A DNA stretch of 64,000 nt, from IMG/VR virus record IMGVR_UViG_3300031257_000001, positions 40,327-104,326 of that record; one strand, 5' to 3'. This document shows, one piece after another, positions 1 through 64,000 of the stretch. This stretch comes from a virus. Numbering within the stretch: position 1 is the stretch's first letter; each line of letters opens with the position of its first letter. The notes beneath the pieces were generated by a model that saw only the letters and a list, made by a program, of their open reading frames with translations, ran no database searches and was not told the origin of the DNA. The position numbers and the translations under genes are program-made.

Positions 1-141
1 TACGCACAGAGCGGAGGCCAGCTCAATCCGCGGGCCCCGGGCCTTGCCGGAATCACAGATGACCAGGAGATTCTCGGAATCCTTCGGTTGTTCCGTGCTC
101 CCATTGGCATTGCCACCCCTGCTCATCCGTCGTTCCGCTGA
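1..141 (+). CDS. 3' end of a putative head-tail connector protein (partial)
   Basis: Frame 1 is open from the window edge to TGA at 139-141 (...GITDDQEILGILRLFRAPIGIATPAHPSFR*). It lies upstream of the neck/tail genes. Confidence 0.45.
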   Translation, partial: YAQSGGQLNPRAPGLAGITDDQEILGILRLFRAPIGIATPAHPSFR

Positions 142-145
142 TGCC

Positions 146-481
146 ATGACGTACATCTATGCGTTGCTTGATCCCAATACGGACGCAATACGTTATGTGG
201 GCAAAACTTCAAGGGAAGTTGAAAAGCGTTTTGCTGAACACATTTCCGAAGCGCGTGCTGGATTGGAACATTCCCCAAAATCTAAGCACAAAATGTCCAT
301 TGCTGCAAAGGCTAGGTTGGCGCGAGGAGATTCACCGCTATGCAGTAGAAAACACCAACAGATGGCTAGTGCCAAAAGCACCAAAGGCAAGGGCAGGAAG
401 ATAGGGCCGACAGAATTGTTGGCAATGTCAGAACGTGCAAAGCTACAATGGGCAGAAAGGGAACGTATTGCCCGCGCCTAA
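146..481 (+). CDS. GIY-YIG homing endonuclease-like protein, probably degenerate
   Basis: MTYIYALLDP...RYVGKT...KRFAEH is the GIY-YIG N-terminal motif, followed by basic NUMOD3-like segments. GC is lower than in the flanks. Start placed at ATG 146, just after the upstream stop. Confidence 0.7.
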   Translation: MTYIYALLDPNTDAIRYVGKTSREVEKRFAEHISEARAGLEHSPKSKHKMSIAAKARLARGDSPLCSRKHQQMASAKSTKGKGRKIGPTELLAMSERAKLQWAERERIARA

Positions 482-896
482 CCTCATCCATCCCATCCCA
501 GTTCAGATTGAGCCGCTTCAGCGGGCCCAGTCGCTGGTGGATGATGACTTCAGGGAACCGATTCAGCAAGCCGTCCGCTCACCGAGGGCCACTGTTCCAG
601 GGCAGATCAAGTGGACCAGCGACGAGCAGTTGCGTGTGACGGATGCGGGCACGCAGAAAGGCGCCGATGGCTATGTGTTGTTCAGACGCTGCGACCTCCG
701 AGCCGCCGGGCTGAATGAGATTCACCAGTCCGACCGCTTTGTGGCCATCGGCGCCGGAGCGAACACCACCGAGGTGGATCTGTACGTGGTGCGTGTTCAA
801 CAGATGGGCCACTATCCGGACCAGGGCGGAGGCAGCCTGGTGCGCGCCTGGTTCAAGGATCGCCAGCCATCCAAGCAGACCCGCGGAGGGAAGTGA
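468..896 (+). CDS. putative head closure / head-tail adaptor protein
   Basis: About 140 aa, beta-rich, directly upstream of the tail completion and sheath genes. TTG start inferred. Confidence 0.55.
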   Translation: MPAPNLIHPIPVQIEPLQRAQSLVDDDFREPIQQAVRSPRATVPGQIKWTSDEQLRVTDAGTQKGADGYVLFRRCDLRAAGLNEIHQSDRFVAIGAGANTTEVDLYVVRVQQMGHYPDQGGGSLVRAWFKDRQPSKQTRGGK

Positions 897-1540
897 TGGC
901 AACCGAAGGCATCCAGATCAAGTTCCGTGGCATCAAGAAGTGGCGTGGCGCTCTCAAGGCGCCTGCGTTCAGATCTGCGCTGACTCAGAATCTCAAGAAG
1001 GCGACCATGATCAACGCCAAGCGGGCGAGCGCCAAGCAGCGCTCACTCATCCAGGGCTCGACCGGGCTTCAGCGGAGCGCGGCCCTGACCGTCGCCCTCA
1101 AGGGCGAAGACAAGCCGCTTGTGGGCGACGGATCGCTGTTCCAGGCCATCACCGAGCGCGATGTGTCCAAGGGCCAAAGCATCGAGGTGTTCTCGGGCGT
1201 GCTCAGGACCAGCGATGACTACAACATCGGCAAGGCGGTCCACGACGGGATCACCCTCCGAGTCACGGAGGCGATGCGCGGCCTGTTCTTCATGCTGTGG
1301 GTGGCCTCGGAACGCGCCCGCGAGGGGAAGCCACTGCCCAAGCTTCACGGCCGTGCCGAGGAGCTGTTTGGCATGTACCAACACTGGCTTCCGTTGTCGC
1401 CCGGCACCAAGGCCATCAACATCCCGCCCCGGAGGTGGATTGACATGGCGTTCAAGGATCCCGGACTCAAGCGCGAGTGCGAGCGCAATTGGCAGCAGGC
1501 CATCCAGCAGACGATGCGTGAAAGGGTGCGTCGCTCATGA
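893..1540 (+). CDS. putative virion morphogenesis / tail completion protein (Mu gpG / HK97 gp10-like)
   Basis: Basic protein with the 'KPLVGDGSLFQAI', 'VHDG' and 'INIPPRRW' motifs typical of this family; synteny fits. Confidence 0.65.
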   Translation: MMATEGIQIKFRGIKKWRGALKAPAFRSALTQNLKKATMINAKRASAKQRSLIQGSTGLQRSAALTVALKGEDKPLVGDGSLFQAITERDVSKGQSIEVFSGVLRTSDDYNIGKAVHDGITLRVTEAMRGLFFMLWVASERAREGKPLPKLHGRAEELFGMYQHWLPLSPGTKAINIPPRRWIDMAFKDPGLKRECERNWQQAIQQTMRERVRRS

Positions 1541-2769
1541 TCCGCGTCTTGAAGGTGTTCCGCTTCACGAACAACGAGCGGAGCCGTGTGATCATCGGGA
1601 CCGGCGCCCGGCTCCACCCTAAACTGAACAAGCTGATGCTCAAGCTGTCCGGCGGAGGCTACCCCACAGGACCGGACATCCAGGTTGCAACGTGGCTCTC
1701 TGTGCCAAGGAGTGTCAAGAAGTGGCTGGTGTTCTTCGCTGACTCCGTGACGCCAAAGGATGGCTCGAATATCCAAGTGACGCACTTGGGCTACCGGCTT
1801 TCTGACGACGGTGTCACCCCCCTGTATTGGGACGGAGCGACGTGGCGAGCGCCGGTTGGATCAGAGTGGAACACCGATGCCGAAGTCAACGTTGGCATCG
1901 AGTCATTCCCGGTGTCGAACACAGCCATCCAAGTCATCATCAACCTCCGGACCGATGACCCGGCCTTCACGCCCGAGGTCACCGAGGTGCGCCTGGCATA
2001 CGAGTCAGACGTCCACTACCAGGAGGACTACATCAGGAGCCTCCTGCGTCTGATCCGTGAGCAGGTGAGGCCGATCTCAGAGTACCAGCTGGAGGCCGAT
2101 GGCCCGACTGACACAGTGGATCTGAACGCCATCGAGACGCCGTACAACATCGTTGGCGCTGATTCGGCCTTTGACGCCACCGCCGATCCCAACCTTCAGA
2201 CCGATTTGTTGGCTGGGTTCGACCCTGTCACCAAGGAAGTCACGCTGTCCACGCCGGTGCCAGATGGCAACACCATACAGGTGCGCTTCTTGTACGAACC
2301 GGAAGTGGCGCTGACGACCAGCCAAGACTACACAGAGTTGGACAAGGTTCCTGCCATCGTCATCGATGACGTCACGACCGGGCAGAGCCACGAGGTAAGC
2401 ATGCAGCACGTCATCAACAAGGCCACGGGCGGTGGGCTAGCTTGGGACTCCCTGTTCCAGGTTGACATCGAAGTCCCGATGAGGATGGTCACAGACAAGG
2501 CAGTGGATCAACAGCGTCTCGCAGATGCGATGAAGACGCTTTTTGCCAGCAATCCGTTTCTGGTGTCGCTTGCAAGGGATGAGCGCTACCGGCTGTGGAT
2601 GACCGATGAATATGACCAGCTAACCTTTCCAGCGCAATCGGAGCTTCACTCTGGAAGGCTTCGTGCCCGGATTGCCAAAGCGCTATTCTCCCCGACGGAC
2701 GCCCGAACGATCACCGGTGTCAAGCGGGTCATAGTAACCGGCGGCAATCTTGAGCTGGAAGCACCATAG
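1537..2769 (+). CDS. putative tail terminator / neck protein with N-terminal extension
   Basis: 410-aa ORF directly before the sheath; C-terminal 'VPAIVIDD' segment resembles tail terminators. Confidence 0.45.
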   Translation: MIRVLKVFRFTNNERSRVIIGTGARLHPKLNKLMLKLSGGGYPTGPDIQVATWLSVPRSVKKWLVFFADSVTPKDGSNIQVTHLGYRLSDDGVTPLYWDGATWRAPVGSEWNTDAEVNVGIESFPVSNTAIQVIINLRTDDPAFTPEVTEVRLAYESDVHYQEDYIRSLLRLIREQVRPISEYQLEADGPTDTVDLNAIETPYNIVGADSAFDATADPNLQTDLLAGFDPVTKEVTLSTPVPDGNTIQVRFLYEPEVALTTSQDYTELDKVPAIVIDDVTTGQSHEVSMQHVINKATGGGLAWDSLFQVDIEVPMRMVTDKAVDQQRLADAMKTLFASNPFLVSLARDERYRLWMTDEYDQLTFPAQSELHSGRLRARIAKALFSPTDARTITGVKRVIVTGGNLELEAP

Positions 2770-2782
2770 GAGATGATGAGAC

Positions 2783-5098
2783 ATGGCAGTTCGTAGGTTC
2801 GGCCCGACTCGCGGCGCAGGTACACGGATTGAAGAGCAAGAGGGCGACAAGACCATCACCCCCGGCGCTCTTGGTTTTACTGGCTATGCCGGCATGTTCG
2901 AGAAGGGGCCTGTTGGGGCGATGAAGATTTGCACCACCAAGGCTGAATTCCTCAAGTGGTACGGCGGTGTCATCGACGAAAGCCTGGCGCCCGATTCGGC
3001 GCTGGACTTCTATGACTTGGCCAACGGCGCTGGTGGGATTGTTCTCATCAGGGTGACGGATGGCAACGAAGTGGAGTCAGAGCTGACTCTGTACGCTCGG
3101 GACGCTGATGACAACATTCCCATGGGCAAGGTGACCGCCAAGAACGGCGGCCGTTGGGGTGGCCGCGCCAAGGTGCTGGTGGGCGACCTCGACAGTTCTG
3201 GCGACCTGACGAATACGACGCTACAGCTGGGCGCCGCCATCGCCGCCAACTTCACCACCGATGAATGGAAGGACGCATACATTGGGTTGGACGCGGTGGC
3301 CAACGAGCGTTACCCGGTGATTGGTAGCACCAACACGGGGCTCCTCACCGTTGCCGCAGACCAGAAGATGCTGGACGATTGGAATGACGCGGCCGTCCCG
3401 ACCAACCTGCGTTTCTACGCGATGTTGGAGGACAACGGGCGCAACATTGCCGTCAGGATCGATGACGGTGAAGAGGACAGCTCCGGCCAGTTCAGCTTGG
3501 AGATATTCCTGGACGGAGTGCCTGTCAAGAAGTACGGCAATCTCCATACGGACCCGACCCATGCGCGCTACTGGGTTGAGGTCATCAACAGCGACCTCGG
3601 GAACGCATGGATTGACGTGGAGGACCTGTTCACGGGCGCACACACAGCCAGCACGCGCGCGGCCAACTTCTATGGCGCTTCGGTTTCCGTCACCGCAACC
3701 AAGCTGGACATCGATCTGCGCAAGCTGCAGCTCAACTGCCCTTCGGGAGCCGTCCCGACGTTGGTCATGGGGACCACCATCGCTGAGCACATGGCGCAGG
3801 TGTTGACGCTGACCATGACCAGTGCCTCTGACTTCACAGTTGTGTCCGATAAATTCGGTGCAATTGGATCTGGAACGTTGGGGGTGGAATTCTTGACGGC
3901 AGTTCCAACCTTCAACAAGTTCGTTCCGCCATTCACGATGGACAACGGTACTGGCTCACTGGCCTCCGGCGACATCATCGCCGTTCACTACGTCCCCTTG
4001 CCTGCCAACGACCTCGTGGGTGGCAGACTGTGGCCTGACAAGCCGAACTTCTCGCTGGATGAGTTCAGAATCGTCGCCAACGATCATGAGAGCGTCACGG
4101 TCGCCCCGGGCGCAGACCTCACCGCTCTCGCGACTCCGGGCGATGAGTACATGATTGCAGCTCCCATCCCGCTGGTGAGCGGTCGCGATGGGAACGCGGA
4201 TGTGTTGGACACTGACTACGAGGACCAGGCGTGGGACACCTCGGACAGTCCGTTCAACGACATCGACGGCAAGAACTTGGGCTTGGTTAAGTTCGGCACC
4301 CCCGGCGTCACCTCCACTTCCGTCCAGAAGGCCGGTGTGGCCTACGCAGAGGCCAAGAATCACCAGTACAGGGTGGAGGTGCCAGCAAACGTCACGACCG
4401 ACAACGGCGCGTTGTCGTACATCAACGACACCATCGGGCGCTCCGACCACAGCGTGGTCAGCTTCCCGTCCTATGGCAACGTGCCCGACCCGAACCCTGA
4501 AGCACAGCGCGAGGGCAGAACCAAGCTCACCACTGCCACTGGGATGATCCACGGCCGCGAAGCCTCCATGGTGCGTGACTACGAGGGTTATCACAAGGCG
4601 GCAGCCGGCGTGGATGCCACGTTGCCCAAGCTCTTGGCCATCCCGACCGGCGACCGCAAGTTGGATGAGGAGCGCCTGAACCCGGCAGGGATCAGCATCA
4701 TCAGGAAGGTGCGCGGTGGCTTTGTCATCTGGGGCGACCGGACCCTGAACCGCGACCCCAATTGGAAGTGGAAGCACCAGCGCGAGCAGATGTCGTACTA
4801 CGAGCATGTGCTCCAGGAAAACTTTGATTTCATCATCTTTGCCATCAACGATCCTGACACTGATCGCTTGGCAGAGACCACGCTGGTTGCATTCTTCCTT
4901 CCCGAGTTCGTGAAGCGAGCGTTGCGCGGCGACACGTTCCAGGCAGCAGCCATCATCAAGGTGGATGAAGAGCTCAATATGAACGCCACACGGGACGCCG
5001 GCGACCTCTATGCTGAGGTGTCGCTCCGACTCGCGGACACGGTGGAGCGGTTCATCATCCGCATCGGCAAGCAGGGCATTTTCGAGCAGGTGGCATAA
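2783..5098 (+). CDS. contractile tail sheath protein
   Basis: N-terminal 'GTRIEE...GMFEKGPV' and C-terminal 'YHKAAAG...LNPAGISIIR...VIWGDRTL...FIIFAIND...VERFIIRI' sheath motifs; GGAG RBS. Confidence 0.93.
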   Translation: MAVRRFGPTRGAGTRIEEQEGDKTITPGALGFTGYAGMFEKGPVGAMKICTTKAEFLKWYGGVIDESLAPDSALDFYDLANGAGGIVLIRVTDGNEVESELTLYARDADDNIPMGKVTAKNGGRWGGRAKVLVGDLDSSGDLTNTTLQLGAAIAANFTTDEWKDAYIGLDAVANERYPVIGSTNTGLLTVAADQKMLDDWNDAAVPTNLRFYAMLEDNGRNIAVRIDDGEEDSSGQFSLEIFLDGVPVKKYGNLHTDPTHARYWVEVINSDLGNAWIDVEDLFTGAHTASTRAANFYGASVSVTATKLDIDLRKLQLNCPSGAVPTLVMGTTIAEHMAQVLTLTMTSASDFTVVSDKFGAIGSGTLGVEFLTAVPTFNKFVPPFTMDNGTGSLASGDIIAVHYVPLPANDLVGGRLWPDKPNFSLDEFRIVANDHESVTVAPGADLTALATPGDEYMIAAPIPLVSGRDGNADVLDTDYEDQAWDTSDSPFNDIDGKNLGLVKFGTPGVTSTSVQKAGVAYAEAKNHQYRVEVPANVTTDNGALSYINDTIGRSDHSVVSFPSYGNVPDPNPEAQREGRTKLTTATGMIHGREASMVRDYEGYHKAAAGVDATLPKLLAIPTGDRKLDEERLNPAGISIIRKVRGGFVIWGDRTLNRDPNWKWKHQREQMSYYEHVLQENFDFIIFAINDPDTDRLAETTLVAFFLPEFVKRALRGDTFQAAAIIKVDEELNMNATRDAGDLYAEVSLRLADTVERFIIRIGKQGIFEQVA

Positions 5099-5125
5099 TC
5101 AGAGCCGCCAGGGAGTGACACGACC

Positions 5126-5590
5126 ATGAGAGCAATTCTGAAGCGCAGCCTGGGAGAGGGCGGTTCATTCATCGGCGACTCGCACGGTGATGACAACCTG
5201 TACGATGTGCTCAAGGCACTCGCCTTGGCAGCGTGCGAATCGGTGGACGTCCTGCAAGCGACACCCTCGGCCGCGGTGATTGCCAGCAAGCTGATCAAGG
5301 AGCCCACGAGGCTGTCCGGGTTCGGCATCAGCCTCGGCACCACAGGGACCGTGTCGGGGACCACGACCGTCATCGTCAACAAGAATGGCACGCCATTGGT
5401 GGGCGTCACGCTGTCCATCGCCTACACCGAGGACGATGGCACGTCAAAGTTCCTGTCGGCTGACGACTTCGGTGACATCGACTTCGATCAGGGGGACATC
5501 CTCACGATCGAGACCACAGTGGCGACATCCACTGGCCCGGCAAACCTGTTGGCCACTGCCGAACTCAACCCCATCAAGGTGGAGGCGTAA
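5126..5590 (+). CDS. hypothetical structural protein (beta-sandwich-like) between sheath and tube
   Basis: 154-aa ORF with GGAG RBS, Thr/Val/Gly-rich strands. Confidence 0.55.
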   Translation: MRAILKRSLGEGGSFIGDSHGDDNLYDVLKALALAACESVDVLQATPSAAVIASKLIKEPTRLSGFGISLGTTGTVSGTTTVIVNKNGTPLVGVTLSIAYTEDDGTSKFLSADDFGDIDFDQGDILTIETTVATSTGPANLLATAELNPIKVEA

Positions 5591-5648
5591 GCCGAAATCC
5601 ACCCTGCCGGAGGCTTCCCAAGGCTGACCTGCCGATTGGAGACACGAG

Positions 5649-6086
5649 ATGAAGGGCGAGATCCAACCAGACCACATCCCGCTGAACAAGTATGAGTTCC
5701 TGGTCATAGGACTCATTCCACTGACGGCCGTGGAGGTCAGCGGCATCGAGGATGAGCTGGAGACCACCCAGCTGCCCGATCGCACCGTCGCCTCCGGCGG
5801 GAACCGCGGACCCACCGAGTTCGAGCTTACCATCCCGATGCACCACCAGACGGAGCGCGCCGCCATGGAGGTGTGGTTCAGGGAAAGCCAGGACCCGGTG
5901 CTGCCGACATACAAAAAACCCTGCACGCTTCTCCACAAGAGCATCAGCGGCGCCACCACGTGTTCATACACGCTCGTGGGGGTGTTCCCCAAGAAGCGGG
6001 CGCTGCCTGATTTGGATAAGGCGAACGAGGGCGAGCTGGCGAACGTGGTATGGACCATGTCAGCTGACGACGTGTTCCCGCTGTAG
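5649..6086 (+). CDS. tail tube protein (T4 gp19-like)
   Basis: 145 aa with 'EVSGIE...W....D....K.CTL...YTL.GVFP...PDLD' pattern; follows the sheath. Confidence 0.85.
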   Translation: MKGEIQPDHIPLNKYEFLVIGLIPLTAVEVSGIEDELETTQLPDRTVASGGNRGPTEFELTIPMHHQTERAAMEVWFRESQDPVLPTYKKPCTLLHKSISGATTCSYTLVGVFPKKRALPDLDKANEGELANVVWTMSADDVFPL

Positions 6087-6162
6087 CGCGTACCGCAACA
6101 ACAGAACCACCGTTCGGTGGACCTATCAAGGCGGGCCATGACTCGCCGATTGGAGGTGGCCG

Positions 6163-7041
6163 ATGACAGAACAGAAAGCAGTCTTTGAGGCTCCGACCGA
6201 GGCGCCGGCGGAGTCTGGTGAGGCGTCAAAGCGCCGAATCGTTACGATGGAGGCATGGGGCAAGAAGCTCCCCATCGGCATCCCGACCGCGGAAGGACTG
6301 CTGAACAAGAGCTTCAGCACCCGGCCTTGGAAAACCAAGGACGAACGCAAGTTGGGGAAGCTCAAGAAGCCCGACATGAGCTTGGGTAGCTACGTGGGGG
6401 CCATCGTGGCCACCATGTGCGACTCCATCGGCGACACGAACCTATCCGCCATCGAAAAGCAGGAGGAACGACAAGTCCACATACAGCGCATGTACATGGG
6501 CGACGTGTTCTACATCTACTGCTGGCTGCGTCACGAGGCGATGGGCGACCAACTCAAAGTGAGCTTCACCTGCCCAACTTGTCAAAAGAAGCTGCCATAT
6601 GTGGGCAACCTACTGACGTCCGAGGTGGCCGTGGTGGACAGCATCGAGGCGCTGCGCTGGGCGCATGAACTACATGATCCAATCCGGCTCCGTGGCAAGG
6701 ATGTGACCAAGTTCCAGATGTCCACATCACGGTGGTCAACGATCGATGGCCACCGTGGCTCACGTGACGACGCAAACGCCAAGGTCACCGCGGTCCGCGG
6801 CTCCATCGTCGCCCTCAATGACGATAATGACGCGGTCGCCCTCGGGGAAGCGGAGCTTGATGATCTCACCAAGCGCGACCTGGAGGCGTTGGCAGAGCAA
6901 ATTGACGAGCGCTTCATGGGGCCGAACATGGCTCTGGAAGGGAAGTGCACCCCGGAGATGTGCCCCATGGGTGGGGGCTACGATTTCAGGGTGCCCATTG
7001 ACTGGAGTTACAACAGTTTTTTCAGTGGTTCCTCCAAGTAA
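6163..7041 (+). CDS. tail assembly chaperone (gpG-like) with CxxC motif
   Basis: Sits between tube and tape measure; 'FTCPTC'; ends '...DWSYNSFF' at a slippery site. Confidence 0.75.
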   Translation: MTEQKAVFEAPTEAPAESGEASKRRIVTMEAWGKKLPIGIPTAEGLLNKSFSTRPWKTKDERKLGKLKKPDMSLGSYVGAIVATMCDSIGDTNLSAIEKQEERQVHIQRMYMGDVFYIYCWLRHEAMGDQLKVSFTCPTCQKKLPYVGNLLTSEVAVVDSIEALRWAHELHDPIRLRGKDVTKFQMSTSRWSTIDGHRGSRDDANAKVTAVRGSIVALNDDNDAVALGEAELDDLTKRDLEALAEQIDERFMGPNMALEGKCTPEMCPMGGGYDFRVPIDWSYNSFFSGSSK

Positions 7042-7247
7042 AAAATCCCGCCCTAATCCGCAAGGAGGTGTTCCTGCTTTCCTATGGTACCAAGGGCGGG
7101 TTCACCTATGGCGACATCATGGAGATGGAGCCATCGGAGCGGGAGGCGTACTTGGAGGTGCTGAACGAGCAACTGGAGCGCGAGAACCGGGAGATCAAGC
7201 GCGCCCAAGGTAAAACTAAGGGCGGTAGGAGCAAGCCCCGCAAATAG
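7017..7247 (+). CDS. -1 frameshift extension of the tail chaperone (gpGT-like)
   Basis: Heptamer T TTT TTC at 7017-7023. The -1 frame is open to TAG 7245-7247 (QWFLQVKNPALIRKEVFLLSYGTKGGFTYGDIMEMEPSEREAYLEVLNEQLERENREIKR...). Not in the supplied ORF track. Confidence 0.8.
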   Translation, partial: FFQWFLQVKNPALIRKEVFLLSYGTKGGFTYGDIMEMEPSEREAYLEVLNEQLERENREIKRAQGKTKGGRSKPRK

Positions 7248-7259
7248 AGGCAAATCAAG

Positions 7260-9911
7260 ATGGCACTGGAGCGAGTTGGACTAGGCGGCATGATGACGTT
7301 CAACGCCGCGCGGGCCGTTCGCGGAATGAACCAGGCCTCGACTGCCGCCGGCCGACTCCAAGCATCCACAACCCGACTGAGCGCCGCTACGGCCCGGAGT
7401 GGCGGCGTGTATCGGGACGCCAGCGGGAAGTTCCGCGACGCATCTGGCCGCTTTGCCAAGATGCCGCAGACGATGAACCGGGCGTCGATGAGCTTCCAGA
7501 AGTTCGGATCGACCGCCGGCGGCGTTGTCAGCAGCGTGGGAAGGGGCGTCCAGCGGCTTGGAGGTGCCATCACCAAGTTGGGGATGGCTGCCACCGCCCT
7601 CGGTGTGGTGTTCGGGCTCGGGGTCAAGAAGGCAGCCGACTTCGAGCAACAGATGTCGGCGGTGAAAGCCATCACCGGAGCCACGGGTGCGGACTTCGCG
7701 CGGCTGGAGGACAAAGCCAAGCAGATGGGCGCGACCACTGTGTTCAGCGCAACACAGTCGGGTGAGGCCATGGAAGCTCTTGCCCGGGCCGGCTTCAGCA
7801 CCTCCGAGACGATTGATGCCCTCGGGGGTGTCATGGCGGCCGCTGCCGCAGACTCCATGCCGTTGGCAACGGCTGCCCAGATCACATCCCAGGTGATCAG
7901 AGCCATGGGGTTGGAGGCAGGGGAGGCAAACCGTGTGGCAGACGTGCTCGCGTTGACCAGCGCGCGCACGAACACCGATATCATCGGCCTCGGGGAGGCG
8001 TTCAAGTTCGCCGCTGCCCAGTCCAAGATCATGGGAATCGATCTGGAGACCACCGCGTCTGCCATCGGTGTGATCTCAGACGCCGGCATCCGTGGAACCC
8101 TCGCTGGCACATCCTTCACGAACATGTTGGTCAAGCTGTCTCGGCCGAGTAGCAAAGCCACCAAGCTCATGAAGAAGTATGGCATGGCAGTCTTTGAAAC
8201 TGCCGAGGGGAATCTGGACTTGCGCAAGACGCTCGCCAGCGTGGGCGCCGGTCTGAAGGATGTCACCTCAAAGACCAAGCGCGCGGCCGCGATCACCGAG
8301 ATATTCGGGATCAGGGGCCAGAAGGCCGTCAGCGCTATCGACCAGGCCATCACCTCCGGGAAGTTTGCCACCCTGTCCGCGGAGCTGGACAAGGCAAATG
8401 GCAAGGCCAAGGAGATGGCCGAAGTCAGACTGGCCAATCTGCATGGTGCCATCACCCTCGCCAAGTCTGCCATGGAGGGATTCTGGATTGAGACGGCCGG
8501 GCTGTTCCTGGGGCCGATTCAGGGGAAGATCAAGGGATTCACCAAATTGCTAGGTGGTGTTGTCACCGCATTGCAGCTCATTAGCACAGGGGTGGATGAA
8601 AATGACGAAAGGTGGCGAAAGCTTTCCCCAACCGTGAGGTCTGTTGCCAAAGGGATTCGCCAAGGAATCGACGACATCAAAGCTGGCGTGAAATGGTTAG
8701 GTTCACAGTGGGATGCGCTGATGACGCAATTCGGTGTGACCTCGCCTGAGACGATACAGTGGATTTCACGCATAGCTACTGTCCTCGCCATTGCTGCCGC
8801 AGTGTTGGGCCCTGTTATTCTTGTTGCAGGAATGGCACTAACGGCGATTGGGGGTGTGATTGCTGCTATCGGCGCCGGGATTGCTGCCATCGCAGCAGCT
8901 GGGTGGCCACTCATCCTCGCTGCAATTGGCGCAGCGGTCAGTGCCATAGCCATGGTGGCTACGGCAATTGGAGTGGTTCTGGGCGTTTTGGCCGTGTTGA
9001 AAGCTGATGGGATCAAAGTCTCAGAAGCATTGCGTTTGGGGATACAGCTAGTTTCAGCAGCATGGAATTGGCTAGTTCAAAACGCCATCAAGCCATTCAC
9101 CGACGCCATCAAGAAGGAAGTCCTTCCAGTATTTGTCAAATTCAAAGCATCCGCACAGACCACACTGATGTACATCTCCATGAAGTGGAGTGAGGTATTC
9201 AGTGGTGCCATTCAGATTGTGCGAAGGCTGACACCAGTTTTCAGGCTGGTATTCCGCACGCTGGGCAAAATCGTTGGAGCATTTGCCGCTGTTACCGGAA
9301 TTGCGATGCGTGCAATCGTCCAATTCACCCGTCCTGTGATCGGTGCATTTGTGGCCATTGGAAAGGTGATAGTGGAATCCGTCATCAGCGTTTTGATCAA
9401 GATGGTGGCCATATTGGTAAAGGCCGGGGATGCTATCAAGGCTGTGACTGGAAAGGATCTGATTCCAAAGGAACTACGTGAAATTGGCACCACCAATTTT
9501 GAATTCTTGCCAACAGGCGCGCCAGACACCTCTGTGGCCGGTTTGATAGGGAAGGGGACCGGAACCAGAGATGTGGCGGGGATGATCGACTGGACACTGG
9601 AGGACATGGCCAACACCATTGGTGAGGGCGTCGCGCAAGGAGCAACAGAAGGTGTGTCTGATGGGTTGGCAAAACAGAAAGGGGCTGCATCAGCGCCCGG
9701 AAGCACCAAAGTGGATCTCAGCGTTGGTGGTGGAGCGCCAATCAAGGTTGACACAAAGGTTGACATCGATGGACATGAAGTTGCAAGGGCAACAGGCCAC
9801 GCAAGGCTGGAAATATCTGAACGGGCTGGATTCCAAGCAACTCCATGGCAACGTCGACTGATCATTGAACAAGGATTCGCACCATCAGGCGGAATGACGG
9901 GAGGGTTTTAG
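7260..9911 (+). CDS. tape measure protein (TP901-type core)
   Basis: 'AADFEQQMSAVKAITGATG...ATTVFSATQ...LARAGF...GTLAGT' core, Ala/Gly-rich, with a hydrophobic stretch. Confidence 0.95.
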   Translation: MALERVGLGGMMTFNAARAVRGMNQASTAAGRLQASTTRLSAATARSGGVYRDASGKFRDASGRFAKMPQTMNRASMSFQKFGSTAGGVVSSVGRGVQRLGGAITKLGMAATALGVVFGLGVKKAADFEQQMSAVKAITGATGADFARLEDKAKQMGATTVFSATQSGEAMEALARAGFSTSETIDALGGVMAAAAADSMPLATAAQITSQVIRAMGLEAGEANRVADVLALTSARTNTDIIGLGEAFKFAAAQSKIMGIDLETTASAIGVISDAGIRGTLAGTSFTNMLVKLSRPSSKATKLMKKYGMAVFETAEGNLDLRKTLASVGAGLKDVTSKTKRAAAITEIFGIRGQKAVSAIDQAITSGKFATLSAELDKANGKAKEMAEVRLANLHGAITLAKSAMEGFWIETAGLFLGPIQGKIKGFTKLLGGVVTALQLISTGVDENDERWRKLSPTVRSVAKGIRQGIDDIKAGVKWLGSQWDALMTQFGVTSPETIQWISRIATVLAIAAAVLGPVILVAGMALTAIGGVIAAIGAGIAAIAAAGWPLILAAIGAAVSAIAMVATAIGVVLGVLAVLKADGIKVSEALRLGIQLVSAAWNWLVQNAIKPFTDAIKKEVLPVFVKFKASAQTTLMYISMKWSEVFSGAIQIVRRLTPVFRLVFRTLGKIVGAFAAVTGIAMRAIVQFTRPVIGAFVAIGKVIVESVISVLIKMVAILVKAGDAIKAVTGKDLIPKELREIGTTNFEFLPTGAPDTSVAGLIGKGTGTRDVAGMIDWTLEDMANTIGEGVAQGATEGVSDGLAKQKGAASAPGSTKVDLSVGGGAPIKVDTKVDIDGHEVARATGHARLEISERAGFQATPWQRRLIIEQGFAPSGGMTGGF

Positions 9912-10730
9912 ATGGGACTTGGACACGCTGCCATAGGCATCGGTGCGACACTCTTAAGCAAATTCCTGTCGCTCAAGACGTGGACGCTCACAAACAACGA
10001 CAGCCGTGAGGTACTCAAAGGTCAGTTCCCGGCTGAAAATGTTACCCGAGGTGCTGGGAGCAATTACCAAGTCACAACCGCACTGAATCGCCAGAATCCC
10101 ATTATCCAGTTTATCAATGGCGAGTTGGACACATTGAGCGTCCAGTCGCGCTTCTGGCGCAAAGATCTGTTCGATGAGGCTCCCACCGACCGCATCGACA
10201 AGCTTCTGGAATGGACTCGTGTTGACAAAAAGCTCAGACGGCCGCCGATATTGACTTTTGCTCTGGGCGATGGCTTGGGACTTACGATGCAAGTTGTCCT
10301 GGAAAAGGTGGACAGCATCGTGTATGGGAACCCGAACGCGCTAGGTGGCATCCGCGAGGTTTCGTTCAGTCTGTCGATGCGTTCGCAGGTTCCGTTCGAC
10401 ATCAACGAGACCGAGGTTACCGACACACGTTATCACCGCGTCAAAGAAGGTGAATTCTATGAGTTGATTGCACAACGTGAGTATGGCAATCCCATGCTAG
10501 GGATCTTCATCCGGCGTTTACATCCGACCAAGCCGATCGCAAACCCTGGTGATGTGGTGAAACTCCCGGCAGTTGAGACTGCCAGAATTGCCGATTTACA
10601 ACCTGACAGTACCCCTCTCAAAACAGCATTTGGCAACAAGGACACAGAACAGCGACGGAACCGCATTCGGCATTTTGAATTACGTTCTGAATCCAGCGTG
10701 TCGTTTCTGTTCCAGTCGGCAAGGAAGTGA
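9912..10730 (+). CDS. tail tube initiator / LysM-like baseplate protein (P2 gpU+gpX-like)
   Basis: Follows the TMP; 'PPILTF' segment and LysM-like 'HRVKEGEFYELIAQREYGNP...PGDVVKLP'. Confidence 0.75.
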   Translation: MGLGHAAIGIGATLLSKFLSLKTWTLTNNDSREVLKGQFPAENVTRGAGSNYQVTTALNRQNPIIQFINGELDTLSVQSRFWRKDLFDEAPTDRIDKLLEWTRVDKKLRRPPILTFALGDGLGLTMQVVLEKVDSIVYGNPNALGGIREVSFSLSMRSQVPFDINETEVTDTRYHRVKEGEFYELIAQREYGNPMLGIFIRRLHPTKPIANPGDVVKLPAVETARIADLQPDSTPLKTAFGNKDTEQRRNRIRHFELRSESSVSFLFQSARK

Positions 10731-10735
10731 TGTAG

Positions 10736-12139
10736 ATGGTTGATGGTTCGGCCGGAGCAGCATCGGGAGCTTCTGCATATGGTGAATCCAAATCAGTCTC
10801 ACCATATGCTCCTGGTGACATCTCATCAAATGCTATTGGTTACACATTGAGCGTCAACAACAAGGCGATCAATGCAGGGATCCGACGGCTCGTCCAGCGC
10901 GTGGAATTCGAGTCCAGCGACGGCATGGCGGACCTTGCCCGGCTCAATATCATCGACCCCATTGACGACCAAGGGAACCTCCCCATCCGCGATTCCCAGA
11001 CGTTCGCAGTCGGCAACACGCTCGGAATCTTTGGCGGATATGGCGGAAACATCAAGCACATCGGCCATGCTGTTATTCGCAGAGTCCGCACGGTGTACCC
11101 GCAGGAGGGACAACCCACAATGCAGATTGTGGGTTACAGTCGTGACTCCGAAATGGCAGATAACAGTCCACCACCTCTGACTGATGTGGAACAGGCGGAG
11201 CAGGAGGCAATCCAGGAGGCGCAAGGCGGAGGGCGGAAGCGCCGGGGGAAGGGCCCGAAGCCGGGCCGGCGCTTCGCTGACGCCAAGTTCAGCGAAGCTG
11301 TGCGGTTACGGGCTGAACAGTATGGGTTCGATATTGATGTGGATGACACTCCGGATCCGCCCCACGACTTCATCCAGAAGGTCGGCCTGTCGGACTATGA
11401 CTTTGTACAGGGGCTGTCGAACATCACGGGCTTCATGTTCTGGGTAGATTCCAACAAGGATGGCAAGTGGATGCTCCACTTCAAGGATCCCGACAAGATC
11501 AAGCCTGGAGACCTCGGGCAAGACAAGGAGCACAACTTCAAGTGGAATGAGGGTGACTTCTCCACGCTGCTGACTTTCGAGCCCGAGATTGCCATTCAGG
11601 GCTCGGTCACACAATTCAAGGCGGTGGCCAAGGACGCCATCACCGGGCAAACAGTGGAAGTGGATCTCAAGGAGGATGCGGACACGCCCGACCCGGTGAG
11701 CCCTCCCGGCGGCTCAACGTTCGACCTGGACAACCCGCCTCAGCTGCGAGAGGTCGGGCAGAACGTCGTGACTGGCGAGCTGGTCTCTGGTTCGTCCATC
11801 AAGCTGTACGTGGGCGACTTCAGCTTTGGGATCAAGGCGAACCGGCGCTTCAAGGATGCTGACGAGCTGTCCCGATGGGCTCGCCAGTGGTGGCGACGGA
11901 ACCGCGACAACTTCATCCAGGCACGCTGCCGCCTCATCGGCGTGGAGACGCTCCGCGCCCGCCAGACGCACGTCCTCAGCGGGGTGGGCGTGGCCCTCAC
12001 AGGTCAGTACTACTTTACGCGGGTGAGACACACATTCGATGGGAACGGCTACAGTCTCGACTGCAATGTGCGGAAGATCATCGTGGCACCACCCCCGGCG
12101 GCGTCTGTGGCGTTTCTGAGTCCACCGGGAGCCTTTTGA
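10736..12139 (+). CDS. baseplate hub / late control D protein (gp27/VgrG-like)
   Basis: 'IQKVGLSDYDFVQGLS' and 'LSGVGVALTGQYYFTRVRHTFDGNGY' are typical of gpD. Confidence 0.85.
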   Translation: MVDGSAGAASGASAYGESKSVSPYAPGDISSNAIGYTLSVNNKAINAGIRRLVQRVEFESSDGMADLARLNIIDPIDDQGNLPIRDSQTFAVGNTLGIFGGYGGNIKHIGHAVIRRVRTVYPQEGQPTMQIVGYSRDSEMADNSPPPLTDVEQAEQEAIQEAQGGGRKRRGKGPKPGRRFADAKFSEAVRLRAEQYGFDIDVDDTPDPPHDFIQKVGLSDYDFVQGLSNITGFMFWVDSNKDGKWMLHFKDPDKIKPGDLGQDKEHNFKWNEGDFSTLLTFEPEIAIQGSVTQFKAVAKDAITGQTVEVDLKEDADTPDPVSPPGGSTFDLDNPPQLREVGQNVVTGELVSGSSIKLYVGDFSFGIKANRRFKDADELSRWARQWWRRNRDNFIQARCRLIGVETLRARQTHVLSGVGVALTGQYYFTRVRHTFDGNGYSLDCNVRKIIVAPPPAASVAFLSPPGAF

Positions 12140-13128
12140 TGGGCGTCATCCGCGAAACATACCTGGCCACTGTCTCGACCAACGATGACCCCGAGAAGCG
12201 CGGACGCATCAAGGTGCTGTGCACGCAACTGATGGGAAGTGAGGATGAGGAATGCCCTGTTTGGGTGGATCCCATCTTCGATTGGGGCTGGTTCGTCATC
12301 CCGGACCCGGGAGAGATTGTCGAAGTGGAGGTGTCCACTGGCTCGACCGAGGACGAGCAACTGGGCCAATTCTCCATCGACAATCTCGACATCCGGTGGC
12401 GTCAAACTCGTGAGTATGGCAACGAGGAAGCTGAAGAGGACAGCTTGAAGCGCCCCATTCCGGAGGACTTCACATCCACCAACTATGGCAAGCGTCGTGG
12501 CTTCGCCACGCCGTTGGGCCATCTCATCATGTTCGATGACACACCCGATGATCCCAAGCTGTCGATCTCGTGGATCGATGGCGACAGCGATGACCCAACC
12601 TACGCGTTCTTAACGTTTGACAAGCAGGGCGTGAAGCTCGCTTCCAAGCCGCATGGCGACGATAAGGTTCAGCACTGCCTGTTCTTCAACCACGAAACTG
12701 GTGAGATTTCAATCATCGATTCGACCGGCAACTCTATCAGCACGATGCCGAACGGGATCAAGATTGTAGCTGCCAAGGATGGCGCGAGCGACGCCAACAT
12801 CGAAGTCAAGAATGACGGCGTGATCCAGATCCTGGGCGGGAAGCAGGTGACGGTGTCGTCTGGATCCATTCAATTGGACGCCGGGCTTCCAGGAGCTGTG
12901 CTGCTTGGATCTGGTCCTGCTACTGCTATCGTTGATCAAGCTATCAAAGGGACTTCGTTCCATGCACTGCTGACTCCGTTGTGGACTGCTATGGCAGCAG
13001 GCGCAGCAGGCGGTGGTTTGATTACGCCTGCACAGGTAATGGCATGGTGCAACGCAGTGGCAGTAGCCGCTGTCACCGCAGTGGCAGGGTTGGCTACCAC
13101 CCTAAGCACTGATGTGAAGTTGAAATGA
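12139..13128 (+). CDS. baseplate spike protein (gp5/gpV OB-fold)
   Basis: ATG 12139 overlaps the upstream TGA; 'ATVSTNDDPEKRGRIKV...W...IPDPGEIVEV' and 'TPLGHLIMFDD'. Confidence 0.88.
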   Translation: MGVIRETYLATVSTNDDPEKRGRIKVLCTQLMGSEDEECPVWVDPIFDWGWFVIPDPGEIVEVEVSTGSTEDEQLGQFSIDNLDIRWRQTREYGNEEAEEDSLKRPIPEDFTSTNYGKRRGFATPLGHLIMFDDTPDDPKLSISWIDGDSDDPTYAFLTFDKQGVKLASKPHGDDKVQHCLFFNHETGEISIIDSTGNSISTMPNGIKIVAAKDGASDANIEVKNDGVIQILGGKQVTVSSGSIQLDAGLPGAVLLGSGPATAIVDQAIKGTSFHALLTPLWTAMAAGAAGGGLITPAQVMAWCNAVAVAAVTAVAGLATTLSTDVKLK

Positions 13129-13454
13129 GATCACGTTGTGCATTCCCACCATTCCCACCAACCATCAGCCTCCCCATCCCCATCCCAGGACTCCCGCAGA
13201 TCCCTGCGATCCCTACGCTACCCATCCCGCCATTCGGTGTGGCAGTCAAGTTCCCACCAACCATCAGCCTCCCCATCCCCATCCCAGGACTCCCGCAGAT
13301 CCCTGCGATCCCTACGCTACCCATCCCGCCATTCGGTGTGGCAGTCAAGTTCCCACCAACCATCAGCCTCCCCATCCCCATCCCAGGACTCCCGCAGATC
13401 CCTGCGATCCCTACGCTACCATTCTTCCCCCCATTGTGCCCCATCGATCCTTGA
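13125..13454 (+). CDS. proline-rich small protein built from tandem 33-aa repeats
   Basis: Start overlaps the spike stop (ATGA); FPPTISLPIPIPGLPQIPAIPTLPIPPFGVAVK x2.7; Cys near both ends. Confidence 0.6.
   Translation: MRSRCAFPPFPPTISLPIPIPGLPQIPAIPTLPIPPFGVAVKFPPTISLPIPIPGLPQIPAIPTLPIPPFGVAVKFPPTISLPIPIPGLPQIPAIPTLPFFPPLCPIDP
13152..13420 (+). repeat. perfect 99-bp tandem repeat, about 2.7 copies
   Basis: Units start at 13152, 13251 and 13350 and are nucleotide-identical. Confidence 0.95.
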
Positions 13455-13463
13455 GGTTGTGCC

Positions 13464-13865
13464 ATGCCGACAGGACTAGCTGTACCAGGACGAACCAACA
13501 CCGGCGGCGGAATGCTCGTGAGCCGGACGGAAGACCAGGATCAGAGCATCATCAAGCTCGCCCTCGGTGATGACTTCAGCGACAACCCATTCCAGGTGGG
13601 AATCGGCCTTGGGATTGGGCATGTCTTTGGTGTGAACGATCCAGCGTTACGTGCATTGATCATGTCCAGGCTCATCCCCATGTTCAAGCGATTTGAAGCA
13701 TTGAAGCGTTTCAAGCTCCGGACGGAAACGCTTCAATGGGAGGAAGGTGAGGAAGGTGGGCCCGTCCTCAGCTTCAAGTACGTCAACTTGGAGACGGATG
13801 AAGAGCGCGACTTCAGGCGTAGCCTCCGCCAGGCGAGCGGAGCCATTAACCCAGGGACGGTGTAG
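13464..13865 (+). CDS. baseplate wedge / sheath initiator (gp25/gpW-like)
   Basis: 133 aa between spike and baseplate J; 'NPFQ..IGLG...F' pattern. Confidence 0.65.
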   Translation: MPTGLAVPGRTNTGGGMLVSRTEDQDQSIIKLALGDDFSDNPFQVGIGLGIGHVFGVNDPALRALIMSRLIPMFKRFEALKRFKLRTETLQWEEGEEGGPVLSFKYVNLETDEERDFRRSLRQASGAINPGTV

Positions 13866-13867
13866 AC

Positions 13868-16045
13868 ATGGCCGGGACCCAGATTGAGATTCCCAGTTTC
13901 AACTTTGCGGCATTCTTCTATCCGCAAATCTTGGAGTCATTGCTAGTCTTCAAGCGGCAGAACGTCCCTGAGCTCACCGACGAAAGTGAGTTTGAGCCGT
14001 CCATCCAGCTGCTCCGTGCGTTCGCGCTGGTCGGGCACTTGAACAACGTGTTGGCGGACATGATCGCCAACGAGAGCACCTTGCCCACGGCGAAGCTCCC
14101 TGAGACCGTGCGCAACATGCTCCGCCTCATCGACTTCGAGTTGCGCCCGGCGACTCCGGCCGCGGTGGAAGTGATCTTGGATCTCTCACGGGTGTTCACC
14201 GTGTCTCGGCAGGTGGTCCCGGAGCGAGCCCAGTATGCCACGCGCCGGACCGAAGGCGACAACGTCATCATCTACTTCGAGTCGCTGTCATCGCTGACCA
14301 TCGATCGCACAGATGAGTTCACGGCCGTTCTGGCCACCCCGGACGGAACCACCTTCACAGACTACACGACCCAGGCGAATACCGGGACCACGTTCACTCC
14401 GTGGACCGCGCCGGCGCCCGGCGGTGCCATCTACTTTGGACACGCACAAGTCCAGCACAACCGGCTCGACCTGGACGTGATCACTGCCCCTGGCGAGATC
14501 ACGAATGCGGTGTGGGAGTTCTTTGACGGCGACTACCGCGATGTGGCACCCGATACCATGATCAACGTCGGTGGGGGCGTGCTTCGCTTCAACATCAACG
14601 ACCTCCTGGGCGATCAGAACCGGGCCGGCGCGGAAGTGCGTGTCCAACTCAACGAAACCACGACAAGCGAGACGGCCACGAGCCAGTGGGACGGATCCAA
14701 CAACTATGTGGAGACCAACCTTCTGGGGCAGGCGTCGCCCTCCACCGATGCGGTCGACTACACGGTGGGCGTCCAGTGGCAAGAGTTGGACAACGTCAAT
14801 GACGAGACGCAACTGCTGGGCCAGACCGGCACGAATCTTGTGGAATTCGATCTGCCGCAGAACGAGCTGCGCGCATGGCGCGCGACCGAGGTGGACGGCG
14901 TGGAGTCATTCTGGCTCCGCCTGCGGATCGTGGAAACGTCCGGAGCAGCACAGGTCCAACTGGGTCGAATCCGCATGGATGAGGGCGACCAGTACGTGAT
15001 GACGGAGGCGATCCAGGGACGTTCCATCATCGCTGAAACATTGGGGTCGAGCAACGGCGACGCCAACCAGCGCTTCCCGACCACGTCCAACGCCTTCATC
15101 CTGAACTCGCAGACGCTTCGCGTGGATTCCGAGGTTTGGGTGCAGGTGGAGAACTTCCTGTCATCGAGGCCACAAGACAAGCACTATGTGGTGGAGCTTG
15201 GCCAACGGGACCGAGCCACCATCGTGTTTGGCGACGGCGTGAACGGACGCATCCCAGACGTTGGCCAGGGCAACATCGAGATGGACTACAGGTTCGGCGC
15301 TGCCGATGACGGCAACGTGGGCGCCCGGACTGTAACCGTGGACAAGACAGGCCTGACCTTCATCAACGGATTGTTCAATCCACGCCCCGGCGCCGGCTGG
15401 GCAGAGGCGCAGTCTGATTCACCGGCGAGCCTGGAAAAGGCAAAGGTGGAGGGGCCGGCGAGTTTGCGCGCCAGAGAGGTGGCGATCAGCCCGACCGACA
15501 TGGAACAGATGGTCACAAGATTCGTCCAGGAGGATGGATCTAGCCCGTTCAGCCGGGCCGTTGCAATTGAAGAGGGTTTCGGCCCCAAGACCGTGGAGTT
15601 GGTTGTGGTGGCCCGAGGCGGAGGACAGGCGACCGGGGGGCAGCTGGAAGCGCTCGACACATTCTTCAACGGCGACCCGACCGCCGTGCCGCCGCTTCCC
15701 AAGCGCATGGTCGCCAACCAAGAAGTCACCAGCGTCAACTTTGATCCGGAACCCATCAACGTTGAAGCAATCGTGACGGCCCCGGCCAACATCACGGCAG
15801 CGCAAGTTCGCAACCAGCTTGCCGCCATCCTTCAGCCGGAAGCGATCAAGGAAGATGGCGTGACTTTTGTGTGGGTGTTCGGCGCTGAGATCCCGCGGAG
15901 CCGCATCATCCACGAGATATTCGAGACTGACCCGACCATCGGGAAGGTGGTCCTCAACGTGCCAGCGACTGACACACAGCTCCAAAGGCGGCAACTTCCC
16001 GCCAACGGGACGTTCACAATCACGATGGTGGAGGCAACAAGCTAA
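13868..16045 (+). CDS. baseplate J-like wedge protein
   Basis: 'ANESTLPTAKL...ELRPATPA', 'LGSSNGDANQRF', 'IVFGDGVNGRIP', 'SLRAREVAISPTD'. Confidence 0.9.
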   Translation: MAGTQIEIPSFNFAAFFYPQILESLLVFKRQNVPELTDESEFEPSIQLLRAFALVGHLNNVLADMIANESTLPTAKLPETVRNMLRLIDFELRPATPAAVEVILDLSRVFTVSRQVVPERAQYATRRTEGDNVIIYFESLSSLTIDRTDEFTAVLATPDGTTFTDYTTQANTGTTFTPWTAPAPGGAIYFGHAQVQHNRLDLDVITAPGEITNAVWEFFDGDYRDVAPDTMINVGGGVLRFNINDLLGDQNRAGAEVRVQLNETTTSETATSQWDGSNNYVETNLLGQASPSTDAVDYTVGVQWQELDNVNDETQLLGQTGTNLVEFDLPQNELRAWRATEVDGVESFWLRLRIVETSGAAQVQLGRIRMDEGDQYVMTEAIQGRSIIAETLGSSNGDANQRFPTTSNAFILNSQTLRVDSEVWVQVENFLSSRPQDKHYVVELGQRDRATIVFGDGVNGRIPDVGQGNIEMDYRFGAADDGNVGARTVTVDKTGLTFINGLFNPRPGAGWAEAQSDSPASLEKAKVEGPASLRAREVAISPTDMEQMVTRFVQEDGSSPFSRAVAIEEGFGPKTVELVVVARGGGQATGGQLEALDTFFNGDPTAVPPLPKRMVANQEVTSVNFDPEPINVEAIVTAPANITAAQVRNQLAAILQPEAIKEDGVTFVWVFGAEIPRSRIIHEIFETDPTIGKVVLNVPATDTQLQRRQLPANGTFTITMVEATS

Positions 16046-16473
16046 TGTCCATTACCAATGCAACCGCGAATGCCGCGCTGGACAAGTTCCTGGGCCAACC
16101 CATCTCGGGCGGAGGGCTTTGGCCGTCAACTGTGTACATCGGTTTGCTCCTCGCAGAGCCCAATCCAGACGGCAGCGGGGTGGTCGAGCCCTCCGGCGGT
16201 CTTGCGTACTCACGCCCGGGCGTCACCAACTCAATAGCCGAGTGGCCTGGCGCCACATCGCGCCAGAAGACACACGCCAGCGACATCGTGTTTCCGCAGG
16301 CCATCGGCGGCAACTGGGGAACCATCACCCACGTGGGGATCTTTGACGCCGCTTCCGGAGGTAGCCTCTTGGCCTACGGGCCGCTTCAGACTGCTCGCCC
16401 TGTCAACGAAACTGACATCTTCAGGTTCATGGCAGGATTCGCTCCGCTGACACTCACATTCCCGGCTAGCTGA
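16045..16473 (+). CDS. tail-associated structural protein
   Basis: 'VYIGLL...WGTITHVGIFDAASGGSLLAYGPL' motif common in phage tail and fibre proteins. Confidence 0.7.
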   Translation: MSITNATANAALDKFLGQPISGGGLWPSTVYIGLLLAEPNPDGSGVVEPSGGLAYSRPGVTNSIAEWPGATSRQKTHASDIVFPQAIGGNWGTITHVGIFDAASGGSLLAYGPLQTARPVNETDIFRFMAGFAPLTLTFPAS

Positions 16474-19031
16474 TGGCATTCATCGACGAACCAGCAACGA
16501 TCACCATCCAGCTGATCAGCAACGCGAAGGGCTCGCTGATCTTCGCGCCTGTTGGCGGCGTCGCGATGGAGATCCCGGCGACCCTGCTGACTGGCAATCT
16601 CGTTCAGCCGGTGGTGGTGGTTCGTGCCCGCGCTCTGTCTCCCAACCGTGTCCGCATCGACTTCGATGGGCCGTTGGACACCAACAGCCAATTGCTGGAT
16701 CGTGAGAACTACAAGATCACGCCCACCGCCGGCGGAGCCATCGTCACCATCTTGAGCGTCCACGAGCCTTCCAGCGCATCACCTCTGTTCATCGAGTTGG
16801 AAGTCACCGAGATGACGGACGGCTCGGCATACGAGGCCATTGTCAACGACGGCTCCACAGACCCGGTGACCTCGGATAGCGTCCCAGTCACCTCCACGCC
16901 CGAAGCGTTCACAGGGCTCGGTGAAATCCCATTTGTGCTGTTGGTCATCGCGGCTTCCGAGACCACAGCAGAGGTGCGCTTCAGCGAGACCATGCGAGCG
17001 TTCGGTGACATCACGGACCCGAGCAGCTACAGCTTTGACTTGGGTCTAATCGTGGAGGAAGTGCTACTGGTGTCCGGAAGCACGGTGACGCTTCAGACTT
17101 CAGCACAGAACCCGGGAACGCTGTACACGGCAACCATCACCGGGTCATTCGAGGATGGCTCAAAGAACCCACTGGTGGTACCGGCCACCAGCCCGATGCT
17201 AGGGTTTGTCGAGGGGTTGCCCGATCCGGAGGCGTTGAACCTCCGCATGTACAACTTCCTGATCCAGGGGATGCGCAACGAGGACCAGCGCGTGGGCGAG
17301 CAGTTCTGGGAGCGCTACCTGGAGGGTCCGCAAGTCAGCTGGAAGGTCACCACGGGCGTCATCCTGGCCATCCCGCTTCTGTGGAGTGTGACCGAGATTC
17401 CAGATGAGTTCTTGCGCTACCTCAAGAACATCGTGGGGTGGACGGACGATCTGAACGCCATCACAGACGCGCTGGATTCGGCCACGCTTAGAAGGCTGAT
17501 CGCCAACTCAGTGGCGTTCTGGAAAACCCGTGGAAACGAGACCAGCACAGGGGACCTCCTGCGATTGATCACCGCGGAGCGTGTGCGCATTGTCAATTGG
17601 TTCCAGCTTCGGTTTATCGTGGGCGAGACGGAGCTCAGCCAGGAGTTTGAGGGGCACGATTATTGGATTACAAGATTCCGTGATCTGGCCCGAGCGCCTG
17701 TACAGCTGTTGAACAGCATCGCGATTGTGCCGAGCGGCAGTCCTTATGTTGGAACAGTGGTGTCCAATGCGGACGGGTTGCTATTGTTTGTGTCATCAAC
17801 AGGGGCGATAGGCGACGTGCTAGTCGGTGGCAATCAAGCGTTGTTGTTGTCCAAACAGACCGCATCCGATGGATATGGTGAAGCTGCTGTATACTGGTAT
17901 GGATCCGTAGCTGCCGGGACGCAATACACCATATTCAGCACAGATGACTTTTTTGTTGGCCAATATGAACTTGGCGGCGTTAGATCGTCGCACAGCACCA
18001 TCGTCGATCTGACATCGTTCCCGGAAGGTGGTGACGAATTCACATCCACCATCCACAGTACGCAGGATGGAGAGACTGTAGTTGTTGGATTCATTGCAAG
18101 GCGCGCTGGGGCATATGGTATCTATGTTGAAGAATCCAGCAATGTGGATGTTTTGAGCAGATCTAGCAATTCCAGCACCATAGGTGATGTTGGGGTGTTG
18201 TTGCCGCACGGCTTGGTTGGTGGCGTAACGTATGGATACACAGCTCCAAATGAATCGCTTAGGCCAAGCTATTCCACTGTTCTTATGGCAATGAGTATCC
18301 CTGGTGTTGATGCCGTCCCTAGGGAATACACATCCGGTGACGAATGTGTGTACAATGTGAGGATCGTGGATAGTGGCGATCTGAATCGTCAATTGGTCAT
18401 CGACTTGCTCAAGCTGACGCGGCCGATTGGCGAGCGAATCGAGGTGGACTTTATCGCGTTCTTGGATGAGTTCACGACGCCCGACGACAACAGCCAGTGG
18501 ACGGGCAACACGACGATACAAGACGGGCATCTCACGGTGCTGACCGCGGACCCCGAGACATATGTGTCGCTGGACCGCGCTTTCGATTGGACCAACTACG
18601 TGTTCACAGTTCGGATGCGGTGGCAAGGCGACTCGGCCGCCGTGCGGTTCTATCGCTCCGGTCCGGATGACTATTATGAAGCGCAGCTGGACGTGGTTGC
18701 GAACACGCTCACCCTTGTCACGGTGCTCGCCGGGACCCCCACAACGCTCGCGACCGTGAATCTGGTGGACTTCGATCTGGCGTTGCTCAATGATGTCTGG
18801 TACAGCCTCCGTGTGGAGGCATCGCCCGAAGGCACCAACGCCGTCATCAAAGTCGCCATTGATAACAATCAAATCCTCGTGGAAGCCAACCCGGACCATG
18901 CCAACGGCTCGTTTGGGATAGTGGCCACCGGAACGCTCGCTGAATTGGACATCGCTGAGTTGTTCCTTAACCCGTTGGAATCATCTCGGATTGGACTCGG
19001 CAACGTCGTTGAGTCCAACTTTGACCTGTAA
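16473..19031 (+). CDS. baseplate wedge / tail protein I-like multidomain protein (Ig-like N-terminus, lectin-like C-terminus)
   Basis: Central 'IPDEFLRYLKNIVGW...LRRLIANSVAFWKTRG' is P2 gpI-like; two Ig-like repeats; C-terminal beta-sandwich. Confidence 0.7.
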   Translation: MAFIDEPATITIQLISNAKGSLIFAPVGGVAMEIPATLLTGNLVQPVVVVRARALSPNRVRIDFDGPLDTNSQLLDRENYKITPTAGGAIVTILSVHEPSSASPLFIELEVTEMTDGSAYEAIVNDGSTDPVTSDSVPVTSTPEAFTGLGEIPFVLLVIAASETTAEVRFSETMRAFGDITDPSSYSFDLGLIVEEVLLVSGSTVTLQTSAQNPGTLYTATITGSFEDGSKNPLVVPATSPMLGFVEGLPDPEALNLRMYNFLIQGMRNEDQRVGEQFWERYLEGPQVSWKVTTGVILAIPLLWSVTEIPDEFLRYLKNIVGWTDDLNAITDALDSATLRRLIANSVAFWKTRGNETSTGDLLRLITAERVRIVNWFQLRFIVGETELSQEFEGHDYWITRFRDLARAPVQLLNSIAIVPSGSPYVGTVVSNADGLLLFVSSTGAIGDVLVGGNQALLLSKQTASDGYGEAAVYWYGSVAAGTQYTIFSTDDFFVGQYELGGVRSSHSTIVDLTSFPEGGDEFTSTIHSTQDGETVVVGFIARRAGAYGIYVEESSNVDVLSRSSNSSTIGDVGVLLPHGLVGGVTYGYTAPNESLRPSYSTVLMAMSIPGVDAVPREYTSGDECVYNVRIVDSGDLNRQLVIDLLKLTRPIGERIEVDFIAFLDEFTTPDDNSQWTGNTTIQDGHLTVLTADPETYVSLDRAFDWTNYVFTVRMRWQGDSAAVRFYRSGPDDYYEAQLDVVANTLTLVTVLAGTPTTLATVNLVDFDLALLNDVWYSLRVEASPEGTNAVIKVAIDNNQILVEANPDHANGSFGIVATGTLAELDIAELFLNPLESSRIGLGNVVESNFDL

Positions 19032-19042
19032 GGGCCCTCCCC

Positions 19043-22000
19043 ATGACCACCGGTTCTGAATTCGTCAACATCACTGACAAAGCAATTCTCGGTCACCTCG
19101 ACATGAAGGATCGGTTTCTGGAATACCTTAAGACTGCATCCGAACTGTCGGTGAAGAGTCTGTGGAATGTGGACGGTGTTTTCGACATCAAATTGACGTT
19201 GTCTTCGCCCGGCGCAAACCAGATTCAAGTTGACGGAGCATCGTTGATCGTGGATGGCATTGGGCATCTGTTGGATGTGAATTCCATTTATCCAAGCAGA
19301 ATTGCCAGCTTTGAAAATGCGAATGGCATCGATTACGATGTGGGATTTCACTATGCAGAGCGCCCCGTAGGGATCCGCATCAACCCCAGGACGGGCCAAC
19401 CTGAGTACGTGAAATGGCGAGAAGTCATCGGCGAACCAGCAGCGCCAAGTTCTGTAGTCGACCACGGGAACGGCACCATCACATTCAACGTGAACAGCGT
19501 CACCGAATCTGGTGTGGACAACGCTGGACGTTTGGTGTTGGTCTACAAGAATGAGCCTGCTGAAGGTGCAACGTCTGAATCTTTGGCAATGGAAGAGCTG
19601 TTGGTTGCATATTCCGGCGGCAACAACTTGGTCACGACAAGCGGTGCTCTTGGGCAATCGTCGCCTTCCACAACAGCATCAGACTACACAGTGATTCTGC
19701 TTGGCGTCAGCGTCAAACGGAATATCAGCTTGGAGGGGGCATCTGGTTTCATGTTCGTTGGCGTGGTGACGGGGAATGGTGGGACGCCCACTGCATTCGA
19801 CAACACCAATCAACGTCTACTCAAGACGTTCCAAGACAGCACACAAGTCACCTTCACACCATACGGTTGGTTGACGGCTGGGACTGTGCAAGGAGCATTT
19901 GAGCAGGTGGTTAGTTTGCTAGGGGCCGAGGGGACCGGCGTGGATGATGGCTCCAACAAGATTGGTTGTGATGACGACAATTGGCACATGTACTATTCCG
20001 CTGATGGATTGGATGAAGACGGTTGGGGTGGGATAGGTGCATTGGGCGACTCTGGGCAGCCAGACGGTTGGGTCTCCGGACTATCCAACATAGACTTGGA
20101 ATCTGTGATGGATCGCATTGATGCGGTCCTCCGTCAGCGTCGTCAATTCACAGGAACATTGGGTGATGACACGGTCAATTCCAGAGGGGATGTCCAACGC
20201 GATCAACCCGAAACATCAGTCGCATCCAATGGTGGATTGTGGATACTACAGAAGCTACACACGGCATCGCCAAGTCCCAAATCGTCATACCGGCTAGCAG
20301 ATGGAAGTTCTGGACGGAACCCGTGGCTGATTGCTGAAACCAGTTCGGATCACCATGCAGGACACCAACGTGTCTTCCGCGCTGTGACAGACAGCGATTT
20401 GATGTTGCAGGGACGTTTTGATCGCGTCAAGATTTGCAATGAATCAACAACCATGACCCATCTGCTTCACGCAGTGGGTGGTTTGCACTTGAATGATTGT
20501 GGCATTGATTGTGGGGCCATTGATATTAACGGTTACAGAGCGGCAACTGGCAATTCCGTGACGATGCCAACTTTCAAAAGGTGCTTTTGCGGATCAGTCA
20601 ATGATGCTGGAATCGGAGTTGGATACACAGCGGCTGATGCCACATTGCGTTTTTGCAACGATTACAGCAACCCAAATATGCCTCCGGGGGCCGTATTTGA
20701 GGACTGTTTGATTGAATCGCCAAACCAAGTCACGTATGATCACGCCGCCGTGGAATTCGACCAATTGACCGCGGATTGGACGACGCTGTGGGGCGCGGAC
20801 GATGATGTGTACAACGGATCAATCACGTTTCGCAGTTGTGTTTTCGTACAAAAACATCCAAATCACACACTAGTAAAGGGGCACTCATCTTGGGGTGGTT
20901 GTCAGATCGTTTTTGAGAATTGTGTGTTCATCGGTCGAAGTGATCAAGAAGCCACGTTAATTGACATCAGCGGCATGGAGGATGTACATTTCAGGAATTG
21001 CTCCGTATTTGCTCCCAATGGCAACGTCTTGTTGGCCAGTGCAGTGAAACGTTGTTCAATCGATGGCATGTTCATCTATTGCGACGACGGTGATGGCAGC
21101 GGCACGTCGCACCAACTGTTCACATTCCAAGGAACTGGCACTGGGTATTCCAACGATTGTCGTGTATCAAATGTGGTGTGCCAAATTGAGGGCTCCGGCG
21201 TGTTTGATGGAACCGTGAGTGTTGAATCTGCAATCACACTGACATCGTGTTACGTTGACGGTTTCAACGTTCAGGTAAATGCAGGTGAACTACCCCGTGG
21301 CAATTGGTTGAATCTTGGATACATCTCAGGTTGCAACATCAGGTGGTCCGCAGGCCCATCATGTACTGGGAGGCAAGCCGATGATTATGACGACATCTCA
21401 CTCATCGGTGCCAAGGTTTCCAACCTGCAATACAAGGTTGATTGCGCCACAGAAGATGCTGGATATGCTTCATTCGTTTGCAAGATGGGTGACAACTCGA
21501 CACTGCTGGATCCACAGTTCACACTGACAACGCAAGATTCCGTTGGTGACGGGTACAAAGCTACGTTTGGATTCGTGTCATCTGAATTTGCCACAATCAA
21601 TGGCGGGTTCATGCATGATGCCTCAACGTATGGTAAGAAGAATTTCAGCTCTGATGGACGGTACTACTTTGAAGGGAGCGAATGGTGCGCCATCCGGAAC
21701 CACTCCATCTACTCGGAGCCATCATATTTGCATGGTGCGCTAGGTTGCATCATCTCATTCAAGAGCTCATTCAGCTCACGTTGCGTTATTGATGGGAACA
21801 ACATCAGATTCCCTGGGACCAGGATGGCCAATTCCAAGCATGTGCTGTATGCTGAGGCTGCTAGCTTCTGCAGCTTCTCAAACAACATGATGGAGTCCTA
21901 CACCACAGGTGCCACTTCGTTTGGATCTGGCATTCTCAAATTTGACAATGCCATCAGCACAAATGGGTTGTGCCAAGTCATCGCCAATAACGTGAAAATG

Positions 22001-22144
22001 GCGGGGGCTGATGGGTACTTCATTGACATCGACTCCGGTGCGTTTTCCAACGGCATCATCAAAAACAATGTGCTGAATCATGGCGGCACAACCGTCAACG
22101 GGACACCAACGAGTAGCTACGTTTCAGATAACATCAACGTGTGA
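19043..22144 (+). CDS. tail fibre / tailspike with predicted parallel beta-helix
   Basis: 1033 aa, last tail gene; repeated 'F.NC.F', 'IDGNNI', 'FSNN', 'IIKNNV' beta-helix motifs; lower GC. Confidence 0.75.
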   Translation: MTTGSEFVNITDKAILGHLDMKDRFLEYLKTASELSVKSLWNVDGVFDIKLTLSSPGANQIQVDGASLIVDGIGHLLDVNSIYPSRIASFENANGIDYDVGFHYAERPVGIRINPRTGQPEYVKWREVIGEPAAPSSVVDHGNGTITFNVNSVTESGVDNAGRLVLVYKNEPAEGATSESLAMEELLVAYSGGNNLVTTSGALGQSSPSTTASDYTVILLGVSVKRNISLEGASGFMFVGVVTGNGGTPTAFDNTNQRLLKTFQDSTQVTFTPYGWLTAGTVQGAFEQVVSLLGAEGTGVDDGSNKIGCDDDNWHMYYSADGLDEDGWGGIGALGDSGQPDGWVSGLSNIDLESVMDRIDAVLRQRRQFTGTLGDDTVNSRGDVQRDQPETSVASNGGLWILQKLHTASPSPKSSYRLADGSSGRNPWLIAETSSDHHAGHQRVFRAVTDSDLMLQGRFDRVKICNESTTMTHLLHAVGGLHLNDCGIDCGAIDINGYRAATGNSVTMPTFKRCFCGSVNDAGIGVGYTAADATLRFCNDYSNPNMPPGAVFEDCLIESPNQVTYDHAAVEFDQLTADWTTLWGADDDVYNGSITFRSCVFVQKHPNHTLVKGHSSWGGCQIVFENCVFIGRSDQEATLIDISGMEDVHFRNCSVFAPNGNVLLASAVKRCSIDGMFIYCDDGDGSGTSHQLFTFQGTGTGYSNDCRVSNVVCQIEGSGVFDGTVSVESAITLTSCYVDGFNVQVNAGELPRGNWLNLGYISGCNIRWSAGPSCTGRQADDYDDISLIGAKVSNLQYKVDCATEDAGYASFVCKMGDNSTLLDPQFTLTTQDSVGDGYKATFGFVSSEFATINGGFMHDASTYGKKNFSSDGRYYFEGSEWCAIRNHSIYSEPSYLHGALGCIISFKSSFSSRCVIDGNNIRFPGTRMANSKHVLYAEAASFCSFSNNMMESYTTGATSFGSGILKFDNAISTNGLCQVIANNVKMAGADGYFIDIDSGAFSNGIIKNNVLNHGGTTVNGTPTSSYVSDNINV

Positions 22145-22175
22145 TGCAACTCGACGCTGGTGACAAGTACAGGAT

Positions 22176-22832
22176 ATGATTCCCAACACTATGACTGACT
22201 ATCTCAACTCCACCGAGTTTCGAGCCGCCCTGCTCGTGGCGGTGCCTACACTGTTGGTCCTCTTGCGCAGGGTGACGCCACTGCTGGACCTCACCACGTG
22301 GCCAAAGTGGTTGCAACCGGTGCCACCGTTGCTGCTCGCTGGGCTACCTGTGCTCGTGGGTGAACTTGAATCCTGCGCAAGTACCGGGGCTGCGTTTCTC
22401 GCTGCGCTGTTCGAAGGGCTCGCCGCGATCGGCGCGTGGCATGGGTTGAAGCGACTGAAACCCGGTGGCGTGGCGAAGGCATCTGCGGTGTCGTTGATTC
22501 TTCTGCTCACTGGGTGTGCTGGATCTCTTGAGACATCTCGCAGCCGGGGCCAGCTGGTGCCGCGCACGGCAAGCGAACCGCGCGACGAGGCACGGTGCAG
22601 ACAACTGGATGATCGCAGGACGCTCTGGGGTGGACTCGGGAAGGGTGCGTTGGGACTAGTCACAGCGGAGGCCGCGGTCACGACCCAGATCGATCAGCTG
22701 GACCGGCGCTATCGGCCCGGAGCGAAGATTGCCGTGATCAGCTCAGCTGCCGCGGTGGCTGCGTTCGGAGTGGCCGTGATTTACGTGTCCGAGGAATCCG
22801 GCAACCGATGGGCTGAGGAGTGCAGCCAGTAA
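22176..22832 (+). CDS. holin-like membrane protein with internal lipobox and C-terminal hydrophobic segments
   Basis: Three N-terminal hydrophobic helices ending 'GLAAIGAWHGLKR', then 'LILLLTGC'; located after the tail genes. Confidence 0.5.
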   Translation: MIPNTMTDYLNSTEFRAALLVAVPTLLVLLRRVTPLLDLTTWPKWLQPVPPLLLAGLPVLVGELESCASTGAAFLAALFEGLAAIGAWHGLKRLKPGGVAKASAVSLILLLTGCAGSLETSRSRGQLVPRTASEPRDEARCRQLDDRRTLWGGLGKGALGLVTAEAAVTTQIDQLDRRYRPGAKIAVISSAAAVAAFGVAVIYVSEESGNRWAEECSQ

Positions 22833-22846
22833 GGCGCGAGGCCCGC

Positions 22847-22993
22847 ATGTGGCCCGATCGCCGCCCAGTCTACCTCGAATGCCAACCACCATTGTGGGAC
22901 CGCGTTGCGGTGCGTGCCGGGTGCTGGGTTTGGGCAGGAATGTTAGCGTTGGCTGCAGCTGTGGTGCTGATGAGTGTCGCGTTTCTGCGGTAA
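22847..22993 (+). CDS. small single-pass membrane protein (48 aa)
   Basis: MWPDRRPVYLECQPPLWDRVAVRAGCWVWAGMLALAAAVVLMSVAFLR fills the gap; below the ORF-track cutoff. Confidence 0.45.
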   Translation: MWPDRRPVYLECQPPLWDRVAVRAGCWVWAGMLALAAAVVLMSVAFLR

Positions 22994-23003
22994 GGAGTGG
23001 CGT

Positions 23004-23777
23004 GTGACAGAAATCAAATGTTGTGGGTGTCTGCCTGATCCAATCGACCACAGACACCACGCTGATTTTGAGAGACTTGGGCTTACGGCGGGCACAGAGC
23101 AGTGGCCGTCGCTTCGTGCATTTTGCGGCGAGGTACTCAACCAGCAGAGCACCAGCTCGTGCGTGCCGCATGCGATTCTGGACGCCGAGCGGACCACGCT
23201 CCGTGCGCGCCACCTGATTGATGCGCCGCTCGGGTCGATTCTGCAGCTGTACTACGGTGCGCGCTTTCGAAGCGGCCTGCATGGCAGCGATGACGGTTGC
23301 TACCCGAGCGTGGCCATTTTTGAGCTGGAAGCCAACGGGATTGCGCCGGCATTCCAATGGCCATTCGCACCAATGCATGTGCAGAAGCGCCCGCCAATTG
23401 CCGCGACTCGTGATGCCTATGAACGTCGGGGCATGCGCGACACCTATGCAATACACGAATCGACGGTGGATGGTCGAATCGCCGCAATGCGTGCGGCACT
23501 CAACGCTAAGCGCGCCGGCACAATGCAGATACCGGTTGACCGCGCGATGATGTTCTCCAACGGTGTCACGTTGATAGAGTATGCCAAGCTTGGAGCAATA
23601 GAAGGCTATCACCTTGTCGAATTCGTTGCGCTTGCCGATGACGGTGGGCCATGTGTCGAAATCAAAAACAGCTGGGGCAGCGGTTGGCGAGATGGTGGCT
23701 ATGCCTACCTGGATCGCGGTTTCATCGACAACACACAATCGCTCTACATCATAGACCCGAAGGACCCACCGCGATGA
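23004..23777 (+). CDS. papain-like (C1 family) cysteine peptidase
   Basis: 'NQQSTSSCVPHA' (Q oxyanion, catalytic C), 'GYHLV' (H), 'KNSWGSGWRDGGY' (N). GTG start after AAGGAG. Confidence 0.85.
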   Translation: MTEIKCCGCLPDPIDHRHHADFERLGLTAGTEQWPSLRAFCGEVLNQQSTSSCVPHAILDAERTTLRARHLIDAPLGSILQLYYGARFRSGLHGSDDGCYPSVAIFELEANGIAPAFQWPFAPMHVQKRPPIAATRDAYERRGMRDTYAIHESTVDGRIAAMRAALNAKRAGTMQIPVDRAMMFSNGVTLIEYAKLGAIEGYHLVEFVALADDGGPCVEIKNSWGSGWRDGGYAYLDRGFIDNTQSLYIIDPKDPPR

Positions 23778-24064
23778 AGTGGCTACTGCTGGCAGCATTG
23801 CTCTGTGCCTGTCGTCCAGTCTACAATCCTACAGACCCGCAAGACGTAGACGGTGGCGGAGCGTCTGATTGCGCAGCCATGTGTTCCACGCTCGAACAGC
23901 TTGGCTGTGACAAGGAATGGGGAATTGATCCTGAAGACGGTCCGTGTCTCGAGTGGTGTACTGCACGTGAAAGTGATCCGAAGTCACCAACAATGTGCCC
24001 TGCACAAGTGGCCAAGGCGACAAGTTGTAATGAGGCCAACCAACTCAGCCAATGTGGGGATTGA
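23774..24064 (+). CDS. Cys-rich lipoprotein
   Basis: MKWLLLAALLCAC signal/lipobox; 8 further Cys; start overlaps the upstream stop. Confidence 0.7.
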   Translation: MKWLLLAALLCACRPVYNPTDPQDVDGGGASDCAAMCSTLEQLGCDKEWGIDPEDGPCLEWCTARESDPKSPTMCPAQVAKATSCNEANQLSQCGD

Positions 24065-24100
24065 TCAGCTCGTAGCTGGAAGACACACTATCTTAGCTGA

Positions 24101-26632
24101 GTGATCAAGCTACGCTTGGACAACCGCTGGGTCTACATCACCGGCGCTCCGCGCTCCGTCATCCGCGAGTTGGAGTCCATCACGAGCTATCGTGTGGCGG
24201 GCTTCATGTTCGCGCCGTCCTTCAAGAGAGGGCACTGGGACGGCAAGGAGCACCTGCTGCGCTTCAGCAGCAAGCGCGGATACCACGCGCCCCGAGGACT
24301 CGTCACCGACATCGCCCGGGCTCTTCGGGCTGAGGGGCATCGGTACACGGTCGAGCATGTCCACGCTCCGCTGCCGGAGCGGCGCAAGCTGGTGTGGGAG
24401 TCCAGCGTGGTGATGCGAGGATACCAGGATGAGGCGATCAACGCCCTGCTGGCACCTCCTGTGCGCGGCAGTGGGGTGTTGAAGATGCCCATCAGGAGCG
24501 GCAAGACCAAGATGGCCGCCCGGCTCATCCGCAGGATCGGCCAGGCCACACTGTTCGTGGTCCCGTCCAAGTCACTCCTGTACCAGACCCGGGAAGCCCT
24601 CGCTGAGTGCTTCCCGTTGGAGACCATCGGCCTCATCGGCGACTCCGAGCACGATGAGCAGTTCATCACAGTCGCCTCCATCCAGACATTGGCGATGTGG
24701 CGCGAGGGCGGCCGCTGGAAGATGATGCGGCCTGCCAAGAAGCAGGAAAGCCGCGTTGCGTGGCTGGAGGAGCACGGCTGGGAGCCGTCGGGCGAGCTGT
24801 GGCGCAAAGGTCGCATCAAGCCCGTGGCGATCGTCAAGGCCATCGAGCGTGAGGCGAGCGACCGCGAGGCAGAGCGGAAGGCCACTGTCAAGGCCAAGTA
24901 CAAGGGTCTGCTCAAGGCGTTCCCTCTGCTCATCCTCGATGAATGCTTTATTGCAGGAACGTTAGTTGACGGGAGACCTATCGAGAGCATTGCTGTCGGT
25001 GACATGGTTGCTGCATTCGACAACAACGGCACCACATCCCAACGACGAGTAACCCGGACATTCAAAACGGTTCCATCCAGCCTTGTTCGCATCCGATTCA
25101 ACGACGGAAGGACCCTGACTTGCACGCCAGGGCATCCCTTCTTCACCGCTTGCGGTTGGGTGAAGGCTTGCGAGCTGAGGCCTGGATCGGATATGGTGTT
25201 AAGCACCAATGCTAAAGTGCACGACCTGCGGACGGGAATTGGACTCGGAGAACGTTCCTGCTCATCGTTTGGAACGATGGAAGAAAACCGGAAGAATCTA
25301 CTGCAAGACAGCTTGCGGCCGTGCATACACCGGGAAGGTGACCCGAAACTCACCCCACCTACGCTCCCAGGAGGTGCGGGAGGCTTCATCGAGGCGAATG
25401 AAGGAGAGCAACCCGATGCGCTCGGAGCATGTGCGTGCCAAAATGGCAGCTTCGCTGCGTGCTCGTGGCCATTCTCCCAATTGGACCAAGGGCGGGAACG
25501 GACGGCCACTACCAATTGCACAAGTGGTCCTTGCAGCTGCTTTGGGATGGGAGACAGAATGCGTTGTGAAGACGGGGAATCCGTCACGTGGAGTGGATCG
25601 AATGGTCGGGATTTCGTCTTGTTACAAGCTGGATGTTGCCAACTCGACGCTGAAGCTCGGAATCGAGCTAGACGGCCCCTCGCACCACACTCCGAAAGCA
25701 CGTGTGTTGGACAAAAAGAAAACCGACTTTCTGAGTGGGATGGGGTGGACGGTGTTGAGGTTCTCCAACCGGGAAGTGACAAACGATTTGGAGGGTTGTG
25801 TCCGGACGGTTTTGTGTACAATCTCGAAGTTGAAGGACTCCACACGTACATAGCCAACGGCTTGGCCGTCCACAACTGTCACCACTACCGGGGGACCGGC
25901 GAGTGGTACAAGGTCCCGCATGAGTTCGACAGCAGGTTCAAGGTCGGCCTGTCGGCCACCGCCTATCTGGACAACAGCGTCGAGCAGGAACGCGGGATCA
26001 TCTGGCTGAAGGCGACGTGCGGACCGATCCGCTGCGACATCCCGATGAGCCGTCTCATCGCGGACGGATTCTTGATGAAGCAGCACGTCAGGATGTTCCG
26101 CGTGACCACCCCCAACCTCAATGGCCGGAAGTGGAGCGCGACGATGCGCCGGCAAGCCATCGTGACCAACCGCCGGCGCAACGCGATAATCGTCATGTGC
26201 GCTGCCAAGTACGCCGCAGAAGGACGCCGCATCGCCATCATCGCCCGGCTCCACGAACACATCGGGATCCTGTGCGAGGCGATGGATGAGGCCGGGCTGG
26301 AGTATCGCACCATCACCGGGCATGACGACCAAGAAGCGCGCGAGGACATCGTTGACGGGTTGGTCAGAGGGGACTACCATGTAATCATTGGAACCGTCAT
26401 CGGCGAGGGCGTGGACATCCCACAAATGGAGGTGGTCATCAATGCGGAAGGCGGCAGGGATACCAAGTCCACTGTGCAAAGGCAACGCAATCTAACCATC
26501 AACAAGGGCAAAAGGCAGGCGGTATTGGTTGACTTTTTGGACGAGACAAACGACCATCTGCGAAAGCACTCCGAGGCCCGGTTGGAGGTGTACCGCAGCG
26601 AGCCAATGTTCCAGATTGACCTGGTGGGCTAG
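24101..26632 (+). CDS. SF2 DExH helicase (UvsW/ResIII-like) containing an intein
   Basis: 'MRGYQ', motif I 'PIRSGKT', motif II 'LILDE/CHH' split by the intein, 'GLSAT', 'IGEGVDIP', 'QRQR'. Confidence 0.92.
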   Translation: MIKLRLDNRWVYITGAPRSVIRELESITSYRVAGFMFAPSFKRGHWDGKEHLLRFSSKRGYHAPRGLVTDIARALRAEGHRYTVEHVHAPLPERRKLVWESSVVMRGYQDEAINALLAPPVRGSGVLKMPIRSGKTKMAARLIRRIGQATLFVVPSKSLLYQTREALAECFPLETIGLIGDSEHDEQFITVASIQTLAMWREGGRWKMMRPAKKQESRVAWLEEHGWEPSGELWRKGRIKPVAIVKAIEREASDREAERKATVKAKYKGLLKAFPLLILDECFIAGTLVDGRPIESIAVGDMVAAFDNNGTTSQRRVTRTFKTVPSSLVRIRFNDGRTLTCTPGHPFFTACGWVKACELRPGSDMVLSTNAKVHDLRTGIGLGERSCSSFGTMEENRKNLLQDSLRPCIHREGDPKLTPPTLPGGAGGFIEANEGEQPDALGACACQNGSFAACSWPFSQLDQGRERTATTNCTSGPCSCFGMGDRMRCEDGESVTWSGSNGRDFVLLQAGCCQLDAEARNRARRPLAPHSESTCVGQKENRLSEWDGVDGVEVLQPGSDKRFGGLCPDGFVYNLEVEGLHTYIANGLAVHNCHHYRGTGEWYKVPHEFDSRFKVGLSATAYLDNSVEQERGIIWLKATCGPIRCDIPMSRLIADGFLMKQHVRMFRVTTPNLNGRKWSATMRRQAIVTNRRRNAIIVMCAAKYAAEGRRIAIIARLHEHIGILCEAMDEAGLEYRTITGHDDQEAREDIVDGLVRGDYHVIIGTVIGEGVDIPQMEVVINAEGGRDTKSTVQRQRNLTINKGKRQAVLVDFLDETNDHLRKHSEARLEVYRSEPMFQIDLVG
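25168..25197 (+). promoter_or_regulatory. candidate sigma70-type promoter inside the intein
   Basis: TTGCGA-18 bp-TATGGT, 11 nt before ATG 25209. The -10 hexamer is identical to that of the promoter at 31463-31491. Confidence 0.4.
25209..25853 (+). CDS. DUF559/Vsr-like endonuclease with Zn-finger and NUMOD-like N-terminus, nested in the +1 frame of the intein
   Basis: 214-aa ORF: CTTC...YCKTAC, 'RMKESNPM', 'YKLDVA...GIELDGPSH...DKKKTDFLSGMGWTVLRFSNREV'. Confidence 0.85.
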   Translation: MLKCTTCGRELDSENVPAHRLERWKKTGRIYCKTACGRAYTGKVTRNSPHLRSQEVREASSRRMKESNPMRSEHVRAKMAASLRARGHSPNWTKGGNGRPLPIAQVVLAAALGWETECVVKTGNPSRGVDRMVGISSCYKLDVANSTLKLGIELDGPSHHTPKARVLDKKKTDFLSGMGWTVLRFSNREVTNDLEGCVRTVLCTISKLKDSTRT

Positions 26633-26691
26633 CGTGTGAAACCATTCCACGCTACCTTACACACTGCCGGCGATTCCCCCTCACGGCCCAC

Positions 26692-26733
26692 AAGGCAGCC
26701 ATGACTACCCCAGGTTGTGGCTGCCTTTCATTT
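26692..26733 (+). terminator. putative intrinsic terminator after the helicase
   Basis: Stem AAGGCAGCCATGAC / GTTGTGGCTGCCTT (two G-U pairs) followed by TCATTT. Confidence 0.6.
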
Positions 26734-26778
26734 GGGTGCCCGTCAGCGCTTTTCGGCCTGCCTGTGTAGGGCCGTCCC

Positions 26779-28335
26779 ATGAAGTCGAAAGCGCACCCAC
26801 GTGAGTATCAGGGCGACGGCCCGGTTTCAATCCCAACTGCCTACTGCGAGCTGAGCAAGCGCGCGTTCGCGGTCTGGGTCAGGTTGATGGCTGAGTCTCC
26901 CGAGGTTCTGCTGACAGGGAGGCATCGCCTCGCAGAGTTGTTGAGCTACTCACAGCGCCGGTTCAGCGAGGTGCTTCTGGAGCTTGTGCGCAAGGGGTAC
27001 GTGGGCGTGATCCCTCCCGAGCGAGTGGGCCTTGTCACCCAAATTGTGTTGCGGCGCCGTGCAAAGATCAACCAGAGGACGGGGAACTGGTTCAGGCTGG
27101 GAAACTTGCTGCTGCAAGGCGACCACGAGTGCATGTGCAATCAACAAGAAACTGGCCCAAAGTTTACACAGACCCAAAGTTTACACAGACCGAAACCAAA
27201 GTTTAGTTGGGCTGATCCAAACTTTAATTGGACCCATGGCATAAAACCGGGAGAAGTGGTGTGTAAAAAGGTACCAAGGGAAACCAGTTCTTGTGTAGAG
27301 GGTGGATCTTGCAGTCACAAAAGTGGCATTTGTCCAGACAAAAGTGGCAATCTCACAAACTGGGTCCAACTAAACTTTGGATTAGTCTGTGTAAACTTTG
27401 GAAGTCCCAGAGTCGTTGGGAGTGTGGTTCTTGTGGAGTCCATAGATTATTGGAATACGCAAGGCGTCAAAAAGCTTCCCGACGGAAACTCTTGCCACAT
27501 GGCAGCCATGATGCTTTCTGGTGTTAAAAAACGCCGTTTCGTGGCTGGCACGAAAACACAAACAAAACGAACCACCTTAGAGGTAGATAGGCTTAGAGAA
27601 GCTAAGGAGAAGGAGAAAGAGAAACGTAGGCTCTCTACCCGAGCGAAGCGAGGGTTCTCAAAGCAGCGACGTGGCAAGGGTGTTGATTGGGCAAAGATAG
27701 ACCTGATGGGGGACCCTGTCGTGAGCTTCGAGCCCGGCGACCGCGAGCGCCCTCGTGTTCTTGAGGTTCTGTCCCGGAGGGCTCGCGACCCGGAGCGAGT
27801 CAGGCTCGTGGCAAAGCTGGAACGCGAGTTCTGCCGCATCTACACCCGGTACAGGCGACAGGCGGAGCGCGACCTCACCGGCTCGACTGATTACAATGAG
27901 GTGTGGGAACAGGAACGGAAGTTGGCCGCCCGGGCAGCCATCCTCTGCATCCAGAAGGGAACAACGCCAACCAGGCTCATCCGCTACTGGCACAAGGCCA
28001 TCCGCGACTTCACAGACTTGAAGATTCCAACACTGCGCTTCCTGGCCAGCCCGGCGAACGTGGACCGGGCCGCCTGCGCAGAGATCAATATCGATGACGC
28101 CAAGGACAAGCCTCCGGCCGGGAACAGCTTCAGCGCGGTCTGTGGTCTCGATGTACGATTGAGGCCGGAGCTTGAACGCGCCGGGTTCGACACCAGGCCG
28201 TACAACGACCGCTTCATGCTGGGAATCCAACACAATGCGATGGCGATAGCGCAGGGCAAAGACATCTTCATGGCGAAGGGTCGCGTGAGGGATATGGCGG
28301 TGTTCGCAGCGGAGAATCTGTTCAATGAGGAGTGA
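26779..28335 (+). CDS. putative replication initiator (N-terminal winged HTH)
   Basis: 'LSKRAFAVWVRL...LAELLSYSQRRFSEVLLELVRKGYV' HTH; upstream of DnaC and DnaB; internal iteron array. Confidence 0.7.
   Translation: MKSKAHPREYQGDGPVSIPTAYCELSKRAFAVWVRLMAESPEVLLTGRHRLAELLSYSQRRFSEVLLELVRKGYVGVIPPERVGLVTQIVLRRRAKINQRTGNWFRLGNLLLQGDHECMCNQQETGPKFTQTQSLHRPKPKFSWADPNFNWTHGIKPGEVVCKKVPRETSSCVEGGSCSHKSGICPDKSGNLTNWVQLNFGLVCVNFGSPRVVGSVVLVESIDYWNTQGVKKLPDGNSCHMAAMMLSGVKKRRFVAGTKTQTKRTTLEVDRLREAKEKEKEKRRLSTRAKRGFSKQRRGKGVDWAKIDLMGDPVVSFEPGDRERPRVLEVLSRRARDPERVRLVAKLEREFCRIYTRYRRQAERDLTGSTDYNEVWEQERKLAARAAILCIQKGTTPTRLIRYWHKAIRDFTDLKIPTLRFLASPANVDRAACAEINIDDAKDKPPAGNSFSAVCGLDVRLRPELERAGFDTRPYNDRFMLGIQHNAMAIAQGKDIFMAKGRVRDMAVFAAENLFNEE
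27157..27401. repeat. iteron-like direct and inverted repeats; putative replication origin
   Basis: CCAAAGTTTACACAGAC at 27157 and 27174, with an exact reverse complement at 27385-27401. Variants at 27196, 27217 and (inverted) 27361-27380. ACAAAAGTGGCA occurs twice between them. AT-rich. Confidence 0.75.
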
Positions 28336-28999
28336 GCGTGAGGTCGATGCGTTCCGCGCCGGCCTCATCGAACGCTTCGGGGATGATGGCGACAAGCGCG
28401 TGGCGTACTACACAGCGTGCTACGAGGCTTGTATTCCACGGACGTTCTGGGATGTCGCCGGTGCCGATGTGACCTACAACATCGATGCGTTCAAGGGGGT
28501 CATCCTGCGATACACGTCCAAGTGGAAGCGGGCCCTTCGCCACGGATACTCGATGCTGCTCGTTGGCGACAACGGCACTGGCAAGACCATGTTCGTGTCG
28601 TTCGTCCTCACACAGATGATCAAGCGTGGCGTGACAGTCTACTACATGACGTTGGCCCAGTTGGACATCGACATCAAGCGTGGGTTCAAGGACGGCAACG
28701 CTGAGGCCCGGCTTGAGCTCCTGCTCGGGGCCGACTTCCTGGCCATCGATGAGATGGGAAAGGAGCATTTCAAGGCGGACAGCTTCCTGACCACGCGGTT
28801 GGAGCTGCTACTCAAGCGCAGGTACGATGACGGCGAGCCCACGGTTCTGGCTTCCAACTTGGGGTGCCAACGGCTGGTCGAGATGTACGGCCCGACCATC
28901 GAGAGTATGCTGGACGGGAAGTATGCCACGTGCCAGTTGGAATCTGGAGACTTCCGCAAGAGCGTCCGCACCCGGATGAAGAAGGATCTTGGCTTGTGA
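28325..28999 (+). CDS. DnaC/IstB-like AAA+ helicase loader
   Basis: Walker A GDNGTGKT, Walker B FLAIDEMG, 'PTVLASNL'. Confidence 0.88.
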   Translation: MRSEREVDAFRAGLIERFGDDGDKRVAYYTACYEACIPRTFWDVAGADVTYNIDAFKGVILRYTSKWKRALRHGYSMLLVGDNGTGKTMFVSFVLTQMIKRGVTVYYMTLAQLDIDIKRGFKDGNAEARLELLLGADFLAIDEMGKEHFKADSFLTTRLELLLKRRYDDGEPTVLASNLGCQRLVEMYGPTIESMLDGKYATCQLESGDFRKSVRTRMKKDLGL

Positions 29000-30399
29000 C
29001 TGCCAAGTTTGACCTGGCCTTTGAGACGCAGATCCTGTCTCAGGCGCTCCGCGATGACGTGTTCCTGAAGAAGGCGGTGCGAATCTGCGACCAGCACCAC
29101 TTCGGCACCAAAGAGCATGCGTGGATCTGGGGCGTCATCGCGGACACGTGGCGCAAGTACCACGAGCGGGCGAGCGGGAAGCTCATCCTGTCAAAGGCGA
29201 AAGTAGACCACCCCGACCCTGACAAACGCAAGCCATTCCTGGCGTTGGCGCGGAAGCTGGTTCGGGTCAAGCCATCCCACCCCAAAGCGGCCCTCGATGA
29301 GTTGAACGGCTTCGTGCGTGAGGTGAATCTGCACCTCGCTCTGGAGAAGTCAGCAGATGCGTTGTCGAAGGGCGAACTGGAAGCTGCGGAGCGGGCCGTG
29401 TCCAAGGTCGCCAGGATGTCCGCCCGGGAGCGCAAGTACACTCTGGTGCGCTGGATTGAGGAATTCGAGGCCCGCCAGGACGCTCGCAGGTATGAGGCCG
29501 AGCACCCCGGCGAATTCAAGGTCATCCCGTCAGGTTGGAAGACACTGGACAAGGCGCTGGGTGGCGGCTCCCGAATCGGAGAACTGAACCTCATCATGGG
29601 GACGACCGGCCGAGGCAAGAGCGTCGGAGCCACCAATGTGGCGATGGCCGCGGTCAAGCGTCTCCACCCCACGTTGTACATTGCCACAGAGATGCCTGCC
29701 AGGCAGATCGCCCAACGGCAGGACACCATCTGGACTGGGATGCGATATGACCAGTTCAAGACGTGGGACTTCAGGCCGTCCGAACGGCGTGCGATGACGA
29801 GGCACCTGAAGCGGGTTGCCAAACTCTGGAGCAACATGTTCCACATCGCTAGCTTTCCTGTTCGTTCGGCCGACATCACAGACGTCCGGCAGCTTCTGGC
29901 TGACCTACTGGAGGATCACGATTTCAGGCCGGAGATCATCGTGGTTGACTCCGGCGACCATCTGCGCTCATCCGACAAGACGTTGGACAGCTACCGTCTG
30001 CAGCAAGCCGATGTGTACTGGGAGCTCAAGAGGCTGGGTGAGGAAGATGGCTATGTGGTCTGGTCCACAGTCCAGGCAGGCAAGGAGTATGCTGTCACGA
30101 CGGCCACGAGCGAGGCGACCTCTGAGAGCTACGACAAGGCGCGCATCTCGGACATGATCATCAGCCTCAACGACCCTGACGCCGGGCGCCGTCGCAAGAG
30201 GATTGAGTTGGATGTTGACGCCGATGAAGAGGATGATGTTGCCGAGGTGACGGGGCCGGAGGTGGGCGACGATGAGGCGAAGCGCCTGGAGCTGTTCCTG
30301 GCCAAGTACAGGGACGGCCTGTCCAAACTCAAGATCCCGCTGAATGCTGACTTCGCTCGGATGAAGCTCAGCGAGGTAGGTGACGATGATGAGGATTAG
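28996..30399 (+). CDS. dnaB: replicative DNA helicase (DnaB-like)
   Basis: 'IPSGWKTLDKALGGG...GELNLIMGTTGRGKS', 'ATEM', 'IVVDSGDHL', 'STVQ', 'LAKYRDG'. Confidence 0.88.
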   Translation: MTAKFDLAFETQILSQALRDDVFLKKAVRICDQHHFGTKEHAWIWGVIADTWRKYHERASGKLILSKAKVDHPDPDKRKPFLALARKLVRVKPSHPKAALDELNGFVREVNLHLALEKSADALSKGELEAAERAVSKVARMSARERKYTLVRWIEEFEARQDARRYEAEHPGEFKVIPSGWKTLDKALGGGSRIGELNLIMGTTGRGKSVGATNVAMAAVKRLHPTLYIATEMPARQIAQRQDTIWTGMRYDQFKTWDFRPSERRAMTRHLKRVAKLWSNMFHIASFPVRSADITDVRQLLADLLEDHDFRPEIIVVDSGDHLRSSDKTLDSYRLQQADVYWELKRLGEEDGYVVWSTVQAGKEYAVTTATSEATSESYDKARISDMIISLNDPDAGRRRKRIELDVDADEEDDVAEVTGPEVGDDEAKRLELFLAKYRDGLSKLKIPLNADFARMKLSEVGDDDED

Positions 30400-30414
30400 T
30401 GAAGGAGTGCCGCA

Positions 30415-31431
30415 TTGGGCTTTGACATTGAGGGGTATGCAGAATCCAGATTGAACCGGTTCCGACGTTGTGGCGGACGATCCGGGAACGAGGCGACAGC
30501 GCTGTGCCCGCGTTGTGACAAGGTGTCCAAGTTCTATTTGAATCTGGAGACAGGCAGCTTCGTGTGCTTCTCGTGCGACTTCCGCGGCCGCTCCATCGTG
30601 TGGCTCGTCGCTGAAGTTGAAGGGTTCACTACGGCGGAGGCCCGTGCCTTCATCTTCCGCCAGACAGTCGCCATCCGCCGGCGCGACTCGCGTGCCGTGC
30701 TCCGCGACCGCATCGCGGCCCTCCGGCCTCACACCATCAAGGATGACTCGCCGGAGCCGGAGGACTTCGACTTGCCCAAGTCGTTCAGGCCGGTGTGGAA
30801 GGATGGTCGTTGGGACTTCCCCATCTGGCTCAAAGAGAAGCGCGGGATCAAGAGCAAGACCGCTCGCGCATGGGGGCTCGGATACTGCCGTTTTGGCAAG
30901 TACGCTGGGCGCCTGATCATCCCCATAGAGTGCCCCAACGGACGGAGCTTCACAGCCCGGGACATGACGGATGAGCAAGAGCCCAAGTATTTGAACCCGT
31001 GGGGTGCTGATCACCGCCGGCTCCTCATTGGATGGGGCCTCGTTCCGCTGGTGTCAGACTTGGTGATCTGCGAAGGGCCACTGGACGCAGTGAAGCTCTG
31101 GCAGCACAGGATCCCGGCGCTAGCCCTCGGTGGCAAGGAGCTACATGACGAGCAGATCCAGTTGCTCAGGACGTTGTCACAGTCACAGGCGATCACGATC
31201 ATGTTGGATCCTGAAGAGCGCGAAGCGCCGTACAGGCTTGCCGAGAGCCTTCACACAGAGTTTGACAGCATATTCATCGCGACGCTGCCAGATGGGACGG
31301 ACCCGGGCGACTCAACGTTTGACCAAGCCCACACAGCGCTCGATGACGCCGTCCAGTGGAAGGGGGACCGCACACCAAGGTTGCTGGCCAAAGTTCGGAG
31401 TGCTGGAGATGCTGTTTCTTCCAGGCGTTGA
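30415..31431 (+). CDS. DNA primase (Zn finger + TOPRIM)
   Basis: CPRC...CFSC, 'RLIIPI', 'PKYLN', 'ICEGPLDA', 'MLDPE', 'DPGD'. Confidence 0.9.
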   Translation: MGFDIEGYAESRLNRFRRCGGRSGNEATALCPRCDKVSKFYLNLETGSFVCFSCDFRGRSIVWLVAEVEGFTTAEARAFIFRQTVAIRRRDSRAVLRDRIAALRPHTIKDDSPEPEDFDLPKSFRPVWKDGRWDFPIWLKEKRGIKSKTARAWGLGYCRFGKYAGRLIIPIECPNGRSFTARDMTDEQEPKYLNPWGADHRRLLIGWGLVPLVSDLVICEGPLDAVKLWQHRIPALALGGKELHDEQIQLLRTLSQSQAITIMLDPEEREAPYRLAESLHTEFDSIFIATLPDGTDPGDSTFDQAHTALDDAVQWKGDRTPRLLAKVRSAGDAVSSRR

Positions 31432-31452
31432 ACTTTTCTTCAACGAGACGGC

Positions 31453-31491
31453 AAAAAAGTTCTTGCCGTGTAAGCAGTAGCACGCTATGGT
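31453..31491 (+). promoter_or_regulatory. sigma70-like promoter with AAAAAAGTTC upstream element
   Basis: AAAAAAGTTC-TTGCCG-17 bp-TATGGT; same architecture at 61953-61991. Confidence 0.65.
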
Positions 31492-31539
31492 CATCTTGTT
31501 GCTGAATGACGGCTGTGAGCCGCAACCTGGAGATCAGAG

Positions 31540-32724
31540 ATGAGCGTACGCAACGAAGCGCTAGATGACAAGGGCCGCGAGCGAGTTCAGTGCCTGCGCT
31601 GCAAGGCCAACGGCGTGGTGTCGTACTATCACCGTCTTCAGAAGCACCTACAGACATCGCACGGCATGTCGCTGGACGAGTATGAAGTCCACCACCCCGG
31701 AGCGCCGGTGAAGTCATCGACTGCGGAGCGCGCAGACCAGCGCGCCAAGAAGGCAAAGGCCGACATCCATCCGAAGCCCACCGCGGACGACACGCACGCT
31801 GACGACGGCGAGGACCCAGTGTACACGTTCGGTTGCGCGCACATCGTGGGACGGGTTGACCTCGATGGTGATGACAAGTCACACGTCCCACATCATGACG
31901 AAGGGTGGAATGTCGGAGCGTCTGAGCAAGCCAGCCTTGAGGCGCTTGCCCTCGGAATCGAGACCAACCAGAATGTTCTCATCGTGGGGCCTCCTGGCGT
32001 CGGCAAGAGTACGCTTGCCCGGGAGCTGGCCGCCATCGCCAACGCTCCGCTGCGTTACTTGCCCATCAACGGCGAGATGCGCACAGATGATCTCATGGGC
32101 GGCGACCAGCTGCTGGTAGACAAGGAGACAGGCCAGACTGTCACCCAGAACGTGGATGGGCCGTTGCCGGAGGCCGGTGAGCGTGGCCATTGGGTCCTGT
32201 TCGATGAGTTCGACAGCCTCCCGAGCCACGTGGGATTCATCCTGCACGGAGTGCTGGAGGCGGAACGGAAGCTCACGCGCGCCAACGGGAATCGGGTGGA
32301 GTTCAGCGAGCACTTCCGCGTCATCGCCACTGCCAACACCCTCGGGTTGGGCGATGACACAGGACAGTTCGCTGGGACGGCGCCGATGAACCGCGCGTTG
32401 CTCGACCGGTTCGGCATCGTCATCAGGGTGGGCTTCCCGGAGCAGGAGGATGAGATTGAGATGCTTGTCAGGAAGGCCGGCTTGCGTCGCAACGTGGCGG
32501 AGAACATGGTCAAGATCGCGCGCCAAGTTCGTGAGGCCGTTGCCAACGATACCACCAATGCCGACCTCAGTCCGCGCCGGCTTTTGATGTGGGCTACCAC
32601 CACCAAGAAGATGGGCGGGAACGTGGTCAAAGCGGCCCGCTACACTATCATCAACCGCCTGTCCAAAGAGGATGGCGACTTTGTCTCAGGTCTCATTCAG
32701 CGCACGTTCGGGGGGACGCCATGA
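31540..32724 (+). CDS. MoxR/CobS/CbbQ-like AAA+ ATPase with N-terminal C2H2-like Zn finger
   Basis: GPPGVGKS, VLFDEFD, 'FRVIATANTLG', 'ALLDRF', 'LSPRRL'; CLRC...H...H at the N-terminus. Confidence 0.88.
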   Translation: MSVRNEALDDKGRERVQCLRCKANGVVSYYHRLQKHLQTSHGMSLDEYEVHHPGAPVKSSTAERADQRAKKAKADIHPKPTADDTHADDGEDPVYTFGCAHIVGRVDLDGDDKSHVPHHDEGWNVGASEQASLEALALGIETNQNVLIVGPPGVGKSTLARELAAIANAPLRYLPINGEMRTDDLMGGDQLLVDKETGQTVTQNVDGPLPEAGERGHWVLFDEFDSLPSHVGFILHGVLEAERKLTRANGNRVEFSEHFRVIATANTLGLGDDTGQFAGTAPMNRALLDRFGIVIRVGFPEQEDEIEMLVRKAGLRRNVAENMVKIARQVREAVANDTTNADLSPRRLLMWATTTKKMGGNVVKAARYTIINRLSKEDGDFVSGLIQRTFGGTP

Positions 32725-32855
32725 GGCTCCTGTTCAACTTCCACAGTCTGAAGAAAGTTCCAACTGTGCCATCGAAAGTTCTAGCCCTCTCATCAAAAAC
32801 GCGGTAGATGTAGAGGGTGGCGTTGGCGAGACGCCACAACCTGGAGATCAGCAGA

Positions 32856-34943
32856 ATGAAAACAGCGAAGCGCTACCAGATTCCAGCAGAACTGCGCGGT
32901 CTGGTCGGCCCCTTCACCAAGATTGCGCGCGCGTTGAGTCGCAACCACCGCATCGAGGTCATCCCGTCCGGGACCCGGTGCGCGACCGATTGCCGCGGCC
33001 GCATCTGGATTCCGTTCAACGCCGACAAGCTCACCCCGGGCCTGCGCCAGAAGATGAATGGGATGCTCGACCACGAGACGGCGCACGTGGCTGAAGAGCG
33101 CGAGGCTCGCGAAGCCGGCCAACTCACCGCCCATGAGATCATGCACTCGGAGCGGAACAAGACCGTCAAGATGCTGATCAACGTGTTCGAGGACATCAGG
33201 ATTGAGCGCAAATGGGCTGAGCGCTACCCTGGAATGGCACAGAACCTCAGCGCCCTCAACGAGCAAACGGTGGAGCTGTTCGAGCGTCGCCATGGCTCTG
33301 GCGGGAACGCTTGGCACCAGGTTGGTTGCGCTATCATCTGCGCCGCGCGCGGACTGGGATGTGGTTGGCTCAAGCCTGAGCTTCAGCCGTACTTTGAGCG
33401 TTGCGAACAGTTCGTGGAGCGTTGCCCCGAGATGGTCTGGCCGGCGGATGCGCAACGACTCGCACAGGAAGCCCATGCAGAGTTGCTAACGCTGGCCGAA
33501 GAACAGAAGCGCCAGGCTGAAGAGGAACGCAAGCGACGAGAACACGAGGATGATGACGAGGGTGACGAGGAGCCCGAGGGCGATGATGAGTCCGAGGGTG
33601 ACGATGAGTCCGAGGGTGACGATGAGTCCGAGGGCGATGATGAGTCCGAGGGTGACGAGGACGATGACGATGGCGGCTCGTCCAGCGAGGATGACGACGC
33701 TGGTGGGGATGGTAACGAGCCTGGACCCTCGGATGATGACGATGAGGACGATGCAGACGATGGCAGCGAGGATGAGCCTGATGGTAGCGGTGATGGCGCT
33801 GGCGAGGGCCTGGGCGAGCTAGATGACGAGGACGGCGAGCCCGAAGATGATGGCGAGGCGGAGGCTGATGGCGAGGCGGAGGCTGATGGTGAAGGCGATG
33901 AGGGCGACATCGATCCTGACGACATGGCCGCCGGCGCCGATGAGATTCTGGAGTCCGATGCTGACGATGAAGATCTGATTGGCGCCATGCGCGACGACAT
34001 AGCAGAGCAGACGGACGTGGAGGCCAGCGACGGCGCCCACTACATCCCGCACCCCGCCCTGACCGACATGGACGGGTACGCCACCGAGGGCGAGATTGTT
34101 CGCAGGGGCGATGAGAAGACAGCCAGGGAGGCCCGTGATGAGGTGAGAGAGCAGGTCAGCACGCTCCGAGCCAAGCAGCTTGCCTACCTTCAGACGGTCA
34201 CCCGGACGAAGCGCCGTTGCGCACTTCGAGCCGGACGGCTGGATCGCAAGGCGCTGACCAAGGCGCGCATGGGTTCTGACCAGGTGTTTACCGACACCCG
34301 CAAAAACAGAGACTTGGACACAGCCATCGAGGTTTTGGTGGACATGTCTGGCTCGATGGGTCTGAATACACACCACACTTGTGCTGCGTACTACGCAATG
34401 CGCTGTGCGGTCGCCCTCGCAGAAGCGTGGGAAGGGCTGAGCATCCCTTGTGAGTTCACCGGCTTCTGGAACATCTCGCGCTACCCACCGCCTGATGAGC
34501 GGTTCGTGTGTCGAGGCGCCCTGCGCTACTTCATGATCAAAGGTTGGGATGAGAAGGTGTCCAAGACGCTCCCGAGATTCGGCGCCATCAAAGGGAAGGG
34601 CGACAACACAGATGGCGAGGCTGTGCTCCATGCGGCTCGTCGCCTTGCCTCACGCCGCGAGAAGCGCAAGATCCTGGTGGTCATCTCCGACGGCTTCCCG
34701 GCCGCTGCCAGGACCGACTCTGAACAGCTCAACGATCACCTCCGCGAAGTGGTCAAGATGATCACCTCATCAGGCATCGAGGTTCTGGGGATTGGCGCTG
34801 GCACCGACGCGCCCCGCCACTTCTACAACCAGGACACCGGAGCCAGGAATGTTGTAATCAGGGACATGAACTTGCTGGCGATCAGCGTGTTCAGGGCCAT
34901 GAAGGAGATGCTGGCAGCGCACGAGGGGAGGGCCGCGGCATGA
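32856..34943 (+). CDS. CobT-like VWA-domain protein with HExxH motif and long acidic linker
   Basis: 'DHETAH', 'NVFEDIRIE', MIDAS 'LVDMSGSM', 'NTDGEA', 'VISDGFP'. ATG 32856 follows GGAG. Confidence 0.88.
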   Translation: MKTAKRYQIPAELRGLVGPFTKIARALSRNHRIEVIPSGTRCATDCRGRIWIPFNADKLTPGLRQKMNGMLDHETAHVAEEREAREAGQLTAHEIMHSERNKTVKMLINVFEDIRIERKWAERYPGMAQNLSALNEQTVELFERRHGSGGNAWHQVGCAIICAARGLGCGWLKPELQPYFERCEQFVERCPEMVWPADAQRLAQEAHAELLTLAEEQKRQAEEERKRREHEDDDEGDEEPEGDDESEGDDESEGDDESEGDDESEGDEDDDDGGSSSEDDDAGGDGNEPGPSDDDDEDDADDGSEDEPDGSGDGAGEGLGELDDEDGEPEDDGEAEADGEAEADGEGDEGDIDPDDMAAGADEILESDADDEDLIGAMRDDIAEQTDVEASDGAHYIPHPALTDMDGYATEGEIVRRGDEKTAREARDEVREQVSTLRAKQLAYLQTVTRTKRRCALRAGRLDRKALTKARMGSDQVFTDTRKNRDLDTAIEVLVDMSGSMGLNTHHTCAAYYAMRCAVALAEAWEGLSIPCEFTGFWNISRYPPPDERFVCRGALRYFMIKGWDEKVSKTLPRFGAIKGKGDNTDGEAVLHAARRLASRREKRKILVVISDGFPAAARTDSEQLNDHLREVVKMITSSGIEVLGIGAGTDAPRHFYNQDTGARNVVIRDMNLLAISVFRAMKEMLAAHEGRAAA
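33558..33660 (+). repeat. 18-bp tandem repeat encoding EGDDES, about 5.5 copies
   Basis: GAGGGYGAYGATGAGTCC units within the acidic linker. Confidence 0.85.
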
Positions 34944-35965
34944 GTGTTGACAACATCACCATGCGCGACTTGTACCCGGAGCTGGAGGCAAGCCTGCGTC
35001 CTACCATGCTTCAAATGGCGCAGCAGTTCGCCCCGTCGCTGGGGATGGACGTGGACGATGCGATGCAGGAGGCCCGCATCGCCATCCACCTCGCGTTCCA
35101 ATCGTATGACTATAACCGGAGTCACGGTGGGATCAGGGCTTTCGCGCGCCAGGTGATCAAGCACACATTCTGTGGGTTGGCCTATGCGGCAGCGACTCGG
35201 GCCCGCTGCCCACACACAGTGTACACGGACGACTCCGGACAATCACAAGTTGTGAAACACCGCAAGCTCGCATCGCTGGAGGACTTGCTTGAGTCAGGTG
35301 GCTTGCAATGGCCGTTGAGCATGGAGTGTGAAGCGGAAGCCGAATTGGACACCCACCGTATCGCCGACAGGCTCATGGTCCTTCGGATGCGGTTGTACAA
35401 TCAATTGGGCCCACAGGAACAGCAGGTGTTCCGCCTTAAGGCTCGGCCCCCGGAAGCGTTCTTGGTGTTCCTACGCAACATCGGTGTGGACGCGGCCGAT
35501 GTGAATCACAAGCACATTGCGCGCTATCTTGGCACCACCAAGAATTCAGTGGACTACTCGTTGCTCAAGATTCGAGGCGACTTCAGGCGCCTTGCTGAGC
35601 ATGAATTCAGCGACCTTGTGGCAGACCTGATAAGAGACGGGGATTGGCCGATGGTTCACGTCAGCAACAACCCGAACGATGCCGCATTTGTGCGACAAGT
35701 CATACAGTCCAGAAAGCTGGACCCGCGTCCACTTCCACAACGTCGGGACATCAGGATCGGGTTAAGTGTCGGCCGGATCATCGAACGTTATCACTGGGGC
35801 GCCGTGCTCCACCTCAAGCTCCGCGACCACCGGGCGACCGTGGTTGTGGAAGGACGGTTCAACGAGAATACCGGGGATGTGTTTGGCCAACACGGCATCT
35901 GGAAGCCGATCACAGAGGATGTTCCCTGGTACAAGACCCTGGTCCAGGAGATTGATCGACCATGA
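34940..35965 (+). CDS. RNA polymerase sigma factor-like protein with C-terminal extension
   Basis: Region 2 'DVDDAMQEARIAIHLAFQSYD' and region 4 HTH 'HKHIARYLGTTKNSVDYSLLKIR'. Confidence 0.75.
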   Translation: MSVDNITMRDLYPELEASLRPTMLQMAQQFAPSLGMDVDDAMQEARIAIHLAFQSYDYNRSHGGIRAFARQVIKHTFCGLAYAAATRARCPHTVYTDDSGQSQVVKHRKLASLEDLLESGGLQWPLSMECEAEAELDTHRIADRLMVLRMRLYNQLGPQEQQVFRLKARPPEAFLVFLRNIGVDAADVNHKHIARYLGTTKNSVDYSLLKIRGDFRRLAEHEFSDLVADLIRDGDWPMVHVSNNPNDAAFVRQVIQSRKLDPRPLPQRRDIRIGLSVGRIIERYHWGAVLHLKLRDHRATVVVEGRFNENTGDVFGQHGIWKPITEDVPWYKTLVQEIDRP

Positions 35966-36807
35966 CTGAGAAACGCAAGATGCCACCGTGCCTAGGTGGC
36001 TATGAGAACAAGGACAAGATCTGCGACGGCAACCCCAAGGCAAAGGACGAGGGTGAGCATGCTCCATGCCTGTTCCGCGACCGCTGTGTTGGGTTCCAAT
36101 GCCTGCTCAAGGATCTGGCAGCCGCCGGCAAGCCTGGCGACGCTGAGGACTACTTGTCGGTCAAGAAGGTGGACGGTGAGGAATTTGCATTTGCCAAGAA
36201 GAGTGGCGATGCATTGGAGCTAGCCATCGACAAGCGCATCGCCAAGTATGGCGTCAAGGATGGCAAGATCACCGTCCCGAGGGGCCGCAAAGAGAAGCCT
36301 TCCAAGAAGGCCCCTGCTGCCAGCAAGAAGGCATCTGCAAAAGGCGCTGTGCAAGAGTCCAAGGAGCCCGACGAATCAGCAGACGATGCCAGGGAGCTGT
36401 GCGCTTGGTTCACATCTAAGCTGCAAGAAGCAACCGGGCGGGCCGTCCACGACCTCCCCGGCGACTGCGAGGCCGGCGAGCTGTTCATCATCGATCGGCA
36501 TGAGAAGTCCAACTATGCCGCGGTTTATGCCAGGGGCGACGTGAGTCACAAGGTGGCTGTGGCCTCGATGTACCCGAACCGCCGGACAGGGACGCTGCAG
36601 ATCAGGGTGGCGGCGCCATTCGAGGCGTTCATGAAGGGGTTGTCCAAGGCGTCACGCTCCGCATTGGAGCCGGAGGATTACACCGGCAAGGACGGCCGGT
36701 TCAGGGTGCGCATCAGCGGCCTGGACAAGGAGGGCGCTTCCATTGTCGCTGAATCCGTGTCCGCTGCCATCAGCAGCGGTATCATCAACTTGCCTGGGAT
36801 TAGCTGA
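35962..36807 (+). CDS. hypothetical protein (Cys-rich N-terminus, Lys-rich linker)
   Basis: 281-aa ORF overlapping the upstream stop (ATGA); typical codon usage. Confidence 0.7.
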   Translation: MTEKRKMPPCLGGYENKDKICDGNPKAKDEGEHAPCLFRDRCVGFQCLLKDLAAAGKPGDAEDYLSVKKVDGEEFAFAKKSGDALELAIDKRIAKYGVKDGKITVPRGRKEKPSKKAPAASKKASAKGAVQESKEPDESADDARELCAWFTSKLQEATGRAVHDLPGDCEAGELFIIDRHEKSNYAAVYARGDVSHKVAVASMYPNRRTGTLQIRVAAPFEAFMKGLSKASRSALEPEDYTGKDGRFRVRISGLDKEGASIVAESVSAAISSGIINLPGIS

Positions 36808-36824
36808 TCTCCGGGTGAGGGCAG

Positions 36825-36889
36825 GGCGCCCTCCGTCGCTGTGTTCCGTTTCCACAGCACACTCTCGCCAGTGTCTGACGGAGGGCGCC
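36825..36889. other. predicted three-way-junction RNA/DNA structure
   Basis: 13-bp perfect stem (36825-36837 / 36877-36889) enclosing hairpins GCTGTG/CACAGC and ACACT/AGTGT. Confidence 0.6.
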
Positions 36890-36912
36890 AGGCCCGCTTT
36901 CACGAGGGTCCC

Positions 36913-37899
36913 ATGAAGGTCGCCATCGTCGGTGGGGGCATGAGCGGTTTGGTTGCCGCGTATGTCTTCCAGCAGTACCGTGACATCAGCGTCACCATCT
37001 ACGAGCCGGGCCGCCCGGGCGTAGCGTTCCTCGCCGGCGGGCTGAAGTACATCCACCGGACGGATGAGACGGTTCAGATGCTCCACGACCACAGCGTGGT
37101 CTTCACCAACTACACCGTCCGTGGAGGGATCTTGCTCCATGGGACTGTCGAGCAGTATCCCGGTTGCTTCTCTGGAATGCAGCCAGAACGTTCCAAGCGG
37201 ATCCAGGAGGATCATTGGCGCAAGACTCGGCACACAGAGCCGGGTGACTTCAGCCTCCGCTCGATGAACGATCCGGAAGCCAGCGGGCCGCGCCGGGCCC
37301 TCCGGTGCGCGCTCAACGAACTGGTGGACGCGATGCTTGCCGATGTTCATGTCAGACCGGAGGCCATCAAGCGCATCGAGCCCAACAGGCTGATTGGCAG
37401 GACTGGGCAGCCGTATGGATTCCACTACGCCATCGTCACCATTCCCCTCTGGATTGTGCGGTGCATGGTGGATTGGCACATCCCCGAGGCGTATGCGATG
37501 AAGCTCAACGTGGTCACGGCAGAGCCGCTTCGCGACCCGTTCGCCAGGTGGGACTACGTGTACACGCCATACACGCCGGCGAGCCTCATCCACCGCATCT
37601 CACCGACTGAGAATGGCTACAGTTGTGAGTTCAACGGGGCTTGGGAGGAAGGCGCAACCAATGACCGTGTCGCCTCTGATCTGAACTTCCTGTTCCCATC
37701 AGGTTGGGTGATCAACGACGTGAAGCGGAATCTGAGCGGGCATCTTCTTCCGCTCCCGGAGCGACCCAAGTGGCCAGACAACATCAAGCCTCTGGGCCGC
37801 TTCACACGATGGGAACCGAGGGCCACGACGGACGCCACACTGCGCGACGCACATAAGCTGGCGCAGGAGTGGGGATGGGAGCTCAAGAGGATTGACTGA
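36913..37899 (+). CDS. FAD-dependent oxidoreductase (Glf/HemY-like Rossmann fold)
   Basis: 'MKVAIVGGGMSGL...TIYE', 'IVTIPL', C-terminal 'LGRFTRW'. Confidence 0.8.
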   Translation: MKVAIVGGGMSGLVAAYVFQQYRDISVTIYEPGRPGVAFLAGGLKYIHRTDETVQMLHDHSVVFTNYTVRGGILLHGTVEQYPGCFSGMQPERSKRIQEDHWRKTRHTEPGDFSLRSMNDPEASGPRRALRCALNELVDAMLADVHVRPEAIKRIEPNRLIGRTGQPYGFHYAIVTIPLWIVRCMVDWHIPEAYAMKLNVVTAEPLRDPFARWDYVYTPYTPASLIHRISPTENGYSCEFNGAWEEGATNDRVASDLNFLFPSGWVINDVKRNLSGHLLPLPERPKWPDNIKPLGRFTRWEPRATTDATLRDAHKLAQEWGWELKRID

Positions 37900-38902
37900 T
37901 TGGACCAGAGGCAAACACCCGTGCGGGTGTGAGATGGACATGCGGCTGAAGTGCGTGAAGCACTGCGGTGGCCACGGAATTCCGCCGGATCAACCCGCAA
38001 GTGATGCGTTCGGCGTGATGTGGGATGAGCAATCCGGTCAGCAACGCGAGTTGGGCTTGGATCCGGAGCATTTGGATGATGTAGAGCGCGGCCGAGTCAT
38101 CACCGACATCGTGGCCCAGGCACATGAAGAGGTGTCTGAGTTAGGTCGGCTCAGTTCCGCTTACAAGCGCCATCTCCTGTCTCGACCTCGAACGGACCCG
38201 GCCATGGTCGCTGAGGAAGTGGCAGACGTGCTCAAGTGCGCCATCGCGGCCGCCCAAACGTTCGGCCTCACCTCGTTGGACGTGGTGGAGGCTTTCTCGC
38301 GCAAGACAATGACAGTCTCGGAGCGGGCCCGGCAAGAGCGTGTCCGGCTTGAACAAGAGACGCCAATCCTGTGTTTCGACTTGGACGATGTCATCTGTGA
38401 CTTGTCGCCATGGCGGCAGGAGCTTGACGGCGGGATTGACGTGGATGCCCCGCCGGCGGACAAGCTCGCCTCCGCCGAACGTCTCAAGGAACAGTTCTAT
38501 GAGGGCGGACGATTCCGTGAGATGGAACCAGTTCCTGGCGCCAGAGAGGCGTTGGGGCGGTTCACCTCGGAAGGCTTCCACATCATCATCATGACGGCCC
38601 GTCCTCAGTGGCAGTACAAGCGGCTGTACGGCGACACGGTTGAGTGGCTGCTGGAACACGGGATCCCGTTCCACCGGATCATGTTCAACAAGGACAAGGT
38701 GGAAGCGGTGTACCAACACCTGGTTCCGGGCTGGCCAATGTTCTTCGTGGAGGACCACGAACGAAACATCAAGGCGTTGGCTTCAGTGGGGATCCATGTA
38801 CTTGTGTATAATCAGAAGCACAACGAAGGAATCCAGGACACCGAGAACACCACGCGCGTGTACGATTGGCGTGAGATTGAAAGGATTGTGTTGGGGACAT
38901 GA
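37892..38902 (+). CDS. MazG/dimeric-dUTPase-like NTP pyrophosphatase fused to a HAD 5'(3')-deoxyribonucleotidase
   Basis: 'HEEVSEL...YKRH...EEVADV' followed by 'CFDLDDVI...MTARP...K...FVEDH'. Confidence 0.82.
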   Translation: MTDWTRGKHPCGCEMDMRLKCVKHCGGHGIPPDQPASDAFGVMWDEQSGQQRELGLDPEHLDDVERGRVITDIVAQAHEEVSELGRLSSAYKRHLLSRPRTDPAMVAEEVADVLKCAIAAAQTFGLTSLDVVEAFSRKTMTVSERARQERVRLEQETPILCFDLDDVICDLSPWRQELDGGIDVDAPPADKLASAERLKEQFYEGGRFREMEPVPGAREALGRFTSEGFHIIIMTARPQWQYKRLYGDTVEWLLEHGIPFHRIMFNKDKVEAVYQHLVPGWPMFFVEDHERNIKALASVGIHVLVYNQKHNEGIQDTENTTRVYDWREIERIVLGT

Positions 38903-40029
38903 CAAGCTACTTGATGAGGACGCTCGACCGATATCCAATCCAGTTCGCCTCCGGCGACGGCTCGTGGTTGGTCACTCCGGATGACGAGAGCTATCTGGAC
39001 TGGTTCACAGACGTGGGGACCGCTTCATTGGGCTACGGATCGCAGGAGGCACGGACGGCGATGGGGCGGATGGTCAGCAGCAGAATCCCATTCCACACGC
39101 CCAACTTGTTCGGGTGCCCAGAGCGCGAGCGGGCCGCGGAGCGCCTGTGCAAGGCGACTGGGATGGAAAGGGCATTCTTCTGTAACAGCGGAGCTGAATC
39201 CGTTGAGGCAGCCATCAAGCTCGCCCGTCTCAACACCCACAACAAGCTGGTCGCAGCGGTTGTGGGCTCGTTCCACGGCAGAACCTATGGGGCGCTGGCA
39301 TCCGGCGACGGCGGGAAGCACCACTATGAAGGGTTCGGACCGCTGCCAGGGATGTTCGTACATTGGGAGCCGCCCGAGATGCCTCCGCCTGAAGTTGGGA
39401 TCGTCATCATTGCTCCCATCTTCGGAAACAACGACGTCCAAGTGTACGGCGCATGGTTGAAGAGGCTTCAACGTTGGTGCCAACAGGTCAACATCCTGCT
39501 CATCTTCGATGAGGTCCAGACAGGCTCTTGCCGGGCCTCCGGAACCATGAGTTATTCGCACCACATCGGAGTGCTCCCTGACATCCTCTGCTTGGCTAAG
39601 GGTGTGGCCATGGGAGCGCCTGTCGGGGTCACCCTATCACGCAACGGGTTGGACTTCAGCCCCGGAAGCCACTTCAGCACGTTTGGCGGTGGACCGCTGT
39701 CAGCGGTGATGGTGAACGCGATGATCGACTGGTCCGAGAAGCACCAGCAGACCGTCGGGACCGTTGGGCGCTTCATCCGCAGGCGGTTGAAGGAGCGTAA
39801 ATGGGCCAAGAATGTACGTGGCGAGGGGATGCTCATCGCGTTTGATTGGGATGGCGATTGCTTGGGATTGGCAGCCGCCGCCTTTGAGGAGCGCCTGCTC
39901 ATCGGGGCGTTTCGCCGGGGCCCGGGCCCGATCAAGATCACACCGCCGTTGAACATCGTTCCGGCAGATATCAAGTTCGGGTTTGAAGCGCTTGATCGTG
40001 CTGTGGCGAGGTCAGAGGGTGCTTCCTGA
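38899..40029 (+). CDS. class-III PLP-dependent aminotransferase (ArgD-like)
   Basis: 'FFCNSGAESVEAAIKLAR', 'SFHGRTYG', 'IFDEVQTG', 'PDILCLAKG' (PLP Lys), 'HFSTFGG'. Confidence 0.9.
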   Translation: MTSYLMRTLDRYPIQFASGDGSWLVTPDDESYLDWFTDVGTASLGYGSQEARTAMGRMVSSRIPFHTPNLFGCPERERAAERLCKATGMERAFFCNSGAESVEAAIKLARLNTHNKLVAAVVGSFHGRTYGALASGDGGKHHYEGFGPLPGMFVHWEPPEMPPPEVGIVIIAPIFGNNDVQVYGAWLKRLQRWCQQVNILLIFDEVQTGSCRASGTMSYSHHIGVLPDILCLAKGVAMGAPVGVTLSRNGLDFSPGSHFSTFGGGPLSAVMVNAMIDWSEKHQQTVGTVGRFIRRRLKERKWAKNVRGEGMLIAFDWDGDCLGLAAAAFEERLLIGAFRRGPGPIKITPPLNIVPADIKFGFEALDRAVARSEGAS

Positions 40030-41098
40030 TTATACGCAAATGTTCCCAGAGGGAATCTTTGAAAGCGACAGCATGGAGATCAACATGACAAAGGAGCCGA
40101 AAGTCACACTGGTGACGCACACTCGGGACCCTCTGGAGACGGTGTATGCCGTCTGGAAGGCCAGCAAGGATGAGGAGCCGCTGATGACAACGCAGGCGGT
40201 GAAGCTGACCGTTCCAGATGGCAAGGTCAGAGACCTGTTCCGCCGGGTCATCGCACAACGCATTCCGGTTGGCGAGCACGTGGACTTCGTGTTCATGGTC
40301 GAAAACATCAGCGTCAGCTGGCGTGAGCAGGCTGTGCGCCATCGCATCGGCGTCAAGCCCTCCCCGGAGCGCGTGGGCGCCGACATCGTGATGATGGACA
40401 GGATCCCGGACCTCGCCGAAAGCAGTTGGTGGTCGCAAAGTATGAGATTGATGGACATGGGGAAGTTCGCTCAAAACGGAGCATTCAGGCTTCCGGCGAC
40501 AGTGGAGCGCGATTCCAAGCTCACCCAGATGTTCATCGAGACCATGTTCACCATCCAGCGGACCTACAACGTTCTGGTGGAAGCAGGCATCCCAATGGAG
40601 GATGCGCGTGAGCTCATGCCGCTCGGAGCCCAGCATCGCATCTCGTGGAAGCTCAACATCGGGGCGCTGCAACATATCGTCTCCAAGCGTGGCTGCTTCA
40701 TCCTGCAACTTGGGATCTGGGGGCCTGTGATCCAGGGGGTGATCACCGAGCTGGTCCAGAAGGTTGACCCTGTGTTCTCAGAGTTGGTCACGCCGCCGTG
40801 CCTCGATGGCAACACGTTCAAGGGGTGCGCGTTCCACGAGGAGTGCCGGCGCCGGATCAGCGGCGAGGACGCTCTGCCGCCTTGCCCGCTCCACTTCCGG
40901 CATCATCACATCCCCGAGAAGATGGGGAATGGCGACGACATCGCCCACGCCCACACGCCCGAGGTTCAGGACAAGTACCACTTGCCCATGGCTGAAGAGA
41001 TGCGGGCTCGTGCCGAGGATTACATGCGGTTCTGGTACCGTGACCCGTACACCGGCGAGCGCTTGGGTACATCGAACGTAGCGATGAGGCTGATGTGA
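40019..41098 (+). CDS. divergent ThyX-like flavin-dependent thymidylate synthase homologue
   Basis: 'EHVDFVF...EQAVRHR', an insertion, 'SWWSQSMR', 'EDARELMP'; Cys-rich C-terminus. Start codon uncertain. Confidence 0.78.
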   Translation: MLPDYTQMFPEGIFESDSMEINMTKEPKVTLVTHTRDPLETVYAVWKASKDEEPLMTTQAVKLTVPDGKVRDLFRRVIAQRIPVGEHVDFVFMVENISVSWREQAVRHRIGVKPSPERVGADIVMMDRIPDLAESSWWSQSMRLMDMGKFAQNGAFRLPATVERDSKLTQMFIETMFTIQRTYNVLVEAGIPMEDARELMPLGAQHRISWKLNIGALQHIVSKRGCFILQLGIWGPVIQGVITELVQKVDPVFSELVTPPCLDGNTFKGCAFHEECRRRISGEDALPPCPLHFRHHHIPEKMGNGDDIAHAHTPEVQDKYHLPMAEEMRARAEDYMRFWYRDPYTGERLGTSNVAMRLM

Positions 41099-41637
41099 TC
41101 ATCGTCCTGGAGGGGCTCAACGCTACCGGCAAAAGTTCAGTGGCGGAACAGCTTCACGGTGATTGGGGGTATCCAATCATCAGGCTGTTCCGCTGCTGCA
41201 GCGACGACCACCTGGACGGCAGCCGGGTGGAGCACCTCCGATCGTTGGGCATCCCTGTCAACACGTATGTGGAGGATGCCTTCGTTGCGGACTTCTTGGT
41301 GAGGACGGGCGCCCACGCCACACTGGACCGCTCGATGCCCAGCGGGTTGGCCTACGCTTTGGTGGAGGACAGAATCGACAGCGAGCAGGTCGGGCCGCTG
41401 ATGAGGCTCTGGTGCGACACGCTGCGCAAAACCAAAGTCCACGTCATCCAACTCCACGCATCGAGGGCGGAGCGTGAGCGCCGGATTGAGGGCCGCGAGA
41501 TTCACCCGCAAGACGGCATTCTTGAAGAGTGGCTGGATGAGATCATGGAGTTGTGCGACCTCCCGATGACGAGGGTTGACACCACGACGTTGTCCAAGGA
41601 GGCCACGCTGAAACGCTGTCTGGAATGCCTACGCTGA
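41095..41637 (+). CDS. deoxynucleoside monophosphate kinase (thymidylate kinase-like)
   Basis: 'MIIVLEGLNATGKSS' P-loop and 'LDRSMPS'. Confidence 0.8.
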   Translation: MIIVLEGLNATGKSSVAEQLHGDWGYPIIRLFRCCSDDHLDGSRVEHLRSLGIPVNTYVEDAFVADFLVRTGAHATLDRSMPSGLAYALVEDRIDSEQVGPLMRLWCDTLRKTKVHVIQLHASRAERERRIEGREIHPQDGILEEWLDEIMELCDLPMTRVDTTTLSKEATLKRCLECLR

Positions 41638-42035
41638 AGGAGCTCAGGAATTGGGCGCGGGGCGAGGACATCGCCGGGCTGCCGGAGCAGTCTGTGCGGA
41701 CTTCGCCATCCCAACGAGAACACCCCGGGCGAGTCAAGATGCTGGAGCGTTTGGAACAGCTGAAGCTCCAAGCGCGGACCGCCGGCGGACAGCAGACGGG
41801 GATGTACAAGATCAGCACGGGCGGCGACGATGCTTTGATCAAGTTCGGGAAGCACGCCGGGAAGGCGTTGTCAGTGATCATGGATGAGGATCCGACCTAT
41901 CTGGCGTGGATGCTTCGTGATGACGATGACGGCCAGCCTCGGTTCGATTCCGTCTTGCTTGATGTGGTGAAGTATGTACAGGAATCCCACTGGAAGAAAG
42001 CGCGTGAAGAGCGCGCAAAGGGGCGCCGGAGATGA
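41625..42035 (+). CDS. hypothetical protein with FGKHxG motif (DUF3820/ExoX C-terminal-like)
   Basis: 'IKFGKHAGKALSVIMDEDPTYLAWM'. Confidence 0.65.
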   Translation: MPTLKELRNWARGEDIAGLPEQSVRTSPSQREHPGRVKMLERLEQLKLQARTAGGQQTGMYKISTGGDDALIKFGKHAGKALSVIMDEDPTYLAWMLRDDDDGQPRFDSVLLDVVKYVQESHWKKAREERAKGRRR

Positions 42036-45000
42036 GCAAGCCTGACGACATCGTTCACCTCCACGTCCACAGCGACATGTCCAATCTGGACGGCTGCGGC
42101 AAGATTCCGGACTATGTGGCCGCGGCCAAAGCCAGAGGTCACCGGGGCGTCGCCTTCACCGACCACGGGACGATGCGCGGGTACATGACCCAGCACGAGC
42201 AGTGCAAGGAGCACGACGTCAAGCCCGTCTATGGCCTTGAGTTCTATGTGTCTCCTGACATGCGGAGGCGTGGGCTCACCGAGGATGAACGGGCGGACAT
42301 CACCCGGGACCTCCCCAAGTCAGAACACAAAGCTGCCATCAAGAAACATGAGGAGCACGCAGGGATCCGCGACCGTTGGCACCTGACCGTTTGGGCCCTC
42401 GATCAGGTTGGTCTGCAGAATTTGTACAGGCTCTCATCCGCGGCGTGGATTGAGGGGTTCTACTACAAGCCACGCATCGACCTCGATGAGCTGATCAAGT
42501 ACGGCGTAGGGTTGGCGGTCGGCTCCGGCTGCTTGGCGTCGCCCATCAACGACTGCTGGGTGTTGGGTAGGCAGAAGCAAGCGCTGGGGTACGCCGATCG
42601 GTTGGCGGATGCGTTCGGCGACAGGCTGTACCTGGAAGTCATGCCACACGCCATTCGGGATCAGCGCCTTGCCAATGGGCTGATGCTCAAGCTCCGCAAG
42701 CGGTACGGCAGCCGGGGTGTTCGCTTGCTCGCAACTCAAGACGCCCACTATGTGGAGCAGGCAGACGCTTGTCACCACGAGGTTCTTCTGTGTATCGGGA
42801 CCAACTCCATCCTGAGTGACCCAGAACGCTTCAAGTTTGATGGCAACGAATTCCATTTCAAGACGCGCAAGGAGATGATTAGGAGCTTCCGGCGGAACCA
42901 TGAGTTCATGCCAGACAGCGCCATCCGAGAAGCGTTGAACACCACGCTGGAGCTTGCGGAGCGCGTGAGTGCCAAGGTGGAGGTGGACTACCACAAGGCG
43001 TTGCTTCCTGATTCAGGCATCCCGGCAAAGTGTGATGGCAACGCATTTGCCTATCTGCGCGATTTGTGTCTGGACGGATGGAAGTGGCGTGAGATTCCCA
43101 AGCGCGCGGCCGCCTATGCCGCCGTCCACGGAGTCAGCAAGCCAGAGGCGCTGGCCATCTACCGCGACAGAATGAAGTACGAGATGGGCGCGCTGGTCCG
43201 CCAGAGGTTTGTGCCCTACTTTTTGATGGTTCACGACATCTACCGCTTCGCACGCGAGGCACACATCATGACCGGGCCCGGGCGCGGCTCGGTTGCCGGA
43301 TCGCTTGTTGCCTACTGCTTGGGGCTTACAGCTGTGGATCCCATTGAGTTCGGCTTGATCTTCGAGCGCTTCATCAACCCGGACCGCATCGACATGCCGG
43401 ATGTGGACATGGACTTCGAGGACAGGCGCCGGTCTGAAATCATGGACTATTTGCGCGCCAAGTACGGCGAGGACAAGGTGTGCCAGATCGCCACCATTGG
43501 GAAGCTGTCGGGGAAGCAGTGCATCCGCGACGTGAGCCGGGTCCTTCAGGTCCCACTCAACGAGGTGAACCAGGTCACAGCGTCGATCATCGAGCGTAGT
43601 TCAGGTGATGAGCGTGCCAGTCAGACCATTGAGGACAGCTTCCAGGAGTTTGCAGTGTGCCGTGCCTTCAACAAGCGGCATCCAGAAGTCCTAGAACACG
43701 CCCGCAAGCTGGAGGGGATGGCCAAGAACCTCGGGATACACGCGGCAGGCGTCGTGGCATCCCCGGTCCCGTTGACGGACCTTCTGCCGTTGGAGATCCG
43801 GAAGCACGACGGCCGCGACCTTGTGGTGAGCGCCGTGGATATGTACGGCGTGGCCTCGACTGGACTGGTAAAGCTGGATGTTCTCGGGCTCCGAACGCTC
43901 ACAGTGATCAAGGAGACGCTGGAGGCCATCGACCGGCGTCACGGTCGGCACATCGACATGGAATCCAGGGACATCGACCTGAACGATCCCAAGGTGCTAC
44001 AGGGATTCACCGACCACAACTTTGGAGGTGTGTTCCAGTACGACACGACCAGCGCGGCCGCGGTCTGTCGTGGCGTGAAGTTCGCCCACTTTGAGGATGT
44101 GGCCGCACTCACCGCACTGAATCGCCCGGGCACCTCCCGGTCGGGCCTCGCCACTGAGTACGTGAGGCGAAAGAAGAAACCAAAAGAGGCTGAAAAGGAT
44201 CATTTCCATCCGTTGGTCAGCAAGATCACCAAGGACACCCTTGGGATCATCGTGTACCAAGAGCACGTCATCCGCATCTTCATCGAGGTGGCAGGCTTCG
44301 CTCCCGGCACGGCTGACAGCCTGCGCAAAACCATTGCCAAGAAGATCGGCGATGAGGCCATGGGCAAGGAGCGCGAAAACTTCATCAGGGGCGCTTGGGA
44401 GCACTCCCGGGTGGACCGAGCCACGGCGGCCAAGATAATGGACGCGATCACTTTCTTCGGCTGTGTGCCATTCTGGACGCAAATCGCGATTCCGCTTGAC
44501 GGAGAACGCTCAATTGGTGTAACGGCTAGAACCTTGCCGATCGATCTGGTTCGACCGGGCGACGAAGTCTGGAGTGTGGACGAGCATTGGCGTTTGGTTC
44601 GGAACCGCGTCAAAAACGTGGTGGCGACAGGGCGAAAGCCGTTGTTCCGAATCGTCGCAAAGATACATGACGGCAACAGGAGGGTCACAGTCGAGGCTAC
44701 CGCTGGCCACTATTGGTTGCTCGTTTCGGGGAAATATGCAAAGACGGAACAGCTCAAGTCAGGCGACGTCATCGCGTATCGGAACCGAACGGCGTTGCGT
44801 GTCGATGTAGCGATCGTCCAATTGATCGAGCCGGTGGAGTTTGTCGGTGACGCAACCACTTATGATCTTGAAGTGGAGAACGAGCCACACAACTATGTCG
44901 CCGACGGATTCGTTTGTCACAACAGCTACGGATTCAACAAAACGGTCGGCCGGTCTGCGATGGTGTGGAAGGCCGGAGCGAATGCTAGCGATCCCAGGGG

Positions 45001-48000
45001 TCAAGTTTCAATAGGTGAAATTGCCGATAGGTGGAACGAGCGCAAGGATGGCACATGGTCTCCAATGGCTCGAAAATTGCGCTATGGCAGATTCAAAATC
45101 ATCCAGATGGATGAAGATGGGCGCTGTCGCCCAGCGCGCCTCATTGGAATCCATGATCACGGTGTCCAGCGCGTGTATCGGCTCAAGACAAAAAGTGGCA
45201 TTGAGACGCCGCCAATCAGCCGTAACCACCGTTTGATGACGTCAGAAGGGTACAAGTCCATAGCCACTGGACTCGGCCCGGGTGATGCGCTCTTGTTCAT
45301 GGGCGAGAACAAGGGCCATGATTATTGCTCCTGGTTTGCTGGCGGTGATAGGCAGTTTGCGCAGTCCGGTAGGGTGAATGACGCATACCGCGCGACGGTT
45401 GCTGCTGTTTGGAAGCGTGACGGTGGCAAGTGCTCCGAGTGTGGCGCGAAGTGCGAGCATGGGCGTGGCGGATCCGAGGTGGCCCACATCTGGTCGCCGG
45501 CCGAATGCGATTACAACAAGGCTCTTTTCCACTCTGAGGCAAATCTGCGTCTGTTGTGTAATTCTTGCCACAAGCGTCTTGACTATGAGAAAGGTGAGCG
45601 CCAAAGGCGATGGAGCAAGGGCAGACCGACATTTGCTGATGAGGTGGTTGAGGTCATCGATTCCGGCGAGGAGCATTGCTATGATCTTGAGGTGGACGCT
45701 CCGGGCCACAACTTCGTCACCGGGCCGGACGGAGAAACGCCGCCGGTCGTTTCCCACAACTCACACGCTACCGCATATGGCATGATTGCGTTCTGGTGCG
45801 TTCACGGGCAAACGCGATTGCTGGATTGGAGCAAGAAAGAGTACACCACGGTGGCACGTGCTTATCGGGAAGGCACAAGCATGATCGCTTGTTACGACGA
45901 ACGGACTGGGGGGACGATCGGCGGCAAAGTTAAGTGTGTGATTCGGACTGGCAAGAAGAAGGTATGGGAGGTGCGTCTGCGCTCCTACAAGACGCTTCGG
46001 TGTTCCTCTGATCACTTGATCTTGACGGACGAAGGATACAAGAAAGCGTCTTGCCTTCGCGTCGGCGATCTGGTCGCTTCGGAAAAGAGGCTTTCGCCTT
46101 CAAAGAGAGAATCTGTCAAGAAGAAGCTGCGACGCGCCGCGAAGGAACAATGGGCGGGGCTGTCTCCGGAGCAAAGAGCGTCGATGGTCTCCAAAGCGCA
46201 CGAGGCGTTGACGCCGGAATTTCGACGAGAGCACGTTTGGCGCGGCACAGCGGAAGACGGCCATAAGGTCTATTCATGGGGAGAGAAGTTGGTCGGTGAT
46301 TGGCTGTCGAGCCGTGGGCTGGAACACGAGACGCAACCTAGCGTCGGACGCGGCAAGCGAGCTGACTTCATTTGCCAAGGCGTGTACGTCGAATACGACG
46401 GGATGCGACGCGAAGAATCGTATTGGGAGGACAAATTCGGGGATCTGCCGTATGTCGTCGTTAAGCCGGGGGACGACTTGGACGATGTACTTTCGTTCTT
46501 GGTCGAGACGGGCAAGATCGTCGTCGGCGAAGAAGTCGCGTTCGAGCCGGTCGTCTTCGCAAGAAAAACGGAGCGCGTCGCGTTGATGTACGACGTCGTC
46601 ATGGAAGGCGAGCCGCACAACTTCCTGGCCAACAACATCGTCGTCCACAACTGCATGTGGCTCAAAACTTACTATCCTTTGGAGTTTTATTGGGCGTTGC
46701 TCAAGAACGAGCCTGACAGGCTTCGCATCCAGCAGTTCGCCAAGGACGCGAAGCAGCACGGCATCGCCCTCTTGCCGCCACACGTCAACGTGTCCGATGA
46801 CGTGTTTGCCATTGACGACGCCAGGACGGCCATCCGCGGTAGCCTCGTGGACATCAAGGGCGTGGGGAAGGCAGCTGCCAAGGCAGTCATCGCCAACAAG
46901 CCATACCGGAGTCTGCTGGACTTGGTGGACAGGGTTGAGCGCCGGGCCGTTCACCGAGGCGTCGTGGTCGCCCTCGCCTCCGCCGGCGCGCTGGAAGGGA
47001 TGCTACCCAACACCAGGCACTTCGTGGAGAACATCGACGCATGGTGGAAGGTGCTCACAGCCAAGGCCAAGCGTGCCAAGAAGTTGCGTGAACTTCTGGC
47101 TGCAGCGAGGGCGGAGCCGGACTGGCCGCCAGAGGACCGCGACCTGCTGGCGTCCCGGGTGAACCCGCTGGCGTTCGGCGCACACCCTGTAGAAGCCCAC
47201 CTCAAGGCGATTGGGCACCGTATCATGGTGCCTGCTGTCACGATGGCTGACGAGGACTTCTTCAAGCGCCACAACAGCAAGGGTGTGTACGTGATGGGGA
47301 TGGTCGTTGAGGTCAAGTACAACCAGATCGGCGACTTCAACACCGGAGAACTGCCCAGCGAGACCGAGAAGCGCCGGATGTTCTGGGGCAGCCGATACGC
47401 CAACATCAACATTGAGGAAAGGACCGGGACGCAGAACCGATTCAAGGTTGACTTCCACATCTTTGATGACCACCGGGCCATCGTGGACAAGGGTGTCGGG
47501 ACTCCGCTTGTGGCGTTCGCAACCCCAATGGCCTTCACAGGGACGTTCCGTGCCCACTTCTTGGTGGACATGGAGGTGCTCCGAGCCAAGCTCACATCCG
47601 GCGATGAGATGGATGTCTGGGAGAACATCGTTACCGGACGCCACCCGGCCCTCGTGTACCGCTGGGCATCGGAATCCGTCCGTGAGGAGCGCTCGACCAA
47701 CGCCAAGTTTGAAAAGTACGGTGGCCACTTCTGTGGTGTGGTCACACACATCCAGCCGAAGTATGACCGCAAGGGCGGGCTGATGGCCTACCTGGGATTG
47801 CTAGCCGGCGATGGCCGGTATGAGCGCGTGCTGGTGTTCGCATCGGTGTGGCAGCACATCAAGCGGAAGCTCAAACGCGGGATGCTAGTCAGGATGGAGT
47901 TGGAGCGTAAGCCGGATCGTGGTGGATGGACGTGCTTCTACAACGGCGGGCATGTCAAGTTCTACAACAGAAAGATTCCAGCCGCCACGCCGGCGGATGA

Positions 48001-48004
48001 GTAG
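42032..48004 (+). CDS. dnaE: DNA polymerase III alpha subunit with three inteins
   Basis: PHP 'HLHVHSDMSNLDG...FTDHG', 'GPGRGSVAGS', 'FERFINPDR...PDVDMDF', 'HAAGV', 'KLDVLGL', spliced 'SYGFNKSHATAY', 'WLKTYYP'. Confidence 0.96.
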   Translation: MSKPDDIVHLHVHSDMSNLDGCGKIPDYVAAAKARGHRGVAFTDHGTMRGYMTQHEQCKEHDVKPVYGLEFYVSPDMRRRGLTEDERADITRDLPKSEHKAAIKKHEEHAGIRDRWHLTVWALDQVGLQNLYRLSSAAWIEGFYYKPRIDLDELIKYGVGLAVGSGCLASPINDCWVLGRQKQALGYADRLADAFGDRLYLEVMPHAIRDQRLANGLMLKLRKRYGSRGVRLLATQDAHYVEQADACHHEVLLCIGTNSILSDPERFKFDGNEFHFKTRKEMIRSFRRNHEFMPDSAIREALNTTLELAERVSAKVEVDYHKALLPDSGIPAKCDGNAFAYLRDLCLDGWKWREIPKRAAAYAAVHGVSKPEALAIYRDRMKYEMGALVRQRFVPYFLMVHDIYRFAREAHIMTGPGRGSVAGSLVAYCLGLTAVDPIEFGLIFERFINPDRIDMPDVDMDFEDRRRSEIMDYLRAKYGEDKVCQIATIGKLSGKQCIRDVSRVLQVPLNEVNQVTASIIERSSGDERASQTIEDSFQEFAVCRAFNKRHPEVLEHARKLEGMAKNLGIHAAGVVASPVPLTDLLPLEIRKHDGRDLVVSAVDMYGVASTGLVKLDVLGLRTLTVIKETLEAIDRRHGRHIDMESRDIDLNDPKVLQGFTDHNFGGVFQYDTTSAAAVCRGVKFAHFEDVAALTALNRPGTSRSGLATEYVRRKKKPKEAEKDHFHPLVSKITKDTLGIIVYQEHVIRIFIEVAGFAPGTADSLRKTIAKKIGDEAMGKERENFIRGAWEHSRVDRATAAKIMDAITFFGCVPFWTQIAIPLDGERSIGVTARTLPIDLVRPGDEVWSVDEHWRLVRNRVKNVVATGRKPLFRIVAKIHDGNRRVTVEATAGHYWLLVSGKYAKTEQLKSGDVIAYRNRTALRVDVAIVQLIEPVEFVGDATTYDLEVENEPHNYVADGFVCHNSYGFNKTVGRSAMVWKAGANASDPRGQVSIGEIADRWNERKDGTWSPMARKLRYGRFKIIQMDEDGRCRPARLIGIHDHGVQRVYRLKTKSGIETPPISRNHRLMTSEGYKSIATGLGPGDALLFMGENKGHDYCSWFAGGDRQFAQSGRVNDAYRATVAAVWKRDGGKCSECGAKCEHGRGGSEVAHIWSPAECDYNKALFHSEANLRLLCNSCHKRLDYEKGERQRRWSKGRPTFADEVVEVIDSGEEHCYDLEVDAPGHNFVTGPDGETPPVVSHNSHATAYGMIAFWCVHGQTRLLDWSKKEYTTVARAYREGTSMIACYDERTGGTIGGKVKCVIRTGKKKVWEVRLRSYKTLRCSSDHLILTDEGYKKASCLRVGDLVASEKRLSPSKRESVKKKLRRAAKEQWAGLSPEQRASMVSKAHEALTPEFRREHVWRGTAEDGHKVYSWGEKLVGDWLSSRGLEHETQPSVGRGKRADFICQGVYVEYDGMRREESYWEDKFGDLPYVVVKPGDDLDDVLSFLVETGKIVVGEEVAFEPVVFARKTERVALMYDVVMEGEPHNFLANNIVVHNCMWLKTYYPLEFYWALLKNEPDRLRIQQFAKDAKQHGIALLPPHVNVSDDVFAIDDARTAIRGSLVDIKGVGKAAAKAVIANKPYRSLLDLVDRVERRAVHRGVVVALASAGALEGMLPNTRHFVENIDAWWKVLTAKAKRAKKLRELLAAARAEPDWPPEDRDLLASRVNPLAFGAHPVEAHLKAIGHRIMVPAVTMADEDFFKRHNSKGVYVMGMVVEVKYNQIGDFNTGELPSETEKRRMFWGSRYANINIEERTGTQNRFKVDFHIFDDHRAIVDKGVGTPLVAFATPMAFTGTFRAHFLVDMEVLRAKLTSGDEMDVWENIVTGRHPALVYRWASESVREERSTNAKFEKYGGHFCGVVTHIQPKYDRKGGLMAYLGLLAGDGRYERVLVFASVWQHIKRKLKRGMLVRMELERKPDRGGWTCFYNGGHVKFYNRKIPAATPADE
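44462..44923 (+). mobile_element. DnaE intein 1 (mini-intein, 154 aa)
   Basis: CVPFWTQI...ATAGHY...TYDLEVENEPHNYVADGFVCHN|S; no endonuclease domain. Confidence 0.92.
44942..45760 (+). mobile_element. DnaE intein 2 (273 aa, HNH endonuclease, Thr at position 1)
   Basis: FNK|TVGRS...SRNHRL...RDGGKCSECG...AHI...NLRLLCNSCH...CYDLEV...VVSHN|SH. Confidence 0.9.
45797..46651 (+). mobile_element. DnaE intein 3 (285 aa, PD-(D/E)XK/DUF559-like endonuclease)
   Basis: FW|CVHGQT...CSSDHLILT...SWGEKLV...RADF...VEYDG...MYDV...IVVHN|C. Confidence 0.9.
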
Positions 48005-48034
48005 CTACCAAGGACCAATCGGAAGGACAATCAG

Positions 48035-48385
48035 ATGGCTAATGTGACCGACCTGGCGAATGCCGCCGGGGTGCAGCGTGGAATCGTGAATGACGTGCTG
48101 AACCAGATCATCAGGTTCCTCCAGAAGGGAGAGCCCGTGAAGTTGACCGGGTTCGGGACGTTCGAGCGAAAGTTGCACAGGGGAAGGACGCTCAAGACGC
48201 CGGCGGTCCAGGACGGCGACCCGATCACCTACCCAGACAGCTATGCCATGCGCTTCCGTCAGTCACCCATCGCCAAGCAGCGATTGAACACAGCGCCCAA
48301 GAAGGCCAAGAAGGCTGGCAAGAAAACTGCCAAGAAGGTCGTCAAGAAGACAACCAAAAAGACAGCGAAGAAACGGAGGGCATGA
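48035..48385 (+). CDS. HU/IHF-like DNA-binding protein with Lys-rich tail
   Basis: 'GEPVKLTGFGTF...FRQS' plus a KKAKK-type tail. Confidence 0.88.
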   Translation: MANVTDLANAAGVQRGIVNDVLNQIIRFLQKGEPVKLTGFGTFERKLHRGRTLKTPAVQDGDPITYPDSYAMRFRQSPIAKQRLNTAPKKAKKAGKKTAKKVVKKTTKKTAKKRRA

Positions 48386-48951
48386 TGGACTTTGGCAAGC
48401 GATCAATCACCGTCAACGGCATCGAGGTTGAGCTTGATGTCAACGTTGACCTCCCCATAGCGGACGTGTCCAATGACATGGACCGCGTTGCTTCGCAGAT
48501 GGCGTGGTGGGGAAGCGTCTGGGCGAGCGCCGAACGCGAGGCGGCAGAGGTGGACGCCCACTATCGCCGATGGCGGGCGATGAAGCTGAAGCAGGTCCTG
48601 TCGAAGGATCCCAAGCTGGCCGAATGGAAGGTGAAGGCCGAGGTGGAGTCTGACGCCAAGTTCCTGGAGTTCAAGACGGCCGCCGCCACGGCTGACGAGA
48701 ACATCACGCTTGCCCGGGCCATGTTCGCATCAGCCGGCAAGAAAGCAAATCAGCTCCAATCCAAGGGCGCCATGCAGCGATCGGAGCTGGCGGCGACCGG
48801 GATGACAACACCAGAGGAGCCCAGATCAGCTCCCACCCACAGACGCAGTACCAAGGACGAACCAGACAATGACACCCCGGATGATGATGCGCGACGTGAC
48901 AAAGTCCGTGGAATCTTCCGCACAAAAGGCAAAAGCCCACTAGGAGAATGA
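48382..48951 (+). CDS. putative UvsY-like recombination mediator
   Basis: Helical protein with 'KLAEWKVKAEVESD'; located before SSB and RecA. Confidence 0.5.
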   Translation: MMDFGKRSITVNGIEVELDVNVDLPIADVSNDMDRVASQMAWWGSVWASAEREAAEVDAHYRRWRAMKLKQVLSKDPKLAEWKVKAEVESDAKFLEFKTAAATADENITLARAMFASAGKKANQLQSKGAMQRSELAATGMTTPEEPRSAPTHRRSTKDEPDNDTPDDDARRDKVRGIFRTKGKSPLGE

Positions 48952-48954
48952 CAG

Positions 48955-50211
48955 ATGACCGTTGACATGAGCAAGATGCGACAGTCCTACGAGGATCAGC
49001 AGAAGGGTGGCGACATCCTCAACTTCGATCAGGGTGAAACCTTGCTGTACATCCACCCGCCGTGCCGCGGCGCCGATGACAAATGGGAGCCCACGACCGG
49101 GCTGCCTTATGTCCCTGTGACGGTCCACTACAAGGTGGGCAAGGATGGGGCAATGGTCGTGTCCCTGGACCCGGACCGCAACTCTATCATTGAGCACCCG
49201 TTCGTGAAGCGGTTCCTCAAGAAGCGCAAGATGAAGCTCACTGGTTCGTGCCCGGTCGCTGCTGAGCTGGAATCGGGCTCGATGTCGGATGACGAGGCGG
49301 ACGAAAGCCGGGCACAGACCAAGTACCTGTGGGGAATGACTCCGCTTAAGTTCCGCGCCTCCAGTCGTGAGGAGTGGCACAAGATCACCCCCAAGCCTTC
49401 CGTCGCAATGGTCGGCAAACAGATCTATGACGGCATTATGGAGGCGTTCTTCGACAACGGAGACATCACCGACATGGACGGCGCCATTCTGGTCCGCGTC
49501 ATCCGCAAGGGCAAGGACCGCACCACCAAGTATGAGGTGAAGGTGGACCCGTCCAGCCTCAAGAAGCCATTCAAGCTTCCCGCCAAGCTCCGGGCGGCCA
49601 TCGTCAAGGCCATTGAAGAGGAAGGCGACTGCGACCTGTTCCAGCTCACGTCCAACCTCATGAAGTCGCCGGCCGATGTGGAGGCACTGCTCAGCGGCGT
49701 CAAGTCATCTTCCGACCCGGACGATGACGATGACGAGGCCGATGACGATGAGCCGGAACCCCGCCGGAAGGCGAGCAAGAAGCGGAAGCCCGAGCCCAAG
49801 CCCGAGGATGACGAGGGTGATGACGCCCTCGATGACGAGGATGACGAGCCGCCACCCAAGAAGGCTGCCAAGAAGCCCGAGCCCGAGGAAGAGGATGATG
49901 ACGACCTCGATGACCTCGATGACGATGACGAGGATGACGAGCCGCCACCCAAGAAGTCCTCCAAGAAGACATCCAAGAAGGCCGCCAAGAAGGTGGAGCC
50001 AGAGCCCGAGGATGATGACGAGGATGACGAGGAAGATGAGCCCCCGCCACCCAAGAAGTCCTCCAAGAAGGCGGAGCCCGAGGAGGATGACGAGGACGAT
50101 CTGGGCCTCGATGACCTGGAAGCCGCTCTGGATGAGTTGGATGAGGAAGAACAGAAGGCTCCACCCAAGAAGAAAGCCTCCAAGAAGGCTGGCAAGAAGC
50201 GAGCGACGTGA
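48955..50211 (+). CDS. gp32-like single-stranded DNA-binding protein with a long Asp/Glu/Lys/Pro tail
   Basis: 'GDITDMDG...RKGKDRTTKYEV' core, H...CPV motif, low-complexity acidic tail. Confidence 0.7.
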   Translation: MTVDMSKMRQSYEDQQKGGDILNFDQGETLLYIHPPCRGADDKWEPTTGLPYVPVTVHYKVGKDGAMVVSLDPDRNSIIEHPFVKRFLKKRKMKLTGSCPVAAELESGSMSDDEADESRAQTKYLWGMTPLKFRASSREEWHKITPKPSVAMVGKQIYDGIMEAFFDNGDITDMDGAILVRVIRKGKDRTTKYEVKVDPSSLKKPFKLPAKLRAAIVKAIEEEGDCDLFQLTSNLMKSPADVEALLSGVKSSSDPDDDDDEADDDEPEPRRKASKKRKPEPKPEDDEGDDALDDEDDEPPPKKAAKKPEPEEEDDDDLDDLDDDDEDDEPPPKKSSKKTSKKAAKKVEPEPEDDDEDDEEDEPPPPKKSSKKAEPEEDDEDDLGLDDLEAALDELDEEEQKAPPKKKASKKAGKKRAT

Positions 50212-50771
50212 GCCGTGCCGCGCGACATAGCTCCACGACAGCGGAGCATCTGACCCCGTTGTACGTCGTGGACGCTGCTAGGGAGGCGTTGGGTGGTGTC
50301 ATCGATGTGGACCCAGCGACCACCTTGAGGGCGAACCGGGACATTGGAGCCCGGTTCACCTTCACGCGCGACGAAAGCGGCATGAAGAACCGTTGGCCCG
50401 GCCACGTGTTCTTGAACCCGCCTGGAGGGACAGTCCAGACACGGCTGACCAAATCCAGTTCGGTCCTGTGGTGGGCGAAGCTGATGTTGGAGTGGACCAG
50501 AGGGCGGACGACCGCCGGCGTGTTCATCTGCTTCAGCGTGGAGATACTCCAAGCGGCACAGAAGGTTCGGCAGGTTCCGCAGCCGTTGGACTTCCCGTTG
50601 TGTGTCCCGGATCACCGCATCCCGTTCGACACGCTCGACAGTCGCGGCCGGCGCGTGTCACAGAAGGATCCGACGCACGCCAACGTCATCATCTACCTGC
50701 CATCAAGAGATGATCCAGGGGCCCTCCGGTTCCGCCGCGCATTCAAGGACATTGGGAGAGTGAGAACGTGA
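50208..50771 (+). CDS. phage DNA N6-adenine methyltransferase-like protein
   Basis: 'HLTP...IDVDPAT...W.GHVFLNPPG...RIPF'. The catalytic motif is NPPG rather than NPPY. Confidence 0.7.
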   Translation: MSRAARHSSTTAEHLTPLYVVDAAREALGGVIDVDPATTLRANRDIGARFTFTRDESGMKNRWPGHVFLNPPGGTVQTRLTKSSSVLWWAKLMLEWTRGRTTAGVFICFSVEILQAAQKVRQVPQPLDFPLCVPDHRIPFDTLDSRGRRVSQKDPTHANVIIYLPSRDDPGALRFRRAFKDIGRVRT

Positions 50772-52678
50772 CGACCAGGCCCAAAAAGGCGATGAGGAAA
50801 ACAACCAAGAAGCCGAAGCCGAAGCCAAAGCCCGAGCCGCCCGGGCGCAGCCTGGAAGTTGAGGTGCTCGAAGGGATCCGCTCTGAGATTGGAGATGACG
50901 GGGCGCAATTGCTCGGGAGCGATGAGTTGAAGACCAAGATCAGGGGCGTCATCTCGACCCGCTGTATGACGCTGGACGCTGCCATCGGCCGCGGAGGGAT
51001 CCCGTTGTCACGCCTGACCATCCTCCACGGCGGCGAGGGGTGCATTGCATCAGGTGCGTTCATTCCAACAAATAGGGCCGGTAAAGGTGAATCATTCAAG
51101 ATTGAACATTTGGTTAAAATGTTCAACGGCGGAGTGTCGGGCGGCAAACGTTGGGATCGATCCATACCAACGATGGTTAGGGTCATGCAACCTGACGGGA
51201 CGATCAGGTTGGCGCGCTTGAAGCGCGCTTGGAGTTCCGGGAAGCGGGTTGTGTTTGAAGTGGCTACTTCTGCTGGCAGAAAACTAACAGCCACAGCCAA
51301 TCATCCGTTTTGGTCATACGTTGCCAATGATTGGGTGCGTTTGGATGCGTTGTCAATTGGCGAATGTGTGGCAGTCGAGGATGGACGACCAGCGAAAAGG
51401 AAAACACTATCAGTGAGACTGCGGGACAAATATGTCAAATTGAAGAACCACCCGTATGCATGTGCAAGGAACAGCGATTCCATTGTTGCTTACCACCGTT
51501 TGGTGTACGAGGCACATGTCAATGGGGTGGACGTCAACAAATTCATAGCGCAAATTCGTAGTGGCAATCTGTCTGGGTGTGTGTTTTTTGATCCATCTGT
51601 GTTTGTTGTTCACCACAAGAATGGCGACCATTCTGACAACACAGTTGGCAATCTGGAATTGCTAACTCATTTTGCACACAGGATAAGGCACATTCCAGAT
51701 TGGGCAAAAAACATCGAAGTCCATGCCAAGCCGGAAAGAATTGTGGCTGTTCGTGAGTGTGGTGCGATGGAAACATATGATCTTGAAATCGATCTGGACG
51801 AACCGAATGGGCAACCGAATTTTGTTGCTAATGGGTTCGTGGTACACAACTCGGGCAAGACCACAGTGGCGCTCCACCTCGTTGCTGAAGTACAGGCACA
51901 GGGCGGCGTGGCCGTGTACATCGACAAGGAGTACAAGCTGGATCCGGACTATGCCACTGCCATCGGCGTGGACATCAATCGGCTGATCATCAGCCAGCCG
52001 CGTTCCCTGGAGCAGGTCCTTGGGGCCATCAAGAAGGCCATTGCCATCGCGGCAGCAGCCCGCCGGCGAACGGGGAAGCGTGTCCCCATCCTCGTCATCC
52101 TGGACTCCATCAACGCGGCCACGGCAAAGGCACGCTTGGAAGGTGACGAGGGCGCCAGCCACATCGCGCCGGAAGCGCGACTTTGGTCAGGGCACCTCCC
52201 GGCCATCATTGAAGAGTGCTCCAAAGAGGATGTGGCATTGGTCCTTGTCAGCCAGGTTCGCTCCAAGATCGGCGTGATGTTCGGGAGCAACGAGGACATG
52301 GCCGGCGGGAATGCTCCGCGATTCTACGCCAGCCTGATCGTCTACATCAAGCGGGTTGGAACCCACAAGCGCGACGGCGAGAAGAAAGCCAACATCATCG
52401 AGGCCGAGTGCAAGAAGAATCAGATCGGGCCGCCCTTCCGCAAGGGAAAGTTCCTGTTGGAATATGGCAAGGGAATCGACTGGGAGCACTCGCTGATCCT
52501 CCAGGCGGAGGCGACTGGCGACGTCCAAACCAAGGGCTCGTGGTTGAACTTTGATGGCGAGCGGATTGGCCAAGGACGCGACGCTGCCGCAGACAATCTG
52601 CGCAAGAACAAGAGCTGGGCAGAAGACATCGAACGGGCCGTCAGGGTCTCATTGGGATGGGATGAAGAAGCAGCATGA
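50768..52678 (+). CDS. recA: RecA recombinase with an intein in the P-loop
   Basis: 'LDAAIGRGGIP', spliced GGEG/SGKTT, 'YIDKEYKLD', 'ILDS', 'SQVRSKIGVMFG', 'GGNA.RFYAS', 'KKNQIGPPF'. Confidence 0.95.
   Translation: MTTRPKKAMRKTTKKPKPKPKPEPPGRSLEVEVLEGIRSEIGDDGAQLLGSDELKTKIRGVISTRCMTLDAAIGRGGIPLSRLTILHGGEGCIASGAFIPTNRAGKGESFKIEHLVKMFNGGVSGGKRWDRSIPTMVRVMQPDGTIRLARLKRAWSSGKRVVFEVATSAGRKLTATANHPFWSYVANDWVRLDALSIGECVAVEDGRPAKRKTLSVRLRDKYVKLKNHPYACARNSDSIVAYHRLVYEAHVNGVDVNKFIAQIRSGNLSGCVFFDPSVFVVHHKNGDHSDNTVGNLELLTHFAHRIRHIPDWAKNIEVHAKPERIVAVRECGAMETYDLEIDLDEPNGQPNFVANGFVVHNSGKTTVALHLVAEVQAQGGVAVYIDKEYKLDPDYATAIGVDINRLIISQPRSLEQVLGAIKKAIAIAAAARRRTGKRVPILVILDSINAATAKARLEGDEGASHIAPEARLWSGHLPAIIEECSKEDVALVLVSQVRSKIGVMFGSNEDMAGGNAPRFYASLIVYIKRVGTHKRDGEKKANIIEAECKKNQIGPPFRKGKFLLEYGKGIDWEHSLILQAEATGDVQTKGSWLNFDGERIGQGRDAAADNLRKNKSWAEDIERAVRVSLGWDEEAA
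51041..51850 (+). mobile_element. RecA intein (270 aa) with HNH endonuclease
   Basis: CIASGA...ATANHPF...YHRLV...VHHKNGDHSDN..GNLEL...TYDLEI...FVVHN|S; lower GC than the flanks. Confidence 0.93.
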
Positions 52679-53801
52679 CAGATTCCGGGCGTTGTTGACA
52701 GCTGATTTGCACATGTCCAACACGCTCCCGCATTCGCGGCCGGCGACGGACGATGGCATTACCGACCGACTACTGGATCAGCAAAAGCTCTGGACGGAGA
52801 TCCACGCCAGTGCTGAAGAGCACGAGGTGGACGCCACATTTGTCTTGGGCGACCTGTTTGACAGTAGCCTCGTGGACCCCGCCACGCTCATCGTCACATC
52901 GGAAGCGTTGAAGGCCACCCCGGTCCCCATGTACATCTTGCCTGGGAACCACGAGGCGAACGGCGAGCTGTTCATCAGCGGAGCATTCGCGCATCTGGGC
53001 GCTGACAAGATCATCTACTTGGGTGGGGCCGACCCGAAGGGATACCAGATCAGCGATTGGCTCCGGTTCTGGCCGATGGACTACAGCACGCCGGAGCGCT
53101 TGATGAAGCGTATCACTGATGCGATGGACTACATGGCATTCGGTCGGAAGCCGGCGGAGGTGGCGTTGCTACACCACAGCATCGTCGGTTGCTCGCACTT
53201 CGGTTGGACGTGTGACGATGGCGTCCTGGCTGATGACGTGTGCGAACCGTTCGACTGGGTGTTCACGGGGCACTTCCACGAGCACCAAGCGTTCGGGCCC
53301 GAGGAGAAGGGCATGTACCTCGGAGCGCCGATGCACCACCGGTTCGATGACGTCGGGCGCTCCGCCGGCTGGTGGATCATGGATTGGAAGCACCGATCGG
53401 GGAAGGTGTCGTTGGACGCCAAGTTCATCCCGTCCAGCGCTCCGCGCTTCCACGCTGTGAAGTGGAGCGGGAAGTCAAGCCTGAAGGGGGTCAAGGCGAA
53501 GCCTGGCGACTATGTGCGGCTGATTGTGGAGGCGACGCACGCGGAGTGGACCAAGCTCAAGCCGGGCGTGAGCGCGGCCGTCGGGCGACTCCGCGAGGCC
53601 GGTGTGCGTGCTTCGTGGAAGCACAAGCCTGAGTACCATCACGGCCGCCGGCTGAAGGGGAAGGCAACCAGGGTTGGATCTGTTGACTTCATCGATGCCA
53701 TCGATGCCTACCTGGGGGCGCCCGACGTGGACACCTCCGGGTTGAGTCTCAAGAAGCTCAGGAGGCTGGGACGCGAGTTGTTGGAGGAAGCTGGTGATTG
53801 A
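52662..53801 (+). CDS. SbcD/Mre11-like metallophosphoesterase nuclease
   Basis: 'TADLH', 'LGDLFD', 'PGNHE', 'GHFH'; adjacent to the SbcC-like gene. Confidence 0.88.
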   Translation: MKKQHDRFRALLTADLHMSNTLPHSRPATDDGITDRLLDQQKLWTEIHASAEEHEVDATFVLGDLFDSSLVDPATLIVTSEALKATPVPMYILPGNHEANGELFISGAFAHLGADKIIYLGGADPKGYQISDWLRFWPMDYSTPERLMKRITDAMDYMAFGRKPAEVALLHHSIVGCSHFGWTCDDGVLADDVCEPFDWVFTGHFHEHQAFGPEEKGMYLGAPMHHRFDDVGRSAGWWIMDWKHRSGKVSLDAKFIPSSAPRFHAVKWSGKSSLKGVKAKPGDYVRLIVEATHAEWTKLKPGVSAAVGRLREAGVRASWKHKPEYHHGRRLKGKATRVGSVDFIDAIDAYLGAPDVDTSGLSLKKLRRLGRELLEEAGD

Positions 53802-55683
53802 GTCCGTTGAGGCAGAGGACTTCTGTTGCTTCGAGCACATGAAGCTTGGCCTGTCCGATCGTGGCTTGGTGTGGCTTGGCGGAGTCAACCACGACTCCGA
53901 GGCAGCCGACTCCAACGGCTCCGGGAAGTCCACGGTGTTCAAGGCTCTGGGCTGGGGTTTGTTCGGCGAGACCATCGACAAGGACAATGGCGATGGCGTC
54001 ATCCGCGACGGCGCCAAGTGTGCTACGGTCTGCGTGGGGCTCGCCGGCGGTTGGACCGTCGTGCGCACCCGTCGCAAGGCACAGCCTCGCATCAAGCTCC
54101 TGCGTCCGGGTGGCAAGGAATTCAGCGGCGGGAAGGGCGAGATCCAGGAGCACATCACCGAGCTGGTCGGTATGGATTGGGACACATTCAGAAACACAAT
54201 CCTGTATGGGCAGGGCGACCACAAGCGCTTCTTGGCTTCCAAGGACGGCGACCGCAAGGACATCCTCCACAAGATTCTCCGAACGCGACGGTTCGCCAGC
54301 GCTCACGCAATCACCGCGGAGCGGAACCGCGTTGCCAAGCGCAAGTCTGCCGCGCACTTGGAGAAAGTCAGAACGCTAACCGCCCGGATTGAAGAGCACG
54401 ATCTGGACGATCTGAAGTCGCGAATCGACTCATGGGAGGAAGCTCGCCAGGAGCGCGTGAGGCGTGCCAAGCAGAAGGCACGCGAGCAGACCGCAGAGGC
54501 CAAGCGGATTGCCAGCGAGGCGCCTGACACATCCTCGCTGGAGACCCGCCTGTCCACGGCCACAACCCAGCACGACGCTGCCAAGAGGCTGGCAGACCAG
54601 GTTGAGGCGTTGGGTCGTGACCTCGATGCTGCTCGCGAGGCATTGGGCGATGATCGGGCGGCCCATCATGTTGAACGGTCCAAGTTGGAAGCGGCGAGGG
54701 CCGCGCTGGCGAAGCTGGAAGGCGCCGAACGGTGCCCAGTGTGTAACAGCAAATTGGCGGAGGGCGACGCTGCGAGACACGTGGGCGAGATTGAATCCAC
54801 CCGAGATGTGCTGGTGGCGAGCGCCAACGCACTCGCCGGGAGCGTTCGTGAGAGCGAGCTCAAGGCAGCAGGCATTGAAGAGCGGTATGACGAAGCCAAG
54901 CGCGCCGAACGGGAGATGTCACGCCTGGGCATCCTCAAGGTGCGGCTGAAGGCGGAGCTTGAGACCGCCAAGGCGACAGCGAAGTTGTCAAAGGCAGCCC
55001 GCGATGAGGCCAGGGCCGCGTTGGAGTCAGCTCGGGAGATAGCGGGCGAAGACAATCCATACAGCGAGCACCACGCGCGTGCCAAGGCCAAGGTTGACAA
55101 GTTCACGGCCCAGAAGGCTGATGAGCAGGGGAAGGCCGACGACATCGAGTGCGACCGCGCCCATTTGGAGTTCTGGGTCCGTGGATTCGGGCCCGCCGGG
55201 CTCCCCAGCTTCGTTCTGGATGTGGTGATGCCGATGCTCACAGAGCGCGCCAACCACTACCTCGATGCGCTCGCTGACGGCGACATCGCCATGATGTTCT
55301 CCACGCAGCGTGAGCTCAAGAGCGCGGCCGGCGAGTACAGGGATGAGATCAGCGTCACCTGGGAGATTGAAGGCGCCTCCGGGCATCCGCCCTCCGGAGG
55401 ACAGTCCAAGAAAATGGAGATTGCCACCGACCTGGCGTTGATGGATCTGGCCGCCGGCGAGTCACGCCCGGACCTCCTGCTGCTGGATGAAGTTTTCGAC
55501 GGCTTGGACGCAGAAGGCCGGACGCGAGTTGCCAAGCTGCTTCACAACTTGCGGAGTGTCCGTCGCACAATATTTGTCGTTAGCCATGACATTGGCGTTA
55601 GGGAACTTTTTGAGCGTTCCGTGGTCGCGGTGAAGCATGGTGGCGTTTCCATGTTGGTTGACGAGACCAGCAGTAAAAGTTAG
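53794..55683 (+). CDS. SbcC/Rad50-like SMC ATPase
   Basis: NGSGKS, Q-loop 'YGQG', coiled coil with CPVC zinc hook, SGGQ, LLLLDEVFDGLD, VVSH. Confidence 0.92.
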   Translation: MIESVEAEDFCCFEHMKLGLSDRGLVWLGGVNHDSEAADSNGSGKSTVFKALGWGLFGETIDKDNGDGVIRDGAKCATVCVGLAGGWTVVRTRRKAQPRIKLLRPGGKEFSGGKGEIQEHITELVGMDWDTFRNTILYGQGDHKRFLASKDGDRKDILHKILRTRRFASAHAITAERNRVAKRKSAAHLEKVRTLTARIEEHDLDDLKSRIDSWEEARQERVRRAKQKAREQTAEAKRIASEAPDTSSLETRLSTATTQHDAAKRLADQVEALGRDLDAAREALGDDRAAHHVERSKLEAARAALAKLEGAERCPVCNSKLAEGDAARHVGEIESTRDVLVASANALAGSVRESELKAAGIEERYDEAKRAEREMSRLGILKVRLKAELETAKATAKLSKAARDEARAALESAREIAGEDNPYSEHHARAKAKVDKFTAQKADEQGKADDIECDRAHLEFWVRGFGPAGLPSFVLDVVMPMLTERANHYLDALADGDIAMMFSTQRELKSAAGEYRDEISVTWEIEGASGHPPSGGQSKKMEIATDLALMDLAAGESRPDLLLLDEVFDGLDAEGRTRVAKLLHNLRSVRRTIFVVSHDIGVRELFERSVVAVKHGGVSMLVDETSSKS

Positions 55684-55685
55684 TC

Positions 55686-56321
55686 ATGGCATGGACGAAG
55701 GAGCAACGAGTAGCACAGGCTGCAAGGATGAGAGCGCGCATGGCGGACCCGGAGCAACGTAAGCGTCTGTCTGATTCCACTAGGAGGCGCATGGCGGACC
55801 CGGCGGCCAAGGAGCGTCTTTCAAAGTTCCAAAAATCGCGCCAGGCAATTCATGGCAATCCCATGAAAGACCGCAGCCGTCCTGATTTGGCAAAGTACAA
55901 TCGGGAGCGAGTTGGGACTGAAGCGTACCAGTCCACCAAGGAATTGGTCGCCAAGCACAACCGGGAGCGCGCGAAAGATCCTGATTTCATCGCAAGGTTG
56001 TCTGGTCCGAACAGCTATCTGTGGAGCGGAGGTGCAGATCCTGGTCGCGGATACTATGGAGCTGATTGGCGCAGAATCTCCAAGCGAATCATCGAGAGGG
56101 ACGGAGTCTGTTGTCGTCGTTGCAACTCCAGGGACCAATTGGCCGTTCATCACATCATTCCGTTTTCCGTGGTTATGTGCCACGATGACGCGAATTTGGT
56201 GACGCTCTGTCGTTCCTGCCATTCCACAGTTCATTGTGCCATCGCTGCTGCATTCAGCGCCGGAACAGCAGGCGACATATATAAGCTAATTCTTCAAAAG
56301 GTCTTGGAGGAAGTAGCATGA
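55686..56321 (+). CDS. free-standing HNH homing endonuclease with NUMOD3-like repeats
   Basis: 'RMADP' twice, 'ERDGVCCRRC...VHHIIP...NLVTLCRSCHS'. Confidence 0.85.
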   Translation: MAWTKEQRVAQAARMRARMADPEQRKRLSDSTRRRMADPAAKERLSKFQKSRQAIHGNPMKDRSRPDLAKYNRERVGTEAYQSTKELVAKHNRERAKDPDFIARLSGPNSYLWSGGADPGRGYYGADWRRISKRIIERDGVCCRRCNSRDQLAVHHIIPFSVVMCHDDANLVTLCRSCHSTVHCAIAAAFSAGTAGDIYKLILQKVLEEVA

Positions 56322-56521
56322 CGACGGAAGTGACACGGCAAATGCGGAGGGCAGGTGTGCTGTTCGTCCGCATCACGAAGTCTGTTGAGGGCGAGGACGG
56401 CGCGGCCGCCATGTCGGCAATTTGCTATGCGCTCATCGCGTGCGCCAAAGCCATCAGCGTCACCAAGGAGCAGGTCCACGACGCCATCGAAAAGTCGTGG
56501 GACATGAAGCTGGGAGGATGA
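56318..56521 (+). CDS. hypothetical protein
   Basis: GGAGG RBS; start and stop coupled to both neighbours. Confidence 0.55.
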   Translation: MTTEVTRQMRRAGVLFVRITKSVEGEDGAAAMSAICYALIACAKAISVTKEQVHDAIEKSWDMKLGG

Positions 56522-56976
56522 CTGCCGGAACTGTTTGCCCGAGGTGCGGTGGCGACCTCCAACGGGTGCTCAAGGTCGAGCACGGGATCAATTTGTTGAC
56601 CGTGGACGGCGAGGACCAGCGCAACGACCTCGGGACATCGAGCCGGATGATCCGGCCGATGACGATGCCTATTGGGATGGCCTGGAGGCAGGAATGGAGG
56701 ATGGCGATGGGACGTGTGGTGAAGATGATCACGGTTGAGATCACTCCTGATTGTGTCAAACAAGACAAGCCGGCGAAACTGGACGACTGGTACAGGAATG
56801 TGGCGAAGCCCATCGAGTCCGGGCTGGATACGCTTGATATCGGTCACGAACGCACCAAGCTAGAGTGGAGATTCAAGAAGCCCATCAAGCTGTACACAGC
56901 CAGGTCGCTTCATTGCGGAATGGGCGCGTTCATTGCCTCGCGCGTCAATTTGCTTCCGCTCGATGAGAGCTTGTGA
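56518..56976 (+). CDS. hypothetical protein (N-terminal CPRC)
   Basis: ATG overlaps the upstream TGA. Confidence 0.55.
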   Translation: MTAGTVCPRCGGDLQRVLKVEHGINLLTVDGEDQRNDLGTSSRMIRPMTMPIGMAWRQEWRMAMGRVVKMITVEITPDCVKQDKPAKLDDWYRNVAKPIESGLDTLDIGHERTKLEWRFKKPIKLYTARSLHCGMGAFIASRVNLLPLDESL

Positions 56977-56977
56977 G

Positions 56978-57226
56978 GTGAAATCCAAGCCCAAAACCGT
57001 TGGAGAGGTGCTTGGCGATCTCACGAAGCCCAAGGACGTGGAACCGCCCGATGGTCCGTGCTTGGTCCAAGCGCTGCTCTATGAGCTGATGCGTGACCAC
57101 GTTCCACCGGGGGTCATCGAAGGAATCATGTCACGCCAGGAGGAATACAGGGGCCAAGCGTTCGTGTACAGCAACAAGCACCTGGCGCGATATGCCATGG
57201 AGCTGGCGGAGCGTCTGAAGGGATAG
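56978..57226 (+). CDS. hypothetical protein
   Basis: Fills the gap; contains 'LLYELMRDHVPPG'. Confidence 0.5.
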   Translation: MKSKPKTVGEVLGDLTKPKDVEPPDGPCLVQALLYELMRDHVPPGVIEGIMSRQEEYRGQAFVYSNKHLARYAMELAERLKG

Positions 57227-57231
57227 GGCGG

Positions 57232-58038
57232 ATGAGAGTCCAAGGATGGGACATCAGTTTGAACCACGGGGCCGTGACGGAGCTCACCGACGGCGAGCTG
57301 ACCGGCTTCTGGTACTACACCGATGTGGCCGGGAGCGCCCTCCGCTCCGCGAAGCACGGGTTCAGGCTGGTGCTCCCGCCCAAGGGTGACCGACAGAGCA
57401 AGGCGATGATCCGGCTGGCGTGGGTGGAGAAGTGGTTGGACAAGATCACCCTCGTTCCCCGCCGGCCCGACTGCGTTGGAATTGAGGATTATGCCATCAG
57501 GGCGGAACAGGGCGCCCACTACCTCGGTGAGGTGGGAGGGGTGGCCCGGCTCCTGTGCTGGTTCCGCGGTGTGCGCTTCCGTCTCCACGATCCGATCAGC
57601 GCCAAGATGTTCGTGACGCATGACGGGACCGCGCAGAAGGACCTGGTGGAAGAGTGCGTGTTGGGGCGCTGGGGCAAGGACTTCTCCAAGTACAACCCGC
57701 CGTCGCCCAAGAACCCGAAGCACAAGCAGAGCCGGCGGACCTCCGAGGACCTGGCAGATGCCTATGGGCTGGCCAAGCTCGTGGAGACGGAAGCGCACAT
57801 CAGGACCGGGGAACTCACGCTGAAGGGCCTGGCACATGACCAGGAGCGCAAGGTGTTCAACCGGGTGACCAAGACGTACCCCACGAGCTTGCTCGACCGA
57901 GACTGGATTCACAATCCGTCAGGCGGGTTCGGTTCCCCGGACGCAGTGAAGATTCGTGTGGCCCGTTCGCTTTCGCGGGCCGTGGATGTTGGAAACGTGA
58001 AGATGGAGCGCTTCTTGCGCAGATTGTTGGGAGAGTGA
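57232..58038 (+). CDS. RuvC-like Holliday junction resolvase
   Basis: 'QGWDISLNHG', 'GIEDY', 'K.FVT..G.AQK', 'EDLADAY'. Confidence 0.8.
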   Translation: MRVQGWDISLNHGAVTELTDGELTGFWYYTDVAGSALRSAKHGFRLVLPPKGDRQSKAMIRLAWVEKWLDKITLVPRRPDCVGIEDYAIRAEQGAHYLGEVGGVARLLCWFRGVRFRLHDPISAKMFVTHDGTAQKDLVEECVLGRWGKDFSKYNPPSPKNPKHKQSRRTSEDLADAYGLAKLVETEAHIRTGELTLKGLAHDQERKVFNRVTKTYPTSLLDRDWIHNPSGGFGSPDAVKIRVARSLSRAVDVGNVKMERFLRRLLGE

Positions 58039-58039
58039 C

Positions 58040-58291
58040 ATGGAACAGGATGCTGACAGGATGGCAGAGGAGCTCAGCGATGCCATCGCCATCGGCGACT
58101 TCGAGCCGAGCGATTGGGAGGCTGAATTTGTAGACTCCATCACGGAGCAGCTTGCCGATGGCAAGACGCTGACCGAAACCCAGGTGGAGAAGCTCACCGA
58201 GGTGTACGAAAAAGCGCTGGGAAGCGACTGGTGCGCTGCTACGTCCAAACCCGCTTCTCATCCAGCACGCCGCATGGCATCCAGGCGTTGA
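58040..58291 (+). CDS. hypothetical protein
   Basis: 'SDWEAEFVDSI...LTETQVEKL..VY' small helical phage protein pattern. Confidence 0.6.
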   Translation: MEQDADRMAEELSDAIAIGDFEPSDWEAEFVDSITEQLADGKTLTETQVEKLTEVYEKALGSDWCAATSKPASHPARRMASRR

Positions 58292-58293
58292 AG

Positions 58294-58674
58294 ATGTACC
58301 ATCGCGCGGTGACGCTGGTGGAGCGGGTTCCGGTGGAACTGGGCGAACATGTGCGCTGTCATGAGCTTGCTCGTGCGGTCGGAAAGATCTTGGGGCTTCC
58401 ATATCAGGATGGAAGGTTTGAAGCCGTGGAGCACACATGGCTGTGGGCGCTCCCGGGTTGGGAGTTCAGAGCGGAAGGCAGGAATGATCCGGGCGCTCCG
58501 CCGCCTGTTCTCGATGTGTACGTGCCGGGCGCCCTTCCACAGGTCCAGCTCGTGGATTGGGAGCATTGGGGGCTGCCATACAAGCGCATCTACGTGCCAG
58601 GCCCGGAGCGCGACGACATCGACATGGCATTGGTCAGGACACTGGTTGGAGAGATGGTGCCACATGAGGGCTGA
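58294..58674 (+). CDS. hypothetical protein with a possible Cys-His-Asp triad
   Basis: 'RCHELARAV...EHTWL...VLDVY'. Confidence 0.55.
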   Translation: MYHRAVTLVERVPVELGEHVRCHELARAVGKILGLPYQDGRFEAVEHTWLWALPGWEFRAEGRNDPGAPPPVLDVYVPGALPQVQLVDWEHWGLPYKRIYVPGPERDDIDMALVRTLVGEMVPHEG

Positions 58675-58855
58675 AACAAGGCGTTTGCTGTCAGAAGCAG
58701 CCAAAGCGTCGTTTGCCTCCGGACGTATCAATCCCATGAAGGGGGTGAAACGTACCGATTTGAGCGACAGGATCAAGTCGAGTCTGGCCAAGGAGACACG
58801 TTGGCGTCTCATCCGAATCAAAACTTGCACAATGGGAGCATTCCATGCGCGCTGA
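58664..58855 (+). pseudogene. possible remnant of a NUMOD3-type homing endonuclease N-terminus
   Basis: 'ETRRLLSEAAK...NPMKGVKRTDL' resembles 'NPMKDRSRPDL' in the 55686 HNH; no nuclease domain follows. Confidence 0.4.
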
Positions 58856-59786
58856 TGTCTTGGTTCTTGATGGTAGGCATTTGCTGTACAGGACCTCCGA
58901 TGCGTTCCGTGATCTTCAAGCGGAGGTGGACGGCAAAGTCATTGCCACCGGCGGCATCTATGGATTCTTGTCGGTGGCGCTTCGCGTTCACAACCGCTAT
59001 GGCGGCAGGACGTTCGTGGCGTGGGAGGGTCGGACCAACTTCAGGCTGAAGCTGTATCCATCGTACAAGAGGCGCGATGAAAGGCGCTCAGACGATGACC
59101 TGGATCTCATCAAGGAGATGGCCGTCCAAGAGCAACTGCTCATCGAGCTGCTCAGCGTCATGGGCGTGAGGCAGTTCCGCGGCGTGGACTACGAGGCTGA
59201 CGATGTCATTGGGACCATCGCCAAGTCGTACACGACCAAGCGCGGAATCGGCGCCCCTGCCAACGTGGTCATCTACACCGGCGACAGTGACCTGCGTCAG
59301 CTGGTAGGCAACAAAGTGAGCGTGGTGGCGCCCACTACGCAAGGCAAGAACCGCGGACAGGATGTCATCTATGACGTTGCCAAGGTGGAGGAGCGCCATG
59401 GTGTCCCTCCGTGGTTGCTGGCGCAATTGAAGGCGTTGGCTGGCGACTCTTCAGACAACATCCCGGGCGTCCCTGGAGTGGGGCCCAAGACGGCGGCCGC
59501 GTTGCTTCAACACTACAGAACGTTGCGCAGAGTGCTGAAGGGCGCTTTCGAGGATGACGACCGCGAATGGCCTGCCACGCCGCGCATCCGCCGGCTTGTC
59601 AAACAGCATGTCCGCGACGTGGTGCTGTACCACAAGTTGACCAAAATCAGAACCGACGCGGCCACTGACATGATCCCCACTTCCAGGGGGCAGAACGATG
59701 TGGTGCGGCTCCTGACATTGTACAAGTTCCGCACGCTGTGCGGTCCGGCTGAATTGCACGGACTAATGCGCATGGGAGTTCATTGA
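58845..59786 (+). CDS. 5'-3' exonuclease / flap endonuclease (PolA N-terminal-like)
   Basis: 'LDG..LLYR', 'YPSYK', 'YEADDVIGT', 'TGDSDL.QL', 'LAGDSSDNIPGVPGVGPKTA'. Confidence 0.93.
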   Translation: MRADVLVLDGRHLLYRTSDAFRDLQAEVDGKVIATGGIYGFLSVALRVHNRYGGRTFVAWEGRTNFRLKLYPSYKRRDERRSDDDLDLIKEMAVQEQLLIELLSVMGVRQFRGVDYEADDVIGTIAKSYTTKRGIGAPANVVIYTGDSDLRQLVGNKVSVVAPTTQGKNRGQDVIYDVAKVEERHGVPPWLLAQLKALAGDSSDNIPGVPGVGPKTAAALLQHYRTLRRVLKGAFEDDDREWPATPRIRRLVKQHVRDVVLYHKLTKIRTDAATDMIPTSRGQNDVVRLLTLYKFRTLCGPAELHGLMRMGVH

Positions 59787-59804
59787 CGTGAATTTGGTGT
59801 ATCG

Positions 59805-60380
59805 ATGACACGACGGCTCCGACTCATCGACAGGCTGACGGCGGGTTGGGGTGACTGTCACCGGTGCCCTCTTCATGAGCGTCGCAACTCCGTTGTACAT
59901 TGGAGGGGGAATCCGGATGCACACCTGCTCTTGATCGGCGAGGCGCCCGGCGCCGATGAAGATCGTGAGGGCCGTCCATTCGTGGGTCGTGCTGGCAAGC
60001 TATTGGATGAGCTGCTGGCGGAGGCAGGGATGGACCCAGGAGAGGACATCGTCATCACAAACACACTCTCGTGCCGGCCTCCTGGCAACCGGACGCCGCA
60101 ACGTGAGGAACTCAAGGCGTGTCGGCCTCGGTTGGAGATGTTCATCCGAATCGTCAATCCAGGGGCGATTGTCCTGCTTGGCGCCACCGCTGCCAAGCTC
60201 GCCGGGGTTCATTCGGTGTACAGCCACCGAGGTTCTGAATGCGAGGTGGAGGTGGGTGATCTCATCATCCCTGCGGTCCCGACGTTCCACCCATCTTTCC
60301 TTCTGCGTACGCATGACCGTGAACACAGAAGCAACGTGATTAATGACTTGAAACTAGCCGGACGGTTGGCGGACCAATAG
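59805..60380 (+). CDS. family-4 uracil-DNA glycosylase (Fe-S)
   Basis: CHRCPL, 'IGEAPG', 'RPFVG.AG', 'CRPPGNR', 'HPSFLLR'. Confidence 0.92.
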   Translation: MTRRLRLIDRLTAGWGDCHRCPLHERRNSVVHWRGNPDAHLLLIGEAPGADEDREGRPFVGRAGKLLDELLAEAGMDPGEDIVITNTLSCRPPGNRTPQREELKACRPRLEMFIRIVNPGAIVLLGATAAKLAGVHSVYSHRGSECEVEVGDLIIPAVPTFHPSFLLRTHDREHRSNVINDLKLAGRLADQ

Positions 60381-60397
60381 ACTTGGAGGATCAATCA

Positions 60398-60652
60398 GTG
60401 GCCTTGCTCGACAACTTCATGTTCAAGCCGCGGCCTGGCGTGCCGTTCCTAACCCCTGCGGAAAAGGTGTTGTTCCAGAGACTCCGCCGTGGCGGAGCGC
60501 TGTCTGTGTTTCGCTGTGTGGCGTGCGAGCATTGCAAGACTGAGATCCCAAAACCCAAACGCTTCTGCAGTGAGCGTTGTTTCAAGATCTGGACTGCGGC
60601 CCACACTATCGCGGATGCCATTCACGATGGACTCAATGGAGAAGATGAATGA
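60398..60652 (+). CDS. small Zn-finger hypothetical protein
   Basis: CEHC...FCSERC; GGAGG before GTG. Confidence 0.55.
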   Translation: MALLDNFMFKPRPGVPFLTPAEKVLFQRLRRGGALSVFRCVACEHCKTEIPKPKRFCSERCFKIWTAAHTIADAIHDGLNGEDE

Positions 60653-60909
60653 AACGTAACCATGGAGCGTGGATTGACGCGCTGTACATTGCGGTGGGCA
60701 AGAACGTTCACCTGGAGACATCGGACGGCGTGATCAGGGAGGGGCGCATGACGGGGCTCCGGACCAAGGACATCAATTTCAACGGGAAGCCGCAGTCCAT
60801 CATCACCGAGGTGGAGCTCAACGGCGACCCGACAGACACCATCCCGCTTTCCATCCTGTCAACTATCGCCATTGACAATCCGAACCGATGGCATGGAGGA
60901 AACTCGTGA
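60649..60909 (+). CDS. small hypothetical protein (Sm/SH3-like beta pattern)
   Basis: 'VGKNVHLETSDG..REGRMTG'. Confidence 0.55.
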   Translation: MKRNHGAWIDALYIAVGKNVHLETSDGVIREGRMTGLRTKDINFNGKPQSIITEVELNGDPTDTIPLSILSTIAIDNPNRWHGGNS

Positions 60910-61394
60910 AACACCCGCCTCATCCCAAGTGTCCGACTTGCGGCCGGGCGATGTACAAGAGCCCCACGAAGGGTGCCAAGGTGCGCAAGGCTGATCCTTG
61001 GGCCTTCTGCCGCAACGAAACGTGCCAGAAGTGCGGTGTGGACCAAGCCTTGGAGGGCCCGAAGTTGACGCCAGGCGTTGCCAAGGAGATGGAGCGACGG
61101 GTGGCTGCCCCGGCTCCGGCTTCTGACAAGCCACGCGCCAAGGGCCGTCGGAAGCTCAAGCGCCGTTCGGTCCCTTCCGCCGGAGTGCCGCCCACCAAGG
61201 CCGAGCCAGAGACCATCAGGAAGGCGCGTGCTCGAATCCGGATCATCGTCCAGTCGGTCGTCAAGGACAAGGAGCGGAGCGCGGTCCAGCTCGTGCTCGC
61301 CATGATGAACCAGGAGACGGGGAACACGCAGGCGGCCAACTTGATCATCTCCGAATACAAGTTGGATGAGCTGTTCGGCCTCAAGCGATTCTGA
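60906..61394 (+). CDS. basic Zn-ribbon hypothetical protein
   Basis: CPTC...CRNETC; GGAGG before GTG. Confidence 0.6.
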   Translation: MKHPPHPKCPTCGRAMYKSPTKGAKVRKADPWAFCRNETCQKCGVDQALEGPKLTPGVAKEMERRVAAPAPASDKPRAKGRRKLKRRSVPSAGVPPTKAEPETIRKARARIRIIVQSVVKDKERSAVQLVLAMMNQETGNTQAANLIISEYKLDELFGLKRF

Positions 61395-61480
61395 CTTGCG
61401 AGGCTTGTCCGTGGTGGCTGGATACGACACCCGGGCAGCCTCCCACTATTATGCCATATTTGTTGCGTGCGGAGGTAATC

Positions 61481-61912
61481 ATGGGATGTATTTTTGTGGT
61501 GTGTTTTTTGCTAGTGTCTGCTTGTTCGTCTCCGCAAGAACGCTTCAGGCAGTGGCATGCTGAACAAGCTGAGAAGCGTGCCAAGGAACGTGCTGGGTGG
61601 TTTGCTGAATCTTGTCGACGGGCGGCTGCGCGTGGAGAGTTGCAAGCATGCCATTGTGCCAAATCATGTCTTCATGATCGGAAGTCCCAGGCGTGTCAGC
61701 ATGATGTGACTGTCTGCAAGGAGCACCATTGGGAGATGGCAAGGGAAGGGATGAAGCAGCGTCCAACGACGACTATCTGTTGGTCGTGCGACAAAGTCGT
61801 GCAGACACGGAGTGATTTCGAGTCCACCATCGCCATCGACGATTCCGCAGGTGGCGTGGGCGGTGCTGAGGATTTGGCAGGTGGCGTGGGTGGAGCCGGC
61901 GGCAGCGAGTAG
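61481..61912 (+). CDS. putative Cys-rich lipoprotein with Gly-rich tail
   Basis: GGAGG RBS; lipobox 'LVSAC'; tail AGGVGGA repeated twice. Confidence 0.55.
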   Translation: MGCIFVVCFLLVSACSSPQERFRQWHAEQAEKRAKERAGWFAESCRRAAARGELQACHCAKSCLHDRKSQACQHDVTVCKEHHWEMAREGMKQRPTTTICWSCDKVVQTRSDFESTIAIDDSAGGVGGAEDLAGGVGGAGGSE

Positions 61913-61952
61913 CGCAAAACATCCACGATTGAAAAAAAGTTCCATCCAAGCC

Positions 61953-61991
61953 AAAAAAGTTCTTGCCTGGTGGATGTGTACAGGTTATATT
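61953..61991 (+). promoter_or_regulatory. sigma70-like promoter, probably giving a leaderless mRNA
   Basis: AAAAAAGTTC-TTGCCT-17 bp-TATATT, then 7 nt to ATG 61999 with no SD. Confidence 0.7.
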
Positions 61992-61998
61992 CCCTTAC

Positions 61999-62226
61999 AT
62001 GACGAACACAACCTTCAAGAACGGCGACACGGTTGGGACAATCTCTAGCAGGTACAGCTTCCTGGGGGTGGTCACCAAGGCGACCAAGAATGAGGTCCAT
62101 GTTCGCATCGAGGACATCGACGGCCTCAACTACCTGACCGAGGGCGCCACCCGCGTTTTCACGCTTCGCGCCTCCGGCCACTACGTCATGAAGGGCCACA
62201 CGGTCCTGACCATCCACGCGCAATAA
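61999..62226 (+). CDS. small hypothetical early protein (SH3/KOW-like)
   Basis: 'FKNGDTV...GVVTK.TKN.V.V'. Confidence 0.65.
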   Translation: MTNTTFKNGDTVGTISSRYSFLGVVTKATKNEVHVRIEDIDGLNYLTEGATRVFTLRASGHYVMKGHTVLTIHAQ

Positions 62227-62247
62227 GCCGAAACCTGGAGCAAGACC

Positions 62248-63216
62248 ATGGCAAGCATTAAGAACAGCTATCTCATGTGGATTGGAAGCGCGGACTACAG
62301 CACCGTTGACGACTGGGTTGACGAGGCGACCGAGATGGGCGTGTCCAAGCGGCTCCCGAGCATCACGGCCGGGAAGGCCATGCTGGAAAGGGGCACGGTC
62401 ATCTTCGTGGCCCATGACGAGGGCGAGCATGTCACCTGCGAGCACTGCCAGGGCGAGGTGGAGTGCCCCGACTGCCGCAAGCGGTCCGAACAGATTGCCA
62501 ACATCCAGAGCGAGGTGGCCAAGCTCCGCGCTCCGTTCATTGACTTCGACAGCGAGGCCCCGGCCGGCAAGAAGCGCTCCGTCAAGCTCCGCGAGGACAA
62601 GATCACGCAGATCAACGACGCCATCGCCGATTGCGCCGAGTGCGCCGGCGAGGGAACCTACACCACGGGAACGGGCGGGCACGTGGTCCTCAACGACGGA
62701 AGCGTGTGGGACTATCGCCGCTATATGTACTGGCGGAATCAGCCCAAGAAATGGGACTACACCACCGAGGTAGCAGAGACCCACATGTGCGAGGAGTGCG
62801 GCGGGTTCGGGCACCTCCCGGCGGGCTGCGTGTTCGGGTGTTTCATCCCGGACCGCGTGGAGTACATCCTCACAGGCGAGGAAACTGAGGAAGTCAGAGC
62901 AGAGATGGGGAAAGTGCACCTGGTCACCCGAACCCAACTGTCCACAGAGCAGAAGCGCAAGTGCGGCTATCGGCACCCCGGCGGGACCTATGTGGTCACC
63001 ACCAAGCGTGGCGCTCCCAAGACCGCCGAGAAGGTGGTTGCAGACCTCGTGGAAGCCGGCATCATCACCCCGAAGGGCGCTGAGATCCAGGGCTCGTTCA
63101 TCAAGTTCACCAACCCCGTTGAGATCGATGAAAAGCGGTTCCGCGGGATCAAGCGGTGGCATCTCAGCGCCGCTCTGGAAGTTGAAGCAGACATCGCCAT
63201 CGATGACGAGGACTGA
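62248..63216 (+). CDS. hypothetical protein with DnaJ-type CxxCxG zinc motifs
   Basis: CEHCQG, CPDC, CAECAGEG, CEECGGFG; GGAG RBS. Confidence 0.75.
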   Translation: MASIKNSYLMWIGSADYSTVDDWVDEATEMGVSKRLPSITAGKAMLERGTVIFVAHDEGEHVTCEHCQGEVECPDCRKRSEQIANIQSEVAKLRAPFIDFDSEAPAGKKRSVKLREDKITQINDAIADCAECAGEGTYTTGTGGHVVLNDGSVWDYRRYMYWRNQPKKWDYTTEVAETHMCEECGGFGHLPAGCVFGCFIPDRVEYILTGEETEEVRAEMGKVHLVTRTQLSTEQKRKCGYRHPGGTYVVTTKRGAPKTAEKVVADLVEAGIITPKGAEIQGSFIKFTNPVEIDEKRFRGIKRWHLSAALEVEADIAIDDED

Positions 63217-63219
63217 TCG

Positions 63220-63594
63220 GTGGTAAACCGGCGAGGAACGAGTGTGGCGCGGAACGGGAGCAAGTGGCTGCGTCCCGAGAAGCGCCACGCCATCTATCAC
63301 CGAGATGGCCATTGCTGCTCCTATTGCGGGGTGGGTGTTGAAGAGGGCGCCCACCTCACGCTCGACCATGTGATCAGCTCCGGCCCCAACGACCATTCCA
63401 ACCTGATCACGGCCTGCTTCAGTTGCAACAGCGCGAAGCAGGACCTTACCACCCGCTCTTGGTTCGCACGGCTCCGGGCCAGAGGGTTCAACACCAGCAA
63501 GATCGGCCGCCGCATCCGACGGCAGCTGTCCAAGCCGCTCAACATGAAGGAAGGTCGTCGGATCGTCGCCCTCCGACGGGAGATCAGCAAATGA
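63220..63594 (+). CDS. HNH endonuclease
   Basis: 'RDGHCCSYCG...LTLDHV...NLITACFSCNSAK'. Confidence 0.88.
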   Translation: MVNRRGTSVARNGSKWLRPEKRHAIYHRDGHCCSYCGVGVEEGAHLTLDHVISSGPNDHSNLITACFSCNSAKQDLTTRSWFARLRARGFNTSKIGRRIRRQLSKPLNMKEGRRIVALRREISK

Positions 63595-63875
63595 CCAACA
63601 CCAAGACCACCGCCACCGCAGAATTGTTCGAGCAGACCAGCGCAGCCCTCTGGGCCCAGAAGTGGGGACAGGCCCGGGCGCTCCTGGATGACCTGGGACT
63701 CCGAAGCGACAACACCACCCGGCTCCGTTCCGCGGAAGCCTATGGCCTGGACAGGGAACGCGACTTCTACAACGTCATCCAAGACCGCATCGACCTGGTC
63801 AACGCGAGGGCGATGATCAACGCCAGGTGCGATCTGGTGACGGCTGCTCACCAGGCGGCCCAGCCACGAGCGTAG
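63591..63875 (+). CDS. hypothetical protein
   Basis: GGAG RBS; ATG overlaps the upstream stop. Confidence 0.6.
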   Translation: MTNTKTTATAELFEQTSAALWAQKWGQARALLDDLGLRSDNTTRLRSAEAYGLDRERDFYNVIQDRIDLVNARAMINARCDLVTAAHQAAQPRA

Positions 63876-63893
63876 ACACGCACGCTCCGCCGG

Positions 63894-63919
63894 GCCCGGC
63901 CCTCCGACAGGGGCCGGGC
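63894..63919 (+). terminator. GC-rich hairpin, possible terminator
   Basis: GCCCGGCCCT / AGGGGCCGGGC stem with one bulge; no clear U-tract. Confidence 0.3.
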
Positions 63920-64000
63920 ATTCGGAAACAGATGGCCAAGTCCAATTCAGCTTCAAAGAGCGGGTTCAGTAAGGATGAGGGCGATTGATGGCGCTGGCCC

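Follow-up and report, generated by a model that had tools for sequence, protein, structure and literature searches.

A phage helicase intein that very probably carries its homing endonuclease as a separate gene nested in the +1 frame

The SF2 helicase gene of a phage, located in the window of 64,000 nucleotides that we analysed (positions below refer to this whole stretch), very probably contains a mobile intein in which the homing endonuclease has a gene of its own, nested in the +1 frame. This arrangement had been proposed in a preliminary description of the sequence. Our analysis agrees with it, as the nuclease keeps the same register in 29 loci, the helicase frame avoids stop codons, selection in the nuclease frame is purifying and the helicase-frame linker between the two splicing halves is predicted to be disordered. 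The features of the locus are listed in Table 1.

Table 1. Features of the helicase locus with their positions in the window.
Feature	Position	Strand	Characteristics
Helicase N-extein	24101..24943	+	UvsW_N E 2.7e-6, ResIII E 3.5e-14; start codon putative
Class 1 intein, 311 aa, helicase frame	24944..25876	+	Cys1, block B T61..H64, terminal His-Asn, +1 Cys
N-terminal HINT half, intein residues 1-90	24944..25213	+	Confident fold, pLDDT 83-96; mini-intein matches
Nested homing endonuclease gene (predicted), +1 frame, 214 aa, ATG...TAG	25209..25853	+	Putative zinc ribbon, helical region, Vsr-like/DUF559 domain
Helicase-frame linker, intein residues 91-261	25214..25726	+	Stop-free, unconserved, predicted disordered; nuclease-gene read-through
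Putative zinc ribbon, nuclease residues 4-36	25218..25316	+	C4, C7, C32, C36 invariant in 17 sequences
Vsr-like nuclease domain (predicted), nuclease residues 100-210	25506..25838	+	Invariant Y139, D142, E153, D155, H159, D168, K171, W180, R184, F185, N187
C-terminal HINT half, intein residues 262-311	25727..25876	+	Blocks F and G (...GFVYNLEVEGLHTYIANGLAVHN); pLDDT 83-96
Dual-coding segment	25727..25853	+	Nuclease G-W-T-V-L-R-F-S-N (+1) over intein strand ...V-D-G-V-E-V-L-Q (frame 0)
Helicase C-extein	25877..26632	+	Begins CHHYRGTGEWYK, completes motif II, then Helicase_C

The helicase ORF (24101-26632, plus strand) is a frame of 843 amino acids with no stop anywhere. Its N-extein ends with the motif II residues ...LLILDE, and the helicase-frame translation reads ...LLILDE/CFIAGT...LAVHN/CHHY... 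across the two junctions, which places the intein at exactly 24944-25876. The insertion point thus lies between E and C of helicase motif II (DECHH), the Walker B site. Pfam detects Intein_splicing (E 6e-11) and PT-HINT in the in-frame intein, and C1, T61, H64, H310 and N311 are invariant in an alignment of 10 intein sequences. Furthermore, a Foldseek search with the intein model retrieves mini-intein splicing domains (e.g. 2in9) with an E-value of 5.5e-6 and a TM-score of 0.72-0.77 on the target. The earlier claim of a helicase intein with intact splicing blocks and no stop codon therefore holds, given the Intein_splicing match, the open ORF and the splicing residues. An intein that looks spliceable is supported at this position, and its splicing is predicted from this anatomy. 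On the opposite strand, an antisense frame (24187-25875) is open over 562 codons; this frame is open solely in the GC-rich window and in no relative, and we read it as chance rather than as a gene.

The +1 frame contains a complete ORF of 214 amino acids with its own ATG and TAG, exactly as had been described. It matches the Pfam family DUF559 (E 2.2e-12, 47 bits against a cutoff of 20.6), and the profile of the nuclease family matches 3hrl (E 8e-14) and the homing endonuclease I-Bth0305I (3r3p, E 0.0035). The AlphaFold2 model of the ORF has a pLDDT of 85.8, and its residues 100-210 resemble 3hrl (Z 11.8, rmsd 1.4 over 86 residues), 3r3p (Z 10.6) and Vsr (1cw0, Z 8.9). Foldseek alone gave an E-value of about 0.01 for 3r3p and 3hrl with the nuclease model; the clear Z scores come from a second structural comparison. 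The product of the +1 ORF is thus predicted to be a DUF559/Vsr-like nuclease of the I-Bth0305I type. The DUF559/Vsr-type identity had been suggested before, and with the Pfam hit at 2e-12 and the fold matches a lack of nuclease similarity no longer comes into consideration. The candidate catalytic residues D142, E153, D155, H159 and D168 do not vary among 17 sequences; at the position of D155, I-Bth0305I carries Asn in the profile alignment.

In the first 100 residues of the nuclease, no Pfam family was found. The CxxC...CxxxC pattern noted earlier is confirmed by the four invariant cysteines, and zinc-finger profiles (YacG, L24e, MYM) match this N-terminus weakly (E 0.02-0.06). The helical region that follows contains the invariant motif RMxxxNPM. 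The basic segment that had been called NUMOD-like found no database support.

Next, we consider the conservation of this layout. A tblastn search detected the nuclease in 41 phage records, and among the matches listed it lies under a helicase-type CDS in 30 of 30. We checked 29 loci, namely the window, three isolates, 22 IMG/VR loci and three MAG contigs; these include Pseudomonas phage MR14 and Vibrio phages CP-T1 and 1.088.O. The nuclease is in the +1 frame relative to the host frame, and the host frame is open, in all 29 loci, although the identity of the nuclease among the three sequenced isolate phages is just 27-48%. The preliminary description had asked whether both frames stay open in related inteins, and in these loci they do.

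To estimate how many stops would be expected in the host frame, the +1 ORF was shuffled with synonymous codons. For the window, these shuffles contained on average 7.4 host-frame stops and none of the 2000 was stop-free, whereas the third frame has 10 stops, as expected. The same holds for 20 of 20 loci, with no host-frame stop observed against 5-21 expected from synonymous shuffles (each P <= 0.0025) and with 10-37 stops in the third frame, again as expected. We thus conclude that the host frame of the +1 nuclease is kept free of stops beyond chance.

The ratio dN/dS could be taken from one clade of relatives (L018, L020 and L022), which does not comprise the phage of the window. The comparisons L018 versus L020 and L020 versus L022 yield a dN/dS of 0.17-0.18 for the nuclease frame but of 0.75-1.0 for the host frame; 25 of 40 and 27 of 43 differences, respectively, fall on the third position of the nuclease codons. 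The pair L018 and L022 has too few differences to tell the frames apart. In this clade, the dual-frame test proposed in the preliminary description hence indicates purifying selection on the nuclease and a ratio of about 1 for the host frame. The nuclease core has a mean pairwise identity of 0.41, the host-frame linker one of 0.20. We consider it highly probable that the nuclease frame is under selection for its protein, whereas selection on the helicase frame just prevents stops, with the exception of the last ~42 codons of the nuclease.

The host frame is open in every locus, as would also be expected if the middle of the intein in the helicase frame were a functional domain and the +1 ORF incidental. 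This explanation is extremely unlikely. Pfam detects no nuclease family in the helicase-frame intein and no family at all in the middle stretch, in line with the earlier observation that the central in-frame residues show no nuclease motif. In the intein model the linker has a pLDDT of 31-40 and is without secondary structure, and its low identity and dN/dS of about 1 likewise argue against a functional domain, as does the match of the +1 ORF to a known nuclease family in sequence and fold. Disorder-promoting residues are slightly more frequent in the linker than in synonymous shuffles (0.626 versus 0.599, p 4e-5), with equal hydrophobic content. This excess is probably a by-product of codons for Lys, Glu, Gln, Arg or Gly that replace would-be stops and is not separate evidence.

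At its 3' end, the nuclease gene runs into the C-terminal splicing region, and its TAG stop is built from the codons ATA GCC (Ile-Ala) of intein block F. This overlap had been noted with a length of ~35 codons; the overlap itself stands, and its length measures ~42 codons (nt 25727-25853). The two frames have mean identities of 0.40 (nuclease) and 0.42 (host) in this segment, so that the suggestion of constraint in both frames agrees with the conservation found there. In the last ~42 codons of the nuclease, both frames thus encode conserved protein that is predicted to be folded.

How the nuclease is translated can be approached from its start region. In 9 of 17 loci, the nuclease start is preceded by a Shine-Dalgarno core, compared to 9.7% of control ATGs (p 9e-6). 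At the ATG of the window this core is absent, and there is just GGTG about 10 nt upstream. The enrichment across the loci suggests that the nuclease is translated separately in the +1 frame. We also considered an internal promoter, TTGCGA-N18-TATGGT at 25168-25197, which matches 8 of 12 consensus positions at a threshold of 9 and is missing from the consensus scan; it is not supported. A programmed +1 ribosomal frameshift that yields a fusion of N-extein, N-terminal intein half and nuclease, instead of a free protein, would fit the shared strand and the fixed +1 register, and the database protein P0017 has such a fused form. Nevertheless, a +1-frame stop (TAA in the window) lies two codons upstream of the ATG in the window and one codon upstream in CP-T1, which leaves almost no room for a shift site. 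The ATG is conserved with CxxC just after it, Shine-Dalgarno cores are enriched upstream of the nuclease start and no conserved slippery motif was noticed, all of which makes frameshifting very unlikely.

The window is part of a metagenome-assembled virus record, and P0017 stems from a short database contig in which one frame leads directly from the N-terminal half of the intein into the nuclease. Two compensating indels, from assembly or sequencing, might thus have thrown an in-frame endonuclease domain out of frame. We regard such an artefact as practically negligible. Independent assemblies from three other salt-marsh samples have no indels across the region, and one independent salt-marsh contig covers 24410-25885 with no differences; the check for compensating indels, done here at the level of contigs, thus came out in favour of the assembly. 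Moreover, the +1 register is constant in the 29 loci, including three sequenced isolates, the ATG of the nuclease comes directly after a +1-frame stop, and an artefact would not create the strong avoidance of stops in the host frame.

The distribution of the intein is sporadic. In a search of the protein database, it was present in two of 108 relatives of the window helicase, and the nearest helicase relative, which is 80% identical, has the uninterrupted site LLILDECHHYRGTGEWYK. Between L018 and L022, dS is 0.02-0.04 in the intein and 0.65-1.1 in the exteins. The sporadic presence together with near-identity between diverged exteins suggests active homing; the low divergence of the intein could in part result from dual-coding constraint and not from recent transfer. 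Peptide patterns retrieved no close relatives of the C-extein in IMG/VR. No contig joining across the intein, that is, with an empty site, was found in four runs, a search of contigs only that has no bearing on whether such alleles are absent.

These data also bear on whether the nuclease ORF is a decaying relic in a mini-intein with a long spacer, so that the +1 product is not made or is inactive in this phage. The start without a Shine-Dalgarno sequence in the window, where many relatives have one, would fit a relic. We nevertheless find this unlikely, as the ORF is intact with a confident fold, retains every one of the 26 positions that do not vary among 17 members of the family and has relatives under purifying selection in the nuclease frame. 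The sporadic intein and the empty site in the nearest relative furthermore argue for a recent gain.

If the nuclease is a separate active gene, the following sequence of events can be proposed. Ribosomes in the helicase frame would produce a precursor in which the two HINT halves (residues 1-90 and 262-311) fold around a disordered loop of ~170 residues. Class 1 splicing by Cys1, TxxH, His-Asn and the +1 Cys would then restore the DECHH motif. Initiation at the internal ATG (25209) would yield the 214-aa enzyme, in which a putative zinc ribbon and a helical stretch precede a Vsr-like nuclease domain of the I-Bth0305I (EDxHD) type. From the distribution of the intein, we infer that this nuclease may cut the helicase genes of co-infecting phages that lack the intein, close to the sequence coding for DE/CHH, and that repair would copy the intein with the nuclease gene into the empty site.

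The nuclease had been described as overprinted on the intein. This relation has to be reversed, because the nuclease is a member of an old family that also includes free-standing enzymes (L016 and L038); what is new and unconserved is the linker, which results where the helicase frame runs across the nuclease gene. In a tree of the nucleases, the intein-borne group stands apart from the in-frame form (L027) and the 390-aa form (L031) at 82/85, and the free-standing L016 falls among the intein-borne nucleases without support. The backbone of this tree is unresolved, and thus we claim no direction of evolution. The most likely origin is that a free-standing gene for a Vsr-like endonuclease entered a mini-intein at the place where endonucleases are usually inserted, with the host frame left unbroken.

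The layout, found in dozens of phages, provides a large testable set of mobile elements with dual coding on the same strand, and some carriers are cultivable (Vibrio phage CP-T1, the Nahant Vibrio phages and Pseudomonas phage MR14). It is an example of two proteins that share about 130 nt under joint constraint. It also bears on how inteins gain endonucleases, in that splicing would come first and a free-standing endonuclease gene would invade later, which links these inteins to fractured genes. The nuclease is almost absent from a database of 5.8 billion proteins because gene callers skip nested ORFs on the same strand, and it thus exposes a blind spot of annotation. Lastly, predicted Vsr-like homing endonucleases at the coding sequence of helicase motif II are potential new specificities for enzyme work.

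Endonuclease genes that are out of frame or antisense within inteins have been described before. Their first description is credited to Gorbalenya 1998 (Nucleic Acids Res 26:1741), and they have also been reported in actinophage inteins (bioRxiv 10.1101/2025.01.02.630785) and in a cyanobacterial dnaX intein (bioRxiv 10.64898/2026.09.14.751524). The statement that no intein family with such a design had been described thus has to be withdrawn in view of the 1998 paper and the two preprints of 2025-2026. As in these non-canonical inteins, the endonuclease ORF occupies the usual insertion point in another frame, the host frame has no stops and is predicted to be disordered, selection acts on the endonuclease frame and the proposed origin is the invasion of a mini-intein by a free-standing gene. 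The published examples encode LAGLIDADG endonucleases (frame +2 or antisense), antisense Vsr-like nucleases or endonuclease VII-like nucleases in frame 3. Here, in contrast, a predicted Vsr-like/EDxHD nuclease lies in the +1 frame of the same strand, in inteins at helicase or AAA+ Walker B sites of many unrelated phages, and a segment of ~42 codons encodes conserved folded protein in both frames. In the literature searched, we did not find a same-strand +1 Vsr-like nuclease in contiguous helicase inteins. The general design is thus known, and by comparison of the sequences this form appears to be a new variant of it.

Two further systems share parts of the layout. I-Bth0305I is the prototype of the EDxHD homing endonuclease family (Taylor et al. 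2011, PMC3239194; PDB 3r3p); like the nested nuclease, it is phage-borne in an intervening sequence and has a C-terminal Vsr-like domain after a putative DNA-binding region at the N-terminus. However, I-Bth0305I is encoded in a recA group I intron and has two NUMOD2 motifs, whereas the nested nuclease has a putative four-cysteine zinc ribbon and the RMxxxNPM helical region, lies within an intein and is closer in sequence to DUF559 (3hrl). In ShiLan, an endonuclease gene is likewise out of frame within a stop-free insertion of a phage gene. That insertion has no splicing domain and remains in the host protein, whereas here clear HINT halves flank the nuclease gene.

The fractured genes, in which a free-standing gene for a Vsr-like endonuclease lies between the two parts of a split intein (Dassa et al. 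2009, PMC2677866), have the same class of nuclease between the intein halves and are mostly phage replication genes, including helicases. In both systems the 3' end of the nuclease overlaps the C-terminal intein coding sequence, by 127 nt here compared to 6-69 bp in the fractured genes. There, the host gene is in two ORFs and splicing is in trans, whereas our 29 loci all have an uninterrupted host frame, so that splicing would be in cis. With slightly less than an even chance, the family described here is the contiguous counterpart of these fractured genes, where a mini-intein was invaded without breakage of the gene. One ancient invasion would then have fixed the +1 register, locked by the segment coding for the nuclease strand G-W-x-V-x-R-F and the intein strand [VL]-[DE]-[SG]-[VI]-x-[IV]. 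The linker of ~170 residues would be newly arisen, disordered and shaped by stop avoidance alone. Such a family would have spread, unseen by gene callers, over the Walker B sites of UvsW-like, SNF2-like and clamp-loader-like proteins, in phages that infect bacteria and perhaps archaea.

The preliminary description proposed that the helicase intein of the window carries its endonuclease in a different reading frame, and we find this to be correct and robust (see the table). The junctions in the helicase translation are ...LLILDE | CFIAGTLVDG...GLAVHN | CHHYRG.... In the in-frame intein, a Pfam search detected no nuclease family, only Intein_splicing (E 6e-11) and PT-HINT. In the model of the in-frame intein, residues 1-90 and 262-311 alone are folded (pLDDT 83-96) and resemble mini-intein splicing domains, and residues 91-261 have a pLDDT of 31-40 and lack secondary structure.

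Features of the helicase gene and its composite intein (window positions)
Feature	Position	Strand	Description
SF2 helicase ORF	24101-26632	+	843 aa; UvsW_N, ResIII and Helicase_C domains
Intein	24944-25876	+	311 aa; inside motif II (DExH); boundaries from helicase translation
Nuclease ORF	25209-25853	+	214 aa, ATG to TAG; +1 frame relative to helicase
Dual-coded segment	25727-25853	+	~42 nuclease codons over folded C-terminal HINT half

The window stems from a 104-kb IMG/VR virus record from salt-marsh metagenomes that is rated complete, and the same phage also encodes a tape-measure protein, DNA polymerase III alpha, RecA and SbcC. Inteins have invaded three or more genes for replication or recombination in this genome: the DNA polymerase III alpha gene (window 42032-48004, 1990 aa) is intein-bearing, and the RecA gene (window 50768-52678, 636 aa) contains an intein with an in-frame HNH domain. 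An antisense open frame of 562 codons across the helicase intein (window 24187-25875, minus strand) was rejected; it is closed in every relative and is probably an effect of G+C content.

The nuclease ORF, which is preceded by a +1-frame TAA two codons before its ATG, matches Pfam DUF559 with an E-value of 2.2e-12, better than the Pfam cutoff. Among 17 aligned sequences, 26 positions are invariant, including four cysteines, RMxxxNPM, GGN, Y139, D142, E153, D155, H159, D168, K171, W180, R184, F185 and N187. The family profile matches the DUF559 structure 3hrl (E 8e-14) and the catalytic domain of I-Bth0305I (3r3p, E 0.0035), which was characterised by Taylor et al. 2011 (PMC3239194). Residues 100-210 of the AlphaFold2 model (mean pLDDT 85.8) align to 3hrl (Z 11.8, rmsd 1.4), to 3r3p (Z 10.6) and to Vsr 1cw0 (Z 8.9). 

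Neither an artefact nor chance accounts for the +1 ORF. Contigs of three other salt-marsh samples contain no inserted or deleted letters over the region, and one independent contig covers 24410-25885 without any difference. When the +1 protein was compared to 50,697 phage records by tblastn, 41 records matched with 36-40% identity, and a helicase-type CDS covers the match in all 30 of the matches listed. For instance, the nuclease ORF is +1 to the annotated helicase in Pseudomonas phage MR14, Vibrio phage CP-T1 and Vibrio phage 1.088.O, where the intein site is DE|C...HN|CHH. A profile scan of IMG/VR found 32 loci, 22 of which have the nuclease at +1 within a long open host frame, and three MAG contigs (labelled Enemella, Tangfeifania and Thermococci) have the same layout. 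No register other than +1 was found among the intein-borne copies in isolates, IMG/VR and MAG contigs, with in-frame fusions counted as a separate architecture. Among 5.8 billion called proteins there are only 17 homologues, most of them on ~1-kb contigs, which fits gene callers skipping nested ORFs.

Chance was assessed at 20 loci by synonymous-codon shuffles that hold the nuclease protein constant. The shuffles predicted 5-21 host-frame stops, whereas none was observed at any of the 20 loci (P <= 0.0025 at each), including loci of 32-35% G+C; the third frame contains 10-37 stops, as expected. Over the same bases, the mean pairwise identity among nine distinct loci is 0.41 for the nuclease core compared to 0.20 for the host-frame linker. 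A gap-free alignment of three related loci (L018, L020 and L022) provided two informative pairs, in which dN/dS over the overlap falls from 0.75-1.0 in the host frame to 0.17-0.18 in the nuclease frame, and 25/40 and 27/43 differences are at nuclease codon position 3; L018 and L022 have too few differences to discriminate the frames.

The nuclease gene starts at the end of the N-terminal HINT half (intein residue 89). At its other end, nuclease G-W-T-V-L-R-F-S-N overlies intein V-D-G-V-E-V-L-Q, and both readings of the dual-coded segment are conserved (mean pairwise identity 0.40 and 0.42), in agreement with the earlier suggestion that these bases are constrained twice. In 17 of 18 loci the nuclease ends with TAG, and its stop always arises from host codons xTA Gxx within intein block F or G, read for example as Ile-Ala, Val-Glu or Leu-Val.

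The interpretation as a putatively spliceable intein with a separately translated, putative homing endonuclease has good comparative support. A Shine-Dalgarno core precedes the nuclease start by 4-13 nt in 9 of 17 distinct loci, compared to 9.7% of the remaining ATGs of these genes (p 9e-6), and in several loci it consists of the intein codons Asp-Glu-Val (GAC GAG GTT). This enrichment favours independent internal initiation as the probable mode of nuclease translation. The window nuclease start has no such core, as the motif there is Asp-Met-Val, although cores occur before many other genes of the phage. In addition, a previously proposed internal promoter is not among the consensus-scan listings, and for both reasons we can only infer nuclease expression in the window phage.

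The inteins of L018 and L022 are ~2% different (dS 0.02-0.04), whereas the flanking exteins have a dS of 0.65-1.1 and the N-extein a dN of 0.37. Intein pieces from a marsh sample of 2025 show 1 difference in 549 bases, while two extein pieces show 11 in 268. An intein is present in only 2 of 108 database relatives of the window helicase, and in the nearest relative (529 aa, C-extein identity of 80%) the site is uninterrupted (LLILDECHHYRGTGEWYK). These patterns fit a recent lateral spread of the intein by homing; the low intein divergence may partly result from dual-coding constraint. The composite intein occupies several Walker B positions (DE|C, DEAQ|C and DExHK|C) in UvsW-like, SNF2-like and clamp-loader-like proteins. 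At L017:2064-4172, a nested-nuclease intein interrupts the Walker B site ILLDE|C...HN|CHS of a host that, from its GGSGTGKTS P-loop and Walker B context, looks like a clamp-loader-like AAA+ protein and not a helicase. At L040:1074-3578, a +1-nested case with a +1 Ser (VHN|SHFIKEN) lies in an SNF2-like gene on the contig binned as a Thermococci archaeon MAG; if this binning is right, the nested-nuclease family extends to archaeal viruses.

The nuclease family also occurs in other architectures. Free-standing copies are found on a Pontibacter contig (L038) and directly before an intein-less helicase (L016:2959-5090), where the 212-aa nuclease overlaps the helicase start. One extra C interrupts this helicase exactly at the intein insertion site, between the DE and GHH codons of motif II (GATGAA-C-GGACACCAC); an assembly error, a repair scar or a genuine split might each explain it. 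In an intein of a Mu F-like head protein (L027:1477-3666 and L028-L030; L027 junctions ...HPN|CFING...VVHN|CRC), a Vsr-like/DUF559 nuclease of the same family is fused in frame. The database protein P0017 (338 aa, 1.3-kb contig) joins N-extein, N-terminal intein half and nuclease in one frame; this form reflects either a sequencing error or a frame variant within the family. The nuclease tree has too little resolution to place these architectures in order.

The preliminary description regarded the design as undescribed, which does not hold. Citing papers attribute to Gorbalenya 1998 non-canonical inteins whose endonuclease ORF is antisense or in another frame, and two preprints of 2025 and 2026 describe further cases. 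In our full-text literature searches, neither a same-strand +1 Vsr-like gene within contiguous helicase inteins nor this nuclease family in CP-T1, MR14 or Nahant phages was reported. Actinophage inteins contain antisense LAGLIDADG, antisense Vsr-like and frame-3 endonuclease VII-like genes (bioRxiv 10.1101/2025.01.02.630785); that preprint knows Vsr-like endonucleases solely with split inteins and as antisense genes, in contrast to the in-frame fusion of L027-L030. In fractured genes, Vsr-like endonuclease genes lie between split-intein halves with a 3' overlap of 6-69 bp (Dassa et al. 2009, PMC2677866). No such split version was found among our nuclease loci. The family is of interest because of its size, its accessibility to experiments and its bearing on the fractured-gene model. 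Lastly, a cyanobacterial dnaX intein contains a +2 LAGLIDADG gene, for which a Shine-Dalgarno sequence, a disordered in-frame region and a low omega for the other frame were presented (bioRxiv 10.64898/2026.09.14.751524), types of evidence that are also used here.

Follow-up and report, generated by a model that had tools for sequence, protein, structure and literature searches.

In the Bacillus phages SPO1, SP8, and phi-e, thymidine is replaced by 5-hydroxymethyl-dU through a pre-replicative pathway, and T4 has an analogous pathway to hydroxymethyl-dC. In PhiW-14, SP10, ViI, M6, PaMx11, and SH-Ab 15599, thymidine is hypermodified after replication by 5-HMUDK and an amino-acid/diamine:DNA transferase, with tailoring steps of the PLP, flavin, or radical-SAM type (PMC8989533, PMC13458397). 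LC-MS has also detected hypermodified thymidines in F8 and 14-1, two Pbunaviruses that a 2025 preprint gives as its example of phages without genes previously implicated in modification (PMC12191111). These modifications resemble polyol or pentose derivatives, are partial, and are tied to a TG motif (PMC12191111). Here we analyse a five-gene module of which we found no published description in the literature.

Organization of the locus

The window (the whole stretch of 64,000 nucleotides analysed here) derives from an uncultured phage of 104 kb, represented by assembled contigs from salt-marsh metagenomes; its genome is 100% complete according to CheckV. Positions 36913-41637 of the + strand carry five overlapping, co-oriented genes ahead of a DNA polymerase gene, and a small ExoX-like ORF separates them from the intein-bearing DnaE (Table 1).

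Table 1 Features of the cassette and the adjoining polymerase region, with the supporting matches
Feature	Coordinates	Strand	Evidence
Flavoprotein, FAD, 328 aa	36913..37899	+	GxGxxG; Pfam NAD_binding_8/DAO Rossmann motif
MazG-like pyrophosphatase + HAD 5'(3')-deoxyribonucleotidase fusion	37892..38902	+	Pfam NT5C 3.7e-17
Class-III (omega-type) PLP aminotransferase, ArgD-like	38899..40029	+	Pfam Aminotran_3 (PF00202) 2e-53
Divergent ThyX-family flavoenzyme, 359 aa	40019..41098	+	Pfam Thy1 8.8e-21
P-loop kinase, thymidylate-kinase / deoxynucleoside-kinase superfamily	41095..41637	+	Weak Pfam AAA_33; family profiles
ExoX-C-like ORF, 136 aa	41625..42035	+	Pfam ExoX-like_C 1.5e-7
DnaE-type polymerase with intein	42032..48004	+	Pfam PHP, DNA_pol3_alpha, finger, HHH_6, Intein_splicing

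The fusion gene starts with TTG and shares 8 nt with the end of the flavoprotein gene (alternative in-frame ATG starts lie at 37934 and 37940). The aminotransferase start overlaps the fusion gene (ATGA), the kinase start the ThyX-like gene (GTGA), and the DnaE start the ExoX-like ORF (ATGA). A longer flavoprotein ORF opens at 36841, but the alignment with its homologues begins with the ATG at 36913; the ThyX-like ORF is open from 39983, and the 359-aa form is the recorded one. Promoter and terminator scans of the cassette gave results at chance level. The five-gene cassette is real: the overlapping ORF coordinates bear out the tight coupling noticed in a preliminary description of this DNA, and Pfam, profile, and structure matches bear out the five gene identities given there.

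The five genes are the sole nucleotide-metabolism genes detected in the complete genome, which argues against a role in general dNTP supply. Profile searches of the complete genome found no ThyA, RNR, dCMP deaminase, or trimeric dUTPase, and the ThyX-like gene is its only gene of the thymidylate-synthase type. Of the additional families found between module and DnaE, only the ExoX-like ORF recurs (9 loci); it is probably an accessory of the polymerase and not an enzyme of the pathway. DnaE is presumed to be the consumer of the module's product.

The five proteins

The ThyX-like enzyme passes the domain cut-off of Pfam Thy1 (PF02511; 75 versus 24.8), and its AF2 model matches T. maritima ThyX (Foldseek, 1o26/8req; E ~5e-8, TM (target) 0.72), indicating that the protein is predicted to adopt the ThyX fold. 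In its family, RHR, SxSxR, R197, and R224 are conserved, and the nucleotide- and flavin-binding residues of ThyX are all kept. It shares the fold, RHR, SxR, and two more active-site arginines with canonical ThyX (T. maritima TM0449, PDB 1O26), but has a ~28-aa insertion, a C-terminal extension of ~110 aa, four invariant cysteines (C226, C261, C270, and C289), and only 19% identity. The insertion places RHR and SQSMR ~28 extra residues apart in 32 of the 32 aligned members, and the compact RHRx7S(x)R signature is absent. Since the motif is split and the score against NCBIfam thyX (TIGR02170) is 53.2 bits, short of the equivalog cut-off of 87.9, the protein falls outside canonical ThyX by sequence. 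No relatives were found among 185,579 cellular species genomes. Elsewhere, the Cys4-ThyX family lies beside family-A polymerases in phages that have none of the aminotransferase, flavoprotein, and fusion. Because the family stands alone there, the enzyme of the cassette may make nothing but dTMP, which speaks against a special ThyX chemistry. Longer ThyX-like proteins, considered as fusions with other module enzymes, turned out to be intein-bearing forms.

The AF2 model of the flavoprotein (pLDDT 92) matches UGM with a VIA-align Z of 26.7 (rmsd 3.1 over 321 of 328 residues), compared with 23 for PPO and about 20 for MAO; the UGM match is ~3.5 Z above protoporphyrinogen oxidase. The modelled fold is that of the UGM / protoporphyrinogen-oxidase / amine-oxidase superfamily. 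Identity to UGM is 12-15%, and a test of GLF domain membership with Pfam detected the Rossmann motif only. All 210 homologues are ~320 aa long and lie on phage-like contigs; the family is phage-only.

The best PDB match of the aminotransferase is ArgD (2eh6, 1e-53), and the PLP lysine Lys234 and Asp204 are invariant in its family, whose members form two length classes, one of about 375-410 and one of 420-450 aa. The protein scores 224.6 bits against NCBIfam argD (cut-off 410), lies under every curated cut-off, including those of the ArgD, GabT, and putrescine-aminotransferase models, and is surrounded by nucleotide enzymes, not by the arginine pathway. It was therefore rejected as a bona fide ArgD. 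A single-sequence scan of IMG/VR for the aminotransferase gave no match.

The N-terminal half of the fusion is a MazG-like, all-alpha NTP pyrophosphatase, visible by profile only, and the C-terminal half is a HAD 5'(3')-deoxyribonucleotidase. Searched against the PDB, the family profile (A3) matches cdN/mdN at 2e-7 and, on the MazG-like side, 2q73, YpjD, 5ie9, and DCTPP1 at 1e-4 to 0.1. The EExxE...ExxD and DxDxV motifs are kept in the family. The fusion also adjoins near-canonical ThyX genes (in locus L054 and, weakly, L055), indicating that it need not purge dTTP. For the kinase, the family profile (A4) matches SPbeta YorR in the PDB at 3e-10, followed by thymidylate kinases; among 20 family members, Pfam Thymidylate_kin matches 14, dNK 8, and HMUDK none. 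The hhalign match to the 5-HMUDK of M6 (95%, E 1.6e-8) is one at superfamily level. Together, a thymidylate-kinase-like kinase and a cdN/mdN-like nucleotidase point to ligands of the dUMP/dTMP type.

Conservation of the module

The preliminary description proposed a survey of gene co-occurrence and counted a lack of co-occurrence among the grounds for refutation. With profile HMMs, the full set of five was recovered from 19 distinct IMG/VR loci (17 of the DnaE clade and 2 more distant), in three gene orders, and a refutation on these grounds does not hold. The aminotransferase is present in 19/19 loci and is retained within the module in the distant loci L032, L039, L044, and L048. Pairwise distances of the ThyX, flavoprotein, fusion, and kinase correlate with r 0.69-0.85, those involving the aminotransferase less well (r 0.48-0.60). 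The value for ThyX and flavoprotein is 0.81, and the highest, 0.85, belongs to the flavoprotein and fusion genes, which are always adjacent and in constant order. Common descent, and not function, can be the reason for synteny that is kept in a single phage clade. Searches of GenBank phages for relatives of the cassette, both close and at the protein level, gave distant ThyX matches and nothing else that stood: the kinase had no match, and the aminotransferase matches were rejected as bacterial contaminants.

Relation to known hypermodification genes

The 5-hmdU DNA kinase profiles (PF18748, PF18723) have no match in the genome at E 0.1 (M6 positive control, 1.1e-19). AADT and aGPT-Pplase3, the families covered under amino-acid:DNA transferase / aGPT-Pplase (PF18724, PF18746; M6 control, 2.3e-48), likewise have no match. 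HMUDK_hel is absent from the genome in a profile search, as is the ThyA-type dUMP hydroxymethylase (PF00303), and Tet_JBP, searched without a positive control, has no match in the genome or in Pbunavirus LS1. Membership in the 5-HMUDK/AADT systems is rejected because the kinase, the transferase, and the ThyA-type component are all lacking. With 5-HMUDK, HMUDK_hel, AADT, and aGPT-Pplase3 absent, any modification would not be made by the known post-replicative route.

In Pbunavirus LS1, gp72 is distantly homologous to the ThyX-like enzyme (hhalign 98%, E 2.7e-13), as is gp66 to the flavoprotein (hhalign 96.5%, E 7e-10). Both lie near a DnaE-type polymerase, upstream of an exonuclease gene and the polymerase. 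Profile searches of LS1 found no ThyA, HMUDK, or AADT, and no aminotransferase, MazG-nucleotidase fusion, or thymidylate-kinase-like kinase was found in Pbunaviruses; gp74 was compared with the fusion protein and the kinase and rejected as a homologue of either. Taken with the hypermodified thymidines of F8 and 14-1, gp72 and gp66 lend new, indirect support to a role of the cassette in modification. However, the partial extent of the modification in Pbunaviruses and its link to the TG motif suggest a DNA-level step in those phages and, like the lack of the other three genes there, weigh against the nucleotide-pool pathway proposed below.

A proposed pathway and its alternatives

Tentatively, and just short of considering it probable, we favour the explanation that this conserved, phage-specific cassette tailors pyrimidine deoxynucleotides in the nucleotide pool and, from free nucleotides, makes an amino-bearing analogue of thymidine that is used by the phage's own DnaE. 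Class-III transaminases interconvert aldehydes and primary amines. In the proposed scheme, the Cys4-ThyX-like enzyme would take a one-carbon unit from methylene-tetrahydrofolate, place it on C5 of dUMP, and yield a hydroxymethyl or an otherwise trapped exocyclic methylene that is not reduced to methyl. An exocyclic methylene is an intermediate of ThyX chemistry and could be captured by a nucleophile (discussed in PMC8989533). The UGM/amine-oxidase-like flavoprotein would oxidise or process the C5 substituent to a carbonyl, the ArgD-like omega-transaminase would convert the aldehyde to a primary amine (e.g., 5-aminomethyl-dUMP), and the thymidylate-kinase-like enzyme would phosphorylate the new dNMP, while the MazG-nucleotidase fusion may break the competing canonical pyrimidine dNTP/dNMP down to the nucleoside. 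We infer the substrates, the step order, the product, and its incorporation into DNA. In literature searches, transamination of 5-formyl pyrimidine nucleotides did not turn up as a natural reaction. The preliminary interpretation is thus supported in part: the gene identities, coupling, co-occurrence, non-canonical nature of the ArgD-like enzyme and ThyX (225 versus 410 and 53 versus 87.9 bits), and absence of the known post-replicative machinery stand, and the chemistry, the action before replication, and the product are kept in this conditional form.

The genes might instead serve ordinary thymidylate supply, accompanied by an unrelated metabolic gene, a reading that we consider unlikely but weigh seriously. 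Cys4-ThyX would be a dTMP synthase, the flavoprotein its redox partner, the kinase a dTMP kinase, the fusion a house-cleaning or pool-balancing enzyme, and the aminotransferase a travelling auxiliary metabolic gene of amino-acid or polyamine metabolism. The conserved ThyX active site, the stand-alone Cys4-ThyX genes, the fusion beside near-canonical ThyX genes, and the flavoprotein paired with ThyX even in the aminotransferase-less Pbunaviruses all agree with it, as does the close ThyX-flavoprotein correlation, with the aminotransferase correlating least. However, it invokes five genes for dTMP alone in a phage without RNR, dUTPase, or dCMP deaminase, and a dTMP synthase would be wasteful next to an enzyme taking pyrimidine dNTP to nucleoside. 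Nor does it sit well with an aminotransferase that is kept through three rearrangements, two length classes, and the distant loci, and that scores under all curated ArgD, GabT, and putrescine-aminotransferase cut-offs. Improbable in our judgement is the synthesis of a side-chain donor for DNA-level modification, in which the flavoprotein and aminotransferase make or trim an amino-polyol, amino-sugar, or diamine and an unrecognised transferase joins this donor post-replicatively to a base of the 5-hydroxymethyl type, which is perhaps also the case in Pbunaviruses. An amino-sugar/polyamine donor was also proposed in the preliminary description; UGM, the top structural match of the flavoprotein, is a sugar-nucleotide enzyme, class-III transaminases produce diamines and amino-aldehydes, and the Pbunavirus modifications look polyol/pentose-like and are tied to a TG motif. 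But AADT, aGPT-Pplase3, and 5-HMUDK are all absent, no glycosyltransferase or other transferase was seen among the neighbours of the module, where only the ExoX-like ORF recurs, and the kinase and pyrophosphatase-nucleotidase fusion suit pool-level chemistry better.

The constant pairing of flavoprotein and fusion genes would also fit a route acting on the sugar, which appears very improbable. There the fusion makes a deoxynucleoside, so that the nucleotidase gains a biosynthetic role, the flavoprotein oxidises the 5'-CH2OH to an aldehyde, the transaminase yields a 5'-amino-5'-deoxynucleoside, and the kinase acts next, as the dNK matches in its family would allow; the outcome would be either an effector of the nucleoside-analogue type or a DNA precursor of an unusual kind. 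Nucleoside-antibiotic pathways include uridine-5'-aldehyde transaminases, which count in its favour. Against it, the Pbunavirus flavoprotein homologue occurs without nucleotidase or transaminase, and a natural 5'-amino DNA precursor is not known. We give the least credence to a form of this chemistry in which the nucleotidase frees thymidine, the flavoprotein oxidises the 5'-carbon, the transaminase gives 5'-amino-5'-deoxythymidine, the kinase N-phosphorylates it, and DnaE makes phosphoramidate (P-N) DNA; if true, the sugar and not the base would be modified, a natural backbone modification made from precursors.

Modified bases shape the fate of phages against restriction enzymes and other nuclease-based defences. 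If the favoured nucleotide-pool pathway is true, it would be the first DNA-modification pathway begun by a ThyX-type (flavin-dependent) rather than a ThyA-type enzyme, the first amine-bearing thymidine route wholly within the nucleotide pool, and the first case of a transaminase acting on a nucleotide meant for incorporation into DNA. For a widespread, uncultured clade of ~100-kb phages, the pathway would establish the chemistry of their DNA, and gp66 and gp72 would become candidate genes for the thymidine hypermodification of therapeutic Pbunaviruses. The module enzymes could find use in producing modified DNA.

Comparison with described systems

With the SPO1/T4 type, the module shares the logic of a thymidylate-synthase-type enzyme predicted to act on a dNMP, a predicted dNMP kinase, a putative destroyer of the competing canonical dNTP/dNMP, and an own polymerase. 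The thymidylate-kinase/dNK profile match suggests a dedicated dNMP kinase, and the fusion, with intact motifs and found also beside near-canonical ThyX genes, is the candidate for canonical dNTP/dNMP removal. In contrast to that type, the C1-transfer enzyme is ThyX-type (flavin-dependent) and not ThyA-type, the ThyA family being absent, and the module adds an aminotransferase and a second flavoprotein. The post-replicative systems carry amine-bearing side chains on C5 of thymine and use PLP and FAD tailoring, as the module would in the proposed scheme, and PaMx11 has 5-aminomethyl-dU as an intermediate. However, the PLP enzyme of the module is a class-III transaminase instead of a decarboxylase, its flavoprotein is UGM/amine-oxidase-like, and its kinase is thymidylate-kinase-like. 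The replication module of Pbunaviruses (PB1/F8/14-1/LS1) shares homologues of the ThyX-like enzyme and the flavoprotein with the cassette, but is without the aminotransferase, fusion, and kinase, and the modification there is partial and follows a TG motif.

The cassette and its setting

The phage genome, of which the window covers bases 40327-104326, totals 104,326 bp, with a CheckV completeness of 100%, and is classed as linear by IMG/VR. The DNA was assembled as contigs from salt-marsh metagenomes; its G+C content is ~60%, and every long ORF lies on the + strand. No near relative was found among 50,697 GenBank phage records, in which Streptomyces phages provide the best DnaE match (35%).

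The five genes reported in the preliminary description are present where it placed them, surrounded by a replication module, and they overlap as it proposed, with 4 to 13 bases shared between successive genes. In almost every related locus, the sigma-like gene and the 281-aa gene stand immediately before the cassette, and their products may control its expression. The CobS-like/CobT-like pair is also kept across the clade. Inteins interrupt three replication and recombination genes, and are found in ThyX-like relatives on other contigs as well. The presence of a family-4 uracil-DNA glycosylase (UDG) in the module indicates that uracil itself is probably excluded from the phage DNA.

Features of the replication module, the cassette and related ThyX arrangements (positions in the window unless a locus is named)
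Feature	Position	Strand	Remark
UvsW-like helicase	24101-26632	+	intein-bearing; first in module order
DnaB, then primase		+	between UvsW-like helicase and CobS-like ATPase
CobS-like AAA+ ATPase (AAA_5/CbbQ_C) and CobT-like VWA protein	31540-34943	+	upstream of cassette
Sigma-70 region-2-like protein (341 aa) and 281-aa protein	34940-36807	+	directly before cassette
Flavoprotein	36913-37899	+	Rossmann FAD motif only, by sequence
Fusion	37892-38902	+	two domains: MazG-like N-terminal, HAD C-terminal
Aminotransferase	38899-40029	+	class III
ThyX-like	40019-41098	+	ThyX fold
Kinase	41095-41637	+	thymidylate-kinase/deoxynucleoside-kinase superfamily
DnaE	42032-48004	+	intein-bearing; after cassette
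RecA	50768-52678	+	intein-bearing, also with HNH domain; after DnaE
SbcCD-like pair, HNH protein, flap endonuclease		+	after RecA, in this order
Family-4 UDG	59805-60380	+	last in module order
ThyX paralogues with radical-SAM/SPASM gene	L031:319-3330; L037:1800-6350; L042:1759-6124; L050:5404-9954		other phage loci

The encoded proteins

The closest structural match to the AlphaFold model of the flavoprotein (pLDDT 92) is UDP-galactopyranose mutase (Z 26.7, rmsd 3.1, 321/328 residues), followed by protoporphyrinogen oxidases (Z 23) and monoamine oxidases (Z ~20). An Atlas search likewise points to the amine-oxidase superfamily. All 210 detectable relatives are ~320 aa long and lie on phage-like contigs.

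The fusion joins an all-alpha, MazG-like pyrophosphatase domain carrying EExxE...ExxD motifs to a HAD domain that carries a DxDxV motif and is akin to cytosolic and mitochondrial 5'(3')-deoxyribonucleotidases. The aminotransferase is closest to ArgD (2eh6, 1e-53); its PLP lysine and aspartate are invariant, and it scores far under every curated NCBIfam cut-off.

The ThyX-like protein keeps the Gln-x-x-Arg-His-Arg and Ser-x-Ser-x-Arg motifs and two more active-site arginines. However, it is only 19% identical to solved ThyX, scores under the curated thyX cut-off, has its signature motif split by ~28 residues and carries a C-terminal extension of ~110 residues. In addition, four cysteines are invariant in every member of the family examined (hereafter Cys4-ThyX), one of which sits two residues past an active-site arginine.

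The kinase resembles the DNA kinase of phage M6 at the superfamily level only, and no member of its family matches the model of 5-hmdU DNA kinase (HMUDK). HMUDK, its helical partner, amino-acid:DNA transferase (AADT) and aGPT-Pplase clade 3, the hallmarks of known thymidine hypermodification, were not found in the phage genome; identical searches recover the kinase and the transferase in M6. Searches of the genome also found no ThyA-family gene, second ThyX, dCMP deaminase, trimeric dUTPase or ribonucleotide reductase. With no other nucleotide-metabolism gene found, the phage devotes only the cassette to this part of metabolism, a pattern more readily explained by a special product than by a generally enlarged dNTP supply.

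Co-occurrence in related phages

The preliminary description had called for a survey of co-occurrence. For the Cys4-ThyX family, 330 relatives were detected, many of them on contigs of 90-116 kb, and scanning IMG/VR with a pattern from the family alignment gave 51 loci. By tblastn and profile HMMs, all five families occur together in 17 distinct DnaE-clade loci and in L032 and L048, from two phages outside this clade that are more distant; a smaller set, of the ThyX-like, aminotransferase and kinase genes, is seen in L039 and L044. The five genes are found in three orders, in which the aminotransferase and kinase genes switch sides of the ThyX-like gene. Pairwise distances of the ThyX-like, flavoprotein, fusion and kinase families correlate with one another (r 0.69-0.85). 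The aminotransferase, whose members form two length classes, correlates more weakly (r 0.48-0.60), yet none of the 19 loci lacks it. In L020, the module carries two class-III paralogues (6129-7265 and 7728-8954) with the kinase gene between them.

A small ExoX-like ORF before DnaE is the sole recurrent extra gene. The one exception is L007, where a SAM-dependent methyltransferase gene (180-1070) stands before the ThyX-like gene and the interval from the latter to the kinase gene contains no aminotransferase gene; the contig stops 1 kb upstream, so the remainder of the module is out of view. ORFs of 250-267 aa with no Pfam match lie inside the module beside the ThyX-like gene at L006:8180-8983 and L009:10145-10897.

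Proposed pathway and alternatives

The best-supported reading is that the cassette encodes a putative pathway that tailors nucleotides of the pool into a thymidine analogue bearing an amino group. ThyX passes a methylene to C5 of dUMP by way of a flavin iminium, giving an exocyclic methylene that is usually reduced (PMC8989533). A ThyX-like variant that released a hydroxymethyl or trapped product would supply a substrate for oxidation by the flavoprotein. Among PLP enzymes, conversion of an aldehyde to a primary amine is the reaction of class-III transaminases, and the aminotransferase would perform it here. Phosphorylation of this product would follow, by the thymidylate-kinase-like enzyme, and the fusion could clear the competing canonical nucleotide. 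In full-text literature searches, neither a ThyX-aminotransferase module nor the biosynthesis of 5-formyl-dUMP or 5-aminomethyl-dUMP was found described.

The cassette could instead contain a plain dTMP synthase, with the flavoprotein as redox partner of Cys4-ThyX. In accordance, the flavoprotein follows ThyX rather than the aminotransferase, the fusion is also found with near-canonical ThyX genes, and, in other phages, Cys4-ThyX is encoded on its own immediately ahead of a family-A polymerase gene. A less probable alternative is chemistry at the sugar: the flavoprotein would oxidise the 5'-carbon of a nucleoside freed by the nucleotidase, and the transaminase would then aminate it. The flavoprotein and fusion genes, which are constant neighbours and show the highest distance correlation (r 0.85), would be compatible with this.

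Comparison with known systems

In Pbunavirus LS1, the ThyX gp72 (L059:8998-9915) matches the Cys4-ThyX profile (hhalign 98%, E 2.7e-13), and the hypothetical protein gp66 (L059:6788-7789) matches the flavoprotein profile (96.5%, E 7e-10, 262 columns) and shares its C-terminal LGRFAxW motif. Downstream of both genes are an exonuclease gene and a DnaE-type polymerase gene. No homologue of the aminotransferase, fusion or kinase was found in LS1, and no match to ThyA, HMUDK, AADT or Tet/JBP. A 2025 preprint (PMC12191111) describes novel thymidine-derived nucleosides, of 362 u and 390 u, in the virion DNA of two Pbunaviruses, F8 and 14-1, which was earlier believed unmodified. They take the place of about one-quarter of thymidines, in a TG motif; the two phages have no gene earlier linked to hypermodification, and the preprint names none for the modification. 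By mass arithmetic, 362 u and 390 u correspond to 5-hydroxymethyl-dU joined to a tetritol or pentose with loss of water, from which we infer that a source of hydroxymethyl-dU other than ThyA would be needed. By the profile matches, gp66 and gp72 are remote homologues of the flavoprotein and the ThyX-like protein, respectively. Both are candidate genes for this hypermodification.

In phages with family-A polymerases, a radical-SAM/SPASM gene lies between two divergent ThyX-family paralogues, directly upstream of the polymerase gene. The four cysteines are kept in both paralogues, neither of which reaches the thyX cut-off. The arrangement may represent a second sort of ThyX-based tailoring module. 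Among known systems, we place the cassette with precursor-level base replacement in phages, with its chemistry predicted.
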